From the NCBI GenBank assembly GCA_963802965.1, contig CAWDKS010000003.1, forward strand, positions 274,813-338,812: a stretch of DNA of 64,000 nucleotides, written 5' to 3'. Numbering within the stretch: the first letter of the stretch is position 1; every line of letters begins with the position of its first letter. Source of the DNA: an uncultured Verrucomicrobiae bacterium. Lineage in GTDB: Bacteria; Verrucomicrobiota; Verrucomicrobiia; Limisphaerales; UBA11358. This document shows, piece after piece, positions 1 through 64,000 of the stretch. The notes beneath the pieces were generated by a model. That model was given only the letters and a program-made list of their open reading frames with translations. It ran no database searches and was not told the origin of the DNA. A program made the position numbers and the translations under genes.

Positions 1-759
1 GAGCACATCGGGGTGGAATGCCGTCGCCAGCGGCACCGCAACGGAATCAAAGGCCGTCAGAAAAGCTTCGTCGTAGGTCCCGGCGGGCAGGGGGACGTTG
101 ACGTTGTAACCGCGTCCGGCGCCTTCGCCGATTTCATCTTCAAAACCGCCCCACGGGAAAAGCGTCCTGCCGCTCTCGTGCAGCGAAATGGTCATGACGT
201 CGTTGCGCCGGTAAAACGCGGTTTGCACGCCGTCGCCGTGATGCGCGTCCACGTCGAGATACAGCACCCGTTTGCCGGCGTCCGCCAGTTTCATGCAGGC
301 GAGGGCCACGTCGTTCAGGTAGCAAAATCCCGCCGCCCGGTCCGTCATCGCGTGGTGAAAACCGCCCAGCAGGTTGAAGGCGATGTCGGCCTTTTTTTCC
401 AGCAGCAAATCGGCGGCGGCGAAACCCGCGCCGCAGGCCCAGTCGCCGCATTCGAACATGTCCTTGAACACCGGCGTGTCCGCCCCGCCGAGGCTCATGC
501 CCAAACCCTCCACCGTCAGGTCGCCGCCGGCGGCCTGCTGCAATTCATGGAGGTAGGGCGCGGTGTGGAATTGGTTCAGTTCCGCCAACGTTGCCCGCCG
601 CGGCGAAACTTCAAAATGGTTTTCGTCGCCGAGCAGCCCGAACGATTTCAACCGGAGACGCGTGAGGCCGGCGCGCTGGGTTTTGAAGGGGCATTCGGGC
701 GGGTAGGTCAACGCCTCAACTTCCGGCGAATAGAGAAAGGCCAGTTTACGGTCGCTCAT
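1..759 (-). CDS. histone deacetylase / acetoin-utilisation (AcuC-like) family protein, C-terminus beyond window edge
   Basis: Absent from the ORF track because it runs off the left edge. Reverse translation from the ATG at 759-757 gives MSDRKLAFLYSPEV...GGFHHAMTDRAAGFCYLNDVALA...YLDVDAHHGDGVQ...SLHESGRTLFPWGG, which are HDAC-family zinc-site motifs. The listed + ORF 13-795 is its antisense shadow. Confidence 0.85.
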   Translation of the reverse strand, partial: MSDRKLAFLYSPEVEALTYPPECPFKTQRAGLTRLRLKSFGLLGDENHFEVSPRRATLAELNQFHTAPYLHELQQAAGGDLTVEGLGMSLGGADTPVFKDMFECGDWACGAGFAAADLLLEKKADIAFNLLGGFHHAMTDRAAGFCYLNDVALACMKLADAGKRVLYLDVDAHHGDGVQTAFYRRNDVMTISLHESGRTLFPWGGFEDEIGEGAGRGYNVNVPLPAGTYDEAFLTAFDSVAVPLATAFHPDVL

Positions 760-1297
760 GGTCACAACTTCGCCCAAGGGCGGATGGGATGGTGATGCGG
801 CCGGGCGCGCGGGGCGCGAAAAACAAATTCCCGGCAGGGCGCCGGAAAGGCCGCTTTGGTTTGTCCGTCTCAATATGTTTGCGTCTTGAGATCATCGCCA
901 TCCTGTCCGGTTTCGTTTCCGGCGACCAGTTGTGATGCCATTCCGCCCGGCGTTGAGCTTGCTTCCGCCGACAAACCTGATGCTGCGCCTGGAGGCGGAT
1001 TGGACCCGCCTGGCCTTGGTTTCAGAGCAGTGCCCCAACGCTGTCCGTTGGTCCGCTTTAGCTGTTACAAGGTTGACCTGGCGCAACTGCCAAGCCTGTA
1101 AAAACAAGCTAATGATTGGGAAGCGAAGTGGCTTAACCGTTTTTGTCAATTGCTTGATTTTTTTTGGGCGGGCGTTTTAACGCGGAACCCGAACGAAAAA
1201 GCTTTGAAAATATCCGCCCTTGCCGGCATTCGTGAAATTTGTTGCAATCCGGCGATGTTGGATTGAAATTCTCCCTGTTCGAGACAGGATTGAAAGC

Positions 1298-1483
1298 ATG
1301 AGCGCCAAGCAAATTCTCCTGGAAGTGGCCGAAAAACTGCCGCCCGACGCCACCATCAGTGACGCCATTTACGAATTGGAGTTTCGCCAGGCCGTCCAGC
1401 AGGGCTTGGATGAATTGGACCGTGGCGAAGGCGCGCCGATCGAGGAAGTCAAAGCCAAGATCGCCCAATGGGCTGGAAAATAA
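1298..1483 (+). CDS. putative antitoxin (ParD/addiction-module-component-like)
   Basis: Internal ATG of ORF 1220-1483 gives MSAKQILLEVAEKLPPDATISDAIYELEFRQAVQQGLDELDRGEG. It is small and acidic, and its stop overlaps the start of a ParE-like ORF. Confidence 0.5.
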   Translation: MSAKQILLEVAEKLPPDATISDAIYELEFRQAVQQGLDELDRGEGAPIEEVKAKIAQWAGK

Positions 1484-1557
1484 TCATCGCCCCCTCGGCA
1501 CAGTCTGACTTGGCCGATATTGTCCGCTATGTGGCCTACGCCGATTTCTTTGTGTAA
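1468..1557 (+). pseudogene. ParE/RelE-like toxin, N-terminal remnant (29 codons)
   Basis: The ATG at 1468 overlaps the antitoxin 3' end. MGWKIIIAPSAQSDLADIVRYVA resembles ParE N-termini. The frame then diverges and stops at 1555-1557, exactly at the junction with the convergent MBL gene end (1536). Confidence 0.45.
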
Positions 1558-2696
1558 AGTTTCGACAACGGTTTCGCATCACCGAATGTTGTAACGTTCC
1601 AACTGCCGGATTCAGGGCTAATTTTTCTGCGTGCCCGCACATGGCCAAAGGAATCGTTCACTTTTTTAATGTAGCGGACAGTTTCGTGGATGGTGCGATT
1701 TACGGTTCCAGTTTTTGCGCGGCTGGAACGGTCATCAAACCCTGCCGTAATGAATGAGTTTCTGGACCTTCCCATGATTCGTTTCGCATCACTTTCCTTT
1801 GGTAACTTGACGCGACCTGAATTGAACGGTGTTAGCAAGGCCACTGGTTCTCTGATTAGCATGTCCGTCCAAACCGGATCGTATTCGCCGGTTTTGGAAC
1901 CATGATGAGGAATTTTGAACAACGAAGCTTTCCCGTCGGGGCGCTCCGAAGATTCGACTATCAATTTCCACCCGCCGGACGGATTGTCTTTTTCTTCCAT
2001 GTCAGCACCAAGCAGCAGTCGGACACCACCCACCCGCAACCACAGCACAACTGAAAATTGATTTGGGCGCGGCGGAATCGGCTTCGTGAGAAGCTCTCCC
2101 GTTGGAAAAAGTGAAGCGATCATTTCCAGTGATTTTTTTATGGCAGCGTCAGACGGAGATAAAGAATGGAGTTCCGCAGAAGTGCCGTTACTGGTCTCTT
2201 CCTCGGAACGCCGCCTCCAGAGACATTGGTTGGGGGCGGCAAAACCCAACGGAAAGTCACCTTTGCCGCCTTTCAATGCTTCTGCCGACCTGGCCAGCAT
2301 CTCAATAACCCGACTCAATTCATCAACTGGTGATGACGGAAGCCCATTTTTTTTCCATAGGTCTGTCAGGGCAACAAATTCTTTTGACCACAAAGCCTGC
2401 GAACAAATGAACTTGGCGGACGAACATTCAGAAACCGTTTGTGCTAGACCGCGCACATGATCCTTGTGCCAGTGGGTTGCGACAACCCGCTTCACAGACT
2501 TGGAAACATCCACACCGATTCGCTTTAGATAATCCAAACCCGCCGGCGTTTGACCATCCGGGCCAAGGCAAGAATCTACGATGATCCAATCGCCCTCGCC
2601 TACATGGGCAACAATACATTCCCCGAATCCCGGTCCAAAAAGGGAAATCTCCAGTTCGTCGGATTCAGGCTGGGTGGTTGGCTCGCTCAAGATCAA
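1536..2696 (-). CDS. stand-alone MBL-fold metallo-hydrolase, ComEC/Rec2-type beta-lactamase-like domain with C-terminal extension
   Basis: 386-aa ORF with motifs VATHWHKDHVRG (HxHxDH), LLLGADME and FKIPHHGSKTG. No transmembrane part. AT-richer than the flanks. Confidence 0.8.
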   Translation of the reverse strand: MILSEPTTQPESDELEISLFGPGFGECIVAHVGEGDWIIVDSCLGPDGQTPAGLDYLKRIGVDVSKSVKRVVATHWHKDHVRGLAQTVSECSSAKFICSQALWSKEFVALTDLWKKNGLPSSPVDELSRVIEMLARSAEALKGGKGDFPLGFAAPNQCLWRRRSEEETSNGTSAELHSLSPSDAAIKKSLEMIASLFPTGELLTKPIPPRPNQFSVVLWLRVGGVRLLLGADMEEKDNPSGGWKLIVESSERPDGKASLFKIPHHGSKTGEYDPVWTDMLIREPVALLTPFNSGRVKLPKESDAKRIMGRSRNSFITAGFDDRSSRAKTGTVNRTIHETVRYIKKVNDSFGHVRARRKISPESGSWNVTTFGDAKPLSKLYTKKSA

Positions 2697-3312
2697 GGAA
2701 GGAAAGGAATGTTTCCGCCGCTTTCTTGGCTCGCTCCACCTCGGCAGGCGACCACGAGGGCAATCTTTGAAAACGAATCATTGAGGAACGAGAGACTTGT
2801 CCATAATCTTCCCGCCGGTAGCCGATCACCCAATAAAACACCGCGCCGGGTTTCACCAGTTCGCGGTCTCCGGGCATGATTTCAGCCAAGGGAATCTCGG
2901 CTTCCTCCTCCGGGTTGGCGTTGGTTTTGTCAATCAACCGCGCAAGGAACGAATCACCTTGCACCGACTGGACGGTGCCCTCGAATCTCTGGAGAACGTC
3001 AAAACCCTCACGACTCGGCGGTATGACCGGCACCCATACGACGGCCGGCTTGTCTTCCGGTTCCGCACGTAGCCGTTTACTGTCCATTGTATAGCTATAG
3101 TATGGAAACCCGTTGCCTTCCGGCGCTTTGAAAACCCGTGAACCCGCTGGATTGGACAAAAACCCCCGGCATTCCAACCGCGAACCGGTGAGATTGGCAG
3201 CCTCTTCTTCGGAGGACAACCGCGCCTTTTCCCTAACGAGCCGCCGACCAGACGACAAATCCGCCGTCTCAAGGTGCGACGGTTCCAAAACAGCTTCGTC
3301 AGTCAGTTTCAT
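2665..3312 (-). CDS. hypothetical protein (no recognisable family)
   Basis: 215-aa ORF. Its ATG overlaps the upstream stop as ATGA (3309-3312) and its 3' end overlaps the MBL gene start by 32 nt. An alternative start is the ATG at 3087. Confidence 0.5.
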   Translation of the reverse strand: MKLTDEAVLEPSHLETADLSSGRRLVREKARLSSEEEAANLTGSRLECRGFLSNPAGSRVFKAPEGNGFPYYSYTMDSKRLRAEPEDKPAVVWVPVIPPSREGFDVLQRFEGTVQSVQGDSFLARLIDKTNANPEEEAEIPLAEIMPGDRELVKPGAVFYWVIGYRREDYGQVSRSSMIRFQRLPSWSPAEVERAKKAAETFLSFLDLERANHPA

Positions 3313-3965
3313 AATTTCATCAAAGTTTGCATGATGTGGAGCGAACGTGCAAGGGAGGTTTGCCAGGACGCAGCCAAAATTTCCATCATGCGGTCACACT
3401 GATTGCCTTTCTCCTCGGCGTCGTTATCAAAATGGTCATTCACTTCAATATAAGCGCCAAACGGCTTTGCTGTCAACGAAGGCTCGACCGCAACGGAAAT
3501 TCTTCCTTTGTAATCATCGGGGCGTATGCCCTGCATTTGGATCCGCCTCATGCCCGGTTTTTCCAGCAGACCGGCCCACGGTTCTTTGGGAGCCAGGCGA
3601 TGCCCAAGCTGGTGCCATGCTTCTTCGCTCGGACTCCGAAAATGCGCGATGCGGTTGATGCCCATTTGCTTGACGGGCGTATGGCGCAGCAAACCAAAAG
3701 CGCCCAGCACCAGATCACGGAGCGGTTCAAGATTCTGAACCTGCGTCGTGCGAGCCGCGAAGCGATCCAGCGTTACCTCCACTGCCAGCCAGCCGATGGA
3801 AAACACACTGACATCATGCGAGACAATTTTGACGTCCGCCCGGTCGGCTTCCTCCTGCTGAATTAATTTTTCGCGCGCAAACCAAACGGGATGAAAGATG
3901 GCCGGATTAAACGAGCCAACCAACACGACGCTCACTTCTTCAAGCTCTGGTTTCAGGTCGGACAC
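3309..3965 (-). CDS. hypothetical protein (no recognisable family)
   Basis: 218-aa ORF and first gene of the three-gene minus-strand cassette. No signal peptide or TM segment is evident. Confidence 0.65.
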   Translation of the reverse strand: MSDLKPELEEVSVVLVGSFNPAIFHPVWFAREKLIQQEEADRADVKIVSHDVSVFSIGWLAVEVTLDRFAARTTQVQNLEPLRDLVLGAFGLLRHTPVKQMGINRIAHFRSPSEEAWHQLGHRLAPKEPWAGLLEKPGMRRIQMQGIRPDDYKGRISVAVEPSLTAKPFGAYIEVNDHFDNDAEEKGNQCDRMMEILAASWQTSLARSLHIMQTLMKL

Positions 3966-4150
3966 AGGATTAAAGCTTGCACATTAAGCAGCAATCCTAC
4001 CAGCTAAATCAAGCACGGTTTTCAACTCATGGTTTTGGCGCGTTAATTCGATTGGACAATGACAGCCAACGGCGACCGGAAATCCACCGGCAGCGGCTTT
4101 GGTTGCAGGTTGCGTTTTGATTTTTTAACCCGAGGCAGCCCCTCGATGAA

Positions 4151-5062
4151 TCAGTTCCGCGCTTCCGGATTTTTTCGCCGCGCGGCGAGGCCCAGGGGTT
4201 CGATGTGTACGAGCACGTCGCTGACGGCGGGTTTGGCGCCGCGGATTTTGTCCTTCACCGCGTGGGCGATTTCATGCGAGCGGAGCACGGTCATTTGCGG
4301 GTCCACTTCCACGTGCATGTCCACGAAATACTGATAACCCACCTTGCGAACGATGCATTTTTCCACCCTGCCCACGCCGGGCGTGTCCCGGGCGAGCTGG
4401 CGGATTTGGTCAATGATTTCACGGCTGGGCGCGGCGTCCATGAGTTCGTTGAGCGCCGGACGAAGCAAATGCCAGCCGTTCCACGCGATGACCCCCGCCG
4501 CCGCAATCGCCGCCACGTCGTCGGCGGCCTCAAAACCCCTGCCGCCGATGAGCGACACGCTGATGCCGATGCCGGCGGCCACGGACGTGATGGCGTCGCT
4601 GCGATGATGCCAGGCGTCCGTGCGCACGGCGGAACTGTCCACCGCCCTGCCTTCGCGCGAAACAAACCGGAACAAAATTTCCTTCACCGCCACCACCGCG
4701 ACCAGCACGATGAGCGTGAACGGCGCCGGCGCTTGGTGCGGTTCCCTGATTTCGCCGAACGCCTTGAGCGCGATCCAGAGCGCCGCCCCCAACAACATCG
4801 CGGCCACGATGGCGGAGGCAATCGGCTCGGCCTTGCCGTGGCCGTAGGGATGGTCTTCATCCGCCGGTTCCGCTGCGACGATGACTCCGCGCCAGACGAT
4901 GAGCGAGCTGAACACGTCGGCAAAGGACTCGACGGCGTCGGCGACGAGCGCGTGCGAATGGCCGGCGATGCCCGCGGCGAGTTTTGTGCCCGACAATACG
5001 ACGTTCGTCGCCATGCCGAGGAAGGTGGCGCGCAGGCTGCGTTGGAGACGGGTCAAGGGCAC
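4151..5062 (-). CDS. cation diffusion facilitator family transporter
   Basis: 303 aa with HSHALVADAVESFADV, DHPYGHGKAEP and WHHRSDA. It has six hydrophobic segments plus a C-terminal cytoplasmic domain. Confidence 0.9.
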   Translation of the reverse strand: MPLTRLQRSLRATFLGMATNVVLSGTKLAAGIAGHSHALVADAVESFADVFSSLIVWRGVIVAAEPADEDHPYGHGKAEPIASAIVAAMLLGAALWIALKAFGEIREPHQAPAPFTLIVLVAVVAVKEILFRFVSREGRAVDSSAVRTDAWHHRSDAITSVAAGIGISVSLIGGRGFEAADDVAAIAAAGVIAWNGWHLLRPALNELMDAAPSREIIDQIRQLARDTPGVGRVEKCIVRKVGYQYFVDMHVEVDPQMTVLRSHEIAHAVKDKIRGAKPAVSDVLVHIEPLGLAARRKNPEARN

Positions 5063-5152
5063 GGGCGGAAGTTAAACCCCCGCGCCGCCGAAAGTGGAGC
5101 GCAAAAGCGTTTTGAAAATCGGCTGGAGACGGAGCATGATGGGTTGGTTCGC

Positions 5153-6235
5153 ATGAATCGCAGCCGTCCATCCTTCCTTTCGGTCCGCGCCGCCGTGTTG
5201 CGCCCGCCGGGCGGTCCGCTGAAAATCGAGCGCCTGCAAATGGAGGGGCCGCGCGCCGACGAGGTGCTGGTGCGCCTGATCGCCAGCGGCATCTGCCACA
5301 CCGACATTGGTTTTTGTGAAGGCGGCGCGCGCGGCCCGGTGGTGCTGGGCCATGAAGGGGCGGGCGTGGTGGAACGGGCCGGCGAAAAAGTCAGAGGCGT
5401 GAAACCGGGCGACCACGTCGTGCTTTCCTACCAATCCTGCGGCCATTGCCCGGCATGCCGGCGCGGCCATCCGGCCGGCTGCGAACATTTCTGGAAGGCG
5501 AACTTCGGCTTCGCCCGGCTGGACGGCAGCAACGCGTTTCAAGGCGGTGTGCGCGGGCATTTCTTCGGCCAATCCTCGTTTGCGACCCACACGCTGGCGA
5601 CCGAACGGAATCTGGTGAAAGTTTCAAAATCGCTTCCGCTGGAATTGCTGGCGCCGCTGGGATGCGGACTGCAAACCGGTGCGGGCACGGTGTTGAACTC
5701 GCTGGCGGTCAAAGCCGGCTCGAGCCTCGCTGTTTTCGGCACGGGCGCGGTCGGGCTGGCGGCGGTGATGGCCGCGCGACTCGCGCGGGCGCGGACAATC
5801 ATCGCCGTGGACATCAATCCGCGCCGTCTCAAACTCGCCCTGGAGCTGGGCGCAACGCACAGCATTGACAATCGCAACGCCGATCTCGCCCGGAGCATCG
5901 CTGCCATCACCGGCGGCGGCGCCGACTACATCGTCGAAACCAGCGGCGCGTTGTGTTCGGAGGCCGCTGACTTGCTCAACCCGCGCGGCACGGCGGCGTT
6001 GTTGACCGGCGTGAGTGGTCCCGACTGGCTGCCGGGCGGACGCCGGGTTCTCAGTGTCATCGAAGGCGACGCGGTGCCGCAATTATTCATCCCGAAACTG
6101 ATCAAGCTGCATCAGGACGGGTGTTTTCCCTTTGACCGTCTGGTGAAATTTTATCGGTTCGCCGAAATCAACCGCGCCATCGCCGATGCCAGACGCGGCG
6201 ACACCATCAAGCCCGTGCTGCGGATGGGAAAGTGA
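5153..6235 (+). CDS. zinc-dependent NAD(P) alcohol dehydrogenase (aryl-alcohol dehydrogenase-like)
   Basis: C-terminal 360 codons of ORF 4205-6235, starting at MNRSRPS. Motifs are GICHTD, GHEGAGVVE, CGHCPACRRG and VFGTGAVGLAAV. The upstream part of the ORF is antisense to the CDF gene. Confidence 0.9.
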   Translation: MNRSRPSFLSVRAAVLRPPGGPLKIERLQMEGPRADEVLVRLIASGICHTDIGFCEGGARGPVVLGHEGAGVVERAGEKVRGVKPGDHVVLSYQSCGHCPACRRGHPAGCEHFWKANFGFARLDGSNAFQGGVRGHFFGQSSFATHTLATERNLVKVSKSLPLELLAPLGCGLQTGAGTVLNSLAVKAGSSLAVFGTGAVGLAAVMAARLARARTIIAVDINPRRLKLALELGATHSIDNRNADLARSIAAITGGGADYIVETSGALCSEAADLLNPRGTAALLTGVSGPDWLPGGRRVLSVIEGDAVPQLFIPKLIKLHQDGCFPFDRLVKFYRFAEINRAIADARRGDTIKPVLRMGK

Positions 6236-6300
6236 AATGTGATGCGTGACACGTGAAGAAATGGTTTCTTCCGCTCACGTTTCACGTCTCACGTCTCACG
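6236..6300. repeat. simple-sequence hairpin (arms built from CACGTGA/TCACGTC-like units)
   Basis: gtgatgcgtgacacgtgaag ... ctcacgtttcacgtctcacgtctcacgc are roughly complementary arms directly after the ADH stop. Confidence 0.5.
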
Positions 6301-6304
6301 CAAT

Positions 6305-6340
6305 CAGGTGGCAGAACATTCCGTCGCGGAGCTTGGGCTC
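6305..6340. repeat. 36-bp direct repeat, orphan copy of the DUF1015 gene 3' end
   Basis: caggtggcagaacattccgtcgcggagcttgggctc is identical (36/36) to 8813-8848. The reverse translation is EPKLRDGMFCHL. Confidence 0.9.
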
Positions 6341-6433
6341 ACGGGTCGAGCAATGAGCGGATGGGTGCTTGCGGGTTATCCTTCCGTTCGCGGAGAATTT
6401 TCTCCAGCCGTTGCCGCAAACCCGCGCTTTGAT

Positions 6434-8674
6434 TCAGTAAAACAGGTTGGCCCCGAAATCTGGAGTCTTCCCATCCATGACTTCGGCAATCCACTTGTCC
6501 AATTTGCCGCGGTCCATTTTCCAAAACTTGCGACAGTGCATGAAATACTCCACCACCGTATCGCGCTCGCCTTTTTCCAGAAGGTCTTTGGCCAGAGTCA
6601 TGTTGGGGCCGAAACTGTCCATCGTTGGCGAGCCGGGACTTTTGCCGGCGGCAATCAGATACTTTTTTGCCGCTTCGATGTTGCCTTCGCGCGCGGCAAT
6701 CCGGCCAAAAACCAAGTTGGCGTCCTGAATGGCATTTCCATAGTTCCAGTCACCTTTGTATTTCGGCAGCAGCGTCGTCAGCTCTTGGGCGTAATTTCGC
6801 GCATCATCAATTTTGTCGGCCACAAAACTCTCCTTGGCGGCGGCGTCAAGCGCATAAAATCGTTTCTCTTCCGTTTTGGCCGTTTTCAAATCATTCATCG
6901 CCCGCTTGTAGTTTTGCCGGGATATGTCTTGTAGAGAAAGGGACGGAAAGGAACCCGTGTAATGTTTTATCAGAACAAACGACAACGGGACGAACAACAG
7001 ACACCCAATCATGATTCCCCGTTGCACACGGGTGGAAAACGTCCGCACCCGTGGCTTGATGAAAAAATCCGCTTCCGGCACCTGGCCAACCGCGCGTTCC
7101 GCCGCCGCCAAATCCCCGTTGTTAAATTTGACCCACGCGGACTCAATCGCCCACGAAACAACATTTTCCAACTCGCTGTCGGACGGAAGTTTTTCACCCT
7201 GCAACCGCCGGAGAGTTTTCCGGTCTGTTTGACCCAATCTGGCCGCCACTTTGCCATCCGGTTGCAATAACAGGCGGGAATTCTGCGACCAGCTTGGAAA
7301 ATTTCGCAGCATACTCCAAACTGACGCTTTTGCCGGCGGCAGCCTTAATTCGAGTCCGTCTTCAGCCCAACGATGATTGCTGGCCAGCCAGCGTGTGCCG
7401 AGGAAGCGGGCAAAAGCGAGCAGCTCTTCTTCGGTGCAATTGTGCTTCTCTTGAAAGTCCGCATCATCGGCTTTCAACAAGCCTTCGGCTCCGCGCACAA
7501 ATAAATTGTAATCCATCCGCATGGGCTGTTGGGTTTGATACCGCACCATTACGAATGATTGAAGCAGGATCAGTATCATACACCAGCCCAGCGGCATCCA
7601 ACCCAATCCGACCAACAAAAACGACAAAAACAAAACGCTGTTGCAAAGCATGGCAGCAATGGAATAATGGCTTCGATTGATTGACACCCGTTTGATTTGG
7701 AAGGGCAACATGACCAGGCCAATGCCAGCAATTATGAGATAAAATGTTTTCCAGTTGCTTGGATTGAGCCGCGGTATCAGAAACCACATTCCCACCATTA
7801 TCAGTGCGAACCACAGAACCCCCCACCGCGTATTTTCACGGAACAAGCGGGCGCGAAACCCTTTTTGATCCCGGAAATTTGCCAGCTCCAGCCGCATGAG
7901 CAGCCAATGAACCAGCACAAAAGGCAGGAAAAACAGCAGCGCGAAAGATGAAATAACCCATTTCACCGGCGCAAGTTTAGCGAGGGTTCCCAAAATCGTC
8001 GCGCCAATGCCGCCCGCCGTCGCAGCTTTCGCGGTCGAAGATGCCAGCACGCCGGCCATGATGGCGGGAACCAGCGTTTTGGCCGGCCCCAATTTCGCCA
8101 GCGAGCCTTCTAGTTTTTCCTCGAGCCGTGCGCGCATCGCGGCGCGGGCGCGGTGCAGGCGCACGCGCAAGGCGGTTTCGGAAATTCCCAGCGCCGCCGC
8201 CGCTTCCGCGCCACTCCTGCCTTCGAGATAAAACAGCACCAGACATTCGCGGTGCGAATCCGGCAGTTCCGCGAGCGTCTGCCGCAAGGTTTCCGGCGTG
8301 TAAAGCGGGTCGGTTTCGTCGCCGGAATTTTCTTCGGTGGAGTTGTCCGGATTTTCCAGCGCCCAACGTTTGCGTTTGTTGAGTTCACGGCGATGGCGCA
8401 GGCCGAGATTGATGGCAACGTGGCGCGCGATGGTGTTGACCCAAGCGGCGAATTTCGCGCCGTCGCCGAGCAGCCACAGCCGCCGATACGCGCGGATGAA
8501 CGCCTCCTGCGTGACCTCTTCCGCAAGCGCGGCATCGCCGAGCCGGCTCCATGCAACGGCATATACACGCCGCTCATGACGCTCGACGAGTTCACGGTAG
8601 CGCTCGGCATCGCCGCGCCGCACGGCGGCCACGGCGGATTCGTCCTGTTGCGCGCTGGTCATTTCGGTTTGCAT
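6434..8674 (-). CDS. ECF-type sigma-70 factor fused to a polytopic membrane region and a large C-terminal domain
   Basis: 746 aa. Residues 1-190 carry sigma region 2 and 4 (RYRELVERHERRVYAVAW..., ECLVLFYLEGRSGAEAAAALGISETALRVRLHRAR). Several hydrophobic helices follow (aa ~200-400 and ~570), then a helical-repeat-like tail. Confidence 0.8.
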   Translation of the reverse strand: MQTEMTSAQQDESAVAAVRRGDAERYRELVERHERRVYAVAWSRLGDAALAEEVTQEAFIRAYRRLWLLGDGAKFAAWVNTIARHVAINLGLRHRRELNKRKRWALENPDNSTEENSGDETDPLYTPETLRQTLAELPDSHRECLVLFYLEGRSGAEAAAALGISETALRVRLHRARAAMRARLEEKLEGSLAKLGPAKTLVPAIMAGVLASSTAKAATAGGIGATILGTLAKLAPVKWVISSFALLFFLPFVLVHWLLMRLELANFRDQKGFRARLFRENTRWGVLWFALIMVGMWFLIPRLNPSNWKTFYLIIAGIGLVMLPFQIKRVSINRSHYSIAAMLCNSVLFLSFLLVGLGWMPLGWCMILILLQSFVMVRYQTQQPMRMDYNLFVRGAEGLLKADDADFQEKHNCTEEELLAFARFLGTRWLASNHRWAEDGLELRLPPAKASVWSMLRNFPSWSQNSRLLLQPDGKVAARLGQTDRKTLRRLQGEKLPSDSELENVVSWAIESAWVKFNNGDLAAAERAVGQVPEADFFIKPRVRTFSTRVQRGIMIGCLLFVPLSFVLIKHYTGSFPSLSLQDISRQNYKRAMNDLKTAKTEEKRFYALDAAAKESFVADKIDDARNYAQELTTLLPKYKGDWNYGNAIQDANLVFGRIAAREGNIEAAKKYLIAAGKSPGSPTMDSFGPNMTLAKDLLEKGERDTVVEYFMHCRKFWKMDRGKLDKWIAEVMDGKTPDFGANLFY

Positions 8675-8714
8675 AATCTAACCGAAAGACAGCGGCGAAG
8701 GGAAATTGTTACAA

Positions 8715-8806
8715 CGACCGGACATTTACGATTTGCGATATACGATTTACAAGGCTGCTCCAATTTCGAGACTGGCGCGTAAATCGTAAATCGTCATTCG
8801 TAAATG
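8715..8806. repeat. simple-sequence hairpin (ATTTACG/CGTAAAT units)
   Basis: catttacgatttgcgatatacgatttac ... gtaaatcgtaaatcgtcattcgtaaatg. Same architecture and unit as 11015-11095. Confidence 0.55.
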
Positions 8807-10087
8807 TCAGAGCAGGTGGCAGAACATTCCGTCGCGGAGCTTGGGCTCGAACCAGGTGCTTTTCGGCGGCATGACGCCGCCGGCGTCCGCAATCGCCATC
8901 AAATCCTCGATGTTCACCGGGAACAGGGAAAACGCGCAGGCGGCTTCGCCGCTGTTCACGAGTTTTTCCAATTCCGCCGTCCCGCGAATGCCGCCGACGA
9001 ATTGGATGCGCCTGTCCGTGCGCGGGTCTTTGACGCCGAACACCGGCTCGAACACGTGTTGTTGGAGCAGGGTCACGTCGAGTTGCTCAACCGGGTCATC
9101 GGTCGCCCACAATTTCCTGGGAAAGATCAGCGTCCGCCATCGGCCGCCCAAATAAAGGCTGACTTCATGATTGCGGCCGGGGGCGGCCGCGCCGTTTGGG
9201 TCCATGGCAAAAACGGTGCCGAGGATTTCCAGCGCCTGTTCCGGGGTCCAGCCGTTCAAATTCTTCAACACGCGGTTGTAGGGCAGTATCTGCATCCGGT
9301 CGTGCGGGAAAATCACGGTCAGAAATTGTCCGCTGTGATCCCGTTCCGTGGCAGCCGACGTGAGCCGGCTCTGGCTTTTATCCGCAGAAGTTTGAGCGGA
9401 CTCACGTCCGCTGCCACGTTTCAAATAAATGCGCGCCGCCGCCGCGCTGCGATGATGGCCGTCGGCGATGTAAAGCGCCGGAACCTCCGCGAATTCGGTT
9501 TCGATGAACTGGATTTCCTTCGCGGCGTGAATCGTCCACGACGAGTGCCGCACGCCGTCCTTGGCGGTGAAATCAACCTCCGGTTTTCCGGAAGTTTTTT
9601 TTGCGATGAATTCGGCAACCAACTTTGGGGCGCGACCGGCCAGGGACGCCGGGCCGGTTTGCGCATTCAGCGCTTCGATGTGCCGCACCCGGTCGTCCTC
9701 CTTGTCCGGGCGCGTGAGCTCGTGCTTCTTGATGACGCCACGCAGGTATTCCCCGCAATCCGCCGCGGCGACCAGACCGGTCTGCGCGCAATCGCCCATA
9801 ATTTGCCGATACAGATAAAAACACGGCTGCGGGTCCTGCCGCAGCGCGCCGTCGCGGATGAGCTTTTGAAAATTTTCCCGGCCCCGCGCATAAACCTCCG
9901 GCGCGCAAGCGTCCGTGCCCGGCGGCAGGTCAATCTCCGGTTTGCTGACGTGGAGAAAGCTCAACGGATTGCCGGCGGCCATCTGGCGGGCTTCGTCCGA
10001 CGACATCACGTCGTAGGGCAGCTCGCAGATTTTTTCCGCGAGTTCCGGTTTGGGTCGCAACGCGGCGAAGGGTTTGATGGTCGCCAT
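8807..10087 (-). CDS. DUF1015 domain-containing protein
   Basis: Start taken at MATIKPFAALRPKPELAEKICELPYDVMS (ATG 10087). It also contains YIADGHHR and C-terminal PPKSTWFEPKLRDG, typical of DUF1015. Confidence 0.85.
   Translation of the reverse strand: MATIKPFAALRPKPELAEKICELPYDVMSSDEARQMAAGNPLSFLHVSKPEIDLPPGTDACAPEVYARGRENFQKLIRDGALRQDPQPCFYLYRQIMGDCAQTGLVAAADCGEYLRGVIKKHELTRPDKEDDRVRHIEALNAQTGPASLAGRAPKLVAEFIAKKTSGKPEVDFTAKDGVRHSSWTIHAAKEIQFIETEFAEVPALYIADGHHRSAAAARIYLKRGSGRESAQTSADKSQSRLTSAATERDHSGQFLTVIFPHDRMQILPYNRVLKNLNGWTPEQALEILGTVFAMDPNGAAAPGRNHEVSLYLGGRWRTLIFPRKLWATDDPVEQLDVTLLQQHVFEPVFGVKDPRTDRRIQFVGGIRGTAELEKLVNSGEAACAFSLFPVNIEDLMAIADAGGVMPPKSTWFEPKLRDGMFCHLL
8813..8848. repeat. 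36-bp direct repeat, genic copy (DUF1015 3' end)
   Basis: Identical to 6305-6340. Here it encodes the true C-terminus ...EPKLRDGMFCHLL-stop. Confidence 0.9.
9346..9418. repeat. palindromic ~75-bp element (twin GTGA-loop hairpins) embedded in frame in the DUF1015 CDS
   Basis: ccgtggcagccgacgtgagccggctc...gagcggactcacgtccgctgccacg. The same termini and hairpins occur in the intergenic copy at 29697-29774. Confidence 0.7.
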
Positions 10088-10200
10088 AGGGCGGCGGGAG
10101 GATAAGTTGCAGGACGCGGGAAGGCACGCAGAAATTGCCGAAATAGTGCTTGCCACCGGGGTTTTTATGACTATGCTGCGCGCTCCCGATTGGGGATTTT

Positions 10201-10470
10201 ATGGCACGAATTTGTGAATTGACCGGCAAAGGCCCGATGAAGGGCAGCATCATCTGGCGCAGTGGCAAACCCAAAAAGCAGGGTGGCATCGGCACGCACA
10301 TCACCGCCATCACCAAACGGCGTTTCCTGCCGAATTTGCAGCGTGTGAAGGCCGTGTTGCCCAGCGGCGAAGTGCGTTACATGCGCGTCGCCGCCAGCGC
10401 GCTCAAAAAGGGCCTCGTCATCAAGGCGCCGAAACGCACCTGGAAGAAGCCCGAAACGGCCAAGGCCTGA
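10201..10470 (+). CDS. rpmB: 50S ribosomal protein L28
   Basis: MARICELTGKGPMKGSIIWRSG...RRFLPNLQRVKA is the L28 signature. Confidence 0.95.
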   Translation: MARICELTGKGPMKGSIIWRSGKPKKQGGIGTHITAITKRRFLPNLQRVKAVLPSGEVRYMRVAASALKKGLVIKAPKRTWKKPETAKA

Positions 10471-10548
10471 TTTTCCGGCGGTGATGGAGAATGGCGTTCC
10501 GCGAGGAACGCCGGTTTCTTTTCCATCCTCAATCTTCCATCTTCGTTC

Positions 10549-11004
10549 TTATTTACCCTTGAACCGGTGCATTTGGGCGCGTTTGAGTTCGCGGTCGGAT
10601 TCGCGCTGTTTCAATTCCTCGCGCTTGTCGTATTGCTGTTTGCCCTTGCCGACGGCCAGCGCGACCTTCACCTTGCCGTTCTTCCAGTAAAACGCGAGCG
10701 GCACCAGCGCGTGGCCTTTCACGGCGGCCAGGCCGAAGAGCTTCCGGATTTCCGATTTGTGCAGCAGCAATTTGCGCGGGGCCTTGGGCTGGTGGTTCTG
10801 GAGGTTGCCGTGCGAGTATTCGTCAATGTGCGCGTTGTATAGCCAGACCTCGTCCTTTTCCACGCGCGCGAAGGCGTCGTTGATCTGCCCCTTGCCCGCG
10901 CGCAGCGACTTGACCTCCGTGCCGCGCAACACGATGCCCGCCTCGAAGGTTTCAAGGACGTGATAATCGCGCCGCGCCTTGTGATTGGTCACGATGTCGG
11001 CCAT
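10549..11004 (-). CDS. smpB: SsrA-binding protein
   Basis: From the ATG at 11004: MADIVTNHKARRDYHVLETFEAGIVLRGTEVKSLR...LLLHKSEIRKL. Confidence 0.95.
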   Translation of the reverse strand: MADIVTNHKARRDYHVLETFEAGIVLRGTEVKSLRAGKGQINDAFARVEKDEVWLYNAHIDEYSHGNLQNHQPKAPRKLLLHKSEIRKLFGLAAVKGHALVPLAFYWKNGKVKVALAVGKGKQQYDKREELKQRESDRELKRAQMHRFKGK

Positions 11005-11014
11005 GACCAATCTT

Positions 11015-11095
11015 AGATTTACGATGGACGATTTACGAGGTGAATTTGGAACGAAGCGCGATTCGTAAATCGAAAATCGCAAATCGTAAATGGCT
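11015..11095. repeat. simple-sequence hairpin (ATTTACG/CGTAAAT units)
   Basis: agatttacgatggacgatttacgagg ... cgattcgtaaatcgaaaatcgcaaatcgtaaatgg, lying between smpB and rpoZ. Confidence 0.55.
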
Positions 11096-11365
11096 TCACT
11101 TCTTCCGGCGTTTCTTGGGTTGCGGGCGGACCAGTTCGACCGGCTCCGGCACTTCCCAGCCGATTTTTTCCTCGAGGATTTCGCGCAACGCGATGTCCGC
11201 CGCGCCAAGGTTCGTGGTGTCCGTCACCAGCGGCCGGCTCAGACCGCCGCCGCCGGAATTGAGCTGGCGCACGCGCCGCGAAATCAGGTTGACGAGGACG
11301 TTCGGGTTGCCGACTTTTTCAGCGGCCCTTTTGCAGAGTTCAGCGTTCACAATTCGTTTTGACAA
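11096..11365 (-). CDS. rpoZ: DNA-directed RNA polymerase subunit omega
   Basis: 89 aa: NPNVLVNLISRRVRQLNSG...ADIALREILEEKI. Confidence 0.9.
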   Translation of the reverse strand: MSKRIVNAELCKRAAEKVGNPNVLVNLISRRVRQLNSGGGGLSRPLVTDTTNLGAADIALREILEEKIGWEVPEPVELVRPQPKKRRKK

Positions 11366-11463
11366 ACAGAGTTGGAAATCCTAATCGTTCCCGTCCCAAA
11401 TGCAATAAGAAAATTCTCCTTAAAACTTGCGCGAATTGAGGGCGTTTTCTAAAACAAACCGGC

Positions 11464-12363
11464 ATGTCCGCAACGACCCGATTCAATCTGCCGCAATTTC
11501 TGGCCACGCGCACGGAAACCGTCAACCGGGCGCTCGATGGATTCCTGCCGTCGGCGACCACGAGGCCCGCCACCATCCACAAGGCGATGCGTTACTCGCT
11601 CTTCGCCGGCGGCAAGCGGATGCGTCCCGCGCTCTGCCTCGCCGCCGCGCAGGCCTGTGGCGGACGCGAGGCCGATGCCCTGCCGCTCGCGTGCGCCGTC
11701 GAGTGCATCCACACCTATTCGCTCATCCACGACGATCTGCCGGCGATGGACAACGACGATTTCCGCCGCGGCAAGCCCACCAACCACAAGGTCTTCGGAG
11801 AAGGCATCGCCGTGCTCGCGGGCGACGCGCTATTGACGCAGGCGTTTGAGATCGCTGCGCAGGGCAGGGGATGGCCGCGCTATCCGCATCGCGATTTGAT
11901 TCTGGAAATTGCGAAGGCCGCCGGTTCACTGCAACTCGTCGCCGGGCAGGTGGCGGATTTGGAAGGCGAAGGCAAAAAACTTTCCATCGCCGAATTGAAA
12001 TTCATCCACGAGCGCAAGACCTCCGCGCTGCTCTGCTGTTCCGTGCGGCTGGGTGGCATGAGCGCGAACTGCACGTCCGCGCAGTTCCGCGCGCTGACGG
12101 ATTTCGGCTATCACGTCGGGCTCGCCTTCCAGGTGATTGACGACATCCTCGATGTGACGCAGACCAGCGAGCAGCTCGGCAAGACGGCGGGCAAAGACGT
12201 GGCCGTGCAAAAGGCGACCTACCCGGCGATTGTCGGGCTGGAAAAATCGCGGCAGATCGCGGCGCAACTGACGGCCAAGGCGTTTGCCGCGCTGAAAATT
12301 TTCAAAGGCAAAGCTGTCGCTCTCGAAGCTCTAGCGGAATTTCTTTTGAAAAGGGAGAAATAA
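11464..12363 (+). CDS. polyprenyl diphosphate synthase (FPP/GGPP synthase family)
   Basis: Contains the first and second Asp-rich motifs, LIHDDLPAMDNDDFRRGKPTNH and FQVIDDILD. Confidence 0.9.
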   Translation: MSATTRFNLPQFLATRTETVNRALDGFLPSATTRPATIHKAMRYSLFAGGKRMRPALCLAAAQACGGREADALPLACAVECIHTYSLIHDDLPAMDNDDFRRGKPTNHKVFGEGIAVLAGDALLTQAFEIAAQGRGWPRYPHRDLILEIAKAAGSLQLVAGQVADLEGEGKKLSIAELKFIHERKTSALLCCSVRLGGMSANCTSAQFRALTDFGYHVGLAFQVIDDILDVTQTSEQLGKTAGKDVAVQKATYPAIVGLEKSRQIAAQLTAKAFAALKIFKGKAVALEALAEFLLKREK

Positions 12364-12656
12364 AATTACTCATCAACCGAAACAAAGGTATTTTTTGAAA
12401 TGTAATCCTGCTCAATAAAATTTTTCTGTTCGCCGTTTTTGCGCGAGAAGCCCGAGAACTTAACTGGCAAGCCACTGTAATCCAAAGAATTGTGACAGAG
12501 AAAGGCTTGTTCTTGCAGAAGATGAAAATAATTGCAAAAGCACCAATCCAGAACAAAAGATTCTTGACGAGTTTTTGCATTTGATTTTCTGCGTTTGTGA
12601 ATAGCAGCTAACTTTGATTCAAGCAAGTGGGATTGGCGTTGCTCACCAAAAGTTTT

Positions 12657-12718
12657 TCATTCGCTCCACTCGCCGGCTTGCAGATACGGCTTGAGTTTTT
12701 CCTTGAGCGTTTCGCGTC
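12657..12718. repeat. copy 1 of duplicated ECF sigma 3' end (orphan)
   Basis: 62 nt with 3 mismatches to 14184-14245. Reverse translation [18 protein letters not shown]-stop. Confidence 0.85.
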
Positions 12719-12763
12719 TGCAAAAATCTTTGATTCTTTCCAAAGTAATGCTAGTCTTACCGC

Positions 12764-13018
12764 ATGATTGCCAAAGTTTCAGTCAAAGGCCAGACGGTGA
12801 TTCCCGAAGCGGTGCGCGAGCAGGCGCGGATCAAAAGCGGCGATGAACTGGACGTCGGCTACGCCAACGGACTGATCGTGATGCGCAAACGCCGCGCCTT
12901 GACGCCCGCGCGCGTCCGCGCGCTGATTCTGTCCGGTCGCGAACTTCCCGAAATGACGCCGGCGGCTGAAGCGGTCGTGTCGCAGGCCGTCCAGCGGGTC
13001 CGCCGCCGCCGCAAATAA
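12764..13018 (+). CDS. AbrB/MazE/SpoVT-family antitoxin
   Basis: MIAKVSVKGQTVIPEAVREQARIKSGDELDV. The stop overlaps the PIN gene ATG. Confidence 0.8.
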   Translation: MIAKVSVKGQTVIPEAVREQARIKSGDELDVGYANGLIVMRKRRALTPARVRALILSGRELPEMTPAAEAVVSQAVQRVRRRRK

Positions 13019-13422
13019 TGAGGGTCGTCTTCGACACCAACGTCGTCGCCAGCGCGAGCTTCTGGCGCGGAACGCCGTTTGATTGTCTGGCGGCGTGGGC
13101 GAAAGGCCGTTGCGAAGCCGTGGTCAGCCCCGCGTTGCTCGCCGAATACCACGAAACCGTCGAGGAACTTCGTTTGGAATACCATGGACGGCCGTTCGTG
13201 CCGTGGGCGGATGCGCTGGCCGGGTCCGCCACGCTGGTTTTTCCCGTTGAACGCGCCACGGGCGCAACGCCTGATCCCGCCGATGAAATGATTTTGGAAT
13301 GCGCGCTGGCGGCGGAGGCGGATTACCTCGTGACCGGCGACAAAAAACATCTGCTGCCCTTGAGAAGATTTCAGGAAACCCCCATTGTCGGCCCGTCAGA
13401 ATTTCTTCGCCGATTGGTTTAG
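13018..13422 (+). CDS. PIN-domain toxin
   Basis: MRVVFDTNVVASA...PDPADEMILECALAAEADYLVTGDKKHLL, matching the PIN acidic residues. Confidence 0.8.
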   Translation: MRVVFDTNVVASASFWRGTPFDCLAAWAKGRCEAVVSPALLAEYHETVEELRLEYHGRPFVPWADALAGSATLVFPVERATGATPDPADEMILECALAAEADYLVTGDKKHLLPLRRFQETPIVGPSEFLRRLV

Positions 13423-13429
13423 AGGATTC

Positions 13430-13488
13430 TCATCCGCTCCACTCGCCGGTTTGCAGATATGGCTTGAGCTTTTCCTTGAGCGTTTCGC
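13430..13488. repeat. copy 2 of duplicated ECF sigma 3' end (orphan)
   Basis: 59 nt with 3 mismatches to 14184-14242. Reverse translation [18 protein letters not shown]-stop. Confidence 0.85.
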
Positions 13489-13495
13489 ACCCGGT

Positions 13496-14182
13496 TTAAT
13501 TCCCCGACCATTTGTAGTCGTAGCCGTCGGGCGGTTCGTATTTGACCGGAAACCCGCCGCCGCCCTGGACTCCGTTCCAGTAGATTTTGATGTAATCCAC
13601 GTGGCCGTCCACAAAGCTCATCACGTTGCGCGCGTCCGGGAATTGCAGCGGCTGCCGGCGGTCGTGGCTGCTCAAGCCGATGCCACCGGAATCTTCCCCG
13701 ATCAGTTCGGTCCGGGCCGGCTCGTGCACGGAGGCGAACGGCTTCTGCGCCATGTCCAGTTCGTTCGTGTCGTCATTGAACACGCCGCCGTTGAACCAGT
13801 AGCTGGAAAAATGGGTATCCGGCAGGTTGCAAAAGCCCCGGCATTGGAACGGGCCGAACAGCCATTGGCCGATCGGGCCGGACAAGTCGAAATCATCGGC
13901 GGCGCACACGAAAACGGCGTTGTTGGATAAACCCCCGCCGATATACGGCAAAATGTTTTCTTTGTAATCGAAGTAAATGGAATTGGTGTAGTAAGCGATG
14001 GCATCGCCGTGTTCATCCGCATACAGATGGACGGCCAGATTGATTTGACGAACATTGCTGACGCACGCGATTCGTTTGGCAGACGACTTGGCCCGGCTCA
14101 ATACCGGCAAAAGCAAGGCCGCAAGAATGGCGATGATGGCAATCACCACCAGCAGTTCAACCAAGGTGAACGCGCGTTTCAT
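13496..14182 (-). CDS. prepilin-type N-terminal cleavage/methylation domain protein (DUF1559 / H-X9-DG type)
   Basis: [32 protein letters not shown] at the N-terminus. Near the C-terminus, the H and DG in [13 protein letters not shown]. Confidence 0.85.
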
Positions 14183-14183
14183 T

Positions 14184-14245
14184 TCATTCGCTCCACTCGC
14201 CGGTTTGCAGATACGGTTTGAGCTTTTCCTTGAGCGTTTCGCGTC
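14184..14245. repeat. copy 3 (genic) of the ~60-bp repeat
   Basis: The last 20 codons plus stop of the sigma gene. Matches 12657-12718 and 13430-13488. Confidence 0.85.
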
Positions 14246-14786
14246 CGCGATGGATGAGCGATTTCGTGGCGGAGAGTGAGCAGTCCAGAATTTCGGCGAT
14301 TTCCTCGTAGCTCAAATCCTCCTGCCGGCAGAGCAGAATGGCCGTGCGCTGGTTCTCCGGCAGTGCGGCCAATGCCTCCTCGATTTTCTGCGCGAGTTCG
14401 CCGTGCAACAGTTTTTCCGGGGCGGCGATTTGTGATTTGTCCTCGTATTGCTGGCGCGGCTGGTCCTCGTGCTCGGCGTGAGCCTCCTCGATGGATTCGG
14501 CGGGATGCCGCGAGCGCCGGCGGAGTTCATTCAGGCACAGGTTGCGCGCGATGGTGAACAGCCACGTGGAAAATTTCGCCGTCCGTTTGTAGCGGCCCCG
14601 GGATTTGTAAACCTGCAGGAAAACCGTCTGTGCCAGGTCCTCGGCCTCAATCTCGTCGCGCAGCGAGCGGTAGATGAAATTCAGCACCGGCTGCTTGTAT
14701 TTGTCCACCAGCCCGGCAAACGCCGCGCGGTCGCCGCGTTTCACGCGGAGCATCAGGGCGGCATCGGGGTCGGGCTGGACTGGCAT
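14184..14786 (-). CDS. ECF-type RNA polymerase sigma-70 factor
   Basis: Start taken at [23 protein letters not shown] (the ORF extends to 14852). Contains [20 protein letters not shown] and [27 protein letters not shown]. Confidence 0.85.
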
Positions 14787-14855
14787 CGCATGGAGTTTAA
14801 CCAACAAGGCGCGTGCGACAAGGTTTCGCTCGTTCAAGCCGGGACAATTCAATTA

Positions 14856-15000
14856 AACCACGGATGGACACGGATGAACACGGATGCAGACAAGGCAAAA
14901 TGGCGTCTTCAGGGAACCGGGAATACCTCGTTGGCCAGTGAACTCATTTACTTTGCTGAAGTCTTTTTCTATCCGTGTTTATCCGTGTCCATCCGTGGTT
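14856..15000. repeat. MITE-like element with 30-bp terminal inverted repeats built from CACGGATG units
   Basis: aaccacggatggacacggatgaacacggat (14857-14886) against atccgtgtttatccgtgtccatccgtggtt (14971-15000). 29 of 30 positions are complementary, with an 84-bp spacer. Confidence 0.7.
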
Positions 15001-15178
15001 GAACGTTTTTCTACGGCATGCTTCCGGTTAAGAACCGGCTGACTTCGAGCGTGGTTCGCCAATAAGTCCGGAACGGCCCCAAAAAAATGTGTCGCCGCCA
15101 AAAAGCTTTCGATAAGCTCCGGACGTCAGACCTGACAAAACGGGACAGGTCATCATTTAATCCATACCGAAACAGCGC

Positions 15179-16240
15179 ATGGCGTTCAAACAATTTCCCA
15201 GGCAGACGCAAGGCATCCAGTTGCTCCAGCGCTCGCTGGCCCGCGGGCGGCTCGGTCACGCCTACCTGTTCACCGGCCATCAGCTTGAGGAATTGGAATC
15301 ACTCGCCCGCACGCTGGCCAAGACGCTGAATTGCCGGAAACCGGTCAAAACCGGCGGCGTGGCGACGGATTGCTGCGATGACTGCCCGGCGTGCCGGAAA
15401 ATTGACAACGACACCCATGCCGACATGCATTGGGCGCGGCCCGAATCGAAATCGCGCGTCGTCACCATCGAGCAAATGCGCGAGTTGATGCGCGAGATCC
15501 AGCTCAAGCCGACCGAGGCCGAATACAAGGTCGCCGTCATCACCGCCGCCGACCGCCTGAACACGCAGGCGGCGAATGCCTTTCTCAAAACACTGGAGGA
15601 ACCGCCGGCCAAATCCGTCTTGATCCTGCTCACCACCGAACCGCAGCGGATTCTGGAAACGGTCCTGTCCCGCTGCCTGCGCCTGAATTTTTCCGGCGAT
15701 GTCGTGCCTCCGCTCGACCCCGCACAGTCGGAATGGCTCGCGCAGTTCGGCGCGCTGGCGGCCACGGAATCCAAAAGTCTGCTGGGCCGCTATCGCCTGC
15801 TCGATGTGCTGCTCCAAAAGCTCGGCGAAATCAAGTCGCGCGTGGAAGAGACGCTGACGGCGCGTTCGCCCTTGCAACGTTACGAGGACGTGGAAAAGGA
15901 TTTGCGCGAGAAATGGGAGGACGAACTGGCGGCGGCCATCGAAGCGGAATACCGCCGGCAACGCGCCGATTTGCTTTTGCTGGTGCAATGGTGGCTGCGC
16001 GATGTCTGGTTGTCCACCCTCCGCAGTAGCCCTGCTACGGAGGACGGGCACGCCCTCGCCGCCGGCAGCGAGCTGTTGAGTTTTCCGCAGGTGGCCGGGG
16101 CGGAAGCCGTGGCGCGCCGGCTCACGCCGCGCCGGGCGCTGGAAAACCTGCAAATCCTGGAACAAACGCAGCGGTTGCTGCACACCAATGTCCAGGAAGC
16201 GCTCGCGCTGGAAGTCGGTTTGCTGAAATTGCAGCTCTAG
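15179..16240 (+). CDS. holB: DNA polymerase III subunit delta prime
   Basis: RLGHAYLFTGHQ, CCDDCPACRKI, KVAVITAADRLNTQAANAFLKTLEEPP and SRC. Confidence 0.9.
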   Translation: MAFKQFPRQTQGIQLLQRSLARGRLGHAYLFTGHQLEELESLARTLAKTLNCRKPVKTGGVATDCCDDCPACRKIDNDTHADMHWARPESKSRVVTIEQMRELMREIQLKPTEAEYKVAVITAADRLNTQAANAFLKTLEEPPAKSVLILLTTEPQRILETVLSRCLRLNFSGDVVPPLDPAQSEWLAQFGALAATESKSLLGRYRLLDVLLQKLGEIKSRVEETLTARSPLQRYEDVEKDLREKWEDELAAAIEAEYRRQRADLLLLVQWWLRDVWLSTLRSSPATEDGHALAAGSELLSFPQVAGAEAVARRLTPRRALENLQILEQTQRLLHTNVQEALALEVGLLKLQL

Positions 16241-16265
16241 GCCTGTTGTGAACGGAATTTCACAC

Positions 16266-17666
16266 ATGAAGTCTGGAAAAGAAACCGCCCGCTACAACCT
16301 TTTCGCGCTGTTGTTCGGGTTGTTTCTGGGGCTGGCGATTTGGAAGTTCGGCAACCCGGTCATCCTCGACCGGAATATCATTCCGCCGGCTTCGCTGGCC
16401 GAGGCGCTGACTGATGCCTGGCCGACGCACTGGATTAATTGGATTATGCCGCCGTTCGTGCTGGCCGGCGGCTGGCTGGCGCTTTCCGGCAAATCGCGCT
16501 GGCCGGCGGCGCGCTGGCTGTGGCTGCTGCCGCTGTTGTGGTTCGGCTGGCAACTGCTTTCGGCAACGCACACCGTGGACGCCTTTCTCACCGCGACCAC
16601 GCTCTGGCAATTCGGCGGCTGCGTTGCGTGTTATTTCATCGGTGTGCTTGTGCTGGGACGCGAACGCGCGATGCGGTGGCTGTTGATCGGCGTGCTGGCG
16701 GCGTTCACGTTCTGTCTCGTGCGCGCGGTGGACCAGCGGCTCTTCGAGTTTCCCGCCAGCCGGAAGCTGCTGGTGGAAGGCGAACGCACCGGCTGGACAA
16801 ACATTCCGCCGGAAATGCTTTTGGAAATGAAACGCGATGGCACCGTCATCACCACCAATGGCGTGGACGTGGCCAATCCCGCCATCCTCGCCCGGGTCGC
16901 CAAGAACCGCGTAATGGGCACCCTGGTTTATCCGAACGCCCTGGCCGGCGCGATTCTGTTGTTGCTGCCGGTTTCACTCGCATTCGCCTTCAACAGCACG
17001 CGGCAACTCAAACCGCCAATCCGCGGTGCGGCGATTGCAACGACCTGCCTGCTCGGCGGGCTGGGCCTTTTCTGGTCAGGTTCAAAAGCGGGCTGGTTGA
17101 TTGGCATGGCGCTCGCCGGCATCTGGTTGTTCCGTCTGAACGGGCCGGCCCGAATGAAGTGGGCGATGCTGACGGCCGTTTTGCTGGTCGGGCTGGCCGT
17201 GTTCGCGCTTCGATTTCACAATTACTTCACTGCGGGCGCCACCAGCGTGGGCGCGCGTTTCGATTACTGGCGGGCGGCGGTGCAAGCCACGCGCGAGCAT
17301 CCCTTGTTTGGCACGGGACCGGGCACGTTCCAGCGGCCTTACGCGCAAATCAAATCGCCCGACGCCGAAATGGCCCGGTTCGCGCACAATGATTATCTCG
17401 AACAATTTTCCGATTCAGGAATCACGGGCGGCATTTGCTATGCGGCGTGGATTAGTCTGGCCTTGCTGACCGTGGGACAACGCGCGTGGCGGAGCGGCGG
17501 TCACCTTCAATTCAGCCTTTTCCTCGGGTTGCTTGGCTGGTTTGCGCAGGGACTGGTTGAATTCGGCCTATTCGTTCCGGCGCTGGCATGGACGGCGTTC
17601 ACTTTGTTGGGATGCCTGCTGCGGATGTCTGCAAATCAATTCGACAGGGGACGGGCAAGCGGCTAA
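16266..17666 (+). CDS. O-antigen ligase (Wzy_C) family membrane protein
   Basis: Polytopic membrane protein. Contains SGSKAGWL and the periplasmic loop FGTGPGTF...FAHNDYLEQFSDSGITGG. Confidence 0.8.
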   Translation: MKSGKETARYNLFALLFGLFLGLAIWKFGNPVILDRNIIPPASLAEALTDAWPTHWINWIMPPFVLAGGWLALSGKSRWPAARWLWLLPLLWFGWQLLSATHTVDAFLTATTLWQFGGCVACYFIGVLVLGRERAMRWLLIGVLAAFTFCLVRAVDQRLFEFPASRKLLVEGERTGWTNIPPEMLLEMKRDGTVITTNGVDVANPAILARVAKNRVMGTLVYPNALAGAILLLLPVSLAFAFNSTRQLKPPIRGAAIATTCLLGGLGLFWSGSKAGWLIGMALAGIWLFRLNGPARMKWAMLTAVLLVGLAVFALRFHNYFTAGATSVGARFDYWRAAVQATREHPLFGTGPGTFQRPYAQIKSPDAEMARFAHNDYLEQFSDSGITGGICYAAWISLALLTVGQRAWRSGGHLQFSLFLGLLGWFAQGLVEFGLFVPALAWTAFTLLGCLLRMSANQFDRGRASG

Positions 17667-17680
17667 TCTGGCTGCGGCTT

Positions 17681-18127
17681 ATGACAATTCTCTTTCTCAA
17701 CGGGCCTAATCTGAACCTGCTCGGTCAACGCGAGACGGACGTTTATGGCCGGACGACGCTGGCCGAGATCGAAGCCAAAGTCCGCCAGCGCGCCGAACAG
17801 CTTGGGGCTGAAATTGACTTCCGCCAGTCCAATCAGGAAGGTCAATTGGTTGGATGGATTCAGGAAGCCAAGGGCAAGTTTGATGTGATTGTCCTGAACG
17901 CCGCCGCTTACACCCATACCAGCATTGCGCTTCGGGACGCGATAGCCGCTGTGGGCGTTCCAACCATCGAAATCCATCTTTCAAACGTTCACGCCCGGGA
18001 AGATTTCAGGCAAAAATCGCTCATTGCACCGGTTTGTTGTGGCCAAATCTCAGGATTCGGACAAAATTCATACGTTTTGGCTGTTGAGGCATCAGTTAAC
18101 GTTATCGAACATAAAAATTCGGATTAA
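17681..18127 (+). CDS. aroQ: type II 3-dehydroquinate dehydratase
   Basis: MTILFLNGPNLNLLGQRE...VLNAAAYTHTSIALRDA...IEIHLSNVHAREDFR. Confidence 0.95.
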   Translation: MTILFLNGPNLNLLGQRETDVYGRTTLAEIEAKVRQRAEQLGAEIDFRQSNQEGQLVGWIQEAKGKFDVIVLNAAAYTHTSIALRDAIAAVGVPTIEIHLSNVHAREDFRQKSLIAPVCCGQISGFGQNSYVLAVEASVNVIEHKNSD

Positions 18128-18318
18128 AGTGGCATTTATAGGCTACTTTAATGCGGGTTTAATTTATTAACTTTGCCGCTTGACGCCTTGTTTTTGACCC
18201 AATAGACTTCGCGCCTGATAACAAATGTAACGAACAGAGTTGGACCCGGCTGCGGCCTTTTCCTTGAAGCGCAGCGACTATCGGCAGTGTGTTTTTGAAG
18301 TTTTAACGAAATCGAATT

Positions 18319-18792
18319 GTGGATCTTAAAGATATCAAGGCCATCATTGACCTGATGAAGAAGAACTCCATCTCGGAATTTGAGATGGAGAAGCAGGACT
18401 TCAAAATCAGGTTGAAACGCGGTCTGAATGGCGGAACGCCGGCCGCCCCACTGGATGAAATTGCTCCGGCAGTTGCCGTTGGCGCGCCTCTGCAAATTCC
18501 CGCTGCGCCCCCGCCGGGTACCACCGCTCCCCTGCCACCAGCAACCGGCGAAATTGAAATCAAATCGCCGATGATTGGCACTTTTTACCGGTCACCCTCG
18601 CCGGAGGCGGGCAGTTACGTTGAAGTGGGCACCGATGTCAACCCGGACACCGTCGTCTGCATCATCGAAGCCATGAAAGTGATGAACGAAATCAAGGCCG
18701 AGGTCAAAGGGGTCATCACCCAGGTTTTGGTTGAAAACGCCAAGCCGGTGGAATTCGGCCAGCCGTTGTTCAAGGTGCGTCCTCCGGCCTGA
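18319..18792 (+). CDS. accB: acetyl-CoA carboxylase biotin carboxyl carrier protein
   Basis: GTG start, Pro/Ala linker, [14 protein letters not shown] biotinylation motif. Confidence 0.9.
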
Positions 18793-18842
18793 CCGCGCCG
18801 GCATTTTGCCGGTTTGATTTTATCCGAGCTCATTAACAGCCC

Positions 18843-20226
18843 ATGTTTGAAAAAGTACTGGTCGCCAATCGCGGAGAGATTGCCGTTCGGGTTATTCGCG
18901 CCTGCAAGGAACTGAATATCCGCACCGTTGCCGTTTATTCCGAGGCGGACGCCAATTCGATGCACGTGCAACTGGCGGATGAGGCGATTTGCATCGGCAA
19001 GGCCGCGGCGGCGGACAGTTACCTGCGCATTGACCGCATCGTCAGCGCGGCGGAAATATCGGACGTGGACGCGATTCATCCGGGTTACGGTTTTCTTGTC
19101 CGAGAACGCGCACTTCGCCGAGGTTTGCGAAAGCTGCAACATCCATTTCATCGGCCCGCATCCGCGCACGATGCAGGCCCTGTCGGACAAGGCCGTGAGC
19201 CGCGCGCTCGCCAAAAAGGCGGGCGTGGCCGTGGCGCCGGGGTCCGAGGGCGTGGTGGAGAAGGAGCAGGACGCGCTCGCCGTGGCCAAACGCATCGGCT
19301 ATCCGGTCATCATCAAGGCCATCGCCGGCGGCGGCGGGCGCGGGATGCGCATGGCCCACAACGACATCTCGCTGGTGAAGGGCTACCACACGGCGCGAAC
19401 GGAGGCGGAAAAGGCCTTCGGCAATTCCGGCGTCTATATCGAAAAGTTCATCGAGAATCCGCACCACATTGAAATCCAGATCCTCGGCGACCACAAGGGT
19501 CGCATCATTCACCTGGGCGAGCGGGATTGTTCCATTCAGCGCCGGAACCAGAAGGTGGTCGAGGAGACGCCGTCACCATTCATCGAACACAAGTTCCGCA
19601 AATTGCGCGACCGGATCGGCAAGGCCGCGGTTAAAATCGCCGAGGCGGCGCACTACACAAACGCCGGCACGGTGGAATTCATCGTGGACAATCAGGGCAA
19701 TTATTATTTCCTCGAAGTCAACAAGCGGATTCAAGTCGAACATCCCATCACCGAGGAGGTCACCGGCATTGATCTCGTGCGTTACCAGATCCTGCTGGCC
19801 ATGGGCGAACCGCTGCACCACTCGCAGGGCGACGTGCAATTCAAGGGCCACGCGATTGAGTGCCGCATCAATGCCGAGGACCCGTTCAATGATTTTTGCC
19901 CCAGCCCCGGCCGCGTCGAAATGTATTTCCAGCCCGGCGGCCGCGGCGTGCGCGTGGACACGCACACCTATGCCGGTTACACCATTCCTTCAACCTACGA
20001 CTCGATGATTGGCAAGCTGATCACCTACGGCAAAGACCGGCGCGAGGCGATGGACAAGATGAGCCGCGCGCTGAGTGAATACCTGATCACCGGCATCAAG
20101 ACGAACATTTCGTTCCAGCAGGCGATCCTGCAGGACCCGAACTTCCGGCGCGGCGTTTATTCGACGAATTTCATCGAACAACTGCTGGGCGGGGCGCGGC
20201 GCGAGTTGATCGAGGAAAAAACCTGA
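18843..20226 (+). CDS. accC: acetyl-CoA carboxylase biotin carboxylase, interrupted by a 1-nt frameshift near 19098
   Basis: ORF 18843-19472 gives [20 protein letters not shown]...[11 protein letters not shown] 18928-20226 continues [11 protein letters not shown]...GGGGRGMR... in the next frame. There is one extra base at ctt-g-tcc. Confidence 0.9.
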
Positions 20227-20320
20227 TGCCCGCAACGACTTGATTGGGTGACTACGGCGAACAATGCGGGCGTTATGAATGTCCCGCAATCGGATTTGAC
20301 CGGCGGCCGGCCAGCCATAG

Positions 20321-20453
20321 GGCGCATCTTGACACTGCCCCCGGAGCGCCGGTCTCCGACCCGGCAAGAATCGAGAATCTTCCAGAAACGCGCCGGATCG
20401 GAGATCGGCGCTCCGCCATTGCCGCCAAGTCGGGGGCAGTGTCAAGATGCGCC
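20321..20453. repeat. 133-bp nested palindromic element downstream of accC
   Basis: The outer 22-bp arms ggcgcatcttgacactgccccc / gggggcagtgtcaagatgcgcc are perfectly complementary. The inner arms ggagcgccggtctccgacccggc / gccggatcggagatcggcgctcc have 2 mismatches. Confidence 0.75.
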
Positions 20454-20523
20454 CCCGGCCATTCCTTTTTCAGAATTAGATTTGACAGCGGGGTGGGGCC
20501 GCTTATCTTGATTCGCAAACATT

Positions 20524-20931
20524 ATGGCTGAAACTCCAGGCATTCCAACGGGCGCCGTGCCGCCGAAAAAAGAAACGGGCAAGGTGCAACCCAAGAAGGA
20601 AACCGTCCGCATCAATTTGCCGCCCAAACCGTCCGCCGCGCCCACCATCAAGCTGCCGACGCTGCCGCCCGGCGGTCCCACCGGGGCCCCCGGTGCGGTG
20701 CCATTGCCGACCGCGGCCAAGTCCGCGCCGATTGCCGCGCCGGCCCTGCAACGCACGACCGCCGCCGCCCCCGTTTCGCAACAACGTCCGGCGCCAGCCC
20801 CGCAAAGGCCCGCCGCTGCGCCGACGGTCGGCGGATTGGACAAGGGTCTGGCGATTTTCGCCGCGATTGCCGGGTTGGCGGCCTTGGCCGTCACGGCTTA
20901 TCTGGTCTGGCTGCTGCCCATCGGCGATTAA
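20524..20931 (+). CDS. proline/alanine-rich protein with C-terminal membrane anchor
   Basis: 135 aa with low-complexity PKKET and PxAP repeats, then [23 protein letters not shown]. Confidence 0.5.
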
Positions 20932-20965
20932 CCGGACCCGGTCTCAACGTTGTAATCGTTCATTT

Positions 20966-21298
20966 ATGGCCTCGCCTTCGATCCTCACGCTCACACAGGA
21001 GAATTTTTCGCTGCAAGTCCTGCAATCGCCCGCGCCCGTGCTTGTGGATTTTTGGGCCGAATGGTGCGGCCCATGCAAAATGATCGCGCCGCTGCTGGAT
21101 GAACTGGCCGACGAATACGACGGCAAGGTCAGAATCGGCAAGGTCAACATTGACGAGCAGCAGAACCTCGCCGCCGAATACGGGGTCCGCGCCATTCCCA
21201 CGCTGCTCGTTTTTCATCATGGCCAGGTCGCCGAGCAGCTCGTCGGCGCGCGCAGCAAGCGCGACCTCAAGGCCAGCCTCGACCGCGTTGCCACGTGA
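20966..21298 (+). CDS. trxA: thioredoxin
   Basis: [18 protein letters not shown]...[11 protein letters not shown]. Confidence 0.95.
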
Positions 21299-21326
21299 CG
21301 CCCGCCGGCCCCGCGAGGCGGGGATT

Positions 21327-22325
21327 ATGCCGCTCATCGTCTCGCCCCGACAATTCGCCCAGCGCGCCGAGTTCTATCATCAACTCGCCCAATGCACCTC
21401 CGCCGGCCTCGGCGTGATCCGCGCGCTGGAGCAAATCAAAGCCAGTCCGCCGGCCCGCTCGTTCCGGGAACCGCTCCAACGCCTCCTCGACGAACTGGCC
21501 AAAGGCGCGACGCTGGCCGAATCCCTGCAACTGCTCGGCTGGCTGCCCGCGTTTGACCTCGCGCTGGTGGAAGCCGGCGAACGCAGCGGACGGCTCGACG
21601 CCTGCTTCCGCCTGCTCGCCGATTATTACAATGACCGCGCCACCCTCGCGCGCCAGGTCATCGCCGACCTGATTTATCCGGTCGCGTTGTTTCACATGGC
21701 CGTCTTCATTTTTCCGTTTGCGCAATTTTTCCTCTCTGGAAACCTGCCGGCTTACCTGGCGAAAACGTTCGGCGTATTGATTCCGATTTACCTTTTGGCC
21801 GGGCTGGCCATCTACGCCACCCAGGGCAAACACGGCGAAAAATGGCGCGCGCGCATCGAATCCCTTCTGCGCCGCATTCCCATGCTTGGCACGGCGCGAC
21901 ATTATCTCGCCCTGTCACGGCTGGCGGCGGCGCTTGAGGCGCTCAACAGCGCGGGCGTCAACGTCCTCGCGGCCTGGGATTTGGCCGCGGCGGCCAGCGG
22001 CTCGCCCGCCTTGCGGCGCGCGGTGCAGGCCTGGAAACCGCGGGTCGCCGCCGGACAAATGCCGTCCGAAGCCGTGCGCGCCTGCCCGCTGTTCCCGGAG
22101 ATGTTCGCCAACCTTTACGCCAGCGGCGAAGTCAGCGGCAAATTGGATGATTCGCTCCGCCACCTGCACCGGGTTTACAACGAGGACGGCGCGCGCAAGC
22201 TCCACGCCTTCGCGCAATGGACACCGCGCCTGGTTTATCTGTTAGTCGCGTTGATGATTGCATTCAAGGTCGTCCAATTCTGGCTGGGCTATTTCAACGA
22301 AATCAACAACGCATCGCATTTTTAA
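21327..22325 (+). CDS. type II secretion system F (GspF/PilC) family protein, orphan copy
   Basis: From MPLIVSPRQFA. It has two T2SSF-like halves (LVEAGERSGRLDACF and LYASGEVSGKLDDSL) and three hydrophobic segments. Confidence 0.75.
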   Translation: MPLIVSPRQFAQRAEFYHQLAQCTSAGLGVIRALEQIKASPPARSFREPLQRLLDELAKGATLAESLQLLGWLPAFDLALVEAGERSGRLDACFRLLADYYNDRATLARQVIADLIYPVALFHMAVFIFPFAQFFLSGNLPAYLAKTFGVLIPIYLLAGLAIYATQGKHGEKWRARIESLLRRIPMLGTARHYLALSRLAAALEALNSAGVNVLAAWDLAAAASGSPALRRAVQAWKPRVAAGQMPSEAVRACPLFPEMFANLYASGEVSGKLDDSLRHLHRVYNEDGARKLHAFAQWTPRLVYLLVALMIAFKVVQFWLGYFNEINNASHF

Positions 22326-22367
22326 TTCCGCTTGGCGCATCCCCGCCCCGCAAATTACCTTCGCCGC

Positions 22368-23519
22368 ATGACGCTGACTGAAATTCTTGCCGACGAGGAA
22401 GGCCGCCTGCGCGAATTCCCCGTCGCACGCGAAAAGGTTTTCCTCGCGCACGCCGGCGTCTGCCCGCTGCCGCGCCGGGTGGCGCAGGCCATTGCCGATT
22501 GCGCGGTGCAAGGCACCACCGGCGACCAGGAGACCCTCGTGGTTCCCGGCCGGCTGAACGATGCGCGAAAACTCGCGTCACAATTGCTGAACTGCCAGCC
22601 GGACGAAATTGCGCTCGTCGGGCCGACGTCGCTGGCCTTGAGCTTCGTCGCCGCCGGTTTGAATTTTCGCAAGGGCGACAACGTCCTCATTTACCACGAT
22701 GATTATCCGTCGAATGTTTATCCGTGGATGGCGCTGGCCGGGCGCGGGGTCGAGGTCCGCCTGCTCAACACGCGCGGCCTCGGCGTCATCCGCCCGCAGG
22801 ACGTGATGGGGCAGGTGGACGAAAACACGCGGCTCGTCGCGCTGGCGTCCTGCCATTTCATCAGCGGCCACCGGCTGGAACACCAGGCCATCGGAAAATT
22901 TCTGCGCGAACGCGGCATTTTATTTTGTCTCGACGCGATTCAAACCCTCGGCGCGTTTCCGACGACGGTGGAGCACGTGGATTTTCTGGCCGCCGATGCG
23001 CACAAATGGCTGCTCGGCCCGTGCGGCGCGGGCGTGTTTTACGTCCGGCGCGAATTGCAGGAAAAGCTGAACCCGCCGGTCTATGGCTGGCACAACGTGC
23101 GGAATCCGGATTTCGTCGCGCAGGAACAGATTGTCTTCCGCAACGGCGCGGTCAAATACGAAGCCGGCACGCACAACATGCTCGGCGTGGTCGGTTTGAT
23201 TGCCGCGATGGAACTCGCCCTGGAAATAGGCGTGGAAAACATCGCCGCCGAACTGCTCCGCAAACGCGGGTGGCTGGTGTCGGCGCTGCGGGCGAAAGGC
23301 TTTGCGGTCTTGAACGCCGGCGCGAAAGCGGAAAACGCGAGCGGCATCGTTTCGTTTTACCAGTCCGGCAAAGACCATGCGGCCCTGCACAAAAAATTGA
23401 CGGATGCCGGCATCGTCACGTCGTTGCGGACGGACCGCAAGGGACAAAATTACATCCGCCTCTCGCCGCACTTCTACAACACGGACACGGAATTGCGGCG
23501 CGTGCTGGAATTGGTGTAA
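22368..23519 (+). CDS. class V aminotransferase / cysteine desulfurase-like PLP enzyme
   Basis: MTLTEILADEE...FLAADAHKWLLGPCGAGVFYV, with the PLP lysine in its usual context. Confidence 0.85.
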   Translation: MTLTEILADEEGRLREFPVAREKVFLAHAGVCPLPRRVAQAIADCAVQGTTGDQETLVVPGRLNDARKLASQLLNCQPDEIALVGPTSLALSFVAAGLNFRKGDNVLIYHDDYPSNVYPWMALAGRGVEVRLLNTRGLGVIRPQDVMGQVDENTRLVALASCHFISGHRLEHQAIGKFLRERGILFCLDAIQTLGAFPTTVEHVDFLAADAHKWLLGPCGAGVFYVRRELQEKLNPPVYGWHNVRNPDFVAQEQIVFRNGAVKYEAGTHNMLGVVGLIAAMELALEIGVENIAAELLRKRGWLVSALRAKGFAVLNAGAKAENASGIVSFYQSGKDHAALHKKLTDAGIVTSLRTDRKGQNYIRLSPHFYNTDTELRRVLELV

Positions 23520-23554
23520 ACCAACACGCAGTGCCGGTTTCAATTTTTTCGGCG

Positions 23555-23806
23555 TGCCGCCATTTTGGGAGCTTCTCCCGCGTTCTTGACCACTCCCGCC
23601 GCGAACGTGGAATCCTTTGCCGCGATTCTGGTTTCTCTTGCCGCCGATTTGAAACCCGCTGCCGCACTTTTGGGAATGGTTGCCGCGAAATTGGAAACTC
23701 CTGCCGCAAACTTGGGAGCTTCCGCTGCGAACTTGGAGGTCGTTGCCGCGAATTTGGAAATCCTTGCCGCATTCCCGCAACCTTCTGCCGCAGAGCTAAT
23801 TATACA
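23555..23806. repeat. tandem array, 12 units of exactly 21 bp (consensus TGCCGCGAAnTTGGAAnnnnn)
   Basis: Unit starts fall at 23555, 23576, 23597 ... 23786, so phasing is kept without indels. The edge units are degenerate. The array is open in several frames. Confidence 0.85.
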
Positions 23807-23959
23807 TTTTCCCCGCAACAAACCGACCAACAACAACCAAACTGAAAAACTGAAATCATAAAACAATGAAAACTCAAATGGCGATCCGAATTCCGCACTT
23901 GTCCTGACTCTTTTCCTGTATTCAGTTTGGGATGGACGATTGGGGCAATTGACGTTTGA

Positions 23960-24461
<502 letters not shown>

Positions 24462-25080
24462 CGTGGCGGCGTCTCGGCAGAGCGCCGCAAACCGTGACGG
24501 AATTTAGATGGCGGCTTTCTCCCGAAAGCCGCTACGCCGAAACGGAATTGTCGCGCACTCCGCAATTCGCAATTCGAAGTTGTCATGGCTCTTTTCCGGT
24601 TTTCATTTTGGGATGGACAAAAACGAAGACGGTGAGGAATTATGAATAAAATTTTATCAGCTCGTCAATCGCTCCACAAATTACATCGAGTGGGTGCTTT
24701 TTATTCCAATCTTCATCTTTCAAACCAGCAACTCGTTTGGTCAGGGCGTCAAGTCATTGTCTGTCGGCAAAATCGTTTTGCATCATGTGGTCAAGGATGC
24801 GACGAAGGTTCGTTTGCTCAGGAGCGCGGGTTTGATTGACGCCAAAGTGGTTCGGGTGGATACGGTCAATGATCGGCGCGCCGCGCCGACCGGACGCCGC
24901 AGCGCGGCGTCCCTACCTTGAAAGCGCGGACGTGTCTGTGCAGTCCAAAGTTGTAGCAGTCCCGCAGTGCGGGATGAGTCCGCTTATTCCTACCGCTGCC
25001 GAACGGCAAAACCGGCCCATGATTTGCCAAAATCCGGCGAGCGTTTCCCCGCCTGAACCCTGATTTTACGATGATGAAAA

Positions 25081-26889
25081 ATGTCCGGGATTTTCCCGGA
25101 TTTGACGGGGTATTCCATGTCATCGGAGAGTGAAACTGCCGGCGCAACGGCTTCTGATTCAACGGGAGCGGTTCCACCGGCATTGCCTCCCGGTTTGCCG
25201 GCGCAGTGCAGCCGGATGTCGCTGCTGGGCGTGGATTATTTCCACGTGAAGACCCGCGATGGCGGCGACCTTTACCTGACGCATTTTGGCGCGCCATTCT
25301 GGCGGCATCTGTTGCCGGAAAACTGGTATGCGCAGGACTGGTTCGAGTCCAAACGCGAACGGCTCGAAGGCACCAGCATGGTCTATAAGGTGCCGACGCG
25401 CGTAGTGGACGGCACCGCGCTGAACCTCGTCGTCAAATGGTCGCGCGTGGGCGAGGTCGTCCCGATGGACACCCTCACCATCAACAAGTTCATCCACGCC
25501 GAGTTCAACAGTCCGTTCGAGGAATTTTCGCGTTTGATGGAGTTGCGCAAGGGCGATTCCGGCCCGGCGGGCATCCACATTCACACCCAACGGCCGCTGG
25601 CGATTTACGTGCCCAGCCAGCGGCTGCAACTCTGGCAGACGGGCCGGTCGGAGGACAAAATCAACGCGAAAATCGCGCGCCATCCCGGCGTGGAAATTGA
25701 CATCCTACGGCAATACGTCGTGCTTTACGGCTGGATCAAGGGGCAGGACGCGGTCGAGACGGCGGAGTTTTTTCACCTGGAAGGCAGGCGACGGTCGGAG
25801 TTCCTCGCGCTTACGACCAGCCTGGTCATACACGAGCTTTGGCAGAAGGGCTACCGGGTCGTGGACATGAAGCCCGCGCACATCATTTTGCGGCCCGGCC
25901 CCAATCACTCGCTGTTGCGCGACCGCAACGGGCAGTTCGCCTACGCGCTGGTGGACTACGAATTGCTCGAACGGACGCCCGAACACGAACAGGCCGTGCG
26001 CACTGCCAATCGCCAGCTTTACCTCAAGCACATGGCCCGGCGGTTTGAAGCAGATGTCGCCAAACCGCTGCCGGCGCATCTGCAAGCGATCAACATTCTG
26101 GGCGCGGATTACATTTGCGGCCGCGCCGAGAGCACCGGCGGCATGCTCTGGGTGGTCGGCAAGGACCCCGATTTGTTCAACTACTTCCTGCCGGAACGCT
26201 GGCGGCGCACGCCCAAGAAAAAATTGTCTGCGCGCAACCAGGTCTTTTACACGCGCACCAAGGACAACATCAATCTGGTGTGGAAGGTTTCGCGGATGGG
26301 CGACCCGCCTCCCCAGTTGAACAATCCCGAAGCCAACCGGGAAGCGGCGCGTGAATACGGTTTCAATTGTCCCTTCGAGGAATTTGCCTTCGCGCTCGAA
26401 CTCAGCCGGAACGGCGTCAAGACGGTTTATCCGCGCGCGATTTACATGACCGGCCGCCGGCGCGGGCAGAACCGGCAGGCGGCGGATGACCGGTGCTACG
26501 CTGCGCTGGCGCATTTGCGCACGCCGGAGGGCGACCCGCTGGTCCGCAAGGAATACGATTACATCACCATCTGGGGATTCTGGAACGGGCCGGACGAATG
26601 GCTGGCCGTGGCCGACGGCAGTTTTTACCACGCCGTCAATGCCCGACAGGCCTTTGCCGACAAATTGATTTCCAAACAACTGCTGGCGGAATTGGTGCAA
26701 CTGAAGGCGGAAAGACTGGCGCGTTGCGGCCTGGAGGATTTGAATCCCAAGCCGGACCATTTGCTGCTCTCATTCGACCCGGCGGACAAGCTGGTGATCG
26801 GCTCACTGGGCAAACCCGAGGCGCGCCTCTGCAACTTCGAGCTGGTCCGCCGCCGGCCCGCCGCCGAAGCCGGGGCCGTGCCTGGATGA
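25081..26889 (+). CDS. tandem protein-kinase-like (Kdo/InaA/RIO-like) protein: predicted active N-domain plus pseudokinase C-domain
   Basis: 602 aa with an internal duplication. Matching pairs are LNLVVKWSRVGE/INLVWKVSRMGD, FNSPFEEFSRLMELRKG/FNCPFEEFAFALELSRNG, VVDMKPAHIIL/EDLNPKPDHLLL and LVDYELLER/LCNFELVRR. Confidence 0.7.
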   Translation: MSGIFPDLTGYSMSSESETAGATASDSTGAVPPALPPGLPAQCSRMSLLGVDYFHVKTRDGGDLYLTHFGAPFWRHLLPENWYAQDWFESKRERLEGTSMVYKVPTRVVDGTALNLVVKWSRVGEVVPMDTLTINKFIHAEFNSPFEEFSRLMELRKGDSGPAGIHIHTQRPLAIYVPSQRLQLWQTGRSEDKINAKIARHPGVEIDILRQYVVLYGWIKGQDAVETAEFFHLEGRRRSEFLALTTSLVIHELWQKGYRVVDMKPAHIILRPGPNHSLLRDRNGQFAYALVDYELLERTPEHEQAVRTANRQLYLKHMARRFEADVAKPLPAHLQAINILGADYICGRAESTGGMLWVVGKDPDLFNYFLPERWRRTPKKKLSARNQVFYTRTKDNINLVWKVSRMGDPPPQLNNPEANREAAREYGFNCPFEEFAFALELSRNGVKTVYPRAIYMTGRRRGQNRQAADDRCYAALAHLRTPEGDPLVRKEYDYITIWGFWNGPDEWLAVADGSFYHAVNARQAFADKLISKQLLAELVQLKAERLARCGLEDLNPKPDHLLLSFDPADKLVIGSLGKPEARLCNFELVRRRPAAEAGAVPG

Positions 26890-26943
26890 GTCATGGTTTA
26901 CCGCCCTATTGCATAAATGCTGAAAGTATGAAATACTGAAGGC

Positions 26944-27177
26944 ATGACAAAGGTCGTCAATATCAATGATCGGGGCACCCTGACGTTGCCGAAGGAAATG
27001 CGCCGGCGTTTGGGTGTCAACGGCAATGCCCAGGTGATTGCCGAGGATACCGGTGAAGGCATCCTGCTGCGCGCCGGGGCCACCTTCCCCGTGGAGGTGT
27101 ATTCCGACAAACGGCTGGCCGAATTTCGCCGGAACAACGAAGAGTCGCTGGCCCGTTATCGCTTCAAGCGAAAATGA
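26944..27177 (+). CDS. AbrB/SpoVT-family antitoxin
   Basis: MTKVVNINDRGTLTLPKEMRRRLGV. It has a 4-nt overlap with the downstream PIN gene. Confidence 0.75.
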   Translation: MTKVVNINDRGTLTLPKEMRRRLGVNGNAQVIAEDTGEGILLRAGATFPVEVYSDKRLAEFRRNNEESLARYRFKRK

Positions 27178-27572
27178 GGATATTTCTCAACGCCAATATC
27201 CTCTTTTCCGCAGCGCAACCGCACAGCCGGATGCGCGCCCTTCTGGAAGTGCTGTTCAACCGGGCGGAATGTCTCACCAACGCCTATGCCGTCGAGGAAG
27301 CCCGGCGCAATCTGGCGTTCAAATTTCCCGAAGGCTTGAAAACTTTGGACCGGCTGACCAAACAATGCGGGATGATTTCACAATTGACGACCGGCCTGGA
27401 AATTGCGCTGCCACTGAAAGATGTTCCGATTTTGGGCGGAGCGATTGCCGGTGGGGCCACACATTTGCTCACCGGCGATGAAAGGGATTTCGGAAAATTT
27501 TGGGGCAGAACCATTCAGGGCGTGAAAATCGTCTCGCCCAGAATGCTGGTTCAAGAACTGCGATTGCCCTGA
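27174..27572 (+). CDS. PIN-domain toxin
   Basis: MRIFLNANILFSAA...DVPILGGAIAGGATHLLTGDERDF. Confidence 0.7.
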   Translation: MRIFLNANILFSAAQPHSRMRALLEVLFNRAECLTNAYAVEEARRNLAFKFPEGLKTLDRLTKQCGMISQLTTGLEIALPLKDVPILGGAIAGGATHLLTGDERDFGKFWGRTIQGVKIVSPRMLVQELRLP

Positions 27573-27903
27573 TTAGCCACGGGCCGCGCATTTCTCCAGC
27601 CAAGTGAAGAGTGCGGCTCTCTGCCGAGAAGCCGCTACGGAAAATAAATTCACGCAATAACCTGTTGCCATCCGGCGCTTTTCTGGTATTCTCAATTCCC
27701 CTTTTCACCCGGGCAATCGCCGGTGGAATCGGGCAAACGGTCCTCGTTCGCATCGAGTGGATGCGGCCTGTCGTGCGGACTTGTCTCGTCGAAGTCAGAC
27801 GAAGACGGAAGCGCAGCGAAGGCGGACCACAACAACATCAAACATCAATCCCGTGTTCCGCGGGATGGTCCGCTCCGGCGGGCTTTTAACCAAAGGAAAA
27901 CTT

Positions 27904-28722
27904 GTGTTAAGCATTGGCATCAAAGAATTGTTGGATACGGGCGTCCATTTCGGACACCAAACGCGGCGTTGGAACCCCAAGATGAAGCCGTTCATCTTCG
28001 ACGCGCGCAATGGCATTCACATCATTGACCTCAGCAAAACCCTCGCCCAGCTCGAAGCGGCGTGCGACTTTTTGACCGCGACGGTGCGCAAGGGCGGCAA
28101 GGTGCTGTTCGTCGGCACCAAAAAACAGGCGCAGCAGGCCATCAAGGAAATCGCCGGGGAATGCGGCCAATTTTACGTCACCGAACGCTGGCTCGGCGGC
28201 ACGATGACAAATTTCAACACGCTCAAACGTTCCATCGCCCGGCTCAAGGAAATTGAAAAGATGGACGCCGATGGCTCGCTGGCCAGATACGGCAAGCAGG
28301 AACAGGCGGTCATCCGCCGCGAAGCCGCGCGCCTGCACAAATACTTCGACGGCATCCGCGAGATGGACAAGATTCCGGCGGCGATTTTTGTCGTGGACAT
28401 CAAACGCGAACACAACGCGGTGGCCGAGGCGCGCAAACTCAAGGTACCGGTCGTCGCCATCGTGGACACGAATTGCGACCCCGACCTCGTGGATTATCCC
28501 ATCGCGGGCAATGACGACGCCATCCGCTCGGTGCGGATGATTCTGGCCACCATCAGCCAGATCATCACGCGGGCGCAGGCGGAATATGAATCGAAACGCG
28601 CGCGCCGTCCGGCCTCGGAGGAAACCGCTCCGGTTGAAGCGCCGCCCGCCGCTGCCGCCACGGTGGAAACACCAGTCACTGAAATTGCGCCGGTCGGAGC
28701 GGTTCCGCCCGTGCTGTCTTAA
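27904..28722 (+). CDS. rpsB: 30S ribosomal protein S2
   Basis: GTG at 27904 after aaaggaaaa. Contains IKELLDTGVHFGHQTRRWNPKM, VPVVAIVDTNCDP and a Pro/Ala-rich tail. Confidence 0.9.
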   Translation: MLSIGIKELLDTGVHFGHQTRRWNPKMKPFIFDARNGIHIIDLSKTLAQLEAACDFLTATVRKGGKVLFVGTKKQAQQAIKEIAGECGQFYVTERWLGGTMTNFNTLKRSIARLKEIEKMDADGSLARYGKQEQAVIRREAARLHKYFDGIREMDKIPAAIFVVDIKREHNAVAEARKLKVPVVAIVDTNCDPDLVDYPIAGNDDAIRSVRMILATISQIITRAQAEYESKRARRPASEETAPVEAPPAAAATVETPVTEIAPVGAVPPVLS

Positions 28723-28736
28723 AATCTCCGGTTGCG

Positions 28737-28771
28737 CTCAACCCTCAACCCTCAACTCTCAACCCTCAACC
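28737..28771. repeat. heptamer tandem repeat (CTCAACC) x5
   Basis: ctcaaccctcaaccctcaactctcaaccctcaacc, ending 7 nt upstream of the tsf ATG. Confidence 0.8.
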
Positions 28772-28778
28772 GATTTGT

Positions 28779-29624
28779 ATGGCTCAAGTTACTGCTGCTG
28801 ACGTGAACAAGCTGCGCGAGATGACCAGCGCGGGCATGATGGATTGCAAACGCGCGCTCGTGGAAGCGAACGGCGACCTCAACGCCGCCGTGGACATCCT
28901 CCGCAAAAAAGGCCAGGCCACCGCCGCCGTGAAGGCCGCGCGCGAAGCCCGGGAAGGCGTCATCGCCCAATACATCGCGCCTGGCGGACAGCTCGGCGTG
29001 CTCGTCGAGGTCAACAGCGAATCAGATTTCGTCGCGCGCAATGATTTGTTCCGCGCCTTTTGCGATGACGCGGCAAAACGGCTCGCCGCGGACCCCAAGG
29101 CGGACTTGGAGGCCGACCGCGCGGCGCTCGTCGCCAAAATCCGCGAGAACATCAAAATCGCCCGGCACGCGCGCATGGAAGTGAACGGCAACGGGCTGAT
29201 TGCCGGTTACATTCACACCGGCGCGAAGGTCGGTGTGCTCGTCGAGGTCGGCGCCGGCAAGGCGGAGACCGTCGGCAAGGACGAATTCAAACAACTGGTC
29301 AAGGACATCACGCTGCAAATCGCGGCGGGCCATCCGCATGCGGTTTCGCGCGAGCAGGTGCTGGCGGACGTCATCGCCAAGGAACGTGAAATCGCCGCGT
29401 CCTCCGACCGGCTCAAGGGCAAGCCGCCGCAGGCGATGGAGAAAATCCTGCAGGGCGTCCTGGAAAAGTTTTACCAGACCTACTGTCTCGTGGACCAGGG
29501 CTTCGTGAAGCGCAATTCCGAGGTGAGCATGAAGGAACATGCCGCGCAAATTGCCAAGCAGCTCGGCGATGAAATCACCATCCGCCGCTTCGTGCGCTTT
29601 CAGGTCGGCGAAAGCCCGGCGTAA
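28779..29624 (+). CDS. tsf: translation elongation factor Ts
   Basis: VTAADVNKLREMTSAGMMDCKRALVEANGDLNAAVDILRKKG. Confidence 0.95.
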   Translation: MAQVTAADVNKLREMTSAGMMDCKRALVEANGDLNAAVDILRKKGQATAAVKAAREAREGVIAQYIAPGGQLGVLVEVNSESDFVARNDLFRAFCDDAAKRLAADPKADLEADRAALVAKIRENIKIARHARMEVNGNGLIAGYIHTGAKVGVLVEVGAGKAETVGKDEFKQLVKDITLQIAAGHPHAVSREQVLADVIAKEREIAASSDRLKGKPPQAMEKILQGVLEKFYQTYCLVDQGFVKRNSEVSMKEHAAQIAKQLGDEITIRRFVRFQVGESPA

Positions 29625-29657
29625 AACACTTCCGGCACTTCCGGACCAAATTGCAAG

Positions 29658-29688
29658 GCGTCCTCCGGGACGCTCTTTTGAGAGCGTC
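29658..29688 (+). terminator. possible tsf terminator (two overlapping GC hairpins)
   Basis: gcgtcc-tccg-ggacgc and gacgctc-ttttga-gagcgtc. No clear U tract follows. Confidence 0.35.
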
Positions 29689-29696
29689 TCAAAACT

Positions 29697-29774
29697 TGTA
29701 ACAGCGGACGTGAGTCCGCTCCAATCTTACGCGAATCTCAGGAAAAATGAGCCGGCTCACGCCGGCTGCTACAA
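29697..29774. repeat. palindromic ~78-bp element (twin GTGA-loop hairpins), intergenic copy
   Basis: tgtaacagcggacgtgagtccgctc...gagccggctcacgccggctgctaca. Same family as 9346-9418. Confidence 0.7.
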
Positions 29775-29950
29775 TGAGGGAAGGTTTTGAGATAGACTCT
29801 TTTCGTTTTCCCTGTGCCGCTTTGATTTGACGTTTCGCCGGGGGTGTTAAAAAATTTTCAAATGCTGCGCCCGCTCCAAATCGCAGGCATCCGGCGATGG
29901 ACACCTTTTTCGTTTGCAGCCGACAGTGGTGAACGAAAGCAAGCCAGGTT

Positions 29951-31351
29951 TTATTCCACCTTGTATCCCAGTTCGCGATATCGTTGCAATTTATAGAGCA
30001 GCGCGCGGCGGCTCAGGCCGAGCGCCCTGGCGGTTTCGGTGCGGTTGAAATCGTGCTGGCGCAGCGCCTGCATGATGGCTTGGCGTTCGATCTCCGCCAG
30101 CCGTTCCACGTCGGCGGTTTCCGGCGGCGGAGGATTTTCCGCGGCGGCGCGGACGCGGGTGGGCAGATGTTCCGGCAGAATCAGTTCGCTGCGGGAAAGC
30201 AGCACCGCCCGTTCCATGGCGTTGCGCAACTCGCGCACGTTGCCCGGCCACGGATACCGCTCCAGACAGGCGGCCACCGTGTCCGAAAACCGCGCGCGGC
30301 CTTTGGCAATTTCCTCGATGAACCGGCCGGCCAGCGGCAAAATGTCCTCGCGCCGTTCGCGCAATGGCGGGACGTTCAGCTCCACCACGTTCAGCCGGTA
30401 GAACAAATCCTCGCGAAAACGACCGCCTTTGACCTCGTCCTCCAGGTTGCGGTTGCTGGCGGCGAGGATGCGCGCGTTGGTGTGGATTTCACGGTTCGCG
30501 CCGACGCGCTGAAATCGCCCGTCCTGCGTCACGCGCAACAGCTTGGACTGAAGCGCGGGCGACATCTCGGCCACCTCGTCGAGAAAAATCGTGCCGCCGT
30601 TCGCCTCCTCAAACCGGCCAATGCGCCGGGCGTGCGCGCCGGTGAACGCGCCCTTTTCGTGCCCGAACAATTCGGCTTCGAGCAGCGTTTCAGGAATGGC
30701 GGCGCAGTTGACCTTGATCAACGGCCCCGCCGCGCGCGTGCTCCAGGCGTGGATGACATCCGCCACCACCTCCTTGCCCACGCCGCTTTCGCCGGTGATG
30801 AGCACGCGGGTTTCGGACGGCGCGATCAGGGAAGCGTCGCGGAACACCGTCTGCATGAGCGGACTGCGGGCAATCACAAAATCCGGCAGCCGTTGCTCTT
30901 CGTTGTATCGCAACGGAACGGACTTTGAAATGCCGATGGCCTGCCGCACCGAATTGAGCAGTTCATCCAGGTCAATCGGTTTGGCCAGATAATTGACCGC
31001 GCCATCGCGCATCGCGGCGACGGCATCGCGGATGTCGGTGAAGGCGGTGACGAGCAAAACCGGCAGCGCGACGTGTTCCTGGCGCGCACGGCGCAGCGTT
31101 TCGAGACCGGAAAGTCCCGGCATCCGCACGTCGGAAATCATCATGGTGAATTTCCCGGCGCGCAGCATTTCCAGGGCGCGTTCGCCGGAATCCGCCAGTG
31201 CGGTTTCAAAACCCTGGCTGCGAAGAAACGAATTCAGCAGGCTGCGCTGGCCGGGGTCATCGTCCACAATCAGGATGCGCGCTCCACCCTCCGCCGTATT
31301 GCCACCGGGGACGGACGTTTCAGCATGATTTTTGCGCGATTCGGCTGCCAC
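29951..31351 (-). CDS. sigma-54-dependent response regulator (NtrC family)
   Basis: Receiver domain (ILIVDDDPG...MISDVRMPGLSG), AAA+ domain (GESGVGKE, GAFTGA, ESELFGHEKGAFTG-like ELFGHEKGAFTGA) and a Fis HTH tail. Confidence 0.9.
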   Translation of the reverse strand: MAAESRKNHAETSVPGGNTAEGGARILIVDDDPGQRSLLNSFLRSQGFETALADSGERALEMLRAGKFTMMISDVRMPGLSGLETLRRARQEHVALPVLLVTAFTDIRDAVAAMRDGAVNYLAKPIDLDELLNSVRQAIGISKSVPLRYNEEQRLPDFVIARSPLMQTVFRDASLIAPSETRVLITGESGVGKEVVADVIHAWSTRAAGPLIKVNCAAIPETLLEAELFGHEKGAFTGAHARRIGRFEEANGGTIFLDEVAEMSPALQSKLLRVTQDGRFQRVGANREIHTNARILAASNRNLEDEVKGGRFREDLFYRLNVVELNVPPLRERREDILPLAGRFIEEIAKGRARFSDTVAACLERYPWPGNVRELRNAMERAVLLSRSELILPEHLPTRVRAAAENPPPPETADVERLAEIERQAIMQALRQHDFNRTETARALGLSRRALLYKLQRYRELGYKVE

Positions 31352-32014
31352 ACGGCAAGACTAGTCGAATCAACCACCCGTCAAAAGGGATTTTCAAAGC
31401 CGACGCTTCGACCCTGCCGTGGAAATCTGATTGATGCCACAACGGGCAAAGGTAATCCGTGAAACCCGCATCAACGTTTCCGGGTCTTCGCGTTTTTGCG
31501 CAGGAAAGCCGGTCAGGTGGAGGGTTTCAAGATTTGGATTTGGGGCCGGTCCAACTTCTTTATGGCCCCGTTGCCATTTACAAACTTGGCAATCTTCAAA
31601 GATGCGAAAGTTTTTTGAAAGATTCTGAATTCACGAACGTAAACGATAGTATCGGCGTCGTGTGTAATCACAGATTTGACGGATATGATGGTTTCACGAG
31701 CATAAAAGATGACAAAAAAGCGGCAAATCAATCGTGGAGCCACGCCGTTAACATTTTTGCCAGCTCCGATCCTGAGGGTATACAGGGGATTAAGGGGACA
31801 AAGGGAATGGGACGGAGCTGGTTTATCTAAAAAACAACAACATGCTGGCGTGGATGCCACGCAGCGGTGACGGAACAAAACGGAAATTGCATTCCCTTAC
31901 AACCTGTCATTTGCAAGAAACGAACATGACGGCTCACGTCCATTTCGCTTTTAGAAAACGACCTTTACGAACGGCAACTGCTTCCGAGTTTTTTCGCCGG
32001 CCAGCATTTCGGCC

Positions 32015-32476
32015 ATGACAAAGAAAATCAATCCCCCAAATACGAAAGCGGATCCACCCGGCGGGCACGGAAAAGTCCTGTTGGTCGAAGACGATGCTGA
32101 TGTCAGAATGGTCATGCGAGATGTTCTGAAGGCATCGGGTTATCACGTTTGGGAGGCTTCCAATGGCCTGGAAGCTTTGAATATTTGGAAGAAAAACGCC
32201 TCACAGATTGATTTGTTGCTGACCGATATTATCATGCCGGGCGGCCTTACCGGCTGGGAATTGTCAGACAGATTAAGGGAAGAACGGCCAAGCCTTAAAG
32301 TGATACTTGTGAGCGGCTATGGCCCCGATAAAACGGAAAAAAAACGCCCCCACAGCCTTATTTTACAAAAGCCTTTTTCATTGGAAAGCCTCACTGCAAC
32401 CGTGCGGGGCTGTCTGGACGCGCGCGCCGGCGCCGCTGAAATTATTCCGGACAAAATCGGGGACAGTTCCGTTTGA
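32015..32476 (+). CDS. stand-alone CheY-like receiver protein
   Basis: KVLLVEDDADVRMVM...DLLLTDIIMPGGLTGWEL...KVILVSGY. Confidence 0.85.
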   Translation: MTKKINPPNTKADPPGGHGKVLLVEDDADVRMVMRDVLKASGYHVWEASNGLEALNIWKKNASQIDLLLTDIIMPGGLTGWELSDRLREERPSLKVILVSGYGPDKTEKKRPHSLILQKPFSLESLTATVRGCLDARAGAAEIIPDKIGDSSV

Positions 32477-32515
32477 TGGGATGCAACGTTTGTCGCGCGG
32501 GCACGGAACTGACGG

Positions 32516-34522
32516 TCAATCCGCTTCCAGCGTTTTCTGCGTTTCCTGCAAGGCGCGGTGCATCTCCGCCGCCGAGGCATAGCGCTGCGCCGGGTCCGGC
32601 TGACAAGCCTTGAGGATGACGGTGTTCAATGGAAGGAAATCCGCCGGATCTTCGCTTTCGACCAGGGTCGTGGCAATCTCCGGGAAATAGGCCGCACTGC
32701 GGCCGGTGCCGAGCACGTAAAGCACCATGCCCAAAGCGTAAATATCCGCCTGCGCTGTGCCCGGACGTTCCGGTGGTGGCGGCATGTAGCCGGGCGTGCC
32801 CACCAATGTCCGCTCCTGGTCGGGAGGCCGGATTTCGGTGATAAGCCCCAGATCCGCCAGCTTGGGCTGGCCGTTGACAAAGATGATGTTCTGGGGCTTG
32901 ATGTCGCGGTGAGTAAGCCCCTGGCGATGGATGAAATCAAGGGCATCACTTAGTGCCAGCCCAATCCGCACACATTCCCGCACCGGCAGCCTTCGCCGGT
33001 GGGAACGGGCGCGTTCACTCACCAGATCACGCGGTTTGTAGGTGGAAGGCTCCTGTTCCCAACCCGGCTCAAGCGGGTCCCCCAGTTCCATGACGTAATA
33101 AAAATATCCCGCCTGCTTTTCACTGACAAATTCCACCCGCAACAGGCCGGGATGTTTGTCGGAGACCGGCTGGTATTTTTTGATGCCGTTGAATTCGCGC
33201 TCGTAGGGGTCGGTGTTCTGATCGAAGTTCGCCAGGTAAACCGCCTTCAACGCCCGCCATTGTCCGGCCGCGTTCCGTGCCAGCCAGACTTTTCCATAAG
33301 CGCCCTCGCCAAAGGGGGGATTGAACAATTCGTAATCGGGCGCATCCGGCAGTTCCTCGACTGCAGCCGCAACGCGGGGAAATGACAGGGAAACCGAAAC
33401 CGCCCTTTTTTCGAGCGCGCGACGGATCCCCAATGCCAGCGCCCAACCCAGGGCACAGGGCACCTGGCCGCCGACAATCACCAGCCAGGGAAACCAATAA
33501 TTGGTGAAGTAACTCCCTGTAATCGCCCCCAATGCCACCACCAGGGCAACCCCTCCCGCCGTCGCGCAAGCCAGCGGCCATCGCATCCGGCACAATCCGC
33601 CACCCAGCAACAAGCCACTGGTCACCAACATCAATGCCTCCAGCCACCAGGCCGGTCGTTGCAACCAGTCGCCATTCATCAGATTCAGAAAGGAGGTCAG
33701 CAGGATTTCGACGCCACCGGTTGCTTCGTCGGTCCAGCGCGTGTAGGGAGTGTTAAATTTGTCGGTTTCATCAACGCCGGGCACCGATGTTTCCGGCGCC
33801 GTGCCGATGAATACGACCTGTCCGCGGAAATAATTTGTTGGCTGATTCAGCGCGAACCGGTAACTCAACCTGGCCGCTGCGCCATCGCGACCATAGTAAC
33901 GCAACCACCGTTCCTGCGGGTTTTCACTCAATGATGCCCCGGCCAGCCGCGCGGCGGTCCAGGGCAGGCTCGGATAAGGCCCCGGCGAGGGAAACGGCCA
34001 GTGCCGGCGCACAATCGGGTGGGGATCGAGGCAGGCGACGCCCCAATTGGTCCCGGCAGCGTCGAGAAACAGTGCGGATGGCAATGTTGGCTGCGCACCG
34101 GCCAGCCCCGGGTATGTTACCTCCGCCTGCTTGGCCATCAACACGATGTGGTGTTGCCGCCGCATCGCCCCGGCCAGGGCTGCGTCCTGGGTTGGATCGT
34201 TCGTTTGTTTGAAAAAGGAATCAAATACCACGAGGGCACACCCGTCATCCGCCAGCCGGTTCAACAATTGGGCGTGCAATCCACGGTTCCACGGCTGTCC
34301 GCGGGTTTGGTGAAATTGATCGAACGCCTCATTGTCCATCAGGATCAGGGTCACCCGGTTCGTGACCGCGCGCGCTTCAAAGCGGAACAAATAATCGTAG
34401 CTGGCGTTCACCCAGGGTTCGCCCAGCGGCATCGTCCACAACATGAGACCGCAAAGCGCCGCCAACGCCGCACCCAGCGCGGATTTGGAAAATACACTTT
34501 GTCCGATGGCTTTAATCTTCAC
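32516..34522 (-). CDS. CHASE2 sensor domain Ser/Thr protein kinase
   Basis: N-terminal CHASE2 (VTLILMDNEAFDQF...VVFDSFF). TM segments lie at aa ~290-370. The Hanks kinase motifs are GEGAYGKVW, ALK, HRDIKPQNI and DLGL. Confidence 0.85.
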   Translation of the reverse strand: MKIKAIGQSVFSKSALGAALAALCGLMLWTMPLGEPWVNASYDYLFRFEARAVTNRVTLILMDNEAFDQFHQTRGQPWNRGLHAQLLNRLADDGCALVVFDSFFKQTNDPTQDAALAGAMRRQHHIVLMAKQAEVTYPGLAGAQPTLPSALFLDAAGTNWGVACLDPHPIVRRHWPFPSPGPYPSLPWTAARLAGASLSENPQERWLRYYGRDGAAARLSYRFALNQPTNYFRGQVVFIGTAPETSVPGVDETDKFNTPYTRWTDEATGGVEILLTSFLNLMNGDWLQRPAWWLEALMLVTSGLLLGGGLCRMRWPLACATAGGVALVVALGAITGSYFTNYWFPWLVIVGGQVPCALGWALALGIRRALEKRAVSVSLSFPRVAAAVEELPDAPDYELFNPPFGEGAYGKVWLARNAAGQWRALKAVYLANFDQNTDPYEREFNGIKKYQPVSDKHPGLLRVEFVSEKQAGYFYYVMELGDPLEPGWEQEPSTYKPRDLVSERARSHRRRLPVRECVRIGLALSDALDFIHRQGLTHRDIKPQNIIFVNGQPKLADLGLITEIRPPDQERTLVGTPGYMPPPPERPGTAQADIYALGMVLYVLGTGRSAAYFPEIATTLVESEDPADFLPLNTVILKACQPDPAQRYASAAEMHRALQETQKTLEAD

Positions 34523-34783
34523 CGCTGACTGAGTTTAGGAAATAACGGGAAGAAATCAGCGATTTTTTCCCATCCTCTGCTGAAAAGCGGAAAATGACGC
34601 GCGGCGGCCGGGCGGTTCGGTTTTTTTCATCATCATAATTCTGTCAAAAAGTCTGAAAGATTGGCCCGGATACTGCGTATTGCTGGATATTCGCCTGAGT
34701 GTAGAGAAAAACTGCTGTGTAGATTCTAGGGGTTGTCGGGCGCAGGGAGAACGACAGCAAAAACCCGTAAAACAAACAGACCT

Positions 34784-35512
34784 ATGAAAAAACATGTCCC
34801 TCAAATACCTCGTATCATTGCAATGGCGGCCGTCACCGGACTCCTTGCAATTGCAGTAAATACCGCTCGTGCCCAGTCGGCCGACCTTGTTGATCAATCT
34901 GTGTTTCCGACCATCACGGCCCAACCAGTGGACCAGGCCGTCACCGTGGGGTCGAGTGCCACCTTCAGCGTGCAGGCAGTCAATGGCGACACCTATCAAT
35001 GGCAGTCCAACGGGGTTGACATTGCGGGACAAACCAACAGCACGCTGACCCTGCAAAACGTCGGGGTCAATAACGCGGGATCATATTCTTGTAATGTTTC
35101 CCAGAGCGGCGGAGATCCTGTGCCGACCCGCGCGGCGTCTTTGAACGTGGTGCAGCCTCTTGATTTGGGCGGAGACCAGCTTGTTGTCTTTGGCTTTCCC
35201 AAGGCTAGTAATGGCACACTCGGCACCTGTCCGGGCACTTTCGTCGGCTATGTTAATTACACCAAGACCATTGCCCAAGGCTGGGGTTGGGTGCCTTTGA
35301 CCAATACCACAGTTTTTACGGCGGCTGATGGCAGCGGGCGGTTGGATACAAAAATTGGATATACGGGAAAATATGGCGATACCGGCTGCAATCAAACAAC
35401 CGTCACCATTCCCAATCCTCCATTCAGTCCCAGTTACAGATTCACCATCTATTTTCCGAGTAATGTGCCGACAACCAACTATCCCATCGTCCTGACCGGA
35501 TTTAATCCTTAA
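34784..35512 (+). CDS. secreted Ig-like (I-set type) domain protein
   Basis: Signal peptide MKKHVPQIPRIIAMAAVTGLLAIAVNTARAQ, then ITAQPVDQAVTVGSSATFSV...YQWQSNG...LTLQNVGVNNAGSYSCNV. Confidence 0.7.
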   Translation: MKKHVPQIPRIIAMAAVTGLLAIAVNTARAQSADLVDQSVFPTITAQPVDQAVTVGSSATFSVQAVNGDTYQWQSNGVDIAGQTNSTLTLQNVGVNNAGSYSCNVSQSGGDPVPTRAASLNVVQPLDLGGDQLVVFGFPKASNGTLGTCPGTFVGYVNYTKTIAQGWGWVPLTNTTVFTAADGSGRLDTKIGYTGKYGDTGCNQTTVTIPNPPFSPSYRFTIYFPSNVPTTNYPIVLTGFNP

Positions 35513-35608
35513 GCTTTTGGAAAGTGGGAATTAGGGGTTTCCAAAAAAACAAACCGGGCTGAACGAAAGTTCAGCCCGGTTTTCAGTTCCTTGGCAGCCG
35601 TGGGTAAT

Positions 35609-36051
35609 TCATCCGGCGGCAAAGTTGACGGTGTTGCTCGGTGGTGTGAGTGGATTCTCATCACCGTCCATCGGCACAATGTAAAACTTGTGGCCGGCCG
35701 CGTCCGCCGGATCATCGAAGTCAGTGGCCCAGGTGCGCAGAGCGCCTTGCACCTGTCCGAGGTTGCCTGTTTCGACGCCGTTTGCGCATTGTCTGATGTC
35801 GTCAATTTTGCCTGCGCCGTGGTGATGAGCGTGCCGAACGCCGTCAATGTTGGCGTGGGGGTTGCGAAGGTCGCGTTGCCCGTCAACGCGGTTTTTATAT
35901 CGCTGCATTTCTGAATGATTTCGCCATCCGACAAACGACTTAGATTTAACTTCACTTTAGCCATTTTTTTCCCTTTGGTTGTGGGCGCTATGACATCGTC
36001 ATAGAGCACGCCGCTGTCATAAGTGAGTCCAGGAGTGTCGTAAAATGCCAT
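35609..36051 (-). pseudogene. hypothetical gene apparently split by a frameshift near 35760
   Basis: ORF 35509-36051 reads MAKVKLNLSRLSDGEIIQKCSDIKTALTGNATF...KQATSD and then turns into implausible sequence. ORF 35609-35908 in another frame ends with a plausible ...GALRTWATDFDDPADAAGHKFYIVPMDGDENPLTPPSNTVNF. Confidence 0.35.
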
Positions 36052-36168
36052 AAGCGCCCTGAGTTGATTTTGCGCTTTTATTTCAACAAATTTTCCAAAA
36101 GCGTCAATCCACGGTTTTTGGTTTTCTTAAATCAAAATAATTCCAATGCTCATCGTCACGGGATGAGC

Positions 36169-36420
36169 GTTGACTGGAATCGAAAGCGTGTTGCGTAACC
36201 TGAAGCCTGTGCTGATGAGCAACGTATCTGTGTTAGTCAGCACACGATTTTCGCTGACTAGCACACCTTCTTTGCTGGTGAGCAAAACGTCCATGCTAAT
36301 CATCACAAGCCTCATGCCAACCAACAAAATTTCTGTGCTGACGAACATAAGGCTTATGCTGACGAACACAAGGTTTGTGCTAACGAACATAACAAAAATG
36401 TCAGTCAGAAAATGGCCGAT
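36169..36420. repeat. tandem array, 12 units of exactly 21 bp (consensus GCTGACGAACAnAAGGnTTnT), AT-rich
   Basis: Unit starts fall at 36169, 36190, 36211 ... 36400 with no indels. The array is covered by open frames on both strands (36170-36472 + and 36127-36483 -). Confidence 0.85.
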
Positions 36421-36637
36421 TTTGGCCGGAAACAAGGCCGTTTTGGAGAGAAAATTCGCCGGAACACCCTGAAAAACAAGCATTTAACCACGAATGTGAA
36501 ATATAGGCATGATTTCTTTGAAAGAATGATGATCCCTGGCGCGTAATAATGTTGTCCGACCGATTCAGAAGTTTAACCAGGACCACGTATGACAAAACCA
36601 CTAACGGCACTCATTTTAGTCTCAACACTGATTCTGG

Positions 36638-36815
36638 CTACGCCAATTTCTTCGCGATGTGCTCGTCCAGAATTTCCTGCACGGTCAGGGCAACGATGAC
36701 TTTATGACTGCGCTTGAAAAATGATTCGATTTCCTGCAACGCATCCGAAGAATAATCGAAGGATACGAAAAATCCCTTTTCGCAATCCTCGCGCATCATC
36801 ATGGCTTCAAAGGCG
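36638..36815 (-). pseudogene. C-terminal remnant of a beta-class DNA methyltransferase
   Basis: ...FEAMMMREDCEKGFFVSFDYSSDALQEIESFFKRSHKVIVALTVQEILDE resembles the C-terminal domain found after many N4/N6 MTase cores. There is no MTase core upstream of it. Confidence 0.5.
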
Positions 36816-38057
36816 TCAATGTTCGGCTTTGATTCCCGACACCAAGTATTCATAAAGCTCCTTTTTCGACGTGCGCTTTCGCAACGTGCGAACGGCCACT
36901 TCATTGAATCCCGCCTCTCGAAACATCGCGGCAAATATCTGTTCGACCGGCAACAGCACATCATAGAACTTTGAATTGCCAACGATGTAATTTATCTGCC
37001 CGCCACCTTTCACAACTTTATGAAGCGCCTGAACGTGATGCGTCATGTCGTGAAAATATTTGTCAACATAGGTGGCCAATACACCGCTACGTGAACGAAT
37101 GTCCTGAATGATTTTGTCAAAAGGTTCAAATGGAATCGGCTTTGCACCATTGCGATTCCACTTTTGAAGATTACTCGTGGCACAACCCCATGTTCCACCA
37201 ATGGCCTCCCAGTCAAGTTCTCCTGCTTGCCGACCATTTGTCAAAAATCCGAGCCAATACATATAAGGCCGCAGTTCGCGGATGTAACTCATGCGATTCG
37301 GATATGGCGGCGACGTGATAACGCAATCATAATGGTTGTGTTTCAATTCTTCATCGAGTCGTCGCGCGTCCACGAGCGAAACAGACACGTCGGCTTTCAT
37401 TGGCGAATATGCCGCATCAAGAACATTTTTTGATGCCCGCTGCCAATTTGCTACGAAGTCCGATCTTTTGTCGTGAAACAGGCTTGGATGGGCTGGGGCT
37501 TTGAAAGACATGGATTGATGGCCGAAGCTGACGTTGGCTGTTTCAATCATCACACGGCAAAAAACAATTTTGAGCAAATTCGCCACCGCAAGCTCGTCCG
37601 TCTTGGCACGAATACCTGCCATTGCGTGCCCAAGCAACCTCAAGGTTTCGGCATCCCACCATTTTTCTATTTCGTGGATTGCTGGAATCCATTCGTCGCT
37701 GCTGCCATTTGTGGCTTTGGCAAGCACCGCCAAAGATGCGTCGGCAAAGTTTTCCAATTCAGCCGTGGGATAATTCGCGCATTTGGTTTGTGTCAGCCAA
37801 ATCAGAAATGGATTGATGTCAATTGTGTCTGCCCGAATGCCACGCTCGGCGCATACCAGAGCAGTCGTGCCAGTTCCGCAAAACGGATCGAGAACGACTC
37901 CATCCGAAAGGTCAATTTCATCAAGAATATCGCCGACGAGATGCACGGAGTAAGCAGGCGTAAGCCGCAGCCAGCCATAACGAGTATGTTTCAGATTTGC
38001 TCTTTGAGTCAGGCGTTCTGTAAATCCAAATCGCGGTTGTTCGATGACGGTATTCAT
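36816..38057 (-). CDS. type II DNA methyltransferase (N6-adenine or N4-cytosine)
   Basis: 413 aa. Motif I is VVLDPFCGTGTTALV and motif IV is CVITSPPYPNR, with motif I preceding motif IV. AT-richer than the flanks. Confidence 0.85.
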   Translation of the reverse strand: MNTVIEQPRFGFTERLTQRANLKHTRYGWLRLTPAYSVHLVGDILDEIDLSDGVVLDPFCGTGTTALVCAERGIRADTIDINPFLIWLTQTKCANYPTAELENFADASLAVLAKATNGSSDEWIPAIHEIEKWWDAETLRLLGHAMAGIRAKTDELAVANLLKIVFCRVMIETANVSFGHQSMSFKAPAHPSLFHDKRSDFVANWQRASKNVLDAAYSPMKADVSVSLVDARRLDEELKHNHYDCVITSPPYPNRMSYIRELRPYMYWLGFLTNGRQAGELDWEAIGGTWGCATSNLQKWNRNGAKPIPFEPFDKIIQDIRSRSGVLATYVDKYFHDMTHHVQALHKVVKGGGQINYIVGNSKFYDVLLPVEQIFAAMFREAGFNEVAVRTLRKRTSKKELYEYLVSGIKAEH

Positions 38058-38935
38058 CAGGTTGAAAGCAGAGCTTTGAGAACATTCTCAACTTCGCTTT
38101 TGATACGAGGCGAGAAACGAGTGAAGAAGTCTGCCAAATCGTAACCGACAATTTCGCGGCAAAAAGAATAAGCGCTGGTGGTTGTTGAATCAGAAAGATT
38201 GCCGGTTAGAAGAACCCAAAGATTTTCGCGGTAACGCTGTGCGACATCACCATCAATTTGCGTCGAGAACAAAAGTAGAACAGGAACGTATAAATTCGCA
38301 TATGCTTTGGAGGCGTTAGCAATGTCTGCGTTCTGACGCTTGGAATCCTTGCTTTTGTAACCTTGCCGCGTTTCAAAGACGATTCCCTTGATATTTTTCA
38401 GCGTGTCGGCAGGAAGTCGAATTTGATTTGCAACTTCAACGAGCCAATTTTGAACTTTGGCGCGGGCTTCGGCGTTTTTCACGTCGTTGAGCGCCACCCT
38501 GCCATCAAGCGTCAACGTGCGTTGTTTGCCACGTGCGCCGTCAATTTTGTAACTCCAAATTGCCTGTTCTCGGTTTAGACCGAAATGGTCCTGCAACATT
38601 TGATAAAATACCCACTGTCCACCAATTCCGATTTGCCGATAAATTGATGTCATTCCACCTGCCGCCTTGTGTGCCGCATACATCAGCGGCGAATCAACTC
38701 CGAACCAATGATAAAATGGGTCGGCACTATACAGTGCAGTAAATTGTTCCAATGAGAACCCTTCTTTTCGTCCCTTTCCGAACCTAGGTTTATATTCCAG
38801 GCATTTGCGAAGAGCAGTTTGAATCAGCAGAAAATAACGCTCGTCCTTTGAAAGATTTGAGGGCAATGGCGGTGGCGGGCCTGCATTCTCTTCGAGAACG
38901 TCCAGTTCGGATGTAATTTCGTGTTCGTCGTTCAA
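38057..38935 (-). CDS. putative type II restriction endonuclease partner
   Basis: 292 aa, coupled to the MTase with its stop overlapping the MTase ATG at 38057. The family is not identifiable by eye. The call rests on position and on composition shared with the MTase. Confidence 0.5.
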   Translation of the reverse strand: MNDEHEITSELDVLEENAGPPPPLPSNLSKDERYFLLIQTALRKCLEYKPRFGKGRKEGFSLEQFTALYSADPFYHWFGVDSPLMYAAHKAAGGMTSIYRQIGIGGQWVFYQMLQDHFGLNREQAIWSYKIDGARGKQRTLTLDGRVALNDVKNAEARAKVQNWLVEVANQIRLPADTLKNIKGIVFETRQGYKSKDSKRQNADIANASKAYANLYVPVLLLFSTQIDGDVAQRYRENLWVLLTGNLSDSTTTSAYSFCREIVGYDLADFFTRFSPRIKSEVENVLKALLST

Positions 38936-38980
38936 GCGTTTTTTTGCCGTTCAATTCAGGCGCATTGATTTTTAACAGAT

Positions 38981-39451
38981 TTACGTCATCGGCACGAGAG
39001 CGTTTTGAAAATTATTTTCTCCGAAAATCTGGTCGAGCATGACCTTGACGTAGTCGCTGGCGTGCCAGTCACAGTGGTGATAAAAGCTGCCGGTCTTTTT
39101 GAGGACGCGGGCCAGTTGCACGCAGCGCGGGCGCATGTAGTCAATATAGGCGCGGGTGGATTCGTGGCGGTCTTCAAAGGCGCGCTTCTCCTTGGTCTCG
39201 CCCCAAAAGACCTCGTAGTTGCGGTTGGAGTTGAAGGGCGGGTCAATGTAAATCAAATCCACGCAGGCGTCGGGCAGCTTGGCGAGCTGTTCCAGATTGT
39301 CGCCGCAATAAACGACGCGGGTGTCGAGGAGGCTGCTGGCGCGTAGCGGCGTTGGTGACAACGCGGATTCTTTGGCGTCGGCGTTGGGTTTCCGCGCCTT
39401 CACAGGCGCGGCTACGGTCGCGGAAGATTTCGCAGCGGCCTTTTTTGCCAT
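38981..39451 (-). pseudogene. N-terminal fragment of a beta-class DNA methyltransferase
   Basis: From MAKKAAAKSS. Contains VDLIYIDPPFNSNRNY (motif IV first) and LDQIFGENNFQN, then diverges (ALVPMT-stop) where NEIIW-type sequence and motif I should follow. Confidence 0.7.
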
Positions 39452-39655
39452 GCGGGGAGAATAATAGTTTTCAACCAGCTTGCAAGTTCGCGTCGCTGCC
39501 AATTGTTTTGCCTTTGATCAGGGACGGCGACACGCCGTCCCTCCCATTGAGCTTGCTGTCGCCCCGGCCGGGGCTTGATTTTTTTAATCGCACAAACCCA
39601 CGGTTTTACCGTGGGCTACCATCGGTCGCTGCTCCGCAGCTACAAATGGATGGCC

Positions 39656-42600
39656 CTAAAAACTCAACTGCAGGCTCACGGCCAGGGTGCGCGAGCGCGG
39701 AAGTTCGTTGTAAAGGTTGAGCGGGTTCAAACTGTAATTTTGACCGGCGATGTTGAGCAGGCCGAGCGTGAATTCAGCTTTTCGATGCAGGAAACGGTAA
39801 CCGGCAAACGCGTTGAATTGCCAGAAGTCAGCGCCCGGTTCACCGGGGGGAGTATAGCCGCTGTTGTTTTGACCATACCAATTGGCCTCTCCCCGGGCAA
39901 AGAAACCGCAGGGATGATTGTAAACCGCCGACAAACCCAATTCCTGTAAAACCCCCTTCATCCGCTGACTTGGAATTATCGGATTACTGATGGGTGGTGG
40001 ACTGACCGGCACATCGGGAAAATTGTCATTCAAAACCGCCTGGCTAATGAGATAGCGCGCGCCGAGCGACCAGTCCCGGCCCAGCAACTGGTTGGCGGTG
40101 AACAGCAGCGATTTTTCCTGGTAATCCAAATTCTCGCGCAGTCCTTGCGGAATGGGATCGTCAAACCCGTCGGGATAATAATTGAAGACGCCGTCAACCC
40201 GGTTCACGGTGGAGTTCAATATCTCGCCGGACAGGCCCAGATAAGTCCCGGTGCTGAATTTTTGCTCCAGCGAAAGGTCGTAGGTTTCAAATTTGGCCCC
40301 GGCATTGTCCCCGGCGATGGATTCAGGGATGATGCTGCGGAAGGATTGGACAAAGCCCGCCACCTGCGAAGGTTCCAGTTGATAGCTTTGGTCCACGCTC
40401 GCGCCGGCCAACGAGCGCGTGTAGGCAAAACGGACGGTGGTTTTGTCCAGCGGCGTCCAAATCAGGCCGGCTTTGGGCGAAACCTGATCCGCCGGCGTGT
40501 CGTTCCCGGAAATGGGCGCGCTCCGAAAATTTTCCGGGTAGGTGATATGGTCATAAGTCACACCGCCAATCAATTGCAACGGCTCGAAAATCCGCCATTG
40601 ATGATAGCCATAAAAACTGACGCGCTTGAACAGGGTAGTGAAGTCCTGTTCCGGCGGAGGATCCAGGAAATCAGCGGTGACGGGGACAGGATTGGCCTGT
40701 AAAACCGAAGTGTCAAAATGACCATACTGGATACGCGCGCCGACAATGGTATTGTGGACCGGCCCCTCCCAAATCTGCTGCAGTTCTCCCGAATAAATAT
40801 CCAACCTGTTCCAATAAAGTTCACTCGCCGTAATATTCTGCGCAGACTCGAAGGTGCTTAAAGTGGGGACGCCGATGAAATTGTTCGGAAAGACTTGAAA
40901 CAGGGAAGGCTGCGCGAAGTTGTTGAACGAACCAGTGTCGTTGAGACGGGCCGCAAAAAACAAAGTGTGGACCCCGGGACTCCATTCATGATGATAGCCA
41001 AGGCTTACAATTGGAGTTTGATTTTCCTTTGCGCGAAAAGTCGGGCTGGCCAGGCTTTGGTCGTAGTATTGGGACAGGTCTCCGCTTTCCGCCTCGTATT
41101 GCTGGACATTCACATAAACACTGTCCTGCGGCGTAAGCTGTTGCTTGACCGTCAGGAAAAATCGCCGCTGATAAATGTCGTCGTTCGGGCGCTGGCCCGG
41201 GTCGGAATGATAGGAGGCCTCAAAGTCATAGCTGAAATTCCCGAACGTCCCGAACTGCGCACCCGACTGGGTCCAGGCCCCGCGGCTGAGATATTCCGTG
41301 TCCGAAGCGACCCCAAAGCGATTGCGTGTGAACAACGGGGAATATTCCTGCTGTGAGATGGTGGGCGAGAACATGCCGGCGCTCACCGGGGCCAGCAAAT
41401 TGGCCAGCAGATATTCAGTCTCGGCGGGGGTTTCATAACGGAGATTAATCTCGTTCGGATCAACCAGTTCATGATAGCTGTCCGCCAGAAAATGATGCGC
41501 GGAGTAATTCGCGTAATCGTCATTCACCGCCCGGGAGGCCTCGCGCACGGCCACGTCATTCATGCCCGCGTCCCGATACATCGCCGCCAGATTCGCGCTG
41601 CGCACCGCCTGGTCCTGGTCCAGCAGCAGTTGCGAGCGATAGACGCTCCGGTTGTCATTCAATGACTGCGATTTTTCCAAATCGCGGATGGCGTCGTTGA
41701 TCCGGTTGTTTTCCTGGTTGAGCAGGGCGGAATAAAGCCACGGCGTCGGGTCATTGGGATCCAATTTTTCCGCGAGCTGGAATTCCCTGGCGGCGCGCGG
41801 AAAATCGCCCGCATCCGCATAAGCCTTGCCCAGATAGCTTCGCAACCCGGCGCGCTGCGGCTCGAGCGCCGCGGCCACCAGCAGGTCTTCGCGTCCGCCC
41901 CGGGCGTCGCCGCGGCGGATGCGGCACAGACCGCGACCCAGCCACGCGTTGCCGAGGGCGGAGTCCACGGCGAGCGCCTGGTCGAACCAGCCGATGGCTT
42001 CGCCGGCGCGATTTTGCGCCGCGAGCAGGAATCCCTTCAACGCGAGCGCCTGGGCATTGCGCGGCGCAAGGGCGAGGCTTTTGTCCAGGGCGTCGAGCGC
42101 CCGGTCGTTATGACCGAAACTAAATTCCAATTCCGCCACCCGCTCCCGGGCAAAACCGAAATCCGGCGAGTTGGTCGCGGCCTGCCGGGCGGAATCCAGC
42201 GCGGCCGGCAATGAAACTCCGGGGATGGCGCGCGATTGTTCGTAATAGGAGTCCGCCAGGAATTCCGCGGCCAGTTGTGGACGGACCGCCGCCGGGGCCG
42301 GCTGCCGCTTCACGGCGGCGATGAGCCGGCGCAGGGACAGGGCAATCCGTTGCGGACGGCTGGAGGCATTGGTGACGGACAAGGAAGCCAGCACCGTTTC
42401 GGCCGGTTCAACCTGTCCGACACCGAGAAGCAGGCCGGCATAATAAACCCGCTCCGCGTCGGAGCCGGGCTGCCGCCCGACCGGATATTGGGCCAGCGCC
42501 ACCGGCAGATCGCCCGCGCGGTAAGCCCGGAGGGATTCGCCGAGGATTTTTTGTTCTTCCGGTGTGAACGGCAAATCGTTCGGATCAATCACCGCCGGAT

Positions 42601-43279
42601 AGTAAAAGCACCATTGCAGGACGTTGTTGGCAATGAAACCCGCGGTGCGAACGGGCACTTTGCCCGGCTCGACGACGGCTTGCTGGCCGTTGGTCAGCAG
42701 CAGCGCGGCCTGTTCGTTGCCAAACCGGACCTTGCCGTCAATCACGGACATCGTGCTGCGCCAAGCGTCATCCGCCAGGACGAATTCCGTGCCCTCCACC
42801 CCGGCAATGGCGCCGCGGGTGATGACCCGGATGCGTCCCGGTTCGTCACGATGAAAAAACGAGAGGATGCCCCGGAACAAATGCAGTCCGCATTGCGCAT
42901 CGAATGAATCCGGCGGCAGCACTTCGACCTCCGTCAAAGCGCCGAAGGACACCACGCTCCGATCCGACCAGAGGAATGCAATCCGGCTGTTGGCGCCGGT
43001 GTGCAACCGGTCGAACGGATGCAGGATTTGGCCGGTTTGCGCGGGCGCCCAGATGGTGGCACCGCCGGGAGCGATCTCCGCCGTGCCTTGCAGTTCCACA
43101 ATCCGGATTTCGTTCGTGGCCGCGCCGCCGGCCATCGGCTGCGCACAACATACCCCGGCGCAAGCGAGCAAACCCCAAACAGTTGCGGTCGCCAAAAGAC
43201 CGCGTCCGGCTTTAAGAAACAAGTTCAAGCGTTTTAATCCCTTCACGCGTCTGAGTGATGAACGTGATGAGATAAGCAT
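39656..43279 (-). CDS. secreted FecR-domain / TPR / C-terminal beta-barrel (outer-membrane-like) protein
   Basis: 1207 aa. Signal peptide, then a FecR-like region (VELQGTAEI...GVEGTEFVL...VIDGKVRF) and TPR repeats at aa ~390-590. A long region with alternating beta pattern follows and ends ...RTLAVSLQLSF. Confidence 0.75.
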   Translation of the reverse strand: MLISSRSSLRRVKGLKRLNLFLKAGRGLLATATVWGLLACAGVCCAQPMAGGAATNEIRIVELQGTAEIAPGGATIWAPAQTGQILHPFDRLHTGANSRIAFLWSDRSVVSFGALTEVEVLPPDSFDAQCGLHLFRGILSFFHRDEPGRIRVITRGAIAGVEGTEFVLADDAWRSTMSVIDGKVRFGNEQAALLLTNGQQAVVEPGKVPVRTAGFIANNVLQWCFYYPAVIDPNDLPFTPEEQKILGESLRAYRAGDLPVALAQYPVGRQPGSDAERVYYAGLLLGVGQVEPAETVLASLSVTNASSRPQRIALSLRRLIAAVKRQPAPAAVRPQLAAEFLADSYYEQSRAIPGVSLPAALDSARQAATNSPDFGFARERVAELEFSFGHNDRALDALDKSLALAPRNAQALALKGFLLAAQNRAGEAIGWFDQALAVDSALGNAWLGRGLCRIRRGDARGGREDLLVAAALEPQRAGLRSYLGKAYADAGDFPRAAREFQLAEKLDPNDPTPWLYSALLNQENNRINDAIRDLEKSQSLNDNRSVYRSQLLLDQDQAVRSANLAAMYRDAGMNDVAVREASRAVNDDYANYSAHHFLADSYHELVDPNEINLRYETPAETEYLLANLLAPVSAGMFSPTISQQEYSPLFTRNRFGVASDTEYLSRGAWTQSGAQFGTFGNFSYDFEASYHSDPGQRPNDDIYQRRFFLTVKQQLTPQDSVYVNVQQYEAESGDLSQYYDQSLASPTFRAKENQTPIVSLGYHHEWSPGVHTLFFAARLNDTGSFNNFAQPSLFQVFPNNFIGVPTLSTFESAQNITASELYWNRLDIYSGELQQIWEGPVHNTIVGARIQYGHFDTSVLQANPVPVTADFLDPPPEQDFTTLFKRVSFYGYHQWRIFEPLQLIGGVTYDHITYPENFRSAPISGNDTPADQVSPKAGLIWTPLDKTTVRFAYTRSLAGASVDQSYQLEPSQVAGFVQSFRSIIPESIAGDNAGAKFETYDLSLEQKFSTGTYLGLSGEILNSTVNRVDGVFNYYPDGFDDPIPQGLRENLDYQEKSLLFTANQLLGRDWSLGARYLISQAVLNDNFPDVPVSPPPISNPIIPSQRMKGVLQELGLSAVYNHPCGFFARGEANWYGQNNSGYTPPGEPGADFWQFNAFAGYRFLHRKAEFTLGLLNIAGQNYSLNPLNLYNELPRSRTLAVSLQLSF

Positions 43280-43361
43280 GTAACACCTTTTCCTTCAACC
43301 TTTTTCGGGGTAGCGGTGTATTTTATTGTCAAAAGCAACAACAAACCTCATTACTTGTCTG

Positions 43362-43991
43362 ATGGGACAGACGATGGATGAACTGATTCCGACGCGCGCA
43401 ACTCTGATTCAACGCCTCAAAGACTGGCAGGATCAGTCCAGTTGGCAGGTTTTTTTTGAGACCTATTGGAAGCTCATCTACAACGTCGCCATCAAGGGCG
43501 GCTTGACCGCGGCCGAGGCGCAGGATGTTGTCCAGGAAACGATGATCTCGGTCGCCAAGCACATGCCCGCCTTCAAATATGACCCGGCGATTGGCTCTTT
43601 CAAGACGTGGCTCTTGAACATGACCCGCTGGCGGATCACGGACCAGCTCCGCAAGCGCGGGCCTTTCGCCGCCGGCCATTCATCATTCGAAGACACCGCC
43701 ACCGGCACCCGCACGGTGGACAAAGTGGCGGATCCGAGCGGGAGGGATTTGGACGCGTTGTGGGACGCTGAATGGGAAAAGAACCTGTATGATGCCGCCA
43801 TTGCCAAAGTCAAACGCGAGCTTGACCCGCAAAAATTTCAAATCTTCGACTTGTATGTGAACAAAGGATGGTCAACCGAAAAGGTGGCCGCCACCTTCGG
43901 CATTTCGGTTGACCAGGTTTATCTGGCCAAACACCGGACAATGGATTTGATCAAACAGGAAATCAAAAGACTGGAGAAAGAGGTCAACTGA
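43362..43991 (+). CDS. ECF-type RNA polymerase sigma-70 factor
   Basis: ATG at 43362. Contains AEAQDVVQETMISVAKHMPAF, FKTWLLNMTRWRITDQLRKR and WSTEKVAATFGISVDQVYLAKHR. Divergent from the FecR-barrel gene. Confidence 0.8.
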   Translation: MGQTMDELIPTRATLIQRLKDWQDQSSWQVFFETYWKLIYNVAIKGGLTAAEAQDVVQETMISVAKHMPAFKYDPAIGSFKTWLLNMTRWRITDQLRKRGPFAAGHSSFEDTATGTRTVDKVADPSGRDLDALWDAEWEKNLYDAAIAKVKRELDPQKFQIFDLYVNKGWSTEKVAATFGISVDQVYLAKHRTMDLIKQEIKRLEKEVN

Positions 43992-44079
43992 CCGGTGGCA
44001 GCAGCGGGTTGCAAGGCCGCAGTTTGCCAGCCCGGCCGAATCATTCCCGCCCCGGCCGGGAATTCCCTTCGGATTTTTC

Positions 44080-45651
44080 TCAAACGGCGAGTTTCAAATG
44101 CGTGAGGCGGAAGACGGCGCCCTTCGGCTCATTCGCCAGACATTCGATTTCCCAGCCGTGCGCGAGGACGATTTGCTGGACGACGGCCAGACCCAGGCCG
44201 GTGCCTTTTTCGTTGGTGGTGAAATACGGCTTGAAAATTTCCTGGCGGCGCCCGGGCGGCACGCCGGGGCCATTGTCGCGGATTTCGAGCGACGCCTCGG
44301 CGGCGCTGACGTGCCGCGCCAGAATTTGAATCTGTCCGCCCGCGTCCACCGCCTGGATGGCGTTGAGCAACAGGTTGAACAAAACCTGGCGCAACAACTG
44401 GTCGTCGGCCTCGATGGCGACGGGTTCGCCGCCGGTCTCCACGCGCAGTTTCTTTTCCTCGATGTCGTGGGTCAGCGTGCGCACCACCTCGTTCACGGCG
44501 GCGATGAGCGCGATTTTCGAGCGGCGGACTTCGCGCGGACGGGAGTAATTGATGAACTCGTTCAACTGCGCGGTGACCTTGTCGGTTTGGTCCACGATGG
44601 CGCGCGATTTTTCGCCAATCTCCGGCGGCGTGCCGGTTTGTTTGGAAATCATCTGGGCCATGCCGCGGATGATGTTGAGCGGATTGCGGGTCTCGTGCGC
44701 GAGGCCGGCGGCCGCCAGGTTCATTTCCCGGAGGTGCGAATTCATTTCACTGGCGCGGACGAGGCGGATCTGCAGTTGCGCGGTTTGGGAAAGGTTGCGC
44801 ATCGCCAGCCCCGCGCCGATCGCGGAAACGCCCGCGAAAAAGATGATGACGAAGCGCAGCCAGAGATCGTGGAGATTGACCGCCTGCAAGGACACCGTGG
44901 AAAGCGTAAGCACCAAGCCGTGCAATTCCCGGCTGGCCACCATGTCCTGATATTGCTTGTCGTCGAGATCGCGCGCCCAGAACGGACGGCGCGGCCGCGG
45001 CCCGCCCTCGCGCGGCTGGTCGGGACGTTCGCCCGGCGGCGGCGGTGGCCCGGCTTGGTCGGCGGCGGCATTCGTGTCCAAAGCATTGGCCGTGGTTGCG
45101 TTCAACACGTTCGACGTTCCCATCTCGCCGGGCCGGGGTTCGTGGCGCGGAAAATTTCTGAAGCCGCCGCGCATCGAGTTGGTGCGCGGCTCCAGAATCA
45201 ATGGCGCCTGCGAGTTGGTATTGCCCTCCGGGTTCAGGAATGCGCCTTCGACCGAATAAACCCGGGTCATGCTGCGCAAACCCCAATGCTCGCCGGCCTG
45301 AAGAATGTCTTTTTGCTCCAGATCAACCGGCCGGCCGGCGGAGGCGACCGGTTCACCGGCGGCGTTCAGCAACGTGATGGAAATCACCTCGCCCGCCGCC
45401 GCGCCGTTCGTGTCGCCGGCGACGAGTTCGCCCAGGACCGGTTCCAGCCGGTCGCGAAAGACCGCGCCGCGGAATTGCAGCCCGCGCACGACGGCGCCGA
45501 GCGTGTTGGCGATGGCCTCGGAACGTTTCCGCAAATCGGTCCTGGCGGCCTCGCGGACGCGGACGTGCTCCTCGACCTGCCACGCGACGACGAGCACCCA
45601 GACCCCCAGCAGAAGGCCGTAAATCAAGGTGCTGTTTCGTCTGGGTTGCAT
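44080..45651 (-). CDS. sensor histidine kinase (NtrB/AtoS-type H box)
   Basis: Two TM segments flank a periplasmic region. H box AAAGLAHETRNPLNII, followed by the N, G1 and G2 boxes (LLLNAIQA, DNGPGV, GTGLGL). Confidence 0.9.
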   Translation of the reverse strand: MQPRRNSTLIYGLLLGVWVLVVAWQVEEHVRVREAARTDLRKRSEAIANTLGAVVRGLQFRGAVFRDRLEPVLGELVAGDTNGAAAGEVISITLLNAAGEPVASAGRPVDLEQKDILQAGEHWGLRSMTRVYSVEGAFLNPEGNTNSQAPLILEPRTNSMRGGFRNFPRHEPRPGEMGTSNVLNATTANALDTNAAADQAGPPPPPGERPDQPREGGPRPRRPFWARDLDDKQYQDMVASRELHGLVLTLSTVSLQAVNLHDLWLRFVIIFFAGVSAIGAGLAMRNLSQTAQLQIRLVRASEMNSHLREMNLAAAGLAHETRNPLNIIRGMAQMISKQTGTPPEIGEKSRAIVDQTDKVTAQLNEFINYSRPREVRRSKIALIAAVNEVVRTLTHDIEEKKLRVETGGEPVAIEADDQLLRQVLFNLLLNAIQAVDAGGQIQILARHVSAAEASLEIRDNGPGVPPGRRQEIFKPYFTTNEKGTGLGLAVVQQIVLAHGWEIECLANEPKGAVFRLTHLKLAV

Positions 45652-45700
45652 CGGCGCGTTCAGTTAGACAGCGGGTGGAGAAAAATTCAACTTCATCCCG

Positions 45701-47011
45701 CTATTGTTTTTTCACCGGCACGCGTTCCAGGAAACGATCCAGCTCCTGCTCCGGAATTGAATTGGTGATGAGCGGCGCTTGGCCGGTTTCATTCGCGGTC
45801 AACGCGGCGAGCTGCGACGGCATCTGGACAATGTGCGGCGTGATGAACATCAGCAACTCGTCCTTCTGGTTCGAGTGGTTGCTGAACTTGAAAAGGTTGC
45901 CGAGTACCGGAATGTCGCCCAGCAGCGGGATTTTGCTCTCGCTTGTGGACTTGTCATTGGAAATGAGGCCGCCGATGACGACGGTCTGGCCGTCGGGCGT
46001 CACGACCACGGTGTTGGCGGAACGTTTGTTGAGATTCGGCGCAAACACGGCGGATGAAATCAAGCTGCCGCCTTGAATCACCTGGCCGGGCGTCGAGGTG
46101 TCAATGGACGTGATTTGCGGCTGGAGAATCATTTGCACCAGATTGTTCGCCCCGATGAACGGCGTGACGTCCAGTTGGATGCCGACGTTCTGATAGGTCC
46201 CGTTGATTTCCGGAACGGTGGCGGTGGTGCCGCCGACACTGGTTAAAGTGACACTGCTGGGCAGATAGATGCTTTGGCCGACGACAATCTCCGCCATCTG
46301 GCCGTCGCGCGCGAGAATGGACGGGCGCGACAGCACTTGCGCCTTGCCGGCGGTGGCGATGGCCTGGAGCGTCGCCGTGAAATCGTTGCCCATGATTTGA
46401 TATATCCCGCCATTCCCGGCCGCTCCCGTCAGGGTCTGGGGCAAATTGAAGTTGTTGTTCAAAGTGTAACTCTGGTTGACCGGGGTATAGCCCGAGGGAC
46501 CAATCGAGCCGGGAGTAGTGGCAGGAGTGGTAGAAGGATAATACATGTAATTGGTCAAATAGCCGGTGACCTGCGAAAAGTTTTTGCTGAAACCGGTGTA
46601 ATTGCCCTGAACCCCGAGGTCGAGCGCCTTGTTGTCATTCACTTCGAGGAAGACGGCCTTGATGAGCACCTGCGGTTCGGGCGCGTCGAGGCTGGCGAGC
46701 ACCAGGCGGATTTGCTCGCTGGTCTGCTTGTCGGCGATGACCATGATGTTGTGCGTCACCGGGTCCACGGAAATGATCGCGCTGCCCACCGTGCCGTTGT
46801 TGTTGTATTGGCCGCTGCCGCTGGTCGTGGCGCCGCGGTTTGCGTTGTTAAACGCGCCGCCGCCGCCGAACCCGCCAAAGCCGCCAAACCCGCCGAAGCC
46901 ACCACCACCACCGCCGCCGCCGGGACGGAATTGCGCATGGAGATTAAACGCGGCGCACAACAGAAAAATCAGAACGCCACCGAGATATTTTTGGAAACGA
47001 TTTGTTTTCAT
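45701..47011 (-). CDS. secretin C-domain protein (GspD/PilQ core) with its own signal peptide and Gly-rich N-terminus
   Basis: MKTNRFQKYLGGVLIFLLCAAFNLHAQ followed by FRPGGGGGGGGFGGFGGFGG. The secretin core is SRPSILARDGQMAEIVVGQ...IPLLGDIPVLGNLFKFS...ELLMFITPHIV. Confidence 0.85.
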   Translation of the reverse strand: MKTNRFQKYLGGVLIFLLCAAFNLHAQFRPGGGGGGGGFGGFGGFGGFGGGGAFNNANRGATTSGSGQYNNNGTVGSAIISVDPVTHNIMVIADKQTSEQIRLVLASLDAPEPQVLIKAVFLEVNDNKALDLGVQGNYTGFSKNFSQVTGYLTNYMYYPSTTPATTPGSIGPSGYTPVNQSYTLNNNFNLPQTLTGAAGNGGIYQIMGNDFTATLQAIATAGKAQVLSRPSILARDGQMAEIVVGQSIYLPSSVTLTSVGGTTATVPEINGTYQNVGIQLDVTPFIGANNLVQMILQPQITSIDTSTPGQVIQGGSLISSAVFAPNLNKRSANTVVVTPDGQTVVIGGLISNDKSTSESKIPLLGDIPVLGNLFKFSNHSNQKDELLMFITPHIVQMPSQLAALTANETGQAPLITNSIPEQELDRFLERVPVKKQ

Positions 47012-47044
47012 AATTTGCCCTTTCATTAAAAAATTCATCACGTC

Positions 47045-48478
<1,434 letters not shown>

Positions 48479-48512
48479 TTTAATTCCTGTTCTCTTAGTT
48501 GCATGAGCTTTT

Positions 48513-49070
48513 TCAAAACGTCGTTGGGTTCGACGGCGCGGAGCCGGCGTCGGAGTTGGAACCGTCAACCGCGGGTGCGGCGCTTTCCGCCGTGCCCGCG
48601 GGCAATTCACCCCGCCCGGCCGGCTGCCATTCGTTTCCCTCCTGCCGCATCATGTCGCCGATCTTCATCTGCACCGTTTGTTTTTTGCCGGCGCTTTCCA
48701 GTTTGACCCCGGCGAGCGTGATTTCGGCCACCGTGTAGCCGGCGATGCCGTTGGTGTCCGATTGATAAAGCACCTTCCGCAGATCGGGATTGTTCCCGTC
48801 AAAAAACGCGAACATCCCCTTTTCGTAGCTCATCGTGCCGACCAGCGTGAACGCCGGCGCCGAGCGCGACACCCGCGGCCGATAGGCTGACCCGGTTGAC
48901 GACGAGCGCGGATAGCGGCTCGGATCAAATATGTTGCGCTCGGTGATGAACCGGCTGAAGGCCGGATAAGCCGCCGGGCCGGGCACGCCGTTCGATTGCG
49001 CGCCGGCGGAGAGGCCGTTCACCAGCGCGAGTGCCAGGACCAGCCATTTTTTAGGGTGCGTCGGTTTCAT
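48513..49070 (-). CDS. periplasmic T2SS accessory protein (GspC/PilP-like position)
   Basis: MKPTHPKKWLVLALALVNGLSAGAQ signal peptide. ATGA overlap with the upstream gene. The call is by operon position only. Confidence 0.5.
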   Translation of the reverse strand: MKPTHPKKWLVLALALVNGLSAGAQSNGVPGPAAYPAFSRFITERNIFDPSRYPRSSSTGSAYRPRVSRSAPAFTLVGTMSYEKGMFAFFDGNNPDLRKVLYQSDTNGIAGYTVAEITLAGVKLESAGKKQTVQMKIGDMMRQEGNEWQPAGRGELPAGTAESAAPAVDGSNSDAGSAPSNPTTF

Positions 49071-49603
49071 GGTTTCGTTTGCGGGATGAGCACCAGCCCG
49101 CTGATTTGCAGGCCGAGCGTGAGTTGCTGGCCGGTGTTGTCGTGCGCGCTCAACTCGACCGAATCGAGCTTCAACGCCGCCGGTCCTTTCTCGATGTTGT
49201 AAAGGAACTGGCTCAAGTTGCCGAGGTTGCCGGATGCCTCGACGCGGCAGTTGAGCGTCATGTAATTGGTCGAGTCGTTTTTCCACTGCGGCATGATGCT
49301 GCTGATGTCGGCCCCGGTGTCGCGCGACCAGTTGTCGAACGCCTTGAACACCTGCTGCTCGGCCAGCGACGTGTTGCCCGGCAGCGCGTTTATGCTCATT
49401 TCGCTCCAGCGGCTGCGGAGGCCCGCCTCGCGCTGGATCAAAAGTTTTCCTTCGCCGACCTTCGCGCGCAATTGCTTGATCTGCGCCGAGCGCGCCGACC
49501 ATAAATTGGCCAGCGGTTCGCCGATGAAATTGACGCCGACGAACAGCGCCGCCGCCCCGATGGTCAGCGCCACCAAAAACTGCTGGCGATTTTTAATTTT
49601 CAT
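49067..49603 (-). CDS. GspM/PilO-like bitopic protein
   Basis: MKIKNRQQFLVALTIGAAALFVGVNFI TM helix, then a coiled-coil and a ferredoxin-like tail. The ORF extends to 49633. Confidence 0.55.
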   Translation of the reverse strand: MKIKNRQQFLVALTIGAAALFVGVNFIGEPLANLWSARSAQIKQLRAKVGEGKLLIQREAGLRSRWSEMSINALPGNTSLAEQQVFKAFDNWSRDTGADISSIMPQWKNDSTNYMTLNCRVEASGNLGNLSQFLYNIEKGPAALKLDSVELSAHDNTGQQLTLGLQISGLVLIPQTKP

Positions 49604-51050
49604 TGGCGCCTCCGTTTCCGTATTGGAAATCAAACGTGAACTGCATCGGCGATTTGCCGTGAATCAGATCCACCTTCAAATGGCTTACGCCGTCCGCCGA
49701 CCGCAGCTTTGTGAGCGTCGCCAGCAGCGCCGCGTTGTCCCGCGCGTTGCCGGAGCAGCTCACCGTCTTGTCATTCTGAATTTCGATGGTTTTGGCCGTC
49801 ACGGCGCCGTCTTCGGGAAATGCCAGGGTCAGTTGCCGCAAAATTGCCAGATCGCGGAACGTGTCGTCGAACCACGGGCGGTATTGCTGGATTTGACCCT
49901 GCACGGTCTGAAGCTCCCCGACTTTCGCCGACATGGCCGACCACCGCGAGCGCAGCAGGATGAGTTCAAATTCCTGGAACAGAAACAATCCGCCGACCAG
50001 CGCCACGATGCCGGCGGCAATCGCGCCCGTCGTCCGCAGGCGGCCCGACGAGTATTTGGTGACGAACTGTTCGAGCAGCGTCGGCTTCGGCGGCAAAAAT
50101 TCAAACACCGGCGGTTGTCCCGCCAGCCAGCGCGCCGCCAGGCTGAAGGCCGGTGAAACTGAAGCTGCCGGCGGGAGCTGGACGCCAAATTCGTCCGGCG
50201 AATAGGCCGCGACGATTTCGACGCTCAATCCCATCGGCTCGAACCGCAATTCCATTTCATCCGCGAGCTGCTGCGCGAGCTCGCGCGGGCCAAAAATGCG
50301 GATGCGCTTGACCGTGTCGCGCAGTTCGACCGGCAACTGGCCGAGCGTGATGCGCGCCTCGCGCGCCACCAGGCCGGCCTGGAGATTGCGCCGCCCGGCC
50401 TCGTCTTCGATGGCGCCTTCCAGGCCGCGCAGGGCGGCCACGCCGCCGCCGCAGGTGATTTGCAGCGACACCTGGCTTTCGCCGATGGCGAGCGCGAGCA
50501 CGCCGTTGGAATTTTCCGCCGCCGGCGGCTGCAATGCCGCCAGTCCCAGCGCAAAGCTGGCCGGCTTTAATTTTGCCGCCGCCAAAACCCGTTCCAGCGC
50601 CGCGAGGTGGGCGTTGGGAATGCCCGCCAGCGTCACGTGCTGTTTGCCGCCGGACAGCGGACAGCGCGAATTTGCCAGCAACAGCGTGGCGACGTCACAG
50701 GGAAAACCGCGCTCCGCTTCCATTTGCAGCAGGCTCGCGGCGTCCGCCTCCGGCAGCGGCGGCAATTCCGTGTGCGCCGTCAGCACCCACTTCAGCGGCA
50801 CGCCGAGGACGCAGTGGCGTTCGCGCACACCGGCGGCGTCGAGCTGATTGCGAATCTCGCGTCCAACGAGTTCCGGCGCCGCCGTCAACGGATCAAGCGA
50901 GAGCATCACCGAAAAGGTCTGGTGGAGTTGGAGCGCGCCGTTGGTGCGGCGGAGCACCACGCCTTCCAGCCGGCTGCCGTCCAATGCCAGTCCCAGCACA
51001 CTGGTCAGCCGTTTGCGTCTTCGAAAATTTATTTTCAGCACGTTGTTCAT
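49593..51050 (-). CDS. GspL / PilM-PilN-like assembly protein
   Basis: 485 aa with a cytoplasmic actin-like domain, a single TM (GAIAAGIVALVGGLFLF) and a periplasmic PilN-like tail. Confidence 0.6.
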   Translation of the reverse strand: MNNVLKINFRRRKRLTSVLGLALDGSRLEGVVLRRTNGALQLHQTFSVMLSLDPLTAAPELVGREIRNQLDAAGVRERHCVLGVPLKWVLTAHTELPPLPEADAASLLQMEAERGFPCDVATLLLANSRCPLSGGKQHVTLAGIPNAHLAALERVLAAAKLKPASFALGLAALQPPAAENSNGVLALAIGESQVSLQITCGGGVAALRGLEGAIEDEAGRRNLQAGLVAREARITLGQLPVELRDTVKRIRIFGPRELAQQLADEMELRFEPMGLSVEIVAAYSPDEFGVQLPPAASVSPAFSLAARWLAGQPPVFEFLPPKPTLLEQFVTKYSSGRLRTTGAIAAGIVALVGGLFLFQEFELILLRSRWSAMSAKVGELQTVQGQIQQYRPWFDDTFRDLAILRQLTLAFPEDGAVTAKTIEIQNDKTVSCSGNARDNAALLATLTKLRSADGVSHLKVDLIHGKSPMQFTFDFQYGNGGANEN

Positions 51051-52414
51051 GGCGTTGCGTTTGCGACCCAGGTTTGGCGGACTTTTTCGCCGAGCGCCCA
51101 GCCGAGCCGGCTCAAGTCCTGACGGTAAAGAATGATCGGCGAACCGTCACTGGTGTCGAAAATGAATTTCACCCGCCGGTAACCGCGTCCAAACGGCCCG
51201 ACCGCCGCGATGTCGACGGTGAATTGAAAACTGCGCGTGGTGACGTAATCGCCGCGTTGCAACGCCGTGATCACGGGGTTGTTGTTGCCCAGCGCGTCCA
51301 TCAGCCATCCGATGGAATTGAGGTTGCCCGGATTTTGCTGGCGGTAGGCGATGAGCGATTGCGCCGCGCCCTCCGCCGTTTGCTCGTCCACGTTCAAGCC
51401 CTCGAACAGCGCGGTCAACACGTCGGCGCCGGCGGTGTTGACGTTCACGCGCCCGCGGAAATAGGTGTTGGTGCTGGTGGTCACGTCGTTGTAAATCTTT
51501 GCGAAATCCGCCTCGCTCATGCCCAGGTTGCGGCTGCGGACGGCTAGATCCAAAATGCCATTGTAGTATCTCGGTGGCGGCGGCGATCCCCGCACCGACG
51601 CATAAACGTCGTTACGAATGGCAGTGGCCATGGTGGCGGCGCTGCTGACGCCTTCATTCTCAAAAAACGCCTGTAACCGGGTTTCAGTCGCCGTGTTCAC
51701 GTTCGTCAGCGACGAGCCGTCGGAATGGAAATTCGGTTCGCGGGTATAGACCGTCGTGTATTCGAACAGGCCGTAATTCATTTCACCGGCGCTGCTCGAA
51801 CTCTTTTCGTTCGCGTCCAGCACGCCATTGCGGTTGAGGTCATCGCCGGCCAGCAGATCAACCGTTGCGCCATAAACCAGCCGCAGTTCGTCCACGGTTT
51901 CAAACGGCGCGTTCTTCGGCAGATAACCGAGCGACGCGTAATCCAGCGACACAATGCCGTTGGTGCCGCGCCAGTCCAGGATGGAGTTGGCAAAATCCGC
52001 CGTCATGTTCGGCAGATACGAAAGCACGTTGGTGTTGACCGTGTTCAAATTCAGCTTCGAGCCTTCGTCAATCAGGCCAAAGGCCGGCCCGGTGGGATTT
52101 TGGGCTGACGGATCCCGGCCGATGAGCCAGAAATGCGCGTCGCCCACCGGCACGGCTTCGCAGGCAAACTGGTTGGTGGCCGGCACCGCGCCGTTGGTCG
52201 CAAAATTCTGAAGCACGTAACCGACGTAACGCGCCGCGCCCTCGATGGCCTGGTCCGACGCGAGGCCGTTGACGCGGTTGTCCGACGCGCGCAACTCATA
52301 CGTCATTGTGTTGGCAAAATACAGCGCGATGCTCACCAGCCCGATGGCCACCCAAAGCACGATGATGAGGACGGAACCGTTTTGGGAATGCGAGGAACAT
52401 CCAATATTCACCAT
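51047..52414 (-). CDS. gspK: GspK-like minor pseudopilin
   Basis: GSVLIIVLWVAIGLVSIALYF, then VNVNTAGADVLTALF and NVNTATETRL helix-hairpin-helix-like repeats. The ORF extends to 52513 through a repeat element. Confidence 0.75.
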   Translation of the reverse strand: MVNIGCSSHSQNGSVLIIVLWVAIGLVSIALYFANTMTYELRASDNRVNGLASDQAIEGAARYVGYVLQNFATNGAVPATNQFACEAVPVGDAHFWLIGRDPSAQNPTGPAFGLIDEGSKLNLNTVNTNVLSYLPNMTADFANSILDWRGTNGIVSLDYASLGYLPKNAPFETVDELRLVYGATVDLLAGDDLNRNGVLDANEKSSSSAGEMNYGLFEYTTVYTREPNFHSDGSSLTNVNTATETRLQAFFENEGVSSAATMATAIRNDVYASVRGSPPPPRYYNGILDLAVRSRNLGMSEADFAKIYNDVTTSTNTYFRGRVNVNTAGADVLTALFEGLNVDEQTAEGAAQSLIAYRQQNPGNLNSIGWLMDALGNNNPVITALQRGDYVTTRSFQFTVDIAAVGPFGRGYRRVKFIFDTSDGSPIILYRQDLSRLGWALGEKVRQTWVANATP

Positions 52415-52502
52415 TGAACTTCCAACATCGAATGAACACACGCTCCGGACGCGTTTGGACGCCGGGCGTTGAATGTTGAACGTTGAATGTTGAATGTTCA
52501 TT

Positions 52503-53246
52503 TCAGCTTCCACTCGTCGTGGTTAAAACCATGTTCGTGCGCGACTGCGAATCAATCGGCACAACCATTTCAATCGGTTCCGCCGTCGCGCCGCCATTGC
52601 CCGACATTTGAATGTCCACGCGGACGGCGGACGGCAGGTTCGTGTTCATCGAGGTCAGGCCGGTGGTGTCCCAGGTGTCCTGCCATTGCGAGCCGTCAAA
52701 GCAGGAAAATTTGATGCTCGCCACGCCGCTCAGCATGAGCTGGTCTTCCACTTCCGGCGTCGTCAGGGTCAACAGATTCCGCGTGACGCTGCGGACCAAA
52801 TCCCGGCCGGTGGCGGAGCGGTCGGCCGGCTGCCTCAACTCGTAGGTGACGCGCTGGATGTCGGCCCACGGCGCGTTGACGCCCAACGCGCCGGTCGCGG
52901 TGAACATCTCGATCGCCACCGGTTCGGGCACGCCGGGACTGGTCACGTCGCCGACCTTGAAATCGCCGGACAGAACCTTGCTCGTCCCGTTGGTCGGCGT
53001 CACGGCGCACTGCAAATCGCGGCGCAAAAACGTGACCGTCTGATCCACCGGCCCGGCCGCGTCCACGACATCGCTTGTCGCCTCGCGCAGACGCAGCGCG
53101 GCAAACAGCACGGCGTTGACGGCGATCAGCACAATGGCCGCGACGCCGATGGCGAGAACCATCTCAATCAGCGTGAACGCGTGGCACGGCGTTGAAGCGT
53201 TGAAGCGTTGAAGCGTTGAAGTGGGCAACGTGCGGCCACGCTGCAT
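52503..53246 (-). CDS. GspJ-like minor pseudopilin
   Basis: ...STLQRFNASTPCHA-FTLIEMVLAIGVAAIVL. Start uncertain (ATG 53246 or 53300). Confidence 0.65.
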   Translation of the reverse strand: MQRGRTLPTSTLQRFNASTPCHAFTLIEMVLAIGVAAIVLIAVNAVLFAALRLREATSDVVDAAGPVDQTVTFLRRDLQCAVTPTNGTSKVLSGDFKVGDVTSPGVPEPVAIEMFTATGALGVNAPWADIQRVTYELRQPADRSATGRDLVRSVTRNLLTLTTPEVEDQLMLSGVASIKFSCFDGSQWQDTWDTTGLTSMNTNLPSAVRVDIQMSGNGGATAEPIEMVVPIDSQSRTNMVLTTTSGS

Positions 53247-53299
53247 CGTTTCAACGCTGCATCGCTCCAACGGCCTATCTTTTTTTGTTTCAATTTTCA

Positions 53300-53806
53300 C
53301 TATCGCAAACTCATGGTTGTCGTCGCGGGCTGGTTCTGCAAATTCGCCAGCGTGCTCAGTTGCACCGAGTAATCCCTGCCCTGCGCCTGGAACGTCACTT
53401 GCGCCGTCAGCAGTTGCATCGGACCCTGCGGCCAGGCCTGGCTGGACAGCGTCCAGCGGAAATCCAGCGCGCCTTCCGACACCGTTCCGTTTTGCACGCC
53501 GTTGTTCCAGTTGGTCATGACGAGGCTCTCGTTCAAAATCCGGTCGGCAATACGCGCCGCCGCGCCCTTCCGCGCCGCAACCTCGCCCGCGCGGCTGGAG
53601 ACGTGCAGCGCCTCCACCGCCACCGGAATGACGATGGCGAGGAACAGCATCGCCGCCAGCACCTCGGCCAGCGTGAACGCCTGGGAGCGCCGGCTTCCAG
53701 CCGGCGTGTTTCGCAGGTCACAAAACTGCAACTCGCCGGCTGGAAGCCGGCGCTCCCGGAAACACGGCGTCGCAAAATGCTTATTGTTTCGTGTCGCGAA
53801 TTTCAT
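53300..53806 (-). CDS. GspI-like minor pseudopilin
   Basis: ...RRSQA-FTLAEVLAAMLFLAIVIPV. Start uncertain (ATG 53806 or TTG 53731). A 24-bp perfect inverted repeat (53683-53706 / 53734-53757) lies in the 5' part. Confidence 0.65.
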   Translation of the reverse strand: MKFATRNNKHFATPCFRERRLPAGELQFCDLRNTPAGSRRSQAFTLAEVLAAMLFLAIVIPVAVEALHVSSRAGEVAARKGAAARIADRILNESLVMTNWNNGVQNGTVSEGALDFRWTLSSQAWPQGPMQLLTAQVTFQAQGRDYSVQLSTLANLQNQPATTTMSLR

Positions 53807-54377
53807 AACCCGTGTGGTTGCGCGTTTCGATCAGCCAGCGCGAAACGCCGGCGGAGTCCGTCAATTGCAGCGTCTGCGGACTGTTTTCATCCACCGTGCC
53901 ATCCGCCAGAAAACGGATGGCCGGCAAATTGTTGAAAGTTGTCGGCGTGCCCGAACCAGTATTCAGCACCGCGATTTGCAGCGTTGAATCCACCGGCAAA
54001 GTTTCCGCCTTCGGGTCGCCGGTCTTGCCGGTTGTTTCCGCTTCGAGTCCGTAGGCGCCCTGTTTTTCGTCCACCCAAAGCACCATCGGCAGGCCCTCCG
54101 AAACCGCGCGGCTCTGGCCGGCGTGCATCAGCGCGAACAGCCGCCGCGCCTCGGAATCCAGCGCGCGGCCGCGGATGAAATTCGCCATCGCCGGCGCGGC
54201 GAGCGACGTGATGACGACCAGCAACGCCAGAACGAGGGTCAACTCGATCAGGGTGAAGGCCCGACGAAGCGTTGAAGCGTTGAAGCGTTGAAGTGTTGAA
54301 ACGGAAAAAGCGCCGTCCCGCTGCAACGCTGGAACGTTGCAACACTTCAACAGGGCATTTCGCTTCAACAATTTCAT
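53781..54377 (-). CDS. GspH-like minor pseudopilin
   Basis: ...STLQRFNASTLRRA-FTLIELTLVLALLVV. Confidence 0.7.
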   Translation of the reverse strand: MKLLKRNALLKCCNVPALQRDGAFSVSTLQRFNASTLRRAFTLIELTLVLALLVVITSLAAPAMANFIRGRALDSEARRLFALMHAGQSRAVSEGLPMVLWVDEKQGAYGLEAETTGKTGDPKAETLPVDSTLQIAVLNTGSGTPTTFNNLPAIRFLADGTVDENSPQTLQLTDSAGVSRWLIETRNHTGYEIRDTKQ

Positions 54378-54884
54378 TCACTTTGTCCAGTTGCCAATGT
54401 CATCGTCCGTTCCTTCCTTGCCGTCGGGGCCGACCGACAGCAGATCGTAGCCGGTGGGGTTGTGCTTGCCGGGATAATAATAGACGTAGGGATTGCCCCA
54501 CGGGTCCATGGGAAGCGTGGCCGGATCCAGATAGGGTCCATGCCAGTTCCGGGCATTGCTCGGCTGCTGGATCAAGTCCTGCAGGCTCTTGGGATAAAAG
54601 CCGTTGTCCACCTCGTAAGAGTCGAGCGCGGTTTTGATCCCCCCGAAAATATCGGCGCGCGCCGCCGTCTCCCGCGCCTGTTCGCTTTTGCCCGCAATTT
54701 TGGGAATCACCAATGCCGCGAGGATGCCGATGATGGTGACGACCAGCATCAATTCGACGAGCGTGAAGGCGCGGCGGAAAATTGTATCGGAGGGGCGAGT
54801 TCCACGAGCCCCTGAAATTTTGTTCCAGTTAGTCAGGGACTCGCAGAGCTCGTCCCTCCGAAGATTTTGGATTTCGATTTTCAT
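54378..54884 (-). CDS. gspG: major pseudopilin GspG
   Basis: [27 protein letters not shown]...YPKSLQDL...DPWGNPYVYYYPGKHNPTGYDLLSVGPDGKEGTDDDIGNW. Confidence 0.9.
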   Translation of the reverse strand: MKIEIQNLRRDELCESLTNWNKISGARGTRPSDTIFRRAFTLVELMLVVTIIGILAALVIPKIAGKSEQARETAARADIFGGIKTALDSYEVDNGFYPKSLQDLIQQPSNARNWHGPYLDPATLPMDPWGNPYVYYYPGKHNPTGYDLLSVGPDGKEGTDDDIGNWTK

Positions 54885-54897
54885 AATTGTTTGTTTT

Positions 54898-56166
54898 TCA
54901 TTTGATGTATTCGCTCATCGAGAGCACCGGCAGCAACATGCCGATGAAAATGGTGCCGATGAACGCAGCGATCAAAAACAGCATCACCGGCTCGGCGAAC
55001 GCCACGGCGGTCTTCAGGTTGCGGTCCAAGTCTCCCTCGGTGACGGCGGCAATGCGCACCAGCTCGCCGTCGAGCTTGCCGCTCTCTTCCGCGACGGAGA
55101 TCATTTCCAGCGTGGAACTGGAGAAAAGCCGTTTGCAATCCGCGAGGCTCTGGCCGAGCCGTCCGCCCTGCTGCACGCGCTCGATGGACTGGCCGACGGC
55201 GTCCACGAGAATCTGGTTGCCGATGGAGCGGCGCGAAACATTCAGGCCTTGCACGAGCGGCACACCGGCGCCGATCAAGGTGCCCAGCATCCGGCAGAAA
55301 CGCGCCATCGCAAACTGCGCGATGAGCGGGCCGACCAGCGGCGTTTTCAAAACGATGCCTTCCCACGTGCGCTTGCCTTTTTCCGAGGCGAACCAGGCGC
55401 GCACGAAAAAGCCGATGGCCACGAAACCCACCAGGACAAACAATCCGTAGGAGCGCACCAGATGGCTGGCGCCGATGATGAGTTGCGTAATCAACGGCAG
55501 CGAACCGTGGAGGCTTACAAAAACCTTCTGAAACCTCGGAATGAAAAATATCAGCAGCACCGTCAGCACGACCAGCGCGAGGCAGAACAGAATGCACGGA
55601 TAAATCATCGCGGTGACGACCTTCGATTTCAGCTCCTTTTCGCGCGACTGAAATTCCGCGATCTGCGCCAGCACCACGTCGAGGAACCCGCCCGCCTCGC
55701 CCGCCTCGACCATCGCCACATAAACCCGCGGAAAAGTGTCCGGCGATTTCCCCATCGCGTCGGCCAGCGACATGCCGTCCACGACGAGGTCGTGGATTTC
55801 CTTCCACTTGGCCTGCGCCGCCGGCGACGAGGCTTCCTTGTGCAGAATCACCAGCGCGCGGCTCAACGGCACGCCCGCCGCGAGCAAACTTGAAAGCAAT
55901 CGCGTGAAGTTTTCCAGTTCCTTCGCCGAAACCTTGTGCGACCCGAACTTGAAGGAAATTTTCCCCAGACCTTCCAGCCCGGCGGGCAGCCCGGCGCCAT
56001 TTTTTGCGATCGAGCCGTTTTTCGCGCCGGCTTTTTCCGCGAGGTTGACCGGACGCAGGCCGAGCGATTCCATTTGCCGCAGCGCGTCGGGGCGGCCGGG
56101 GGCGTCAAGCTGCCCCTCGGCAATCTTGCCGTCGGCCTGCAAACCTTTGTATGAAAACGTGGGCAT
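54898..56166 (-). CDS. gspF: type II secretion system inner-membrane platform protein GspF
   Basis: From MPTFSYKGLQADGK. Two T2SSF repeats (MVEAGEAGGFLD and VAEESGKLDGEL) and three TM segments. Confidence 0.9.
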   Translation of the reverse strand: MPTFSYKGLQADGKIAEGQLDAPGRPDALRQMESLGLRPVNLAEKAGAKNGSIAKNGAGLPAGLEGLGKISFKFGSHKVSAKELENFTRLLSSLLAAGVPLSRALVILHKEASSPAAQAKWKEIHDLVVDGMSLADAMGKSPDTFPRVYVAMVEAGEAGGFLDVVLAQIAEFQSREKELKSKVVTAMIYPCILFCLALVVLTVLLIFFIPRFQKVFVSLHGSLPLITQLIIGASHLVRSYGLFVLVGFVAIGFFVRAWFASEKGKRTWEGIVLKTPLVGPLIAQFAMARFCRMLGTLIGAGVPLVQGLNVSRRSIGNQILVDAVGQSIERVQQGGRLGQSLADCKRLFSSSTLEMISVAEESGKLDGELVRIAAVTEGDLDRNLKTAVAFAEPVMLFLIAAFIGTIFIGMLLPVLSMSEYIK

Positions 56167-56181
56167 TTGAAATTCAGGAAA

Positions 56182-56273
56182 ACATCCAACAACGAACATC
56201 CAACAACGAACATCCAATGCACGGAAAGCCACCGCCATTGGGCGTTGGATGTTGGATGTTGGATGTTGGATGT
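56182..56273. repeat. simple-sequence hairpin (CATCCAA / TTGGATG units) between gspE and gspF
   Basis: acatccaacaacgaacatccaacaacgaacatccaatgc ... gcgttggatgttggatgttggatgttggatgt. Confidence 0.7.
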
Positions 56274-56287
56274 GACCAATTCATATT

Positions 56288-58027
56288 TCATCTCGCCGCC
56301 GCAATGCCCGCGGCGGAACCGCCCGTTTGATTTTTGGTCGCGCTCTCGACTTCCTTCGCCGTCGTCACGCTCAAAACCTCCTCGACGGTCGTGATGCCGG
56401 CCGCGACCAGACGCCAGCCGTCCTCGGCGAGCGTGCGCATTCCGGCCTTGCGCGCGGCGGCGCGAATCTGGTCGGTCGAGGCGCTTTTCAAAATCAACTG
56501 GCGGATTTCCTCGTCGGTGTCCATCCATTCAAATATCGCGTGCCGGCCAAAGAAGCCGGTGTTGCGGCACTCGCGGCAGCCGACGGATTTAAAAATCGTT
56601 TTGTCCGCCGCGATGCCCAGTTTCGCCTTGAATGCCTGTGCCGTCGCGGAATTGTCCGGCTGCTTGCAGTGCGGACACAGCACGCGGACGAGCCGTTGCG
56701 CCAGCACGGCTTCGAGCGACGAGGCGACGAGATACGGTTCGACGCCCATGTCCACGAGCCGCGTGAGCGCGCCGGGCGCGTCGTTCGTGTGCAGCGTGGA
56801 AAAAACCAGGTGGCCGGTGAGCGAGGCCTGCACCGCAATCTGCGCGGTCTCGGCGTCGCGGATTTCGCCGATGAGTATCACGTCCGGGTCGTGGCGCAAA
56901 ATCGAGCGCAGCCCGCGCGCGAAGGTGAGGCCGGACTTTTCGTTGACCTGGATCTGGTTCACGCCCTTGAGCTGGTATTCCACCGGGTCTTCCACCGTGA
57001 TGATTTTGCGGACGGCGTCGTTGATCTCGTTCAGCGCGGTGTAGAGGGTGGAAGTTTTGCCACTGCCAGTCGGGCCGGTGACGAGGATGATTCCGTGCGG
57101 CAGACCGAGGACGTGCTGGAAATGATCCAGTTCGCGCCGGTTCATGCCGATTTCGCCGAGACCGCGCAGTGTGGAATTTTGCCGGAGCAGACGCATCACG
57201 ACCGCCTCGCCGTGCAGCATCGGAATCACCGAGACGCGGATGTCCACCTCGGCGTCATCGAGACGAATCTTGATGCGGCCGTCCTGCGGCAGGCGTTTTT
57301 CGGCGATGTTGAGATGGCTCAAAATTTTGACGCGTGAAACGATGGCCGGCTGGAAACGCTTCAATTGCGCGGGAACGGAAACCTCCTGCAACTCGCCGTC
57401 AATGCGGTAGCGGATACGGAATTCGTCCTCGAACGGCTCAAGATGGATGTCCGACGCGCGCAGTTCGATGGCGTCCTTCAAAACCTGGTTGACGAAGCGG
57501 ATGATGGATGCCTCGTCCTCGGCGGCTTCGTCCAGATTGGTGTCCTCGGCGTTGTCATCAACGACTTGAAAACCTTTTTCCTCGTCGAGCGTGCCGATGG
57601 TGTCCGCGCCGACGCCGAGGCGCTTTTTGATTTCGCGCTGGATGGCTTCGCTGGAAGCGAGGACGGGCTTGAGGTTCAAGCCCGTCAACGTTTTGAGCGC
57701 GTCGAGTCCCTGCGTGGCGAAGAGCCGGCTGGTGGCGACCTCCACCATGCCGTTGAGGCGCTTGAGCGGAAGGAGTTCCTCCTTCAGCAAAATGCGCGCG
57801 GGAAAAAGCGAGAGAAGCTGGCGGTCCGGCTCGACGTCGTCCAGCGTCGTGTAAGCAACGCCGTATTCCCTGGCCAGCCAGCGGAGAACCTCCTCCTCAT
57901 TTTGCACGGGCGGACTGGCGCCGGCCAAAGCCGCCGCGTCGGTCGCGGACAATTGCTTGGCGGCGACCATGCGCTCCAGCAACTGCTTCAACGGTGAATC
58001 CTGGAGGGAGGTTTCGCTCATGTTCAA
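56288..58027 (-). CDS. gspE: type II secretion ATPase GspE
   Basis: Walker A GPTGSGKTST, Asp box, Walker B ILIGEIRD, His box, and the tetracysteine CPHC...CRECRNTG. Confidence 0.92.
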   Translation of the reverse strand: MNMSETSLQDSPLKQLLERMVAAKQLSATDAAALAGASPPVQNEEEVLRWLAREYGVAYTTLDDVEPDRQLLSLFPARILLKEELLPLKRLNGMVEVATSRLFATQGLDALKTLTGLNLKPVLASSEAIQREIKKRLGVGADTIGTLDEEKGFQVVDDNAEDTNLDEAAEDEASIIRFVNQVLKDAIELRASDIHLEPFEDEFRIRYRIDGELQEVSVPAQLKRFQPAIVSRVKILSHLNIAEKRLPQDGRIKIRLDDAEVDIRVSVIPMLHGEAVVMRLLRQNSTLRGLGEIGMNRRELDHFQHVLGLPHGIILVTGPTGSGKTSTLYTALNEINDAVRKIITVEDPVEYQLKGVNQIQVNEKSGLTFARGLRSILRHDPDVILIGEIRDAETAQIAVQASLTGHLVFSTLHTNDAPGALTRLVDMGVEPYLVASSLEAVLAQRLVRVLCPHCKQPDNSATAQAFKAKLGIAADKTIFKSVGCRECRNTGFFGRHAIFEWMDTDEEIRQLILKSASTDQIRAAARKAGMRTLAEDGWRLVAAGITTVEEVLSVTTAKEVESATKNQTGGSAAGIAAAR

Positions 58028-58059
58028 AGGCCAGCTTCTCTCGGGTGTGTTTGGATTCG

Positions 58060-58614
58060 TTACGGGAGCAATCCCAGCAAAGTGGCCTGGGCTTCCTGTT
58101 TCACGGTCAGCACCTTGCGAAGGTCTTCCTGCGCCTGGACCAGCTTGGCCTGTTTGGCCTTCTGCGAGGCCTCATATTTCGCCAGCGCGTCCTTGATCTG
58201 CGCGGCGGGTGCGTTGGCATCAATCGCATTTTGCAGGGACTCGGCCTCGGGGCTGGGTGTCTGGCCAAATCCGCCGCGGCCGCCACCAGGCCCGCCATTG
58301 CCGCCGCGGTTGCGGCCGAACATGCGGCCCATTCCGCCGCCGAAACCGACATCGCGGCGCGCGTCCGTCACTTTTTGAATCAGCGGCTGGACGGCGTTCC
58401 AGTCGGTGTCGTTGGTATAGCCGAGTTGATCCCGGATGTTGTCCATCATGCGTTGCTGGAACTGGGCGGGGTCAAAATTCCCGCGGCCGGGGCGTCCTCC
58501 GCCTCCGCCTCCGCCTCCATTTCCGCCGTTGTCATTTTGCGCGGAGACAGTGCCGGCGCCCAACATCAGGGCGGCGGCGACCCCGCAGATTGTTAACAGT
58601 TGATTCACTTTCAT
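58060..58614 (-). CDS. periplasmic Gly-rich protein with Spy/CpxP-like LTXXQ motif
   Basis: MKVNQLLTICGVAAALMLGAGTVSAQ signal peptide, NGGNGGGGGGGGRPGRG and VLTVKQEAQATLLGLL. It is the first gene behind the sigma-54 promoter. Confidence 0.55.
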   Translation of the reverse strand: MKVNQLLTICGVAAALMLGAGTVSAQNDNGGNGGGGGGGGRPGRGNFDPAQFQQRMMDNIRDQLGYTNDTDWNAVQPLIQKVTDARRDVGFGGGMGRMFGRNRGGNGGPGGGRGGFGQTPSPEAESLQNAIDANAPAAQIKDALAKYEASQKAKQAKLVQAQEDLRKVLTVKQEAQATLLGLLP

Positions 58615-58708
58615 CGAACATTCTCCTCTCGTGGATGGTTTGTTTTTGGTTTTCGTTTTCATCGGTGGACGGCACGTCATGCCGCCCGTCAATGGCAGGT
58701 TGTGCCGT

Positions 58709-58724
58709 TGCAAAGAACGTGCCA
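58709..58724 (-). promoter_or_regulatory. sigma-54 (-24/-12) promoter
   Basis: The minus strand reads TGGCAC-GTTCT-TTGCA, a full match to TGGCAC-N5-TTGCW. It lies ~95 nt upstream of the ATG at 58614. Confidence 0.7.
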
Positions 58725-58952
58725 GCGTGATAATTCAGCTATTTCCCAATGAAACGGTCGGGCCCGCTGCGCAATTGCTGCTCAACCCGCCGGACGCAGC
58801 GCAGATTTTGCGCGCCTGCGGGAGGTGATCTGAAAATTCAGGCAGCGATATGATCTGGTTGCAGCGGCGGTCCGTGACCGCCGCCACGGCAAACATTCTG
58901 AAGCCGCGCCACTGCCGATTTGCGTTGCCACGCGCGGGCGGCGGTTTAGAGT

Positions 58953-59843
58953 ATGCACGTTCAAATGAAATTTGCGCCCCTCATCCTCGGTTTGACGCTG
59001 CTGGCGCGGGTCAATGCGCCGGCGCAGGTCAGCGTGGAAGTCTTGCAGGATCAGGAACAATTTCTGCCGAGCGAATCCGTGCCGGTGGCCGTGCGCATCA
59101 CGAACCGTTCCGGCCAGACATTGCACTTCGGCGCGGACGCGAACTGGCTCGCCTTCAGCGTGGAATCGGCGGACGGTTTCGTCGTCATCAGAAATTCGGA
59201 CGTGCCGGTCTCCGGCGAATTCGATTTGGACTCGTCGCAAATGGCGACCAAACGCGTGGACCTGGCGCCGTATTTCGTCCTGTCGCGGCCGGGACGTTAC
59301 AACATCATCGCCACAGTGCGCATCAAGGAATGGCACGCCGAGGTCGCCAGCCCCGCGAAAGGGTTCGACATCATCAATGGCGCAAAATTGTGGTCGCAGG
59401 ATTTTGGCCTGCCGGCGCCCGTCGGCGTGACGAATCAAGCGCCGGAAGTCCGCCGCTACAGTTTGATCGAGGCCAATTACCTGCGGTCGCAACTGCGGCT
59501 CTACGTGCAGGTGAGCGACGAATCGGAGGCGCGCGTGTTCAAGGTCTCGGCGGTGGGTCCGATGGTTTCCTTCAGCCAGCCGGAGACGAAACTGGACCGC
59601 CTTAGCAATCTGCACGTACTCTACCAAAGCGGCGCGAAGGCATTCACCTATTCGGTGGTCAATCCCAACGGCGACATTACGAAGCAGGAAATTTACGATT
59701 ACTTCAACTCGCGCCCGCGCCTGACCGTGAATGACAGCGGCGATATCGCGGTGGTCGGCGGCGTGCGCCGGGTCAAACCGTCGGAACTGCCGCAGGTGAA
59801 AGCACCGGACGCATTGCCCCCGCAAAGCGGGGCCAAGCCGTGA
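58953..59843 (+). CDS. secreted hypothetical protein
   Basis: 296 aa. Signal peptide MKFAPLILGLTLLARVNAPAQ, then beta-rich sequence. Divergent from the T2SS operon. Confidence 0.6.
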   Translation: MHVQMKFAPLILGLTLLARVNAPAQVSVEVLQDQEQFLPSESVPVAVRITNRSGQTLHFGADANWLAFSVESADGFVVIRNSDVPVSGEFDLDSSQMATKRVDLAPYFVLSRPGRYNIIATVRIKEWHAEVASPAKGFDIINGAKLWSQDFGLPAPVGVTNQAPEVRRYSLIEANYLRSQLRLYVQVSDESEARVFKVSAVGPMVSFSQPETKLDRLSNLHVLYQSGAKAFTYSVVNPNGDITKQEIYDYFNSRPRLTVNDSGDIAVVGGVRRVKPSELPQVKAPDALPPQSGAKP

Positions 59844-59853
59844 GCAATGCGGC

Positions 59854-60372
59854 CTAACGTTTGTTAGGAAGTGTTTCGGTCGCTGCGAGGACATCGGTGA
59901 ATGTCTTGCAGTCAACGATTTCCCGTCCGCGCCCGGCTATGAGCTTGCGCGCCTGAGCGAGGTTGGCTGCGTCGTAAGCCTGGCTCCAGCGGAGCAACCG
60001 CCAAAGGTCGGTGAACGACTCGCGCCTGGATGGAAGCCTTCCAAACTTGCGCAGAATAAAACGCCTGCCCACGCGCCAGTGCCGAATCCAGATTGAAGGC
60101 GTCAGTGCAAGGATGATATCTGCGACGTCAAAACCCGGTATGAGCCATTGGTAATAAACCCCCTCAATAATCCAGCCATCCTGAACAACGATGTCTAGAA
60201 ACTGCCGGTCTCGCTTTGCGGGGTCGGTGCGAATGCCGTAACGTCCAGCAGCACGGTCCCAGAAAAGCTCATCCAGATCATGGGCCGGAACGCCGAAACG
60301 CCGCGCGAGCCTGGCGGCGACATATGACTTGCCGCTGCCAGAACCACCGATGATGTGAATGCGTGGTTTCAA
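59854..60372 (-). CDS. P-loop NTPase (adenylate-kinase / topology-modulation-protein-like)
   Basis: MKPRIHIIGGSGSGKSYVARLARRFGVPAHDLDELFW. Confidence 0.7.
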   Translation of the reverse strand: MKPRIHIIGGSGSGKSYVAARLARRFGVPAHDLDELFWDRAAGRYGIRTDPAKRDRQFLDIVVQDGWIIEGVYYQWLIPGFDVADIILALTPSIWIRHWRVGRRFILRKFGRLPSRRESFTDLWRLLRWSQAYDAANLAQARKLIAGRGREIVDCKTFTDVLAATETLPNKR

Positions 60373-60391
60373 GCTTGCGGATAACCACCGG

Positions 60392-61441
60392 TCACTGCAT
60401 CAAATCCTCGGCGGTCGTGACCTGCGCCTGCATTTGACGGATGATCAGCGTGGCGCGGGTCACGGCATTATCCTGCGTTTCGCCCGGAAACGATTTCAGC
60501 CGCACACGCACCGCCGCCATGGAATCGCCGTTGCGGTCGCGGAGGGCGAGGGTGACGGCCACCACGCCGGCGCTTTTGCCGAATGAAACCGTGCCGTCCG
60601 TGATGGCGATTTTTTCCGCGTCGGTTCCGGGCTGGCCGACCTCCTTTGCATCATTGCTGGCGATGATGCGCGTCCCGCCTTGACCGTCGGGCGCATAGAG
60701 GCGCAAGGTCAGGATGCGCGGCTGTTGTTTCATGATGCCGTCCACCAGCGCCTGCGCCGCGGGCACGCGCGGCTTGTAATCAATCGTCGTGTCGCCGAAA
60801 TAACTCACGGCGTCCGACATGGTCCAGAAACCGATTTTGCCCGCGGCAAACGTGGTGGGGACCTGCAACGGCATTGCCAGGGCATCGTCCAGCCGGCAGT
60901 TGATTTGAATGCCTTCGCACTGGACGGTCAGCGTGTGCCAGACGCCGGCGGCGATGTTCGTGCCCAGCGTGAAGGGGTCCACAAAATCACCATTGACCAT
61001 TTTGTAAAAGCGCAGGTTGTGTCCCAGCGCGCTGGCGCGGACGACGTAAAAGTTCGACGCGTTCTGGAAGCGGAACACGATGCCCGCCATCTGCTCCGCG
61101 ACACCGCTGACGATTTTGAACCGCGTCGTGAGTTTGAAATCCTTGAACGTCTCGCCGTCGTAGATAAGCATGGGGAACCGGTTGTCGGCGGGGTCCTGGC
61201 CCAGTTGTGCGAGCACGGAGCGGCGCGTGACGACCGGCGCCTTGTCGGTGAGCGGGGTGAACAGCGACGGCACTTCATCCTCGATGACCTTCCATTCGCC
61301 CGGCTGTCCGCTGCCGGCCAGCGCGCTGTGGAAGTTGGTCGGCATTTGCCCGGTCGCAAAATCGCTGAAATCAATTTTGATTTCGGCGCCAAAAATCGGG
61401 GCCGTCAGGCCCACCCAGAGGCAGAAAATAAAAAATCGCAT
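60392..61441 (-). CDS. secreted protein with concanavalin/LamG-like (DUF1080-like) N-domain
   Basis: Signal peptide MRFFIFCLWVGLTAPIFGAE. Contains FKDFKLTTRFKIVSG...AGIVFRFQNASNFYVVR...WHTLTVQCEG. Confidence 0.55.
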   Translation of the reverse strand: MRFFIFCLWVGLTAPIFGAEIKIDFSDFATGQMPTNFHSALAGSGQPGEWKVIEDEVPSLFTPLTDKAPVVTRRSVLAQLGQDPADNRFPMLIYDGETFKDFKLTTRFKIVSGVAEQMAGIVFRFQNASNFYVVRASALGHNLRFYKMVNGDFVDPFTLGTNIAAGVWHTLTVQCEGIQINCRLDDALAMPLQVPTTFAAGKIGFWTMSDAVSYFGDTTIDYKPRVPAAQALVDGIMKQQPRILTLRLYAPDGQGGTRIIASNDAKEVGQPGTDAEKIAITDGTVSFGKSAGVVAVTLALRDRNGDSMAAVRVRLKSFPGETQDNAVTRATLIIRQMQAQVTTAEDLMQ

Positions 61442-61735
61442 CGCGCGGAGCTTAACAAAAACCGGGCGCGCGACAAGTCATTGCGCCGATGGGCAGTCCA
61501 TGGTTTATCGTCTTTAGCCTCGCCGTTCATCGCGGCTGGGGTTGGTTACCTTGCAATTCGTTCCGCCGGTTGGAGATTCTGGTTGGGGCATGTCCCCGAC
61601 CATTTTGCCATGATAGGGGGCTGCGCCGCGCTGGTGGGCACGACGCACCCCCAAGATTCGCCCCGGCAGAAATAAAACCGGAGCAAACCTGACGCACAAT
61701 CCCAACGATTCGTGCGCCGCTTGTTCCATTAAGTC

Positions 61736-62137
61736 TTGTCTGTTGCGAACGCGACTAGGGCTTTCCCTGTGGCGGCAAGGAACATCCTGGTGGCGGTCGC
61801 ACCAGATGGGGCTGATATAATACGCATCGTGAGTCATCGTCATTTTGAATTGTTCTGCGAGATGATTGACGGCCTTCCCGCCAAGGCGGTGCTGAAGGCC
61901 GCCGTGATGGAGCGGCACATGCTGGAAGATGACTTGGCCTTGGGACGAACGCCGCCGAGCGACGATACCGACTTGATACTGACGTTTTGCAGATTTCTTG
62001 GAGGCGCGAATCATGGGGCTTTGATCATGCCCCAAAGCATTCCGATGAAGCAATGGGCGTTCTATGGAAAGACCGTGGAGCGGCTTGTCGCGGCGGGAGA
62101 ACTGCCGTGTGAGGTGCAGGGAGATTTCAAACCGTAA
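61736..62137 (+). CDS. hypothetical protein
   Basis: GC3-rich codons favour the + frame over the overlapping minus ORF. The likely start is the ATG at 61862. Confidence 0.35.
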   Translation: MSVANATRAFPVAARNILVAVAPDGADIIRIVSHRHFELFCEMIDGLPAKAVLKAAVMERHMLEDDLALGRTPPSDDTDLILTFCRFLGGANHGALIMPQSIPMKQWAFYGKTVERLVAAGELPCEVQGDFKP

Positions 62138-62142
62138 TCCAG

Positions 62143-62391
62143 CTACGGCGGGTTTGGTTGCACATCCCTGCCTTCATAAGGTGTGTCCCCCGGACGGGGC
62201 ATCGTCTGGCTTGTATTCGTCCCTTCCTTAATTTCTTTGGTCTGCAAATTCTGATATTGCGATTCGCTGGTGGGAAAATAGGAAGCGCATCCAGAACATG
62301 CCAATAGCGAGCAACAACACACCAAAGCCAAACAGCATCTCCACAGCCCAAGATTTGGAATTGCGTTCATTGTGTTCACCGTTAAGTTCAC
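62143..62391 (-). CDS. small putative lipoprotein
   Basis: 82 aa with a hydrophobic leader ending in the lipobox-like LLACSGC. Confidence 0.45.
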   Translation of the reverse strand: MNLTVNTMNAIPNLGLWRCCLALVCCCSLLACSGCASYFPTSESQYQNLQTKEIKEGTNTSQTMPRPGDTPYEGRDVQPNPP

Positions 62392-62498
62392 TCAAGTTAT
62401 GGCAGGACCCATCCTTCCGCCATCAGGTAAAACCCTACCGTCATTATGCGTATTAACTGGTGGCCAGCCGCGCGGGTTCTCTGAGCGGGCTTCGAGGC

Positions 62499-62855
62499 TC
62501 AAACCACCGCCCGGCGCGGTCTGGGTAGAACCGCGATGTTTACCGGCGTGGAAACCGCCGAGAGGCCGTTCGTCCACGTCATCCTGGCCGTAAGCGCGTA
62601 AGCACCCACCGGTGGGTTGTTCCAAACCAATACGACCGGCACAAAACCTGCGGGAAAAATGTGCATTGGTTGGAAATCGCGGGAGTGCGGATTCGGCCCC
62701 ATCTCGTCATGCCAGACGCTTTTTCTCGAACCCAGACGCTTCGTGTTCGCATAAAATTCGATCCGCACGGAATCACCCGCGCGCACCGGAGCGTCCAGCG
62801 AGATATCGGCTTGGATGCTAATGGTGGCAGGCGCATGGAATACTTTGGTCATCAT
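62499..62855 (-). CDS. hypothetical protein (Ig-like beta-sandwich-like)
   Basis: 118 aa. 4-nt overlap with the upstream ORF 62852-63169. Confidence 0.4.
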   Translation of the reverse strand: MMTKVFHAPATISIQADISLDAPVRAGDSVRIEFYANTKRLGSRKSVWHDEMGPNPHSRDFQPMHIFPAGFVPVVLVWNNPPVGAYALTARMTWTNGLSAVSTPVNIAVLPRPRRAVV

Positions 62856-63169
62856 GCCATTTCAACCCCTTTCCGTTTGAACAGTTCTTCCAGCCTGGCC
62901 CATAACGCATTCCACCTGGCTGCCGCATCGTGATTCTCTGTCAAATGTGTCTGGATGACTTTGCAGCCTTCAATCCAGAGCTTGTGACATTCAGCGCAAA
63001 GGTCGTGTAGTTCCCATTCATCAAGATTATGAAATCCACTACCAATAAATCGTGCATGTAAACGGGACTTTGGCGTTGCCCCGATGGTTCCAGCACACCA
63101 GCGCAGCCCGCGCCGCTCAATCCGGTTCATGCTCGGCAGGCAGTTCAAAGTTTTGGCGAGGTCGTTCAT
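62852..63169 (-). CDS. hypothetical protein
   Basis: 105 aa, Cys/His-rich (CAECHKLWIEGC). Confidence 0.35.
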   Translation of the reverse strand: MNDLAKTLNCLPSMNRIERRGLRWCAGTIGATPKSRLHARFIGSGFHNLDEWELHDLCAECHKLWIEGCKVIQTHLTENHDAAARWNALWARLEELFKRKGVEMA

Positions 63170-63368
63170 GGCAATGCCACAGTATTCTTGGCAAGACGAC
63201 GTTACGTCCCAGCTGGTGCGACTGCGACTAGGGTGTTCCTTGCCACCACTGGGAAAACCCTTGGTCTCAGTTTGGACGGCAACGGATTCAGAGGCGGAAA
63301 TCGATTACACCCGCCCCGTTGGACTCGGCGGAAACCGCAGAAACGAGGTTCTATCTATGGAACGGAAT

Positions 63369-63443
63369 TGGCTCCAGAGGTAGGGCTCGAACCTACAACC
63401 CATCGGTTAACAGCCGATTGCTCTACCATTGAGCTACTCTGGA
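63369..63443 (-). tRNA. tRNA-Asn (anticodon GTT), CCA encoded
   Basis: The minus strand folds as a cloverleaf: TCCAGAG-TA-GCTC-AATGGTA-GAGC-A-ATCGG-CTGTTAA-CCGAT-GGGTT-GTAGG-TTCGAGC-CCTAC-CTCTGGA-G-CCA. Confidence 0.92.
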
Positions 63444-63499
63444 ATCCCAAGGGGCATAAAGACTAGCAAACCGGCAATCGGCGCGTCAAACGGATTTCG

Positions 63500-64000
63500 T
63501 CACGCCCGCTGGCAATGCGGACAATAAAATGTGCTCCGAGCGGCTTGGGTCATGCGCTTGATCGGGTGGCGGCAATTCGGGCAAGGTCGTTTCTCACGGT
63601 CATAAACCCGCAGGCGTTCCTCGTAAAAATCCGGCGCGCCCGGCGCGCGGCCAAAATAAAAAAGGCCGTCCGACTCGTCCCCGCCCATATTCAACGGGAC
63701 GGTGCTGCCGCACTCGATGGCTTCGGCCAGCACCGCGCGAATGGCAAGCCGGAGCCGCCGGACTTGCGCCAACGTCAGCTTGTTCGCCGCCAATCCCGGC
63801 GAAATGCGCGCGCGGAACAGCGCCTCGCTCGCGTATATGTTTCCAATGCCGGCGACAAGTTTTTGATCCAGCAACCTGATCTTGATCGCCTGCCGCGAGC
63901 GTTTCAGCGATTGCGCGAATGTCTCCGCCCTGAATTCGTCGTCCAATGGTTCCGGCCCCAATCGTGTCACGGCGGAGGTGTCCAGCGTCAACCGGCCAAA
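63500..64000 (-). CDS. mutM: formamidopyrimidine-DNA glycosylase, N-terminus beyond window edge
   Basis: LLDQKLVAGIGNIYASEALFRARISP (H2TH) and the zinc finger CPNCRHPIKRMTQAARSTFYCPHCQ. Confidence 0.9.
   Translation of the reverse strand, partial: FGRLTLDTSAVTRLGPEPLDDEFRAETFAQSLKRSRQAIKIRLLDQKLVAGIGNIYASEALFRARISPGLAANKLTLAQVRRLRLAIRAVLAEAIECGSTVPLNMGGDESDGLFYFGRAPGAPDFYEERLRVYDREKRPCPNCRHPIKRMTQAARSTFYCPHCQRA

Follow-up and report, generated by a model that had tools for sequence, protein, structure and literature searches.

What kind of event leaves a second copy of a gene's last codons on the far side of the neighboring gene? The question is raised by a locus within a 64-kb stretch of DNA (64,000 nucleotides; the window), where the 36-mer CAGGTGGCAGAACATTCCGTCGCGGAGCTTGGGCTC is present in exactly two copies on the + strand, at 6305-6340 and 8813-8848, with 0 mismatches between them. 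As a preliminary description had noted, this perfect direct repeat brackets a sigma-fusion gene. None of 100 dinucleotide shuffles contained a match, and the 36-mer is the longest exact direct repeat of the window, the runner-up being a tandem simple repeat of 30 nt. No third copy was found in the 64 kb with up to 3 mismatches tolerated.

The two copies and the segment between them

The copy at 8813-8848 (A1, - strand) is the genuine C-terminus of DUF1015, as had been described. It supplies the last 12 codons (EPKLRDGMFCHL) of the working 3' end, is followed by CTC TGA (Leu-stop) and is contiguous with a 449-residue ORF at 8807-10156 (- strand). The true start of this gene is likely near 10087, and it matches the Pfam DUF1015 profile in full (PF06245, E = 7.7e-94, profile positions 1-325 of 325). 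The copy at 6305-6340 (A2, - strand) continues into ATT GCG TGA (..CHLIA-stop), and upstream of it DUF1015 sequence is missing, which confirms its description as an orphan. Its homology to the DUF1015 ends of relatives reaches 3 nt beyond the exact repeat, giving a pseudo-3' end of 39 nt (6302-6340) that includes the Ile codon and is 92% identical to positions 11183-11221 of the related locus L011. The 6305-6340 copy, whose Ile tail agrees with the DUF1015 ends of relatives such as L011, is the displaced ancestral end, and the 8813-8848 copy the end that now functions.

The interval 6341-8812 contains a 93-nt tail, a gene for a 746-residue fusion of an ECF sigma factor with a membrane region, a promoter-like leader of ~41 nt and one long hairpin. 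The gene (6434-8674, - strand) encodes an N-terminal ECF-type sigma-70 domain (residues ~17-185), then ~6-7 hydrophobic segments identified by hydropathy and a C-terminal domain. It is of ECF type in having sigma-70 regions 2 and 4 only, and its Pfam matches are to sigma-factor and helix-turn-helix domains and nothing else (Sigma70_r2, 2.1e-13; Sigma70_r4_2, 2.6e-13; Sigma70_ECF, 8.7e-5; all above cut-offs). Full-length homologues of the protein number in the hundreds in Verrucomicrobiota. The conserved leader GTTGTAACAATTTCCCTTCGCCGCTGTCTTTCGGTTAGATT (8675-8715, - strand) marks the left limit of homology among all genomic contexts, and the motif TGTAACAA..GCTGTCTT..GGTTA lies upstream of the sigma gene in every one of them; we infer that the leader is probably an ECF-type promoter. 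On the other side of the gene, the tail (6341-6433, - strand) encodes ..RLEKILRERKDNPQAPIRSLLDP-stop and is kept in all relatives with the DUF1015 context, its variable sites being distributed 5/4/16 over the three codon positions. Homology of the sigma module stops exactly at the tail's stop codon, the bases of which are partly shared with the start of the orphan.

Each copy of the repeat has a long hairpin next to it. Directly 3' of the DUF1015 stop, hp2 (8720-8808) has CGTAAAT-type arms at 8721-8750 and 8779-8808 (-42 to -43 kcal/mol, z ~-3.9). Between the orphan and the convergent alcohol dehydrogenase gene, hp1 (6240-6301) has arms made of arrays of the heptamer CGTGAxA (-40 to -41 kcal/mol, z -2.4 to -3.2), the first units of which provide the GCG TGA that closes the orphan reading frame. 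A window-like tail with an hp1-type hairpin is found 3' of the orphan in one related locus, L094, and 3' of the genuine end in another, L097. The hp2 hairpin is an inverted copy (90% identity) of the hairpin 3' of the orphan in loci L081 and L082, and also an inverted copy of the hairpin 3' of the genuine end in L087. The inverted relation to the L081 and L082 orphan hairpins is not explained by the joining of DNA proposed below, save by independent turnover of hairpin elements.

Insertion of the sigma gene at the end of DUF1015

In four relatives (L011, L002, L005 and L012) DUF1015 is followed directly by a cation-efflux (CDF) gene, which in the window lies at 4151-5062 (- strand). The sigma-fusion gene is therefore an insertion, placed at the very 3' end of DUF1015. 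L011 and the window are equally close to L082, which carries the insertion (CDF DNA identity 93/93/91%, HDAC 90-91%). The spacer between DUF1015 and CDF in L011 resembles neither flank of the filled loci, so that for L011 itself gain versus loss of the gene is not proven. An uninterrupted junction of DUF1015 with the Zn-dependent alcohol dehydrogenase (ADH) gene had been anticipated in relatives; the ancestral junction proved to be with CDF. The ADH gene (5153-6235, + strand; ADH_N, ADH_zinc_N) lies between hp1 and CDF, outside the bracketed segment, and is absent from the corresponding position in L081, L082, L094, L097 and L011. It is a second, later insertion, unique to the window.

Four metagenomic lineages besides the window (L081, L082, L094 and L097) have filled loci with the same sigma gene, at 82-94% protein identity to that of the window, and the same junction of tail and orphan (..GACCCGT/GAGCC..). 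Colinearity with the window extends over 9335-6303 at 92% in L081 and over 8835-6303 at 91% in L082. The shared junction shows that the event is old and inherited, not recent. Identity among strains is mosaic, ranging from 83 to 99% per 150-nt window, a pattern that shows frequent homologous exchange at the locus.

Two further relatives, L087 and L088, have the order DUF1015-hairpin-sigma-tail, with no orphan and no repeat, and their sigma proteins are the most divergent (55-63% amino acid identity). Presence of the sigma gene at this position in relatives lacking the repeat had been named beforehand as evidence against integration. These two loci do carry it directly after DUF1015, but their downstream flank is rearranged, which makes the case ambiguous. 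The right limit of the module is the same in two contexts, at the orphan in most loci and at LemA in L087; this speaks against a one-off join and also fits a defined element end.

Decay and homogenization of the orphan

The orphan differs from the genuine copy in the same genome to very different degrees. In L094 and L097 it has decayed, with 11/39 and 13/39 mismatches (28-33%), and the two orphans share derived states at codons 3-4 (G.C ATC), which point to one old event. In the window's group the two copies are nearly identical: 2/39 mismatches in the window, both in the last codon, 1/39 in L081 and 2/26 in L082. Orthologous copies from different genomes differ at 4-6 of 39 positions, and the sites affected in one copy are those affected in the other (6, 9 and 34 between the window and L081). 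At codon 7 the paired copies in the window's group read GGA/GGA, GGA/GGA and GGC/GGC as against an ancestral GCG elsewhere, so that the orphan bears that group's derived Gly codon. These patterns indicate that the identity of the two copies in the window's group is a product of homogenization, either by gene conversion or by re-acquisition through recombination across the repeat. The 36 nt are identical here because the orphan was re-homogenized with the genuine copy. The orphan itself has no coding role and decays where it is left alone.

Such behavior resembles concerted evolution, or gene conversion between short dispersed repeats, in that paralogous copies 2.5 kb apart are closer within a genome than orthologues are between genomes and silent sites co-vary. 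It departs from the usual case in that the tract is just 36-39 nt, near the minimal length for RecA-dependent pairing, and one partner is a non-functional scar.

Origin of the repeat

The repeat is probably the scar of an old, one-off insertion, part homologous and part illegitimate, into the last 13 codons of DUF1015, later homogenized. Donor DNA with the sigma gene directly after DUF1015, in an L087-like order, would have entered, by recombination, a genome that had the ancestral DUF1015-CDF order. The left side would have been resolved by a homologous crossover within DUF1015, and the right side by an illegitimate joining of the tail's end, helped by 2-3 nt of microhomology, to a point 39-45 nt before the recipient's stop codon. 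The joined module would have comprised its own promoter-like leader, the ECF-sigma/membrane-fusion gene and the 93-nt tail. The incoming DUF1015 end would have taken over as working end (A1), leaving that of the recipient as the orphan (A2) adjoining CDF. The arrangement would then have passed down by inheritance and through homologous exchange between related lineages, and ADH would have inserted afterwards between the orphan's hairpin and CDF. The right joint is abrupt (..CCGTGA/GCC..), with a 2-3 nt overlap, and shares only the GA of the tail's stop codon. The sequences show the insertion, its polarity, the shared junction, decay as against homogenization and the lack of a recombinase; we infer the donor arrangement and the illegitimate join, a kind of event that sequence by itself does not prove.

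Homology-facilitated illegitimate recombination, in which foreign DNA taken up is anchored by homology on one side, is known from Acinetobacter, Pseudomonas stutzeri and Streptococcus pneumoniae. The locus resembles it: homology to DUF1015 runs on unbroken at one edge of the insert, the other edge is an abrupt joint sharing 2-3 nt of microhomology, and no recombinase is needed. A plausible donor arrangement exists in L087 and L088, though with the most divergent sigma genes, for which reason L087 is not the donor lineage; alternatively, the L087 order could have come from a filled locus that was rearranged at the same boundary. Unlike the classical process, which usually deletes recipient DNA, 39-45 nt were duplicated here, and the event is ancient and read from sequence.

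The preliminary description had taken the repeats for att sites. A version of that idea, which we consider unlikely, is that they are attL and attR of a decayed site-specific element: a tyrosine or serine recombinase would have targeted the DUF1015 3' end with a surrogate end, and the integrase and transfer genes would later have been deleted, leaving the sigma gene as cargo that might still move in trans. CIMEs are by definition elements without integration and transfer genes that keep attL and attR (PMC5704250), and the geometry fits: the insert lies between direct repeats, the upstream repeat completes the gene that was hit, the end that this gene once had survives as an orphan beyond the insert, and the four empty loci have a single core copy. 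The absence of integration and transfer genes between the repeats is also CIME-like, the att origin of the repeats being putative. The junction position is identical in all carriers, and presence is patchy among genomes of ~90% identity. In L095 a tyrosine-integrase element with a relaxase starts ~56 nt past the stop of the orthologous sigma gene, so that elements with a recombinase do occur in association with the 3' side of this gene; the L095 element lies in a different context and has no sequence in common with the spacers of the window locus.

Against an att origin, the sigma-fusion ORF stands alone in 6341-8812, where no integrase or transposase was found, as had been stated; the L095 integrase had no tblastn match in the window, and the Pfam matches of the bracketed gene include no such domain. 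Across the five filled loci with sequence spanning the interval (the window, L081, L082, L094 and L097) no integrase, excisionase, relaxase or pseudogene remnant lies between the repeats; the interval is promoter, gene and tail, plus hairpins. No integrase-bearing relative of such an element sits at the DUF1015 site, unlike what descent from an ICE or IME would leave. The module occurs in six other contexts (L083-L086, L095-L104) without any DUF1015-end-like attP in its flanks at ≤10/39 mismatches, and no full-length homologue is present among 72,556 plasmids. Unlike the cargo of integrative elements, the insert is a single housekeeping-type regulator gene, chromosomal in many contexts, and the orphan follows the DUF1015 variants of its host lineage, for which an element-borne core would need repeated conversion. 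Integration at the DUF1015 3' end, with a displaced original end and empty sites, is borne out; the perfect identity reflects homogenization and not a fresh att duplication. A transposon's target-site duplication likewise flanks inserted DNA directly, but is usually 2-15 nt long as against 36-39 nt here, and no transposase is present. The related hairpins are also not terminal inverted repeats inside the duplication, the order being A1-hairpin-gene-tail-A2-hairpin with the right hairpin outside A2. Being old, shared with related bacteria and kept identical by recombination, the scar does not mark an element that is mobile at present.

It is rather improbable that the sigma module, as a cassette lacking an integrase, moves out of and back into the DUF1015 3' end again and again in Limisphaerales populations, through recombination across the 36-39-nt repeat by RecA or by a recombinase in trans. 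If true, this would explain the patchy presence among ~90% identical genomes (L011 empty; the window, L081 and L082 filled), the identical junction across different DUF1015 types and the renewed perfect repeats, and would make the module a minimal gene-end-targeting mobile unit bearing a membrane-tethered sigma factor.

We regard as very unlikely a local duplication followed by loss, in which DUF1015, module and CDF first stood in that order with no repeat, a tandem duplication then copied everything from the DUF1015 end to the tail, and the second sigma copy was finally deleted. The joint of tail and A2 is exactly the novel joint that such a duplication would create, and L087 has the unduplicated order. 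Two events are required, however, the second of which must precisely remove the stretch that runs from the promoter to the end of the tail; no genome has two sigma copies or an intermediate, and in no relative is the sigma tail joined directly to CDF without the orphan.

Selection is a highly improbable cause of the copies' identity. The 36-mer would have to function at both places, for example as a protein-binding site or an RNA 3'-end element before a terminator hairpin; each copy does lie immediately upstream of a long hairpin, and the copies co-vary within genomes. Yet L094 and L097, which keep the rest of the arrangement, have orphans decayed by 28-33%, between genomes the orphan diverges as fast as neutral DNA (5-6/39 positions), and the 36-mer has no Rfam match and only trivial predicted local structure. 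There is scarcely any chance of a contig mis-joined through 36 nt common to two co-occurring strains, one sigma-bearing and one with DUF1015-hp1-ADH: the window's orphan tail and hp1 do resemble L094 (and the genuine end of L097) rather than the closest relatives, L081 and L082, and exact identity does end at the tail, but the junction was assembled independently in four other metagenomes, so that the orphan here is real, both flanks are equally close to L082 (91-93%), the usual assemblers end with k-mers longer than 36 nt, and a chimera would still need a near-perfect orphan in the sigma-bearing strain.

The one-off insertion that we favor is an event of an ordinary kind, documented here in unusual detail, and the repeat that it left could permit precise RecA-type loss of the sigma gene.

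The repeat and the interval between its copies

Within the window the 36-mer occurs exactly twice, at 6305-6340 and 8813-8848, and is the longest exact direct repeat; no third copy was found in the window at up to three mismatches, and none in 100 shuffles. The DUF1015 ORF (8807-10156, minus strand; 449 aa) matches its whole profile with E = 7.7e-94, and 8813-8848 supplies its final sense codons on the minus strand. The copy at 6305-6340, hereafter the orphan, terminates ..CHLIA-stop and has no DUF1015 sequence upstream of it. The preliminary description of an exact 36-bp repeat in which one copy is the end of DUF1015 is correct.

Directly after the DUF1015 stop lies a hairpin (arms 8721-8750 and 8779-8808; ~-42 kcal/mol, z ~-3.9). 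The sigma module follows on the minus strand: a 41-nt leader between that hairpin and the sigma gene, the sigma-fusion gene itself (6434-8674; 746 aa, ECF-type sigma regions 2 and 4, then 6-7 hydrophobic segments) and a 93-nt tail (6341-6433). Beyond the orphan are a second hairpin of a different sequence type (6240-6301), a convergent zinc-dependent alcohol dehydrogenase gene (ADH, 5153-6235) and a cation-efflux gene (CDF, 4151-5062). Exact-sequence look-up of the window's DUF1015 protein (with two start choices) and sigma protein returned no record, so this work is based on homologues. An Rfam scan of 5900-9100 gave nothing at gathering score and one weak sub-threshold snoRNA match, and a promoter and terminator scan gave nothing informative.

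The 31 codons past the sigma-fusion TGA are conserved at the protein level (..IKAWVCQQRLEKILRERKENPxAPVRSLLDP-stop). Variable sites of the tail are distributed 5/4/16 by codon position; the tail shares the frame of the TGA in the related loci L082 (2400-2495), L094 (2622-2717), L097 (2736-2831) and L087 (8284-8382), and its frame is shifted by independent 1-nt deletions in the window (6341-6433, minus strand) and L081. The tail may be a small ORF, or an extension of the protein reached by UGA read-through. It is decayed in other contexts (L083, L084, L095).

Some 3.1 kb of the window (995-4150) is missing from L011 and L082; in both, CDF adjoins a histone-deacetylase-family gene. Neither of the two ORFs in this segment (2665-3312 and 3309-3965, minus strand) has a Pfam match. 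At 12655-14835 there are three tandem units of ~760 nt, 87-94% alike in a 67-nt stretch, one of which has a small ECF-sigma-like ORF, 30% identical to the fusion protein's sigma domain; this unit family is also present at the equivalent place in L011 and L002.

Ancestral gene order and age of the insertion

In four relatives (L011, L002, L005 and L012), DUF1015 is adjoined directly by CDF, and the neighbouring proteins of L011 are 86-96% identical to those of the window. Extended to 6302-6340, the orphan matches the L011 DUF1015 end at 92% (blastn), including an Ile codon that is missing from the window's working copy, which identifies the orphan as the displaced ancestral 3' end. Together with the DUF1015-CDF order, this makes the sigma gene an insertion; the ADH gene is likewise an addition. 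ADH was not at this position in any relative examined (L011, L081, L082, L094, L097); in the last four, a hairpin and then CDF come after the orphan. By this comparison, ADH was apparently inserted between the orphan's hairpin and CDF later than the sigma module, and in the window only. The equivalent place in L094 holds ~12 nt resembling the ADH 3' end, so loss of the gene may have occurred there.

The DUF1015-CDF spacer of L011 matches nothing else and is uninformative for gain versus loss; L011 may never have been filled, or may have lost the module across the repeat. We also considered whether the window's DUF1015, with only 75% amino acid identity to that of L011, is a foreign allele. This was ruled out by a DNA identity of 83-87%, like that of its neighbours; most of the drop is due to an in-frame palindrome of 23 codons inserted in the gene.

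The sigma-fusion protein has many full-length homologues in Verrucomicrobiota, and locus look-ups combined with a metagenome scan (at least 10 loci) placed the module in three kinds of context. Module and orphan occur together in L081, L082, L094 and L097 (sigma identity to the window 94, 90, 86 and 82%, respectively), so that among the loci listed the orphan is known from five genomes. L081 aligns colinearly with window 9335-6303 (92%), as does L082 with 8835-6303 (91%). In L093 and L090 the module follows DUF1015, and the contigs stop short of the orphan position. L087 and L088 (sigma 60%) have DUF1015, hairpin, sigma gene and tail without the orphan, followed by unrelated LemA, NadC, BirA and CoaX genes. 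Elsewhere the sigma gene lies after a cox-SCO1-DUF420 operon (L098-L104), beside defence genes and a tyrosine-integrase/relaxase element (L095, L096), beside a relaxase island and group II intron (L083) or in a plain chromosomal setting (L084-L086). Module homology begins in every context at the TGTAACAA.. leader, and in DUF1015 contexts it runs as far as the tail's stop.

The sigma-fusion proteins of L098-L104 are 65-69% identical to the window's, and in L101, L102 and L104 some 5 kb separate the gene from the IspA-RpoZ-SmpB-L28 cluster, which in the window flanks DUF1015; this suggests movement within one chromosomal neighbourhood. In L095 an integrative mobilizable element (10250-14741; tyrosine integrase, relaxase) begins ~56 nt past the sigma stop, inside the tail, with GAP1/DO-GTPase defence genes upstream. 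L083 (1026-3746, 12707-13834) carries a 75%-identical relaxase on the opposite side, with the reverse transcriptase of a group II intron downstream.

The joint between tail stop and orphan (..GACCCGT|GAGCC..) is identical in L081, L082, L094 and L097. Because four other lineages share it, the scar is old and the event not recent. The ancestral neighbour of DUF1015 proposed in the preliminary description, ADH, gives way to CDF.

Identity of the copies and presumed turnover of the hairpins

We compared all repeat copies in an alignment. The orphan differs from its own genuine copy at 11/39 positions in L094 and 13/39 in L097, at 2/39 in the window (both in the last codon), at 1/39 in L081 and at 2/26 in the partial copy of L082. 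The L094 and L097 orphans have derived states in common at codons 3-4 (G.C ATC), which places the onset of orphan divergence before the split of those lineages, as expected of a non-functional scar. Orthologous copies differ between window-group genomes at 4-6/39 sites; three of these, positions 6, 9 and 34 (window versus L081), have changed together in the orphan and the genuine copy. All outgroups have GCG at codon 7, as do both copies in L094 and L097; in both copies this codon is GGA in the window and L081 and GGC in L082. One old insertion followed by descent alone cannot explain these sites, and their pattern indicates that gene conversion overwrote the window-group orphans with the genuine sequence. 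The alternative is that the module came into the group through homologous recombination whose right-hand crossover fell exactly where the orphan begins. Among these strains, identity per 150-nt window spans 83 to 99% and DUF1015-end types are discordant with sigma similarity, which shows frequent homologous exchange at the locus. We consider it somewhat probable that the repeat is an inherited insertion scar kept identical by recombination.

In the window group, the genuine end is followed by a hairpin that stands, in inverted orientation, behind the orphan in L081 and L082 and behind the genuine end in L087. Several dispersed hairpin families occupy these positions and are swapped between close relatives, and we attribute the inversion to what appears to be independent turnover of palindromic elements. 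Long hairpins, each arm an array of 7-8-nt units, abut stop codons at 6240-6301, 8720-8808, 11011-11092, 14853-15003, 20320-20454, 53189-53272 and 56181-56273; the first supplies the GCG-TGA that closes the orphan frame. At orthologous positions, ~90%-identical relatives have hairpins of other families or in opposite orientation, and the L094 post-DUF1015 hairpin matches window 20342-20415. Their behaviour is like that of mobile palindromic (REP/MITE-like) elements.

Another palindromic element lies in frame inside DUF1015 (9338-9426, arms 9347-9371 and 9394-9418; related copy at 29702-29772). It contributes 23 codons (RESAQTSADKSQSRLTSAATERDH) and is not present in L011, L081 or L002; in L087 the spot is taken by a different insert, of 20 codons. 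Rickettsia palindromic elements insert into genes, and the element in DUF1015 is reminiscent of them.

Probable origin of the duplicated gene end

On its left the insert is continuous with DUF1015 sequence; on its right there is an abrupt joint, where the overlap is limited to the GA in the stop codon of the tail. A donor with the sigma gene already after DUF1015, as in L087, would recombine into a DUF1015-CDF recipient, with a homologous left crossover inside DUF1015 and an illegitimate right joint 39-45 nt before the recipient's stop. The observed structure would arise in one step and a recombinase would not be needed. We regard this as the most likely origin, with confidence and doubt evenly balanced.

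It is unlikely that the repeats bracket a cis-mobilizable element (CIME; defined in PMC5704250), the decayed form of the att-bracketed element in the preliminary description. The geometry and patchy distribution fit such an element, but no recombinase, remnants or attP copy were found. As the preliminary description held, no integrase or transposase was found, and no filled locus has a recombinase or remnant of one. Outside the DUF1015 context, the module has nothing resembling DUF1015 nearby; the spacers between genuine copy and promoter in L094 and L097 and the L095 integrase flank, examined for mobile-element remnants, have no sequence in common; and a plasmid search with the sigma-fusion protein gave only sigma-domain matches below 34% identity. 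If excision were ongoing, the deletion joint would read DUF1015...CACCTG-ATTGCGTGA-hairpin (6240-6301) and the circle joint tail-GAGCCC...CACCTG-CTCTGA-hairpin (8720-8808).

The repeat is less likely to stem from tandem duplication followed by deletion, from selection on the 36-mer or from an assembly chimera. Campbell-type integration of a circle carrying the DUF1015 end and hairpin is not favoured, since it predicts direct hairpins whereas those observed are inverted, and a long target-site duplication of a hairpin-bounded composite element is ruled out by the right hairpin lying outside the second repeat. What stands of the preliminary description is insertion into the 3' end of a gene with the displaced end left behind; a recent date and the ancestral neighbour do not, nor, probably, does the att-site mechanism.

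The locus adds a well-documented example to a known kind of event and reveals no new kind of system. It offers a clean, datable case of a regulator gene added to a chromosome without harm to the target gene, whose last 13 codons are duplicated and whose spare copy decays or stays identical via recombination. The neighbourhood is unusually plastic, with a relocated sigma module, an ADH gene inserted later, palindromic elements that are swapped at stop codons and one that lies within the DUF1015 frame. Comparison of lineages shows that a perfect repeat does not reliably mark a mobile element as recent or active, a point that bears on automated prediction of islands and att sites.

What the first reader, a model, noticed from the sequence alone, without database searches (positions are those of the whole stretch)
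6434..8674. ECF sigma factor covalently fused to a polytopic membrane region and a large extracytoplasmic-looking domain
The first ~190 residues are a complete ECF sigma with regions 2 and 4. The same reading frame continues for another ~550 residues. These include several strongly hydrophobic helices (about aa 200-400 and ~570) and a helical-repeat-like C-terminus. A sigma factor tethered to the membrane by its own chain would have to be released, for example by proteolysis, or act at the membrane. This is a one-polypeptide sigma/anti-sigma arrangement that is rare and poorly characterised. The sigma part is GC-richer than the membrane part, which hints at a fusion of two genes.
Basis: seen in the sequence. 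Interest (0 to 1): 0.55.

Follow-up and report, generated by a model that had tools for sequence, protein, structure and literature searches.

The report
Membrane-tethered ECF sigma factor, seven helices
This is a real, conserved Verrucomicrobial gene in which a complete alternative sigma factor is part of the same protein as a seven-helix membrane module and a periplasmic sensor-like domain, so signal sensing and promoter choice sit in one chain whose activation mechanism has never been tested.

Summary
Window 6434..8674 (-) is one 746-aa ORF with these parts:
- a complete ECF sigma (aa 17-187)
- a short linker and a conserved, signal-peptide-like first hydrophobic segment
- five more TM helices
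- a 165-aa alpha/beta domain, cytoplasmic by helix parity
- a seventh TM helix
- a 160-aa TPR-like domain

The fusion is not an artefact. 212 of 225 relatives with a complete membrane module carry the sigma in frame, as do 20 or more independent Verrucomicrobiota genome loci. The last domain is extracytoplasmic, because it also occurs widely as a stand-alone lipoprotein at 62-72% identity. That fixes an N-in/C-out, seven-TM topology.

An ECF-type promoter, TGTAAC-N16-TGTCT, lies 9-12 nt before the ATG in 25 of 26 family loci. It is missing only where the sigma has been swapped. This indicates autoregulation and a near-leaderless mRNA.

The extension matches nothing in Pfam or the PDB and has no recognisable anti-sigma domain. 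The periplasmic tail varies between relatives (none, TPR-like, or about 350 aa). Paralogues in one genome keep nearly the same sigma.

Best reading: a one-component transmembrane sigma, activated by proteolytic release. The release step is inferred. The closest described groups are ECF263, ECF57 and the IutY/ECF52 fusions. I rate it a new variant of a known kind.

The parts
8721..8808 (-). Long imperfect hairpin (30-nt arms) between the stop of the upstream DUF1015 gene and the sigma promoter. It is probably a terminator or insulator, so the sigma gene would depend on its own promoter.
   Evidence: Inverted repeat I1 is 87% complementary. RNA fold is -37.6 kcal/mol with z = -5.4. Comparable long hairpins of unrelated sequence lie in the same place in L009, L018 and L017.
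8687..8713 (-). ECF-type promoter TGTAAC-N16-TGTCT. The -35 GTAAC is at 8712-8708 and the -10 GTCT at 8690-8687. It ends 12 nt before the ATG, which implies autoregulation and a near-leaderless mRNA.
   Evidence: GTAAC-N17-GTCT is present with identical spacing upstream of 25 of 26 family genes, 9-12 nt before an ATG. It is the only match in the 64-kb window, against 0.08 expected by chance. It is absent from the one locus with a swapped sigma, L016.
6434..8674 (-). Complete coding sequence of the 746-aa sigma-membrane fusion protein, including the stop codon.
   Evidence: ORF list. Full-length in-frame homologues at 43-93% identity. Single in-frame tblastn alignments in genome loci.
8132..8590 (-). 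ECF sigma core: region 2 (aa 29-96, nt 8387-8590), a linker, and region 4 (aa 130-181, nt 8132-8287).
   Evidence: Pfam PF04542, PF08281 and PF04545; NCBIfam TIGR02937 above its cut-off. Mean pairwise identity is 79% across 84 family members.
7964..8113 (-). Linker plus first hydrophobic segment 'TMa' (aa 188-237), consensus LRPAKTLVPAIMAGVLASSSAKAATAGG. It has a signal-peptide-like layout: a positively charged n-region, a 13-aa h-region and an A-K-A motif. It is the proposed membrane anchor and release site.
   Evidence: Mean pairwise identity is 65%, against 34% for the other TM helices. P203, S212 and G222 are invariant; K216 and A218 are nearly so. pLDDT is low, 48-58. It is replaced together with the sigma in the sigma-swapped members.
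7529..7963 (-). Five-helix membrane bundle (aa 238-382) with conserved cytoplasmic loops, NFRDxxGFRARLFR and INR.
   Evidence: Hydropathy. AlphaFold2 helices at pLDDT 85-97. N266, G272, F273 and R274 are invariant. K+R are enriched in the loops assigned to the cytoplasm.
7040..7528 (-). Cytoplasmic alpha/beta middle domain (aa 383-545) of unknown fold family, with motifs RPxRMDYNLFLR, FARFLGxRW and AAAERALGQVPE.
   Evidence: AlphaFold2 model, 4 strands plus helices, pLDDT mostly above 90. No Pfam hit. No PDB hit by fold or by profile. Invariant residues listed.
6968..7039 (-). Seventh transmembrane helix (aa 546-569), which carries the chain back to the periplasm.
   Evidence: Hydropathy peak at 553-570. 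AlphaFold2 helix at 546-569.
6437..6967 (-). Periplasmic TPR-like helical-repeat domain (aa 570-746), the presumed sensor or partner-binding module. Motifs: NWNYGNAxQDxNLVLGRIA, GKSPGSPxMDSFGPNM, CRKFWKM and PDFGANLxY.
   Evidence: 658 homologues were found; among the 120 listed, most are stand-alone proteins of about 185 aa at 62-72% identity. 52 of the top 120 have a Met start plus a lipobox. Model pLDDT is 91.3, all-alpha. Only generic TPR folds match.

Best explanation
The gene encodes a one-component transmembrane signalling sigma factor. A complete ECF sigma (aa 1-187) is translated as the cytoplasmic N-terminus of a seven-helix inner-membrane protein. The chain crosses the membrane first through a conserved, signal-peptide-like segment (aa about 201-216). 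It then forms a five-helix bundle whose conserved cytoplasmic loops, together with a 165-aa alpha/beta domain, face the sigma. A seventh helix takes it out to a periplasmic TPR-like domain.

In the resting state the sigma is held at the membrane, about 12 residues from the bilayer, and is probably shielded by the conserved cytoplasmic face of the module. It therefore cannot form a productive holoenzyme. A periplasmic or envelope signal, read by the C-terminal domain or by whichever tail domain a paralogue carries, triggers proteolysis in or next to the first hydrophobic segment. The most plausible route is a site-1 cut at the periplasmic A-K-A motif followed by a site-2 (RseP-type) intramembrane cut. 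The freed sigma then transcribes its regulon and its own gene from the TGTAAC-N16-TGTCT promoter. That gives positive feedback from an mRNA with almost no leader.

Shown: the fusion, its conservation, the domain layout, the extracytoplasmic location of the C-terminal domain, and the conserved self-promoter.

Inferred: inhibition by tethering or shielding, and release by proteolysis.
For: The fusion is real and conserved.
- 212 of 225 proteins with a complete module carry an N-terminal sigma.
- Verrucomicrobiota genome loci give single in-frame alignments.

Topology.
- The C-terminal domain is homologous, at 62-72% identity, to stand-alone lipoproteins, so it is outside the cytoplasm. The sigma must be inside. 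An odd number of helices is therefore required, and hydropathy plus AlphaFold2 give seven.
- K+R in the short loops total about 7.2 on the assigned cytoplasmic side and about 2.6 on the periplasmic side.

Autoregulation.
- GTAAC-N17-GTCT lies 9-12 nt before the ATG in 25 of 26 loci.
- It is the only match in the window, against 0.08 expected.
- It is absent where the sigma has been swapped.

Conservation pattern.
- Mean pairwise identity is 79% for the sigma, 65% for linker plus first hydrophobic segment, 34% for the other TM helices and 43% for the middle domain.
- The invariant residues of the module lie in cytoplasmic loops and the middle domain.

Sensor-like modularity.
- Tails after the module are absent (36 proteins), about 150-200 aa and TPR-like (60), or about 300-400 aa (100).
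- Paralogues in one genome have 77-81% identical sigmas, 35% identical modules and unrelated tails.

Precedents from the literature.
- IutY is a sigma/anti-sigma fusion released by Prc plus RseP. ECF48, ECF52 and ECF53 are predicted to work the same way (PMC8999054).
- For ECF57, release from the membrane has been proposed (supplement of 10.1101/2019.12.11.873521).
- RseP also clears remnant signal peptides (abstract of PMC8144685).
- From my own knowledge: site-1 cleavage of the anti-sigma RsiV is done by signal peptidase, and RseP substrates need helix-destabilising residues such as the invariant Pro and Gly/Ser seen here.
Against: - No protease gene is linked to the locus. The gene is monocistronic among housekeeping genes.
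- No anti-sigma domain is detectable, and the fold of the module has no known relative. Inhibition of the sigma by its own extension is therefore an inference from conservation only.
- The module tolerates a different sigma lineage in about 10 members. This argues against a highly specific sigma-binding surface.
- The first hydrophobic segment is modelled with low confidence (pLDDT 48-58). The signal-peptidase motif was judged by eye, because SignalP and DeepTMHMM were not available.
- No regulon member other than the gene itself was found.
- Casas-Pastor et al. doubt a regulatory role for the multi-TM extension of the closest described group, ECF263.
Confidence: 0.55

Rival explanations
1. 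The sigma is never released. It works while tethered, like the membrane-bound one-component regulators ToxR and CadC. It recruits RNA polymerase and the promoter to the membrane, and the periplasmic domain and 7-TM module switch it on and off by a conformational change.
For: - No protease is linked to the locus.
- The cytoplasmic loops and middle domain are conserved, which could mean an allosteric transmitter rather than a mere anchor.
- A multi-helix bundle is more elaborate than an anchor needs to be.
Against: - Only about 12 residues separate the last helix of region 4 (about aa 187) from the first hydrophobic segment (about aa 199-201). Region 4 has to sit on the RNA polymerase flap and on the -35 DNA, which is hard to fit that close to the bilayer (inference from known holoenzyme structures).
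- The first hydrophobic segment is twice as conserved as the other TM helices, and it has small residues and a Pro. This fits a processing site better than an inert anchor.
- The experimentally studied sigma fusion, IutY, is released by proteolysis.
Confidence: 0.2
2. The extension is not a regulator of the sigma. It is a membrane protein with its own function (enzyme, transporter or scaffold) that happens to be fused to the sigma, for example to couple expression or location. The sigma is then controlled by a separate anti-sigma factor or by transcription alone. The authors of the ECF classification suspect this for ECF263.
For: [quoted passage not shown]
- There is no anti-sigma domain in the extension.
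- The module can be combined with a different sigma.
- Strong autoregulation alone could control sigma levels.
Against: - The module is almost never found without a sigma: 94% are fused, and the exceptions start at or near the module's start, consistent with fragments, one of them a shown frameshift product.
- No anti-sigma candidate lies beside the gene in any locus examined.
- The swappable periplasmic tails and the conserved cytoplasmic face are the pattern expected of sensors.
- A sigma fixed to the membrane cannot be neutral for its own activity.
Confidence: 0.15
3. Sequencing or assembly artefact: a missed stop or frameshift has joined an ordinary sigma gene to a downstream membrane-protein or anti-sigma gene.
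For: One syntenic contig (L002) does have a 1-nt deletion in an A-run exactly at the region 4/linker junction. It is called there as a 214-aa sigma plus a 468-aa protein.
Against: - More than 200 independent proteins and 20 or more genome loci carry the same in-frame fusion, at identities from 93% down to about 25-40% in the module.
- Members of the same 90% cluster as the L002 products are in frame, at 679 aa.
- The two halves overlap out of frame in L002, so that contig is a lesion rather than a designed gene pair.
Confidence: 0.02

Closest known systems
ECF263 (Casas-Pastor et al. 2021, ECF classification 2.0), especially subgroup s3
   Same: [quoted passage not shown] About 8% of members come from Verrucomicrobia. 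No experimental work exists.
   Different: - The described extensions are about 230 or 330 aa. This one is 559 aa and has two extra soluble domains.
- The ECF263 promoter is TGCAC(A/C)-Xn-CGTC. Here it is TGTAAC-N16-TGTCT.
- ECF263 has a conserved Cys in region 2. This protein has none in aa 1-100.
- ECF263 has a DUF2007 neighbour at position -1. Here the neighbour is DUF1015.
- Some ECF263 extensions resemble fatty-acid desaturases. None does here.
- Assignment with the ECF Hub HMMs could not be run.
IutY of Pseudomonas putida (ECF243 hybrid) and the Actinobacterial ECF48/ECF52 (SCO4117)/ECF53 sigma-anti-sigma fusions
   Same: The sigma and a membrane-spanning regulatory part form one polypeptide with an extracytoplasmic C-terminal domain. 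For IutY, activation by regulated proteolysis (Prc plus RseP) has been shown (PMC8999054; PMC5411451).
   Different: Those proteins have a recognisable anti-sigma or zinc-finger domain between region 4 and one or two TM helices. Here region 4 runs almost directly into the membrane, there are seven helices, and no anti-sigma domain is detectable.
ECF57 (Planctomycetes; Jogler et al. 2012)
   Same: A group from the PVC superphylum (Planctomycetes, Verrucomicrobia, Chlamydiae) with a TM-containing C-terminal extension and several copies per genome. Release from the membrane has been proposed as the activation step.
   Different: ECF57 has two TM helices, is found only in Planctomycetes, has other tail domains (WD40 or homeodomain-like) and has no conserved promoter motif. 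This family has seven helices, is found in Verrucomicrobiota and has a sharply conserved promoter.
RsiV/sigma-V of Bacillus subtilis (mechanistic analogue; from my own knowledge)
   Same: A type-II membrane anchor with a cryptic signal-peptidase site that is cut only after ligand binding, followed by site-2 cleavage. The A-K-A motif after a short hydrophobic stretch here would fit such a route.
   Different: RsiV is a separate anti-sigma factor with a single TM helix and a lysozyme-binding domain. Here the cleavable segment would be attached to the sigma itself. Nothing has been tested.
ToxR/CadC-type membrane-bound one-component transcription regulators
   Same: A DNA-targeting domain in the cytoplasm, TM segment(s) and a periplasmic sensor domain in one chain.
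   Different: Those are winged-helix activators that act while tethered, through long linkers. This is an RNA polymerase subunit with a linker of about 12 residues.

Membership tests
ECF (group 4) sigma-70 family | Regions sigma-2 and sigma-4 present; no sigma-1.1 or sigma-3. | tested here: met
   PF04542 covers aa 29-96 (50.3 bits, cut-off 24). PF08281 covers aa 130-180 (49.8 bits, cut-off 25.7). PF07638 scores 22.9 (cut-off 21.1). TIGR02937 scores 76.8 (cut-off 42.9). There is no region 3 or 1 hit.
Named NCBIfam sigma equivalogs (PRK11922, SigW, SigM, SigE, RpoE; the Rhodopirellula/Verrucomicrobium family TIGR02989) | Score at or above the curated cut-off. | tested here: not met
   The best hit, PRK11922, scores 104.8 against 204. 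TIGR02989 scores 67.6 against 124.55. All 25 specific models listed apart from TIGR02937 are below their cut-offs.
ECF263 | C-terminal extension with five TM helices (about 230 aa) or seven (about 330 aa). | tested here: inconclusive
   Seven helices are found, but the extension is 559 aa. Family members without a tail (about 550-570 aa in total) would have extensions of about 360-380 aa, close to subgroup s3.
ECF263 | Predicted target promoter TGCAC(A/C)-Xn-CGTC. | tested here: not met
   The conserved self-promoter is TGTAAC-N16-TGTCT in 25 of 26 loci. It is similar in type but differs at both elements.
ECF263 | Conserved Cys in sigma-2; a DUF2007 protein encoded at position -1. | tested here: not met
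   There is no Cys in aa 1-100 (sequence). The upstream gene is DUF1015 and the downstream gene is a convergent Zn-ADH.
ECF263 | Assignment by the ECF Hub group and subgroup HMMs. | not testable with these tools
   The HMMs are not in any available library.
Fused sigma/anti-sigma factors (IutY; ECF48/52/53) | A recognisable anti-sigma domain (ASD/ZAS, FecR-like) between sigma-4 and one or two TM helices. | tested here: not met
   No Pfam hit in aa 184-746 even at E <= 10. About 12 residues separate sigma-4 from the first hydrophobic segment. There are seven TM helices.
Fused sigma/anti-sigma factors (IutY; ECF48/52/53) | Activation by regulated proteolysis of the extension. | not testable with these tools
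   This needs experiments. It is supported only indirectly, by the conserved Ala/Gly/Ser/Pro-rich first segment.
ECF57 | Planctomycetal; extension with about two TM helices. | tested here: not met
   20 of the 22 genome loci are labelled Verrucomicrobiota (Limisphaerales, subdivision 3, Pedosphaera); the other two carry a 'Bifidobacterium' label. There are seven TM helices.
TPR repeat proteins (Pfam TPR clan), for the C-terminal domain | Sequence match to a TPR model above its cut-off, or a TPR-like fold. | tested here: inconclusive
   TPR_14 scores 16 bits against a cut-off of 23.5. Foldseek top hits are TPR proteins (p67phox, designed TPRs, YfgM) at E = 0.06-0.5 and TM about 0.5. The fold is similar, but membership is not shown.

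The most novel reading that the evidence does not exclude
These proteins form an array of sensors that all release essentially the same sigma. Each genome carries several paralogues with different periplasmic input domains: none, the TPR-like lipoprotein domain, or a prenyltransferase-like domain of about 350 aa. All of them have near-identical sigma domains and identical self-promoters. Any one signal would therefore switch on one shared regulon and also prime all the other sensors, giving an OR-gate with cross-amplification.

Release would use the general secretion clean-up machinery. The conserved segment after region 4 would be a cryptic internal signal peptide, cut by signal peptidase at A-K-A and then by the site-2 protease that normally removes signal-peptide remnants. 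This mode of sigma activation has not been described before. In it the sigma is its own membrane-anchored pro-protein and no anti-sigma factor is needed.
Probability: 0.25. Interest if true: 0.75.

Novelty: new variant of a known kind. Interest (0 to 1): 0.55.

Why it matters
ECF sigma factors are the third major route of bacterial signal transduction. Nearly all mechanistic knowledge comes from two-protein sigma/anti-sigma pairs in Proteobacteria, Firmicutes and Actinobacteria.

This family puts sensing, membrane transmission and promoter selection in one chain. Its membrane module has no known relative, and it comes from a phylum (Verrucomicrobiota, abundant in soils and peat) where regulation is almost unstudied.

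The system is easy to test:
- The self-promoter is sharply defined, which gives a ready reporter.
- Natural variants already exist with swapped tails, a swapped sigma, or an internal deletion.

If release uses signal peptidase and the site-2 protease, or if paralogues converge on one regulon, that would add a new design principle for sigma control. It could also provide a compact, portable part for synthetic biology: a periplasmic input coupled to an orthogonal sigma output.

Tried and rejected
- **Artefact hypothesis:** rejected by family-wide in-frame fusions and by in-frame sister contigs of the one broken copy.
- **Known domains in the extension:** Pfam at E <= 10 and NCBIfam gave nothing beyond sub-threshold TPR.
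- **Sequence and profile searches of the PDB:** nothing for the C-terminal domain or the module.
- **Fold searches:**
  - The module against the PDB gave nothing (best E 3.8, TM below 0.25).
  - The C-terminal domain against the PDB and BFVD gave only generic TPR/Sel1 folds.
- **Conserved gene neighbourhood:** none. Only the closest relative (L002) is syntenic, and the Pedosphaera and L003 contexts differ. There is no adjacent anti-sigma factor, protease or obvious target.
- **Regulon search:** the promoter motif occurs only at the family's own genes in 256 kb of window plus loci.
- **Context of the stand-alone lipoprotein homologues:** variable regions with toxin-antitoxin, transposase and phage-like genes. 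This gave no clue to a ligand.
- **Recent fusion inferred from GC content:** rejected, because the fusion predates the divergence of the family.
- **Literature:** no paper on this family was found. 'ECF263' appears only in the classification paper.
Full report
**1. The observation**

The window has a single ORF at 6434..8674 on the minus strand. It is 746 aa, starts with ATG and has no internal stop.
- Residues 29-96 and 130-180 match Sigma70_r2 and Sigma70_r4_2 above the Pfam cut-offs.
- The whole N-terminus passes the general ECF model TIGR02937 (76.8 bits, cut-off 42.9).
- It does not reach the cut-off of any named sigma equivalog.
- Nothing in Pfam or NCBIfam covers residues 190-746. Nothing appears either when the three parts of the extension are scanned separately at E <= 10, apart from sub-threshold TPR signals in the last 176 residues.

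Hydropathy gives strong peaks at 240-260, 283-301, 311-327, 339-377 (long enough for two helices) and 553-570. There is also a weaker Ala/Gly-rich stretch at about 199-232.

The sigma part is richer in GC (0.64 against 0.51-0.55), also at third codon positions (0.72 against 0.61-0.63).

**2. The fusion is not an artefact**

I searched with the non-sigma part only (aa 184-746). This returned 191 proteins, and every listed hit of 700 aa or more but one (P0116, 777 aa, which has only a region-4 hit) has the sigma domains attached. They are 744-768 aa long and 43-93% identical, and include a protein of Pedosphaera parvula.

An exhaustive HMMER search with aa 190-570 found only 262 cluster representatives. 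In almost all of them the match begins at residue 185-215 of the target, directly after a sigma-sized N-terminus. Of 225 proteins with a complete membrane module, 212 carry the sigma. The 13 without it begin at or near the start of the module, as fragments would.

In the species-representative genome collection, 22 loci were found. All but two are labelled Verrucomicrobiota (Limisphaerales, 'subdivision 3', Pedosphaera). Where the sequence is complete, one in-frame tblastn alignment runs from the sigma into the module.

The one exception is instructive. L002 is syntenic with the window and 82% identical in DNA. It has lost one A from an A-run exactly at the sigma-4/linker junction, and it has an in-frame TAG further on. 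Two other contigs in the same 90% cluster encode an in-frame 679-aa sigma fusion that ends at the same TAG. So the frameshift belongs to that one contig. The premature stop, together with a degraded NWNYGNA motif, shows real decay of the C-terminal domain in that lineage.

**3. Anatomy and topology**

The C-terminal 176 residues model confidently as ten helices (pLDDT 91.3). They resemble TPR proteins only generically.

The informative result is from sequence. This domain has 658 homologues. Among the 120 listed, most are stand-alone proteins of about 185 aa, 62-72% identical to the domain, with a signal peptide and a lipobox (LLGC). 52 of the top 120 have a Met start plus a lipobox. Many of the rest are gene calls that start at an internal Met, or versions placed behind 3-4 TM helices. 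The domain therefore works outside the cytoplasm.

The sigma must be inside, so the number of membrane crossings is odd. The AlphaFold2 model of aa 190-570 (pLDDT 84.6, pTM 0.78) gives the following:
- helices at 201-216 (low confidence), 223-266 (hydrophobic core 239-260), 273-302, 305-332, 336-357 and 362-382
- an alpha/beta domain (four strands, several helices) at about 391-528
- a last helix at 546-569

Seven crossings put the short basic loops and the alpha/beta domain in the cytoplasm and the TPR-like domain in the periplasm. Across 85 family members, the short loops assigned to the cytoplasm carry about 7.2 Lys+Arg and the periplasmic ones about 2.6.

The membrane module and middle domain have no structural or profile match in the PDB.

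**4. What is conserved**

Across 84 family members the mean pairwise identities are:

| Region | Mean pairwise identity |
|---|---|
| Sigma | 79% |
| Linker plus first hydrophobic segment | 65% |
| Five-helix bundle | 34% |
| Middle domain | 43% |

The invariant positions of the module lie on the cytoplasmic face:
- NFRDxxGFRARLFR after the second helix
- RPxRMDYNLFLR after the sixth helix
- FARFLGxRW and AAAERALGQVPE in the middle domain

The first segment has the consensus LRPAKTLVPAIMAGVLASSSAKAATAGG. It has the layout of a signal peptide: a basic n-region, a 13-residue hydrophobic core with an invariant Pro, and a small-x-small motif, A-K-A. This reading is by eye, and no predictor was available.

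The part after the last helix varies. It is absent in 36 proteins, about 150-200 aa and TPR-like in 60, and about 300-400 aa in 100, some of which hit the prenyltransferase-repeat model.

One MAG carries a 762-aa TPR-tailed copy and a 936-aa copy. Their sigmas are 77% identical, their modules 35%, and their tails unrelated. Two other genomes have tandem pairs with sigmas 81% identical and modules 35%.

About ten members carry a different ECF sigma (27-32% identity to this one) together with a different first segment, on a recognisably homologous module. The same foreign sigma-plus-segment unit sits in a sigma/coiled-coil/POTRA-like fusion next to the Pedosphaera orthologue. Sigma plus first segment therefore behaves as one evolutionary unit, and the module from the second helix onward as another.

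**5. The promoter**

GTAAC-N17-GTCT, with the fuller consensus TGTAACAATTTCCCTTCGCGGCTGTCTTGCGGTTAAATG, lies upstream of 25 of 26 family genes. The spacing is invariant, and the motif ends 9-12 nt before an ATG.
- In the window it is at 8687-8713 (-). It is the only match in 64 kb, against 0.08 expected.
- In 256 kb of window plus fetched loci, every exact match sits at a family gene.
- The single locus without it is the one with the swapped sigma (L016 = P0066). The motif therefore tracks the sigma type, as expected if the sigma reads its own promoter.
- From my own knowledge, the motif is of the usual ECF kind ('AAC' at -35, 'GTC' at -10; compare B. subtilis sigma-X, TGTAAC-N17-CGAC).
- With only 9-12 nt to the ATG and no Shine-Dalgarno sequence, the mRNA must be leaderless or nearly so. 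This is an inference.

The gene is monocistronic. A 30-bp-arm hairpin (z = -5.4) separates it from the upstream DUF1015 gene, and the downstream gene, a Zn-dependent alcohol dehydrogenase, is convergent. The wider neighbourhood is housekeeping: SmpB, RpoZ, L28, polyprenyl synthase and a cation-efflux protein. It is not conserved beyond the closest relative.

**6. How it most likely works**

*Shown:* a complete ECF sigma is made as the cytoplasmic end of a seven-helix membrane protein with a periplasmic, lipoprotein-derived TPR-like domain. The architecture is ancient within one Verrucomicrobial lineage. The gene carries a conserved promoter specific to its own sigma type.

*Inferred:* with about 12 residues between region 4 and the membrane, the tethered sigma can hardly sit in a holoenzyme on DNA, so it has to be released. 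The conserved cytoplasmic face of the module probably also covers it.

The best candidate for the release site is the first segment, for four reasons:
- It is twice as conserved as the other helices.
- It is rich in Ala, Gly, Ser and Pro.
- It is signal-peptide-like.
- It is inherited together with the sigma.

The precedents are IutY (Prc plus RseP) and the predicted proteolytic activation of ECF48/52/53 and ECF57, and the role of RseP in clearing signal-peptide remnants. From my own knowledge, signal peptidase also makes the site-1 cut in RsiV.

The variable periplasmic tail is the likely input. Family members without a tail imply that the membrane module itself can also sense something.

I give this model 0.55. 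The rivals are a sigma that acts while tethered (0.2), an extension that is not regulatory, as suspected for ECF263 by its describers (0.15), and an artefact (0.02).

**7. Comparison with what is known**

The closest described group is ECF263: five or seven TM helices in the extension, 8% of members from Verrucomicrobia, and never studied. Its published features do not fit this protein:
- extension length (230 or 330 aa, against 559 aa here)
- promoter (TGCAC(A/C)-Xn-CGTC)
- a Cys in region 2
- a DUF2007 neighbour

The tail-less members of this family could correspond to subgroup s3. The group HMMs were not available, so membership stays open.

It works like the sigma/anti-sigma fusions (IutY, SCO4117), but it is not one of them. 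It has no anti-sigma domain, and it has seven helices instead of one or two. It shares with ECF57 the habit in the PVC superphylum (Planctomycetes, Verrucomicrobia, Chlamydiae) of tethering sigmas, but it differs in helix number, taxon and promoter.

**8. Verdict**

It is not a new kind of system, because ECF sigmas with membrane-spanning extensions are catalogued.

It is an uncharacterised variant, distinguished by:
- a novel seven-helix/alpha-beta module
- exchangeable periplasmic inputs
- a near-invariant sigma shared by paralogues
- a sharply defined self-promoter

Novelty: new variant of a known kind. Interest: 0.55.

The most novel reading still open is an OR-gate array of pro-sigmas released through the signal-peptide clean-up pathway. 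I give it a probability of 0.25 and an interest of 0.75 if true.

Noticed in passing
L002 5369-7632 (syntenic with window 6434-8674); proteins P0023, P0387, P0388: The closest syntenic relative has a 1-nt deletion in an A-run at the sigma-4/linker junction, specific to that contig. It also has an in-frame TAG that removes the last 74 aa of the periplasmic domain. The TAG is shared by two other contigs (679-aa products), and the invariant NWNYGNA motif is degraded to TFTKTAGDA. The sensor domain seems to be decaying in that lineage while the sigma and the module stay intact.
   Followed up: yes
window 8721-8808 (also upstream regions of L009, L018, L017): A long hairpin with 30-nt arms built from TTTACGA-like heptads (dG -37.6 kcal/mol, z -5.4) lies just upstream of the sigma promoter. 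Equally long hairpins of unrelated sequence sit at the same place in other loci. It could be a terminator, an insulator or a palindromic repeat element.
   Followed up: partly
L024 2906-3654: A 240-aa internal-deletion derivative keeps the family promoter and the first 16 codons. These are joined directly to the sixth TM helix, the middle domain and the last helix. It has no sigma domain. It could be a decayed copy or a sigma-less decoy.
   Followed up: partly
window 6437-6967 and proteins P0121-P0240; loci L004, L005, L028-L030: The periplasmic domain belongs to a large unannotated family of stand-alone lipoproteins of about 185 aa, 62-72% identical. The family also occurs behind 3-4 TM anchors or a pseudopilin-like N-terminus. 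One hit is labelled Terriglobales. The genes lie in variable regions with toxin-antitoxin, transposase, SNIPE nuclease and phage-like genes. In L028 and L029 a DUF2007 gene lies upstream, the domain that Casas-Pastor et al. associate with ECF263.
   Followed up: partly
window 13496-14852 (-): A second, ordinary ECF sigma (222 aa, 28% identical to the fused one) is followed immediately by a prepilin-type N-methylation-motif protein rather than a recognisable anti-sigma factor.
   Followed up: partly
L001 5968-7503 (Pedosphaera parvula ABOX02000004.1): Directly upstream of the Pedosphaera orthologue lies another sigma fusion: sigma, a hydrophobic 'SANSVQAAP' segment, a coiled coil and a POTRA-like domain. 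Its sigma-plus-segment unit is the same type as in the sigma-swapped family members (for example P0066). Tethered sigmas seem to be a general habit of this lineage.
   Followed up: partly
L019 2428-7053 and L020 241-4856; L012 + L015 (one MAG): Family genes occur as tandem pairs and as several paralogues per genome. Each copy has the same promoter motif and a 77-81% identical sigma, but the modules are only about 35% identical and the tails are unrelated.
   Followed up: yes
L008 (CAZQNQ010000012.1) and L009 (CAYYWB010000046.1): Two third-party-assembly MAG contigs labelled 'uncultured Bifidobacterium' or 'Bifidobacteriaceae' carry this otherwise strictly Verrucomicrobial gene family. The bins are probably mislabelled.
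   Followed up: no
window 6434-8113 versus 8114-8674: Third-position GC of the extension (0.61-0.63) is lower than that of the sigma part (0.72) and of neighbouring genes (0.75-0.82), although the fusion is ancient. This is unexplained. It could reflect weaker codon selection, or exchange of module and tail among paralogues.
   Followed up: partly

Follow-up and report, generated by a model that had tools for sequence, protein, structure and literature searches.

Serial stacking of small cassettes between copies of a sigma-factor gene end in Limisphaerales, and a possible recombinase-independent route

The window, by which we mean the whole 64,000-nt stretch of DNA analyzed here, belongs to a soil Verrucomicrobium. 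In one part of it, the last 59-67 nt of a conserved ECF sigma-factor gene are present as three direct copies, one genic and two orphan, in the interval that separates this gene from a convergent polyprenyl synthetase gene (ispA-like). The features of the interval are as follows, with L numbers denoting loci of the comparison set described below.

14184..14786, minus strand: conserved ECF sigma-factor gene, 200 aa (Pfam Sigma70_r2/r4_2/ECF; NCBIfam sigma70-ECF)
14182..14248, minus strand: genic tail copy, made up of the 21 final sigma codons, the TGA and the next 2 nt
13496..14182, minus strand: cassette 1, encoding 228 aa, with a prepilin-type N-terminal methylation domain as the sole feature recognized (Pfam N_methyl, NCBIfam IV_pilin_GFxxxE)
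13428..13494, minus strand: orphan tail copy 2, homologous over 13430-13488 and joined to cassette 1 on its 5' side within the microhomology CGGAC[A/G]CGAA
13018..13422, plus strand: cassette 2, PIN_3 toxin (Pfam, NCBIfam)
12764..13018, plus strand: cassette 2, AbrB/MazE-type antitoxin (Pfam, NCBIfam)
12655..12721, minus strand: orphan tail copy 3, found by sequence match; tail and next AT-rich region are collinear with L122
12364..12654, minus strand: AT-rich stretch with a candidate small membrane ORF (12302-12580, minus strand), conserved in L122, L168 and L023 (tblastn/blastn)
11464..12363, plus strand: polyprenyl synthetase (ispA-like), convergent with sigma (Pfam polyprenyl_synt)

Within a 54-nt core, the genic copy (14189-14242) differed from copy 2 (13435-13488) at two positions and from copy 3 (12662-12715) at three. 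No core match appeared in 100 dinucleotide-preserving shuffles, so the chance expectation is no copies. In-register homology to the genic tail reached 94% over 67 nt for 12655-12721 and 95% over 59 nt for 13430-13488. The first-pass annotation had described two orphan copies of the sigma 3' end, each with three mismatches to the genic one; all three copies lie where it placed them, and over its own coordinates the mismatch count was exact. In both orphan tails the frame is intact and a TGA stands where sigma has its stop; of their seven differences, four were synonymous third-position changes. Repeats of about 60 nt can mislead assemblers, and the window comes from a metagenome-type assembly, which raises the question of a collapsed or expanded repeat. 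However, the three copies differed from one another at 3-9 positions, each had unique flanks, and some 30 independent assemblies, produced by different projects with different assemblers and including 0.35-1.5 Mb contigs, had the same architecture. An assembly artefact is hardly credible.

Sigma orthologues with 88-93% amino acid identity were abundant in Verrucomicrobiae/Limisphaerales, and the sigma region was adjoined by holB (DNA polymerase III delta') and ispA. We infer that the ECF sigma gene (14184..14786) serves as homologous anchor and docking gene. The ATG of cassette 1 lies 1 nt past the sigma stop (TGAAATG). This cassette had been annotated as a prepilin-type H-X9-DG gene between the 14184 and 13430 copies. 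The N_methyl domain supports the prepilin type, but the H-X9-DG label is not supported: no family matched it and the canonical His is missing. The AbrB/PIN toxin-antitoxin pair proposed between the 13430 and 12657 copies was recovered by both Pfam and NCBIfam. The window cassettes measured 0.68-0.70 kb and held no mobility genes, the only Pfam and NCBIfam matches being the prepilin domain, AbrB and PIN. No exact-protein matches were found for the window sigma and prepilin-like proteins. The whole array had no phage matches, its plasmid matches covered only the generic prepilin N-terminal motif, and the tail 19-mer was absent from IMG/VR viral contigs.

The stretch beyond the 12657 copy is AT-rich, as had been noted, but it is not mere filler, because it directly follows the sigma tail in relatives. 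The candidate small ORF (12302-12580) had no Pfam or NCBIfam match; its first ~35 codons stood directly after the sigma tail in L023 and L168. On these alignments, the AT-rich stretch (12364..12654) is the native neighbor of sigma in relatives. We take tail 12655-12721 to be the oldest of the three; it would be the original end of sigma, with the native downstream DNA still attached. The far flank of the variable islet was ispA in L001, L002, L004, L005, L011, L025, L028, L047, L095 and L214.

The comparison set consisted of Limisphaerales MAGs and metagenome contigs. With 120 of the loci chosen by a tail 19-mer, two to five tail copies were found in 5 of 80 species-representative genomes and 25 of 120 metagenome contigs. 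The inter-tail segments (n=41) grouped into families that were seen at varied positions and in varied orders, and the largest arrays held four cassettes and five tails. Most of the cassette cargo consisted of toxin-antitoxin pairs (PIN, MazF and others); a restriction-modification (RM) system, a fucosidase and DJ-1 were also present. Cassette by cassette, the intervals of the window were independently present or absent in relatives. L214, whose sigma gene was 92% identical at the nucleotide level, and L002 had a single tail and neither window cassette; in both, and in L004, one sigma tail was followed by ispA. In L122, the prepilin cassette led to one tail and then to the AT-rich region, with AbrB/PIN absent. 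AbrB/PIN lay directly 3' of sigma in L162/L196, and it stood between tails in L111, L162 and L196 (81-86% nucleotide identity). Homologues of the prepilin cassette were located between tails in L011, L126 and L122, and in L013 the prepilin gene directly followed sigma with no downstream tail. Serial accretion of small cassettes at the sigma 3' end, as first proposed, is well supported by this independent presence and absence, with boundaries at the tails (L122, L162/L196, L214, L002). Sequence comparison shows that the cassettes are independent units bounded exactly by tails, and that they recur in varied orders across many genomes.

Closely related loci revealed local exchange. L011 and L177, with 98.9% identical sigma genes, differed by the prepilin cassette, and L177 carried a hybrid tail whose 5' part matched L011 tail 2 and whose 3' part matched tail 3. 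L011 and L126 formed a mosaic, with identities of 97.7% in sigma, 99% in the fucosidase cassette and 86.6% in family A. Tails at the same array position differed at about 15 of 56 sites between genomes with 98.9% identical sigma. Apart from such local mosaics, no clear case of recent long-range cassette transfer was seen. Cassette identity mostly tracked sigma (host) identity, and the pattern could therefore be largely old vertical inheritance. Differential loss on such a background could lie behind much of the pattern and leave few observable events for the route. In the P0032 population, 23 contigs that share one identical sigma orthologue had a single invariant context and no array, and were uninformative for this reason. 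P0001 (331 aa) was considered as a tail fusion and rejected as an N-terminally extended gene call.

Orphan tails might also be remnants of paralogous or tandem-duplicated sigma genes that decayed in place. Longer orphan fragments were indeed present, of about 89-95 nt in L160, L167 and L171 and of 154 nt in L054, as were degenerate truncated tails (for example L047:3638, L112:2423 and L191:8927, and in L213). However, a second full or half sigma of this family occurred in none of the 212 loci screened. In the window, homology ended abruptly 59-67 nt before the stop, with no further upstream homology to the sigma gene in either orphan. Fragment lengths were clustered and not spread across the 600-nt gene, the junctions were cassette-specific, and cassettes were independently present or absent. 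Decay in place is close to refuted.

The 3' edge of the tail repeat was always at the stop codon, the point where lineages cease to align. The 5' edge, counted from the stop, was constant within a cassette family and varied between families (about -59 to -147). Prepilin tails began at about -59 to -63, those of TA2 and AbrB/PIN at about -64 and those of family A at about -70; the fucosidase edge lay at about -76, some others at about -89, and the RM insert reached -147. In a relic tail, the 5' edge was specific to the cassette upstream of that tail. Across cassette families, the repeat length ran from 36 to 154 nt. The idea of a single attachment site in the gene 3' end is right as to the position at the gene end. 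In a site-specific sense it is probably wrong, because a 5' edge that varies between families leaves no fixed att site. Ten of the 11 orphan tails first examined started within -52 to -80, a clustering that could alternatively be the mark of a recognition site. A short A/T-rich motif (TGAAATT-like) followed the stop in many copies regardless of the next cassette, and could be a crossover core.

Microhomology was seen for one cassette family and at REP-associated junctions. The junction between the prepilin cassette and its tail held CGGAC[A/G]CGAA, as seen against the tail-less L013, in which the sequence after the stop is TCCGGACACGAAG, compared with GCGGACGCGAAACG in the tail. REP-like elements often abutted tails; those that did shared GGCGGACG, seen at REP-to-tail junctions, and one in L177 was located between 12-nt repeats. 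A MITE or REP as the generator of the repeats was rejected. Since many tails had no REP nearby, REPs are bystanders or providers of microhomology.

In an integron-, CIME- or SCC-like system, the tail would be a true attachment site, and non-autonomous cassettes, each with a copy of it, would be excised and integrated in trans by a tyrosine or serine recombinase whose gene lies elsewhere in the genome. Several features agree with this. Up to five tails hold single-gene or toxin-antitoxin cassettes, which are typical integron cargo, and the tail distal to each cassette belongs to that cassette, as attC does in integrons. The 5' edges lie mostly at -59 to -80, often with the A/T-rich motif past the stop, and the variation of cassette order among genomes implies excision and reinsertion. 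Tycheposons provide a documented precedent for serial integration at one site. However, phmmer searches with four seeds (two tyrosine integrases, XerD and gamma-delta resolvase) over about 1.9 Mb, covering the window and the array-bearing loci, found no tyrosine or serine recombinase, and no recombinase gene was found next to any of the ~30 arrays. Single-stranded DNA folding of the three copies and both genic strands revealed no attC-like hairpin, with z-scores of +0.47 to -1.36 that were no better than those of shuffles; an attC-like or terminator-like structure of the tail was rejected on these grounds. These searches agree with the first-pass annotation, which had seen no integrase, no attC-like site and a different kind of repeat. 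The genic tail showed no excess nucleotide-level constraint, and an overlapping DNA-level signal in it was rejected because synonymous entropy over the last 25 codons (0.9-1.06) equaled the gene average. An ECF promoter of GGAAC-N16-CGT-type spacing was not seen within the tail on inspection by eye. The only tRNA in the window lies at 63369-63443.

The family-dependent repeat length (36 to 154 nt) and the mixed orientation of the cassettes also argue against a site-specific system. Moreover, the same architecture occurred at two unrelated sequences in the window, so that several specificities would be needed. We consider site-specific integration of this kind unlikely. The same degree of doubt applies to an undescribed integron-like cassette system of Limisphaerales docking at the coding 3' end of a core gene. 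Such a system would use an unlinked, unrecognised recombinase or a dedicated short-homology pathway, would concentrate toxin-antitoxin and defence cargo, and would have equivalent sites at other gene ends.

The other cases in the same 64 kb were the following.

8813..8848, minus strand: 3' end of DUF1015 (gene at 8807-10087/10156), the genic copy, which closes with MFCHLL-stop (repeat comparison)
6434..8674, minus strand: gene for a 746-aa protein, an ECF sigma with a fused 560-aa membrane/C-terminal region, located between the two DUF1015 tails (Pfam)
6302..6340, minus strand: orphan DUF1015 tail, ending MFCHLIA-stop (36/36 identical, then ATT GCG TGA)
23881..24618, plus strand: BrnT toxin (23969-24250) and partner ORF (24228-24461), intergenic (flanking direct repeats)

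The DUF1015 repeats (6305-6340 and 8813-8848) were identical at all 36 positions. The orphan tail was followed by its own hairpin and then by a convergent zinc-ADH gene (5186-6235). The gene for the 746-aa sigma fusion followed DUF1015 in L216 without an orphan tail and was absent in L212 and L214, which are empty sites for the insert. In the window, the genic tail was of the L212/L214 type (HLL-stop) and the orphan resembled the L215/L216 type (HLI-stop). Such a difference is expected if one copy came from another lineage. At the BrnT site, the direct repeats (23881-23937 and 24562-24618) measured 49-57 nt and were 79-84% identical. The earlier proposal of a recurring process at gene ends holds, with the DUF1015 repeat, which is real, and with BrnT as a third case. 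It needs qualification for DUF1015, where the orphan tail sits within the extra DNA and not at its edge. The phenomenon is sequence-independent and involves the sigma, DUF1015 and intergenic BrnT sites within the same 64 kb.

These repeats also bear on whether each toxin-antitoxin or RM cassette entered a staggered or resected break in a single step, with fill-in duplicating 36-154 nt and no donor-borne tail. The best example is L054, in which a 2.7-kb type II RM unit lies between 154-nt, 96% identical duplications (-147 to +7), with L055 as the empty site. This duplication of native sequence fits one-step target duplication too. Furuta, Abe & Kobayashi (2010) described this class of insertions and suggested double-strand breakage as their common factor (PMC2853133), and the cargo at our locus is mostly toxin-antitoxin and RM. 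L054 thus fits duplication of the recipient, but DUF1015 and several arrays differ in tail type or stop context between the flanking copies. The tail before family A reads TGAAATTCA..., versus the EPK-stop ending on the following tail, and the DUF1015 copies end in HLL-stop versus HLIA-stop, the last codons and stop context traveling with the cassette. Differences in type argue against target duplication, which is expected to give identical ends. In DUF1015 and several arrays, these sequences suggest that one flanking copy arrived with donor DNA. In addition, a cassette kept the same 5' junction across genomes and array positions, and the DUF1015 orphan tail was not at the edge of the insert. 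As a general explanation, one-step insertion is quite improbable.

The best explanation is that the sigma-to-ispA interval may be a hypervariable islet built by repeated recombination without an element-encoded recombinase, through accretion at the sigma anchor combined with tail-to-tail shuffling, a route reconstructed from the sequence pattern. To this explanation we assign a probability of about one half. In a first step, incoming DNA would derive from a relative with another gene immediately 3' of the same sigma gene. The donor would pair with the recipient through the conserved sigma gene as homologous anchor, and its non-homologous far end would be joined illegitimately at a short microhomology inside the recipient sigma 3' end, with GCGGACGCGAA, ~60-66 nt before the stop, as a favored spot. 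Joining of this kind, as homology-facilitated illegitimate recombination (HFIR), is known to use microhomologies of 3-10 bp (PMC6382021). Because the donor would supply a complete new gene end, the old last ~60 nt of the recipient would survive as an orphan tail and be pushed downstream with everything after it. In a second step, homologous recombination between tails, or between sigma and a tail, might delete, reinsert, swap or transfer cassettes. In the window, AbrB/PIN and the prepilin-like gene would then be additions upstream of the oldest tail (12655-12721). Selfish cargo that is hard to lose, such as toxin-antitoxin and RM systems, would tend to accumulate.

The locus bears on how bacteria that lack obvious mobile machinery build variable islets of accessory and selfish genes, and on insertion with long target duplication (ILTD), for which no mechanism has been established since 2000. 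It offers a natural series for the route, with one gene end in ~30 assemblies in empty, singly occupied and multiply occupied states, together with cassette-specific junctions and one junction in microhomology. If the homology-anchor model is true, stacking can take place at any conserved gene that lies before lineage-specific DNA. Orphan tails would in that case record past inter-lineage recombination as scars that can be dated, and could mark gene flow among uncultured soil Verrucomicrobia. With a recombinase involved, the locus would instead represent a new integron-like system.

Among known systems, CIMEs with ICESt1/ICESt3 at fda and composite SCC at rlmH/orfX have at least three direct copies of a gene 3' end that separate elements. 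The non-autonomous elements carry no recombinase, an element-borne copy restores the gene, the defined att cores measure 15-30 bp, and the partner element encodes a known integrase, either a tyrosine recombinase or Ccr serine recombinases. Our locus likewise has at least three direct copies of a protein-gene 3' end between recombinase-less elements. It differs in that the repeat length is cassette-dependent, the units measure 0.6-2.7 kb and no recombinase was found in the window or array loci. Instead of a shared fixed att core, the 5' limit ranged from about -59 to -147. Integrons and CALINs resemble it in their small promoterless or self-contained cassettes, rich in toxin-antitoxin systems, with a ~60-nt repeat after each and a variable order. 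However, neither IntI nor attI was recognized, with no tyrosine-recombinase-like ORF for the four phmmer seeds in the 64-kb window or the array loci. Rather than a structured attC, the repeat is a piece of coding sequence whose nucleotides and reading frame are conserved; no hairpin was found, and cassette orientation is mixed. In the minimal mobile elements of Neisseria, Saunders and Snyder reportedly found whole-gene cassettes swapped between two conserved genes by transformation and homologous recombination in the flanks, with no recombinase. Differing whole-gene cassettes between two conserved genes, also without a recombinase, are a shared feature, but the Neisseria elements are single-occupancy and have no internal repeats of the flanking gene.

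The tycheposons of Prochlorococcus islands integrate successively at one site, so that older elements are pushed inward and partial target copies separate neighbors, with degenerate partial copies marking older events. Their target is a tRNA, and they carry tyrosine recombinases and replication modules (bioRxiv 10.1101/2020.12.28.424599). Stacked insertions at one site with partial copies of the target gene between them are common to both systems. At our locus, in contrast, a protein gene is targeted, and no mobility genes, an element-borne tyrosine recombinase included, were found in the cassettes.

The locus also resembles ILTD (Nobusato et al. 2000, Gene 259:99; PMC2853133), in which direct repeats >30 bp enclose small inserts that have neither transposase nor integrase. 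A relative with the empty site has the repeat once, the repeat often lies across a stop codon, and the gene is left intact. Long, variable target duplications around RM insertions often cover stop codons; these insertions have no mobility genes and occur mostly in naturally competent species (PMC2853133). The repeats described here measured 59-67 nt for sigma, 36 nt for DUF1015 and 49-57 nt for BrnT. Empty sites were found for sigma (L214, L002 and L004), AbrB/PIN (L122), L054 (L055) and DUF1015 (L212 and L214). The inserts, cassettes of 0.68-0.70 kb, were well below 20 kb and had no mobility gene. Addictive (RM) cargo is shared as well, and L054 is a textbook RM example at this same sigma gene. 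The differences are that the cargo here is mainly toxin-antitoxin pairs and ordinary genes, that stacking is serial at one gene end in many species, with up to four cassettes and five tails, and that the flanking copies are not always of the same type, which points to donor-borne tails. Our best reading places the locus with insertion with long target duplication, as a variant that is serial and rich in toxin-antitoxin systems.

The three direct copies of the sigma tail (the last ~60 nt of the ECF sigma gene) that the first-pass annotation had claimed were borne out, one genic and two as orphans downstream, and each orphan carried exactly the three mismatches counted there, over the coordinates of that annotation. 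Domain matches agreed with the sigma, AbrB, PIN and prepilin-type gene calls. The 'H-X9-DG' label given to the protein at 13496-14182 had no family support, only a prepilin N-terminal methylation domain being detected; its C-terminal FVDGHV is similar to the family motif, and the His ten residues upstream is missing.

Sigma tails and genes in the window.
14184-14786, minus strand: ECF sigma gene, 200 aa (Sigma70_r2/r4_2/ECF)
14182-14248, minus strand: genic tail, direct repeat
13496-14182: prepilin-like protein, 228 aa, prepilin N-terminal methylation domain
13428-13494, minus strand: orphan tail, direct repeat
13018-13422: PIN_3 toxin, family match
12764-13018: AbrB/MazE antitoxin, family match
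12655-12721, minus strand: orphan tail, direct repeat
11464-12363: polyprenyl synthetase (ispA), convergent with sigma

The 54-nt tail core had two and three mismatches at the two orphan sites, with no match in 100 shuffles. Homology of the orphans to sigma had sharp ends, 59-67 nt before the stop codon and 2-5 nt past it. Both orphans retained the reading frame and the TGA, and synonymous changes made up four of the seven differences. It is very improbable that the orphans are decayed paralogous sigma genes. Some tails were degenerate and truncated, so orphans do decay. No excess synonymous constraint was found in the genic tail.

As a conserved core gene, sigma has thousands of orthologues (88-93% aa identity) in Verrucomicrobiae/Limisphaerales metagenomes. 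When 80 orthologous loci from species-representative genomes (comparison loci carry L-numbers) were each queried with their own sigma tail, extra downstream tails appeared in L005 (2 copies), L007 (2), L011 (5), L047 (4) and L054 (2). Scanning metagenomes for a 19-mer of the tail added 120 loci, and 25 of these 19-mer-selected loci had at least two tail copies. Therefore, the architecture is not peculiar to the window's assembly, and an assembly artefact as the source of the three copies is next to impossible.

Each window cassette (an interval bounded by tails) is INDEPENDENTLY present or absent among relatives. Of the relatives found, L214 is closest (92% nt in sigma, 89% in ispA); it has a single tail and then a different 261-aa gene. 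The sigma-ispA gap of L002 is ~95 nt. In L122 the prepilin gene is followed by one tail and the AT-rich region, without AbrB/PIN, while AbrB/PIN lies directly 3' of sigma in L162 and L196. L013 is collinear with the window through sigma and the prepilin gene (78%, 1369 nt), with no tail afterwards. The prepilin cassette is the difference between L011 and L177, whose sigma genes are 98.9% identical; the hybrid tail of L177 combines the 5' part of the second L011 tail with the 3' part of the third, which would be the expected product of tail-by-tail recombination. L122 conserves the AT-rich stretch past the window's last tail, immediately adjoining its own tail, and in L023 and L168 the sigma tail leads into the first part of that stretch's small ORF. 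Because of this adjacency, the last tail and AT-rich stretch look like the original locus end, pushed downstream by cassettes added later.

The sigma-ispA interval of the close relative L001 (96% aa identity in sigma) measures 5.4 kb and has no orphan tail; a 1039-aa protein, along with two prepilin-type paralogues in tandem (76% nt alike), is encoded at L001:8976-13753. The islet between sigma and ispA therefore also varies without leaving tails. L095, with no sigma gene in its 14.6 kb of sequence, has inverted sigma tails 3.2 kb apart beside ispA (9059-9122, minus; 12374-12436, plus), which suggests inversion or translocation between tails.

The inter-tail segments (n=41) clustered into recurring families, and the cargo is dominated by addictive modules.

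Cargo between tails.
Family: PIN + DUF6364 pair, 8 occurrences
Family: Unstab_antitox pair, 5 occurrences
Family: AbrB/PIN pair, in the window, L111, L162 and L196
Family: prepilin-like gene, in the window, L011, L126 and L122
Family: alpha-L-fucosidase
Family: DJ-1/PfpI
Family: PemK/MazF toxins
Family: C_GCAxxG_C_C protein and CDGSH protein
Family: FtsK-like ATPase, 1294 aa
Family: Calx-beta protein
Family: type II restriction-modification (RM) unit, in L054

Cassette order varies among genomes: fucosidase, prepilin gene, PIN/DUF6364 and TA2 (a toxin-antitoxin family) in L011; PIN/DUF6364, fucosidase in L007; prepilin gene, fucosidase, DJ-1 in L112.

Repeat limits were taken from an alignment of all tail copies. 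The 3' limit was always the stop codon, within a few bases, and the 5' limit depended on the upstream cassette, being the same within a family and different between families.

Tail 5' limits by upstream cassette.
Prepilin cassette: about -59 to -63
TA2 and AbrB/PIN: about -64
PIN/DUF6364: about -70
Fucosidase: about -76
A further type: about -89
L054 RM insert: -147

The last codons and stop context tended to go with the downstream cassette, the tail ending in ...EPK-stop GTGAAAATTC ahead of fucosidase and in TGAAATTCA ahead of PIN/DUF6364. The loci are strongly mosaic. L011 and L126 share 97.7% identity in sigma, 99% in fucosidase and 86.6% in PIN/DUF6364, with the tail accounting for over half of the differences in sigma. 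Same-position tails of L011 and L177 differed at ~15 of 56 sites. The L181 orphan behind TA2 combined that locus's own lineage-specific tail variant with the TA2-specific 5' junction.

The native L013 sequence past the prepilin stop is TCCGGACACGAAG, whereas the prepilin-to-tail junction of tail-bearing genomes reads (A/T)C(C/T)GGAC(G)CGAAACG; this places the join within a 9-12-nt microhomology to the tail's GCGGACGCGAA. REP-like elements adjoining many tails have GGCGGACG in common with the tail's 5' edge. REP/MITE-like units, with ends TTTCGGAGGGCGGAGCGCTGCGACGCCCTGA... and ...GCCGCGCCGACGGCGCTCCGAAA, often stand immediately before or after tails (L177:9873-9990, L005, L011, L047, L112, L129); the L177 unit interrupts a tail and is flanked on each side by the 12-nt CGCGGACGCGAA.

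The earlier suggestion of a recurring process at gene ends, including DUF1015, was upheld by a DUF1015 orphan tail and a third, BrnT case. The DUF1015 gene (8807-10087) ends in MFCHLL-stop, and its orphan tail (6305-6340, 36/36 identical) in MFCHLIA-stop. In the empty state (L212 and L214), DUF1015 is followed by a hairpin and a cation-efflux gene. L216 has a 760-aa sigma-membrane fusion between hairpin and efflux gene, without an orphan tail. In the window, DUF1015 and the hairpin precede the fusion gene; then come 86 nt, the orphan tail, a second and different hairpin, a convergent zinc-ADH gene and, last, the efflux gene. The orphan ending is similar to that of L215/L216 (HLI-stop) and the genic ending is as in L212/L214, thus the two copies differ in type and are not a simple duplicate. 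One-step duplication of the target is a distinctly unlikely origin for the islet. The window's fusion gene (6434-8674, minus) encodes 746 aa, with an ECF sigma domain and a ~560-aa region containing several predicted membrane segments; its C-terminal domain had no family match. The L216 orthologue (3528-5810) occupies the same position behind DUF1015.

BrnT cassette in the window, the third repeat-bracketed toxin-antitoxin cassette in 64 kb.
23881-23937 and 24562-24618: flanking direct repeats, 57 nt at 79%, or 49 nt at 84%
23969-24250: BrnT toxin gene
24228-24461: partner ORF, no family match

The BrnT site is intergenic; its neighbours are an aminotransferase gene and a 602-aa ORF without known function. 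Just upstream of its first repeat, 23560-23790 consists of imperfect ~21-24-nt tandem units (TTGCCGCGAA[A/T]TTGGAAA-like). The L054 RM unit has a 154-nt duplication on both flanks, and L055 represents the empty site. Intergenic inverted repeats occur at gene ends (14853-15003, 8728-8806, 6236-6301, 11016-11091) with short tandem heptamer-like units (CACGGATG.., CGTAAAT.., CGTGAGA..); the pair in the sigma-holB gap has 33-nt arms, 94% complementary, and equivalent positions in L212, L214 and L216 carry other unit sequences. Two 112-119-nt segments in 53153-54351, 74-75% alike and 1080 nt apart, span the N-terminal methylation motif of tandem prepilin-type paralogues and a GTTGAAGC repeat, and look like ordinary tandem paralogues.

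A site-specific recombinase acting in trans might move the cassettes, as the clustering of most 5' edges and the frequent TGAAATT-like motif behind the stop would suggest. We consider this rather unlikely. The absence of an integrase and an attC-like site, claimed beforehand, held: phmmer with four seeds found no tyrosine or serine recombinase-like ORFs in the 64-kb window or the array-bearing loci, pre-computed Pfam calls on the fetched contigs were consistent with this, and the genic tail showed no significant single-strand structure. Downstream of sigma, a recombinase cluster was seen at one locus only, a metagenome contig with a single tail copy (L161:8158-11221; three consecutive tyrosine-recombinase-like ORFs, ~4 kb from sigma).

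Homology-anchored recombination is the best-fitting explanation of the islet, to which we give roughly even odds (about 0.5). It fits best because the 5' edges are variable and cassette-specific, the 3' edges fall where lineages stop aligning, donor-type and recipient-type tails are adjacent, one junction shows microhomology, unrelated sequences are affected, no recombinases were found and the cargo is mostly addictive. A relative's DNA would enter and pair with the recipient via a conserved gene, and its other end would join at microhomology within the recipient's gene end, leaving a tail-bracketed cassette. Such joining would be like homology-facilitated illegitimate recombination (PMC6382021). 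Later plain homologous recombination between tails could then delete, move or transfer cassettes.

CIME/ICESt, composite SCC and tycheposon arrays are like the sigma-tail layout in their tandem accretion at a gene 3' end; however, no integrase was found in the sigma-tail array, and it has no fixed core. The likeness to integrons is superficial, as the array also has no attC structure. No earlier description of sigma-tail arrays was found in the literature searched. The array has the descriptive features of insertion with long target duplication (ILTD), which Furuta et al. found mostly in competent species and often across stop codons (PMC2853133). The homology-anchored route is a mechanistic proposal for this descriptive class, which sigma-tail arrays broaden by their serial stacking, their toxin-antitoxin and ordinary cargo and their range across a whole bacterial order.
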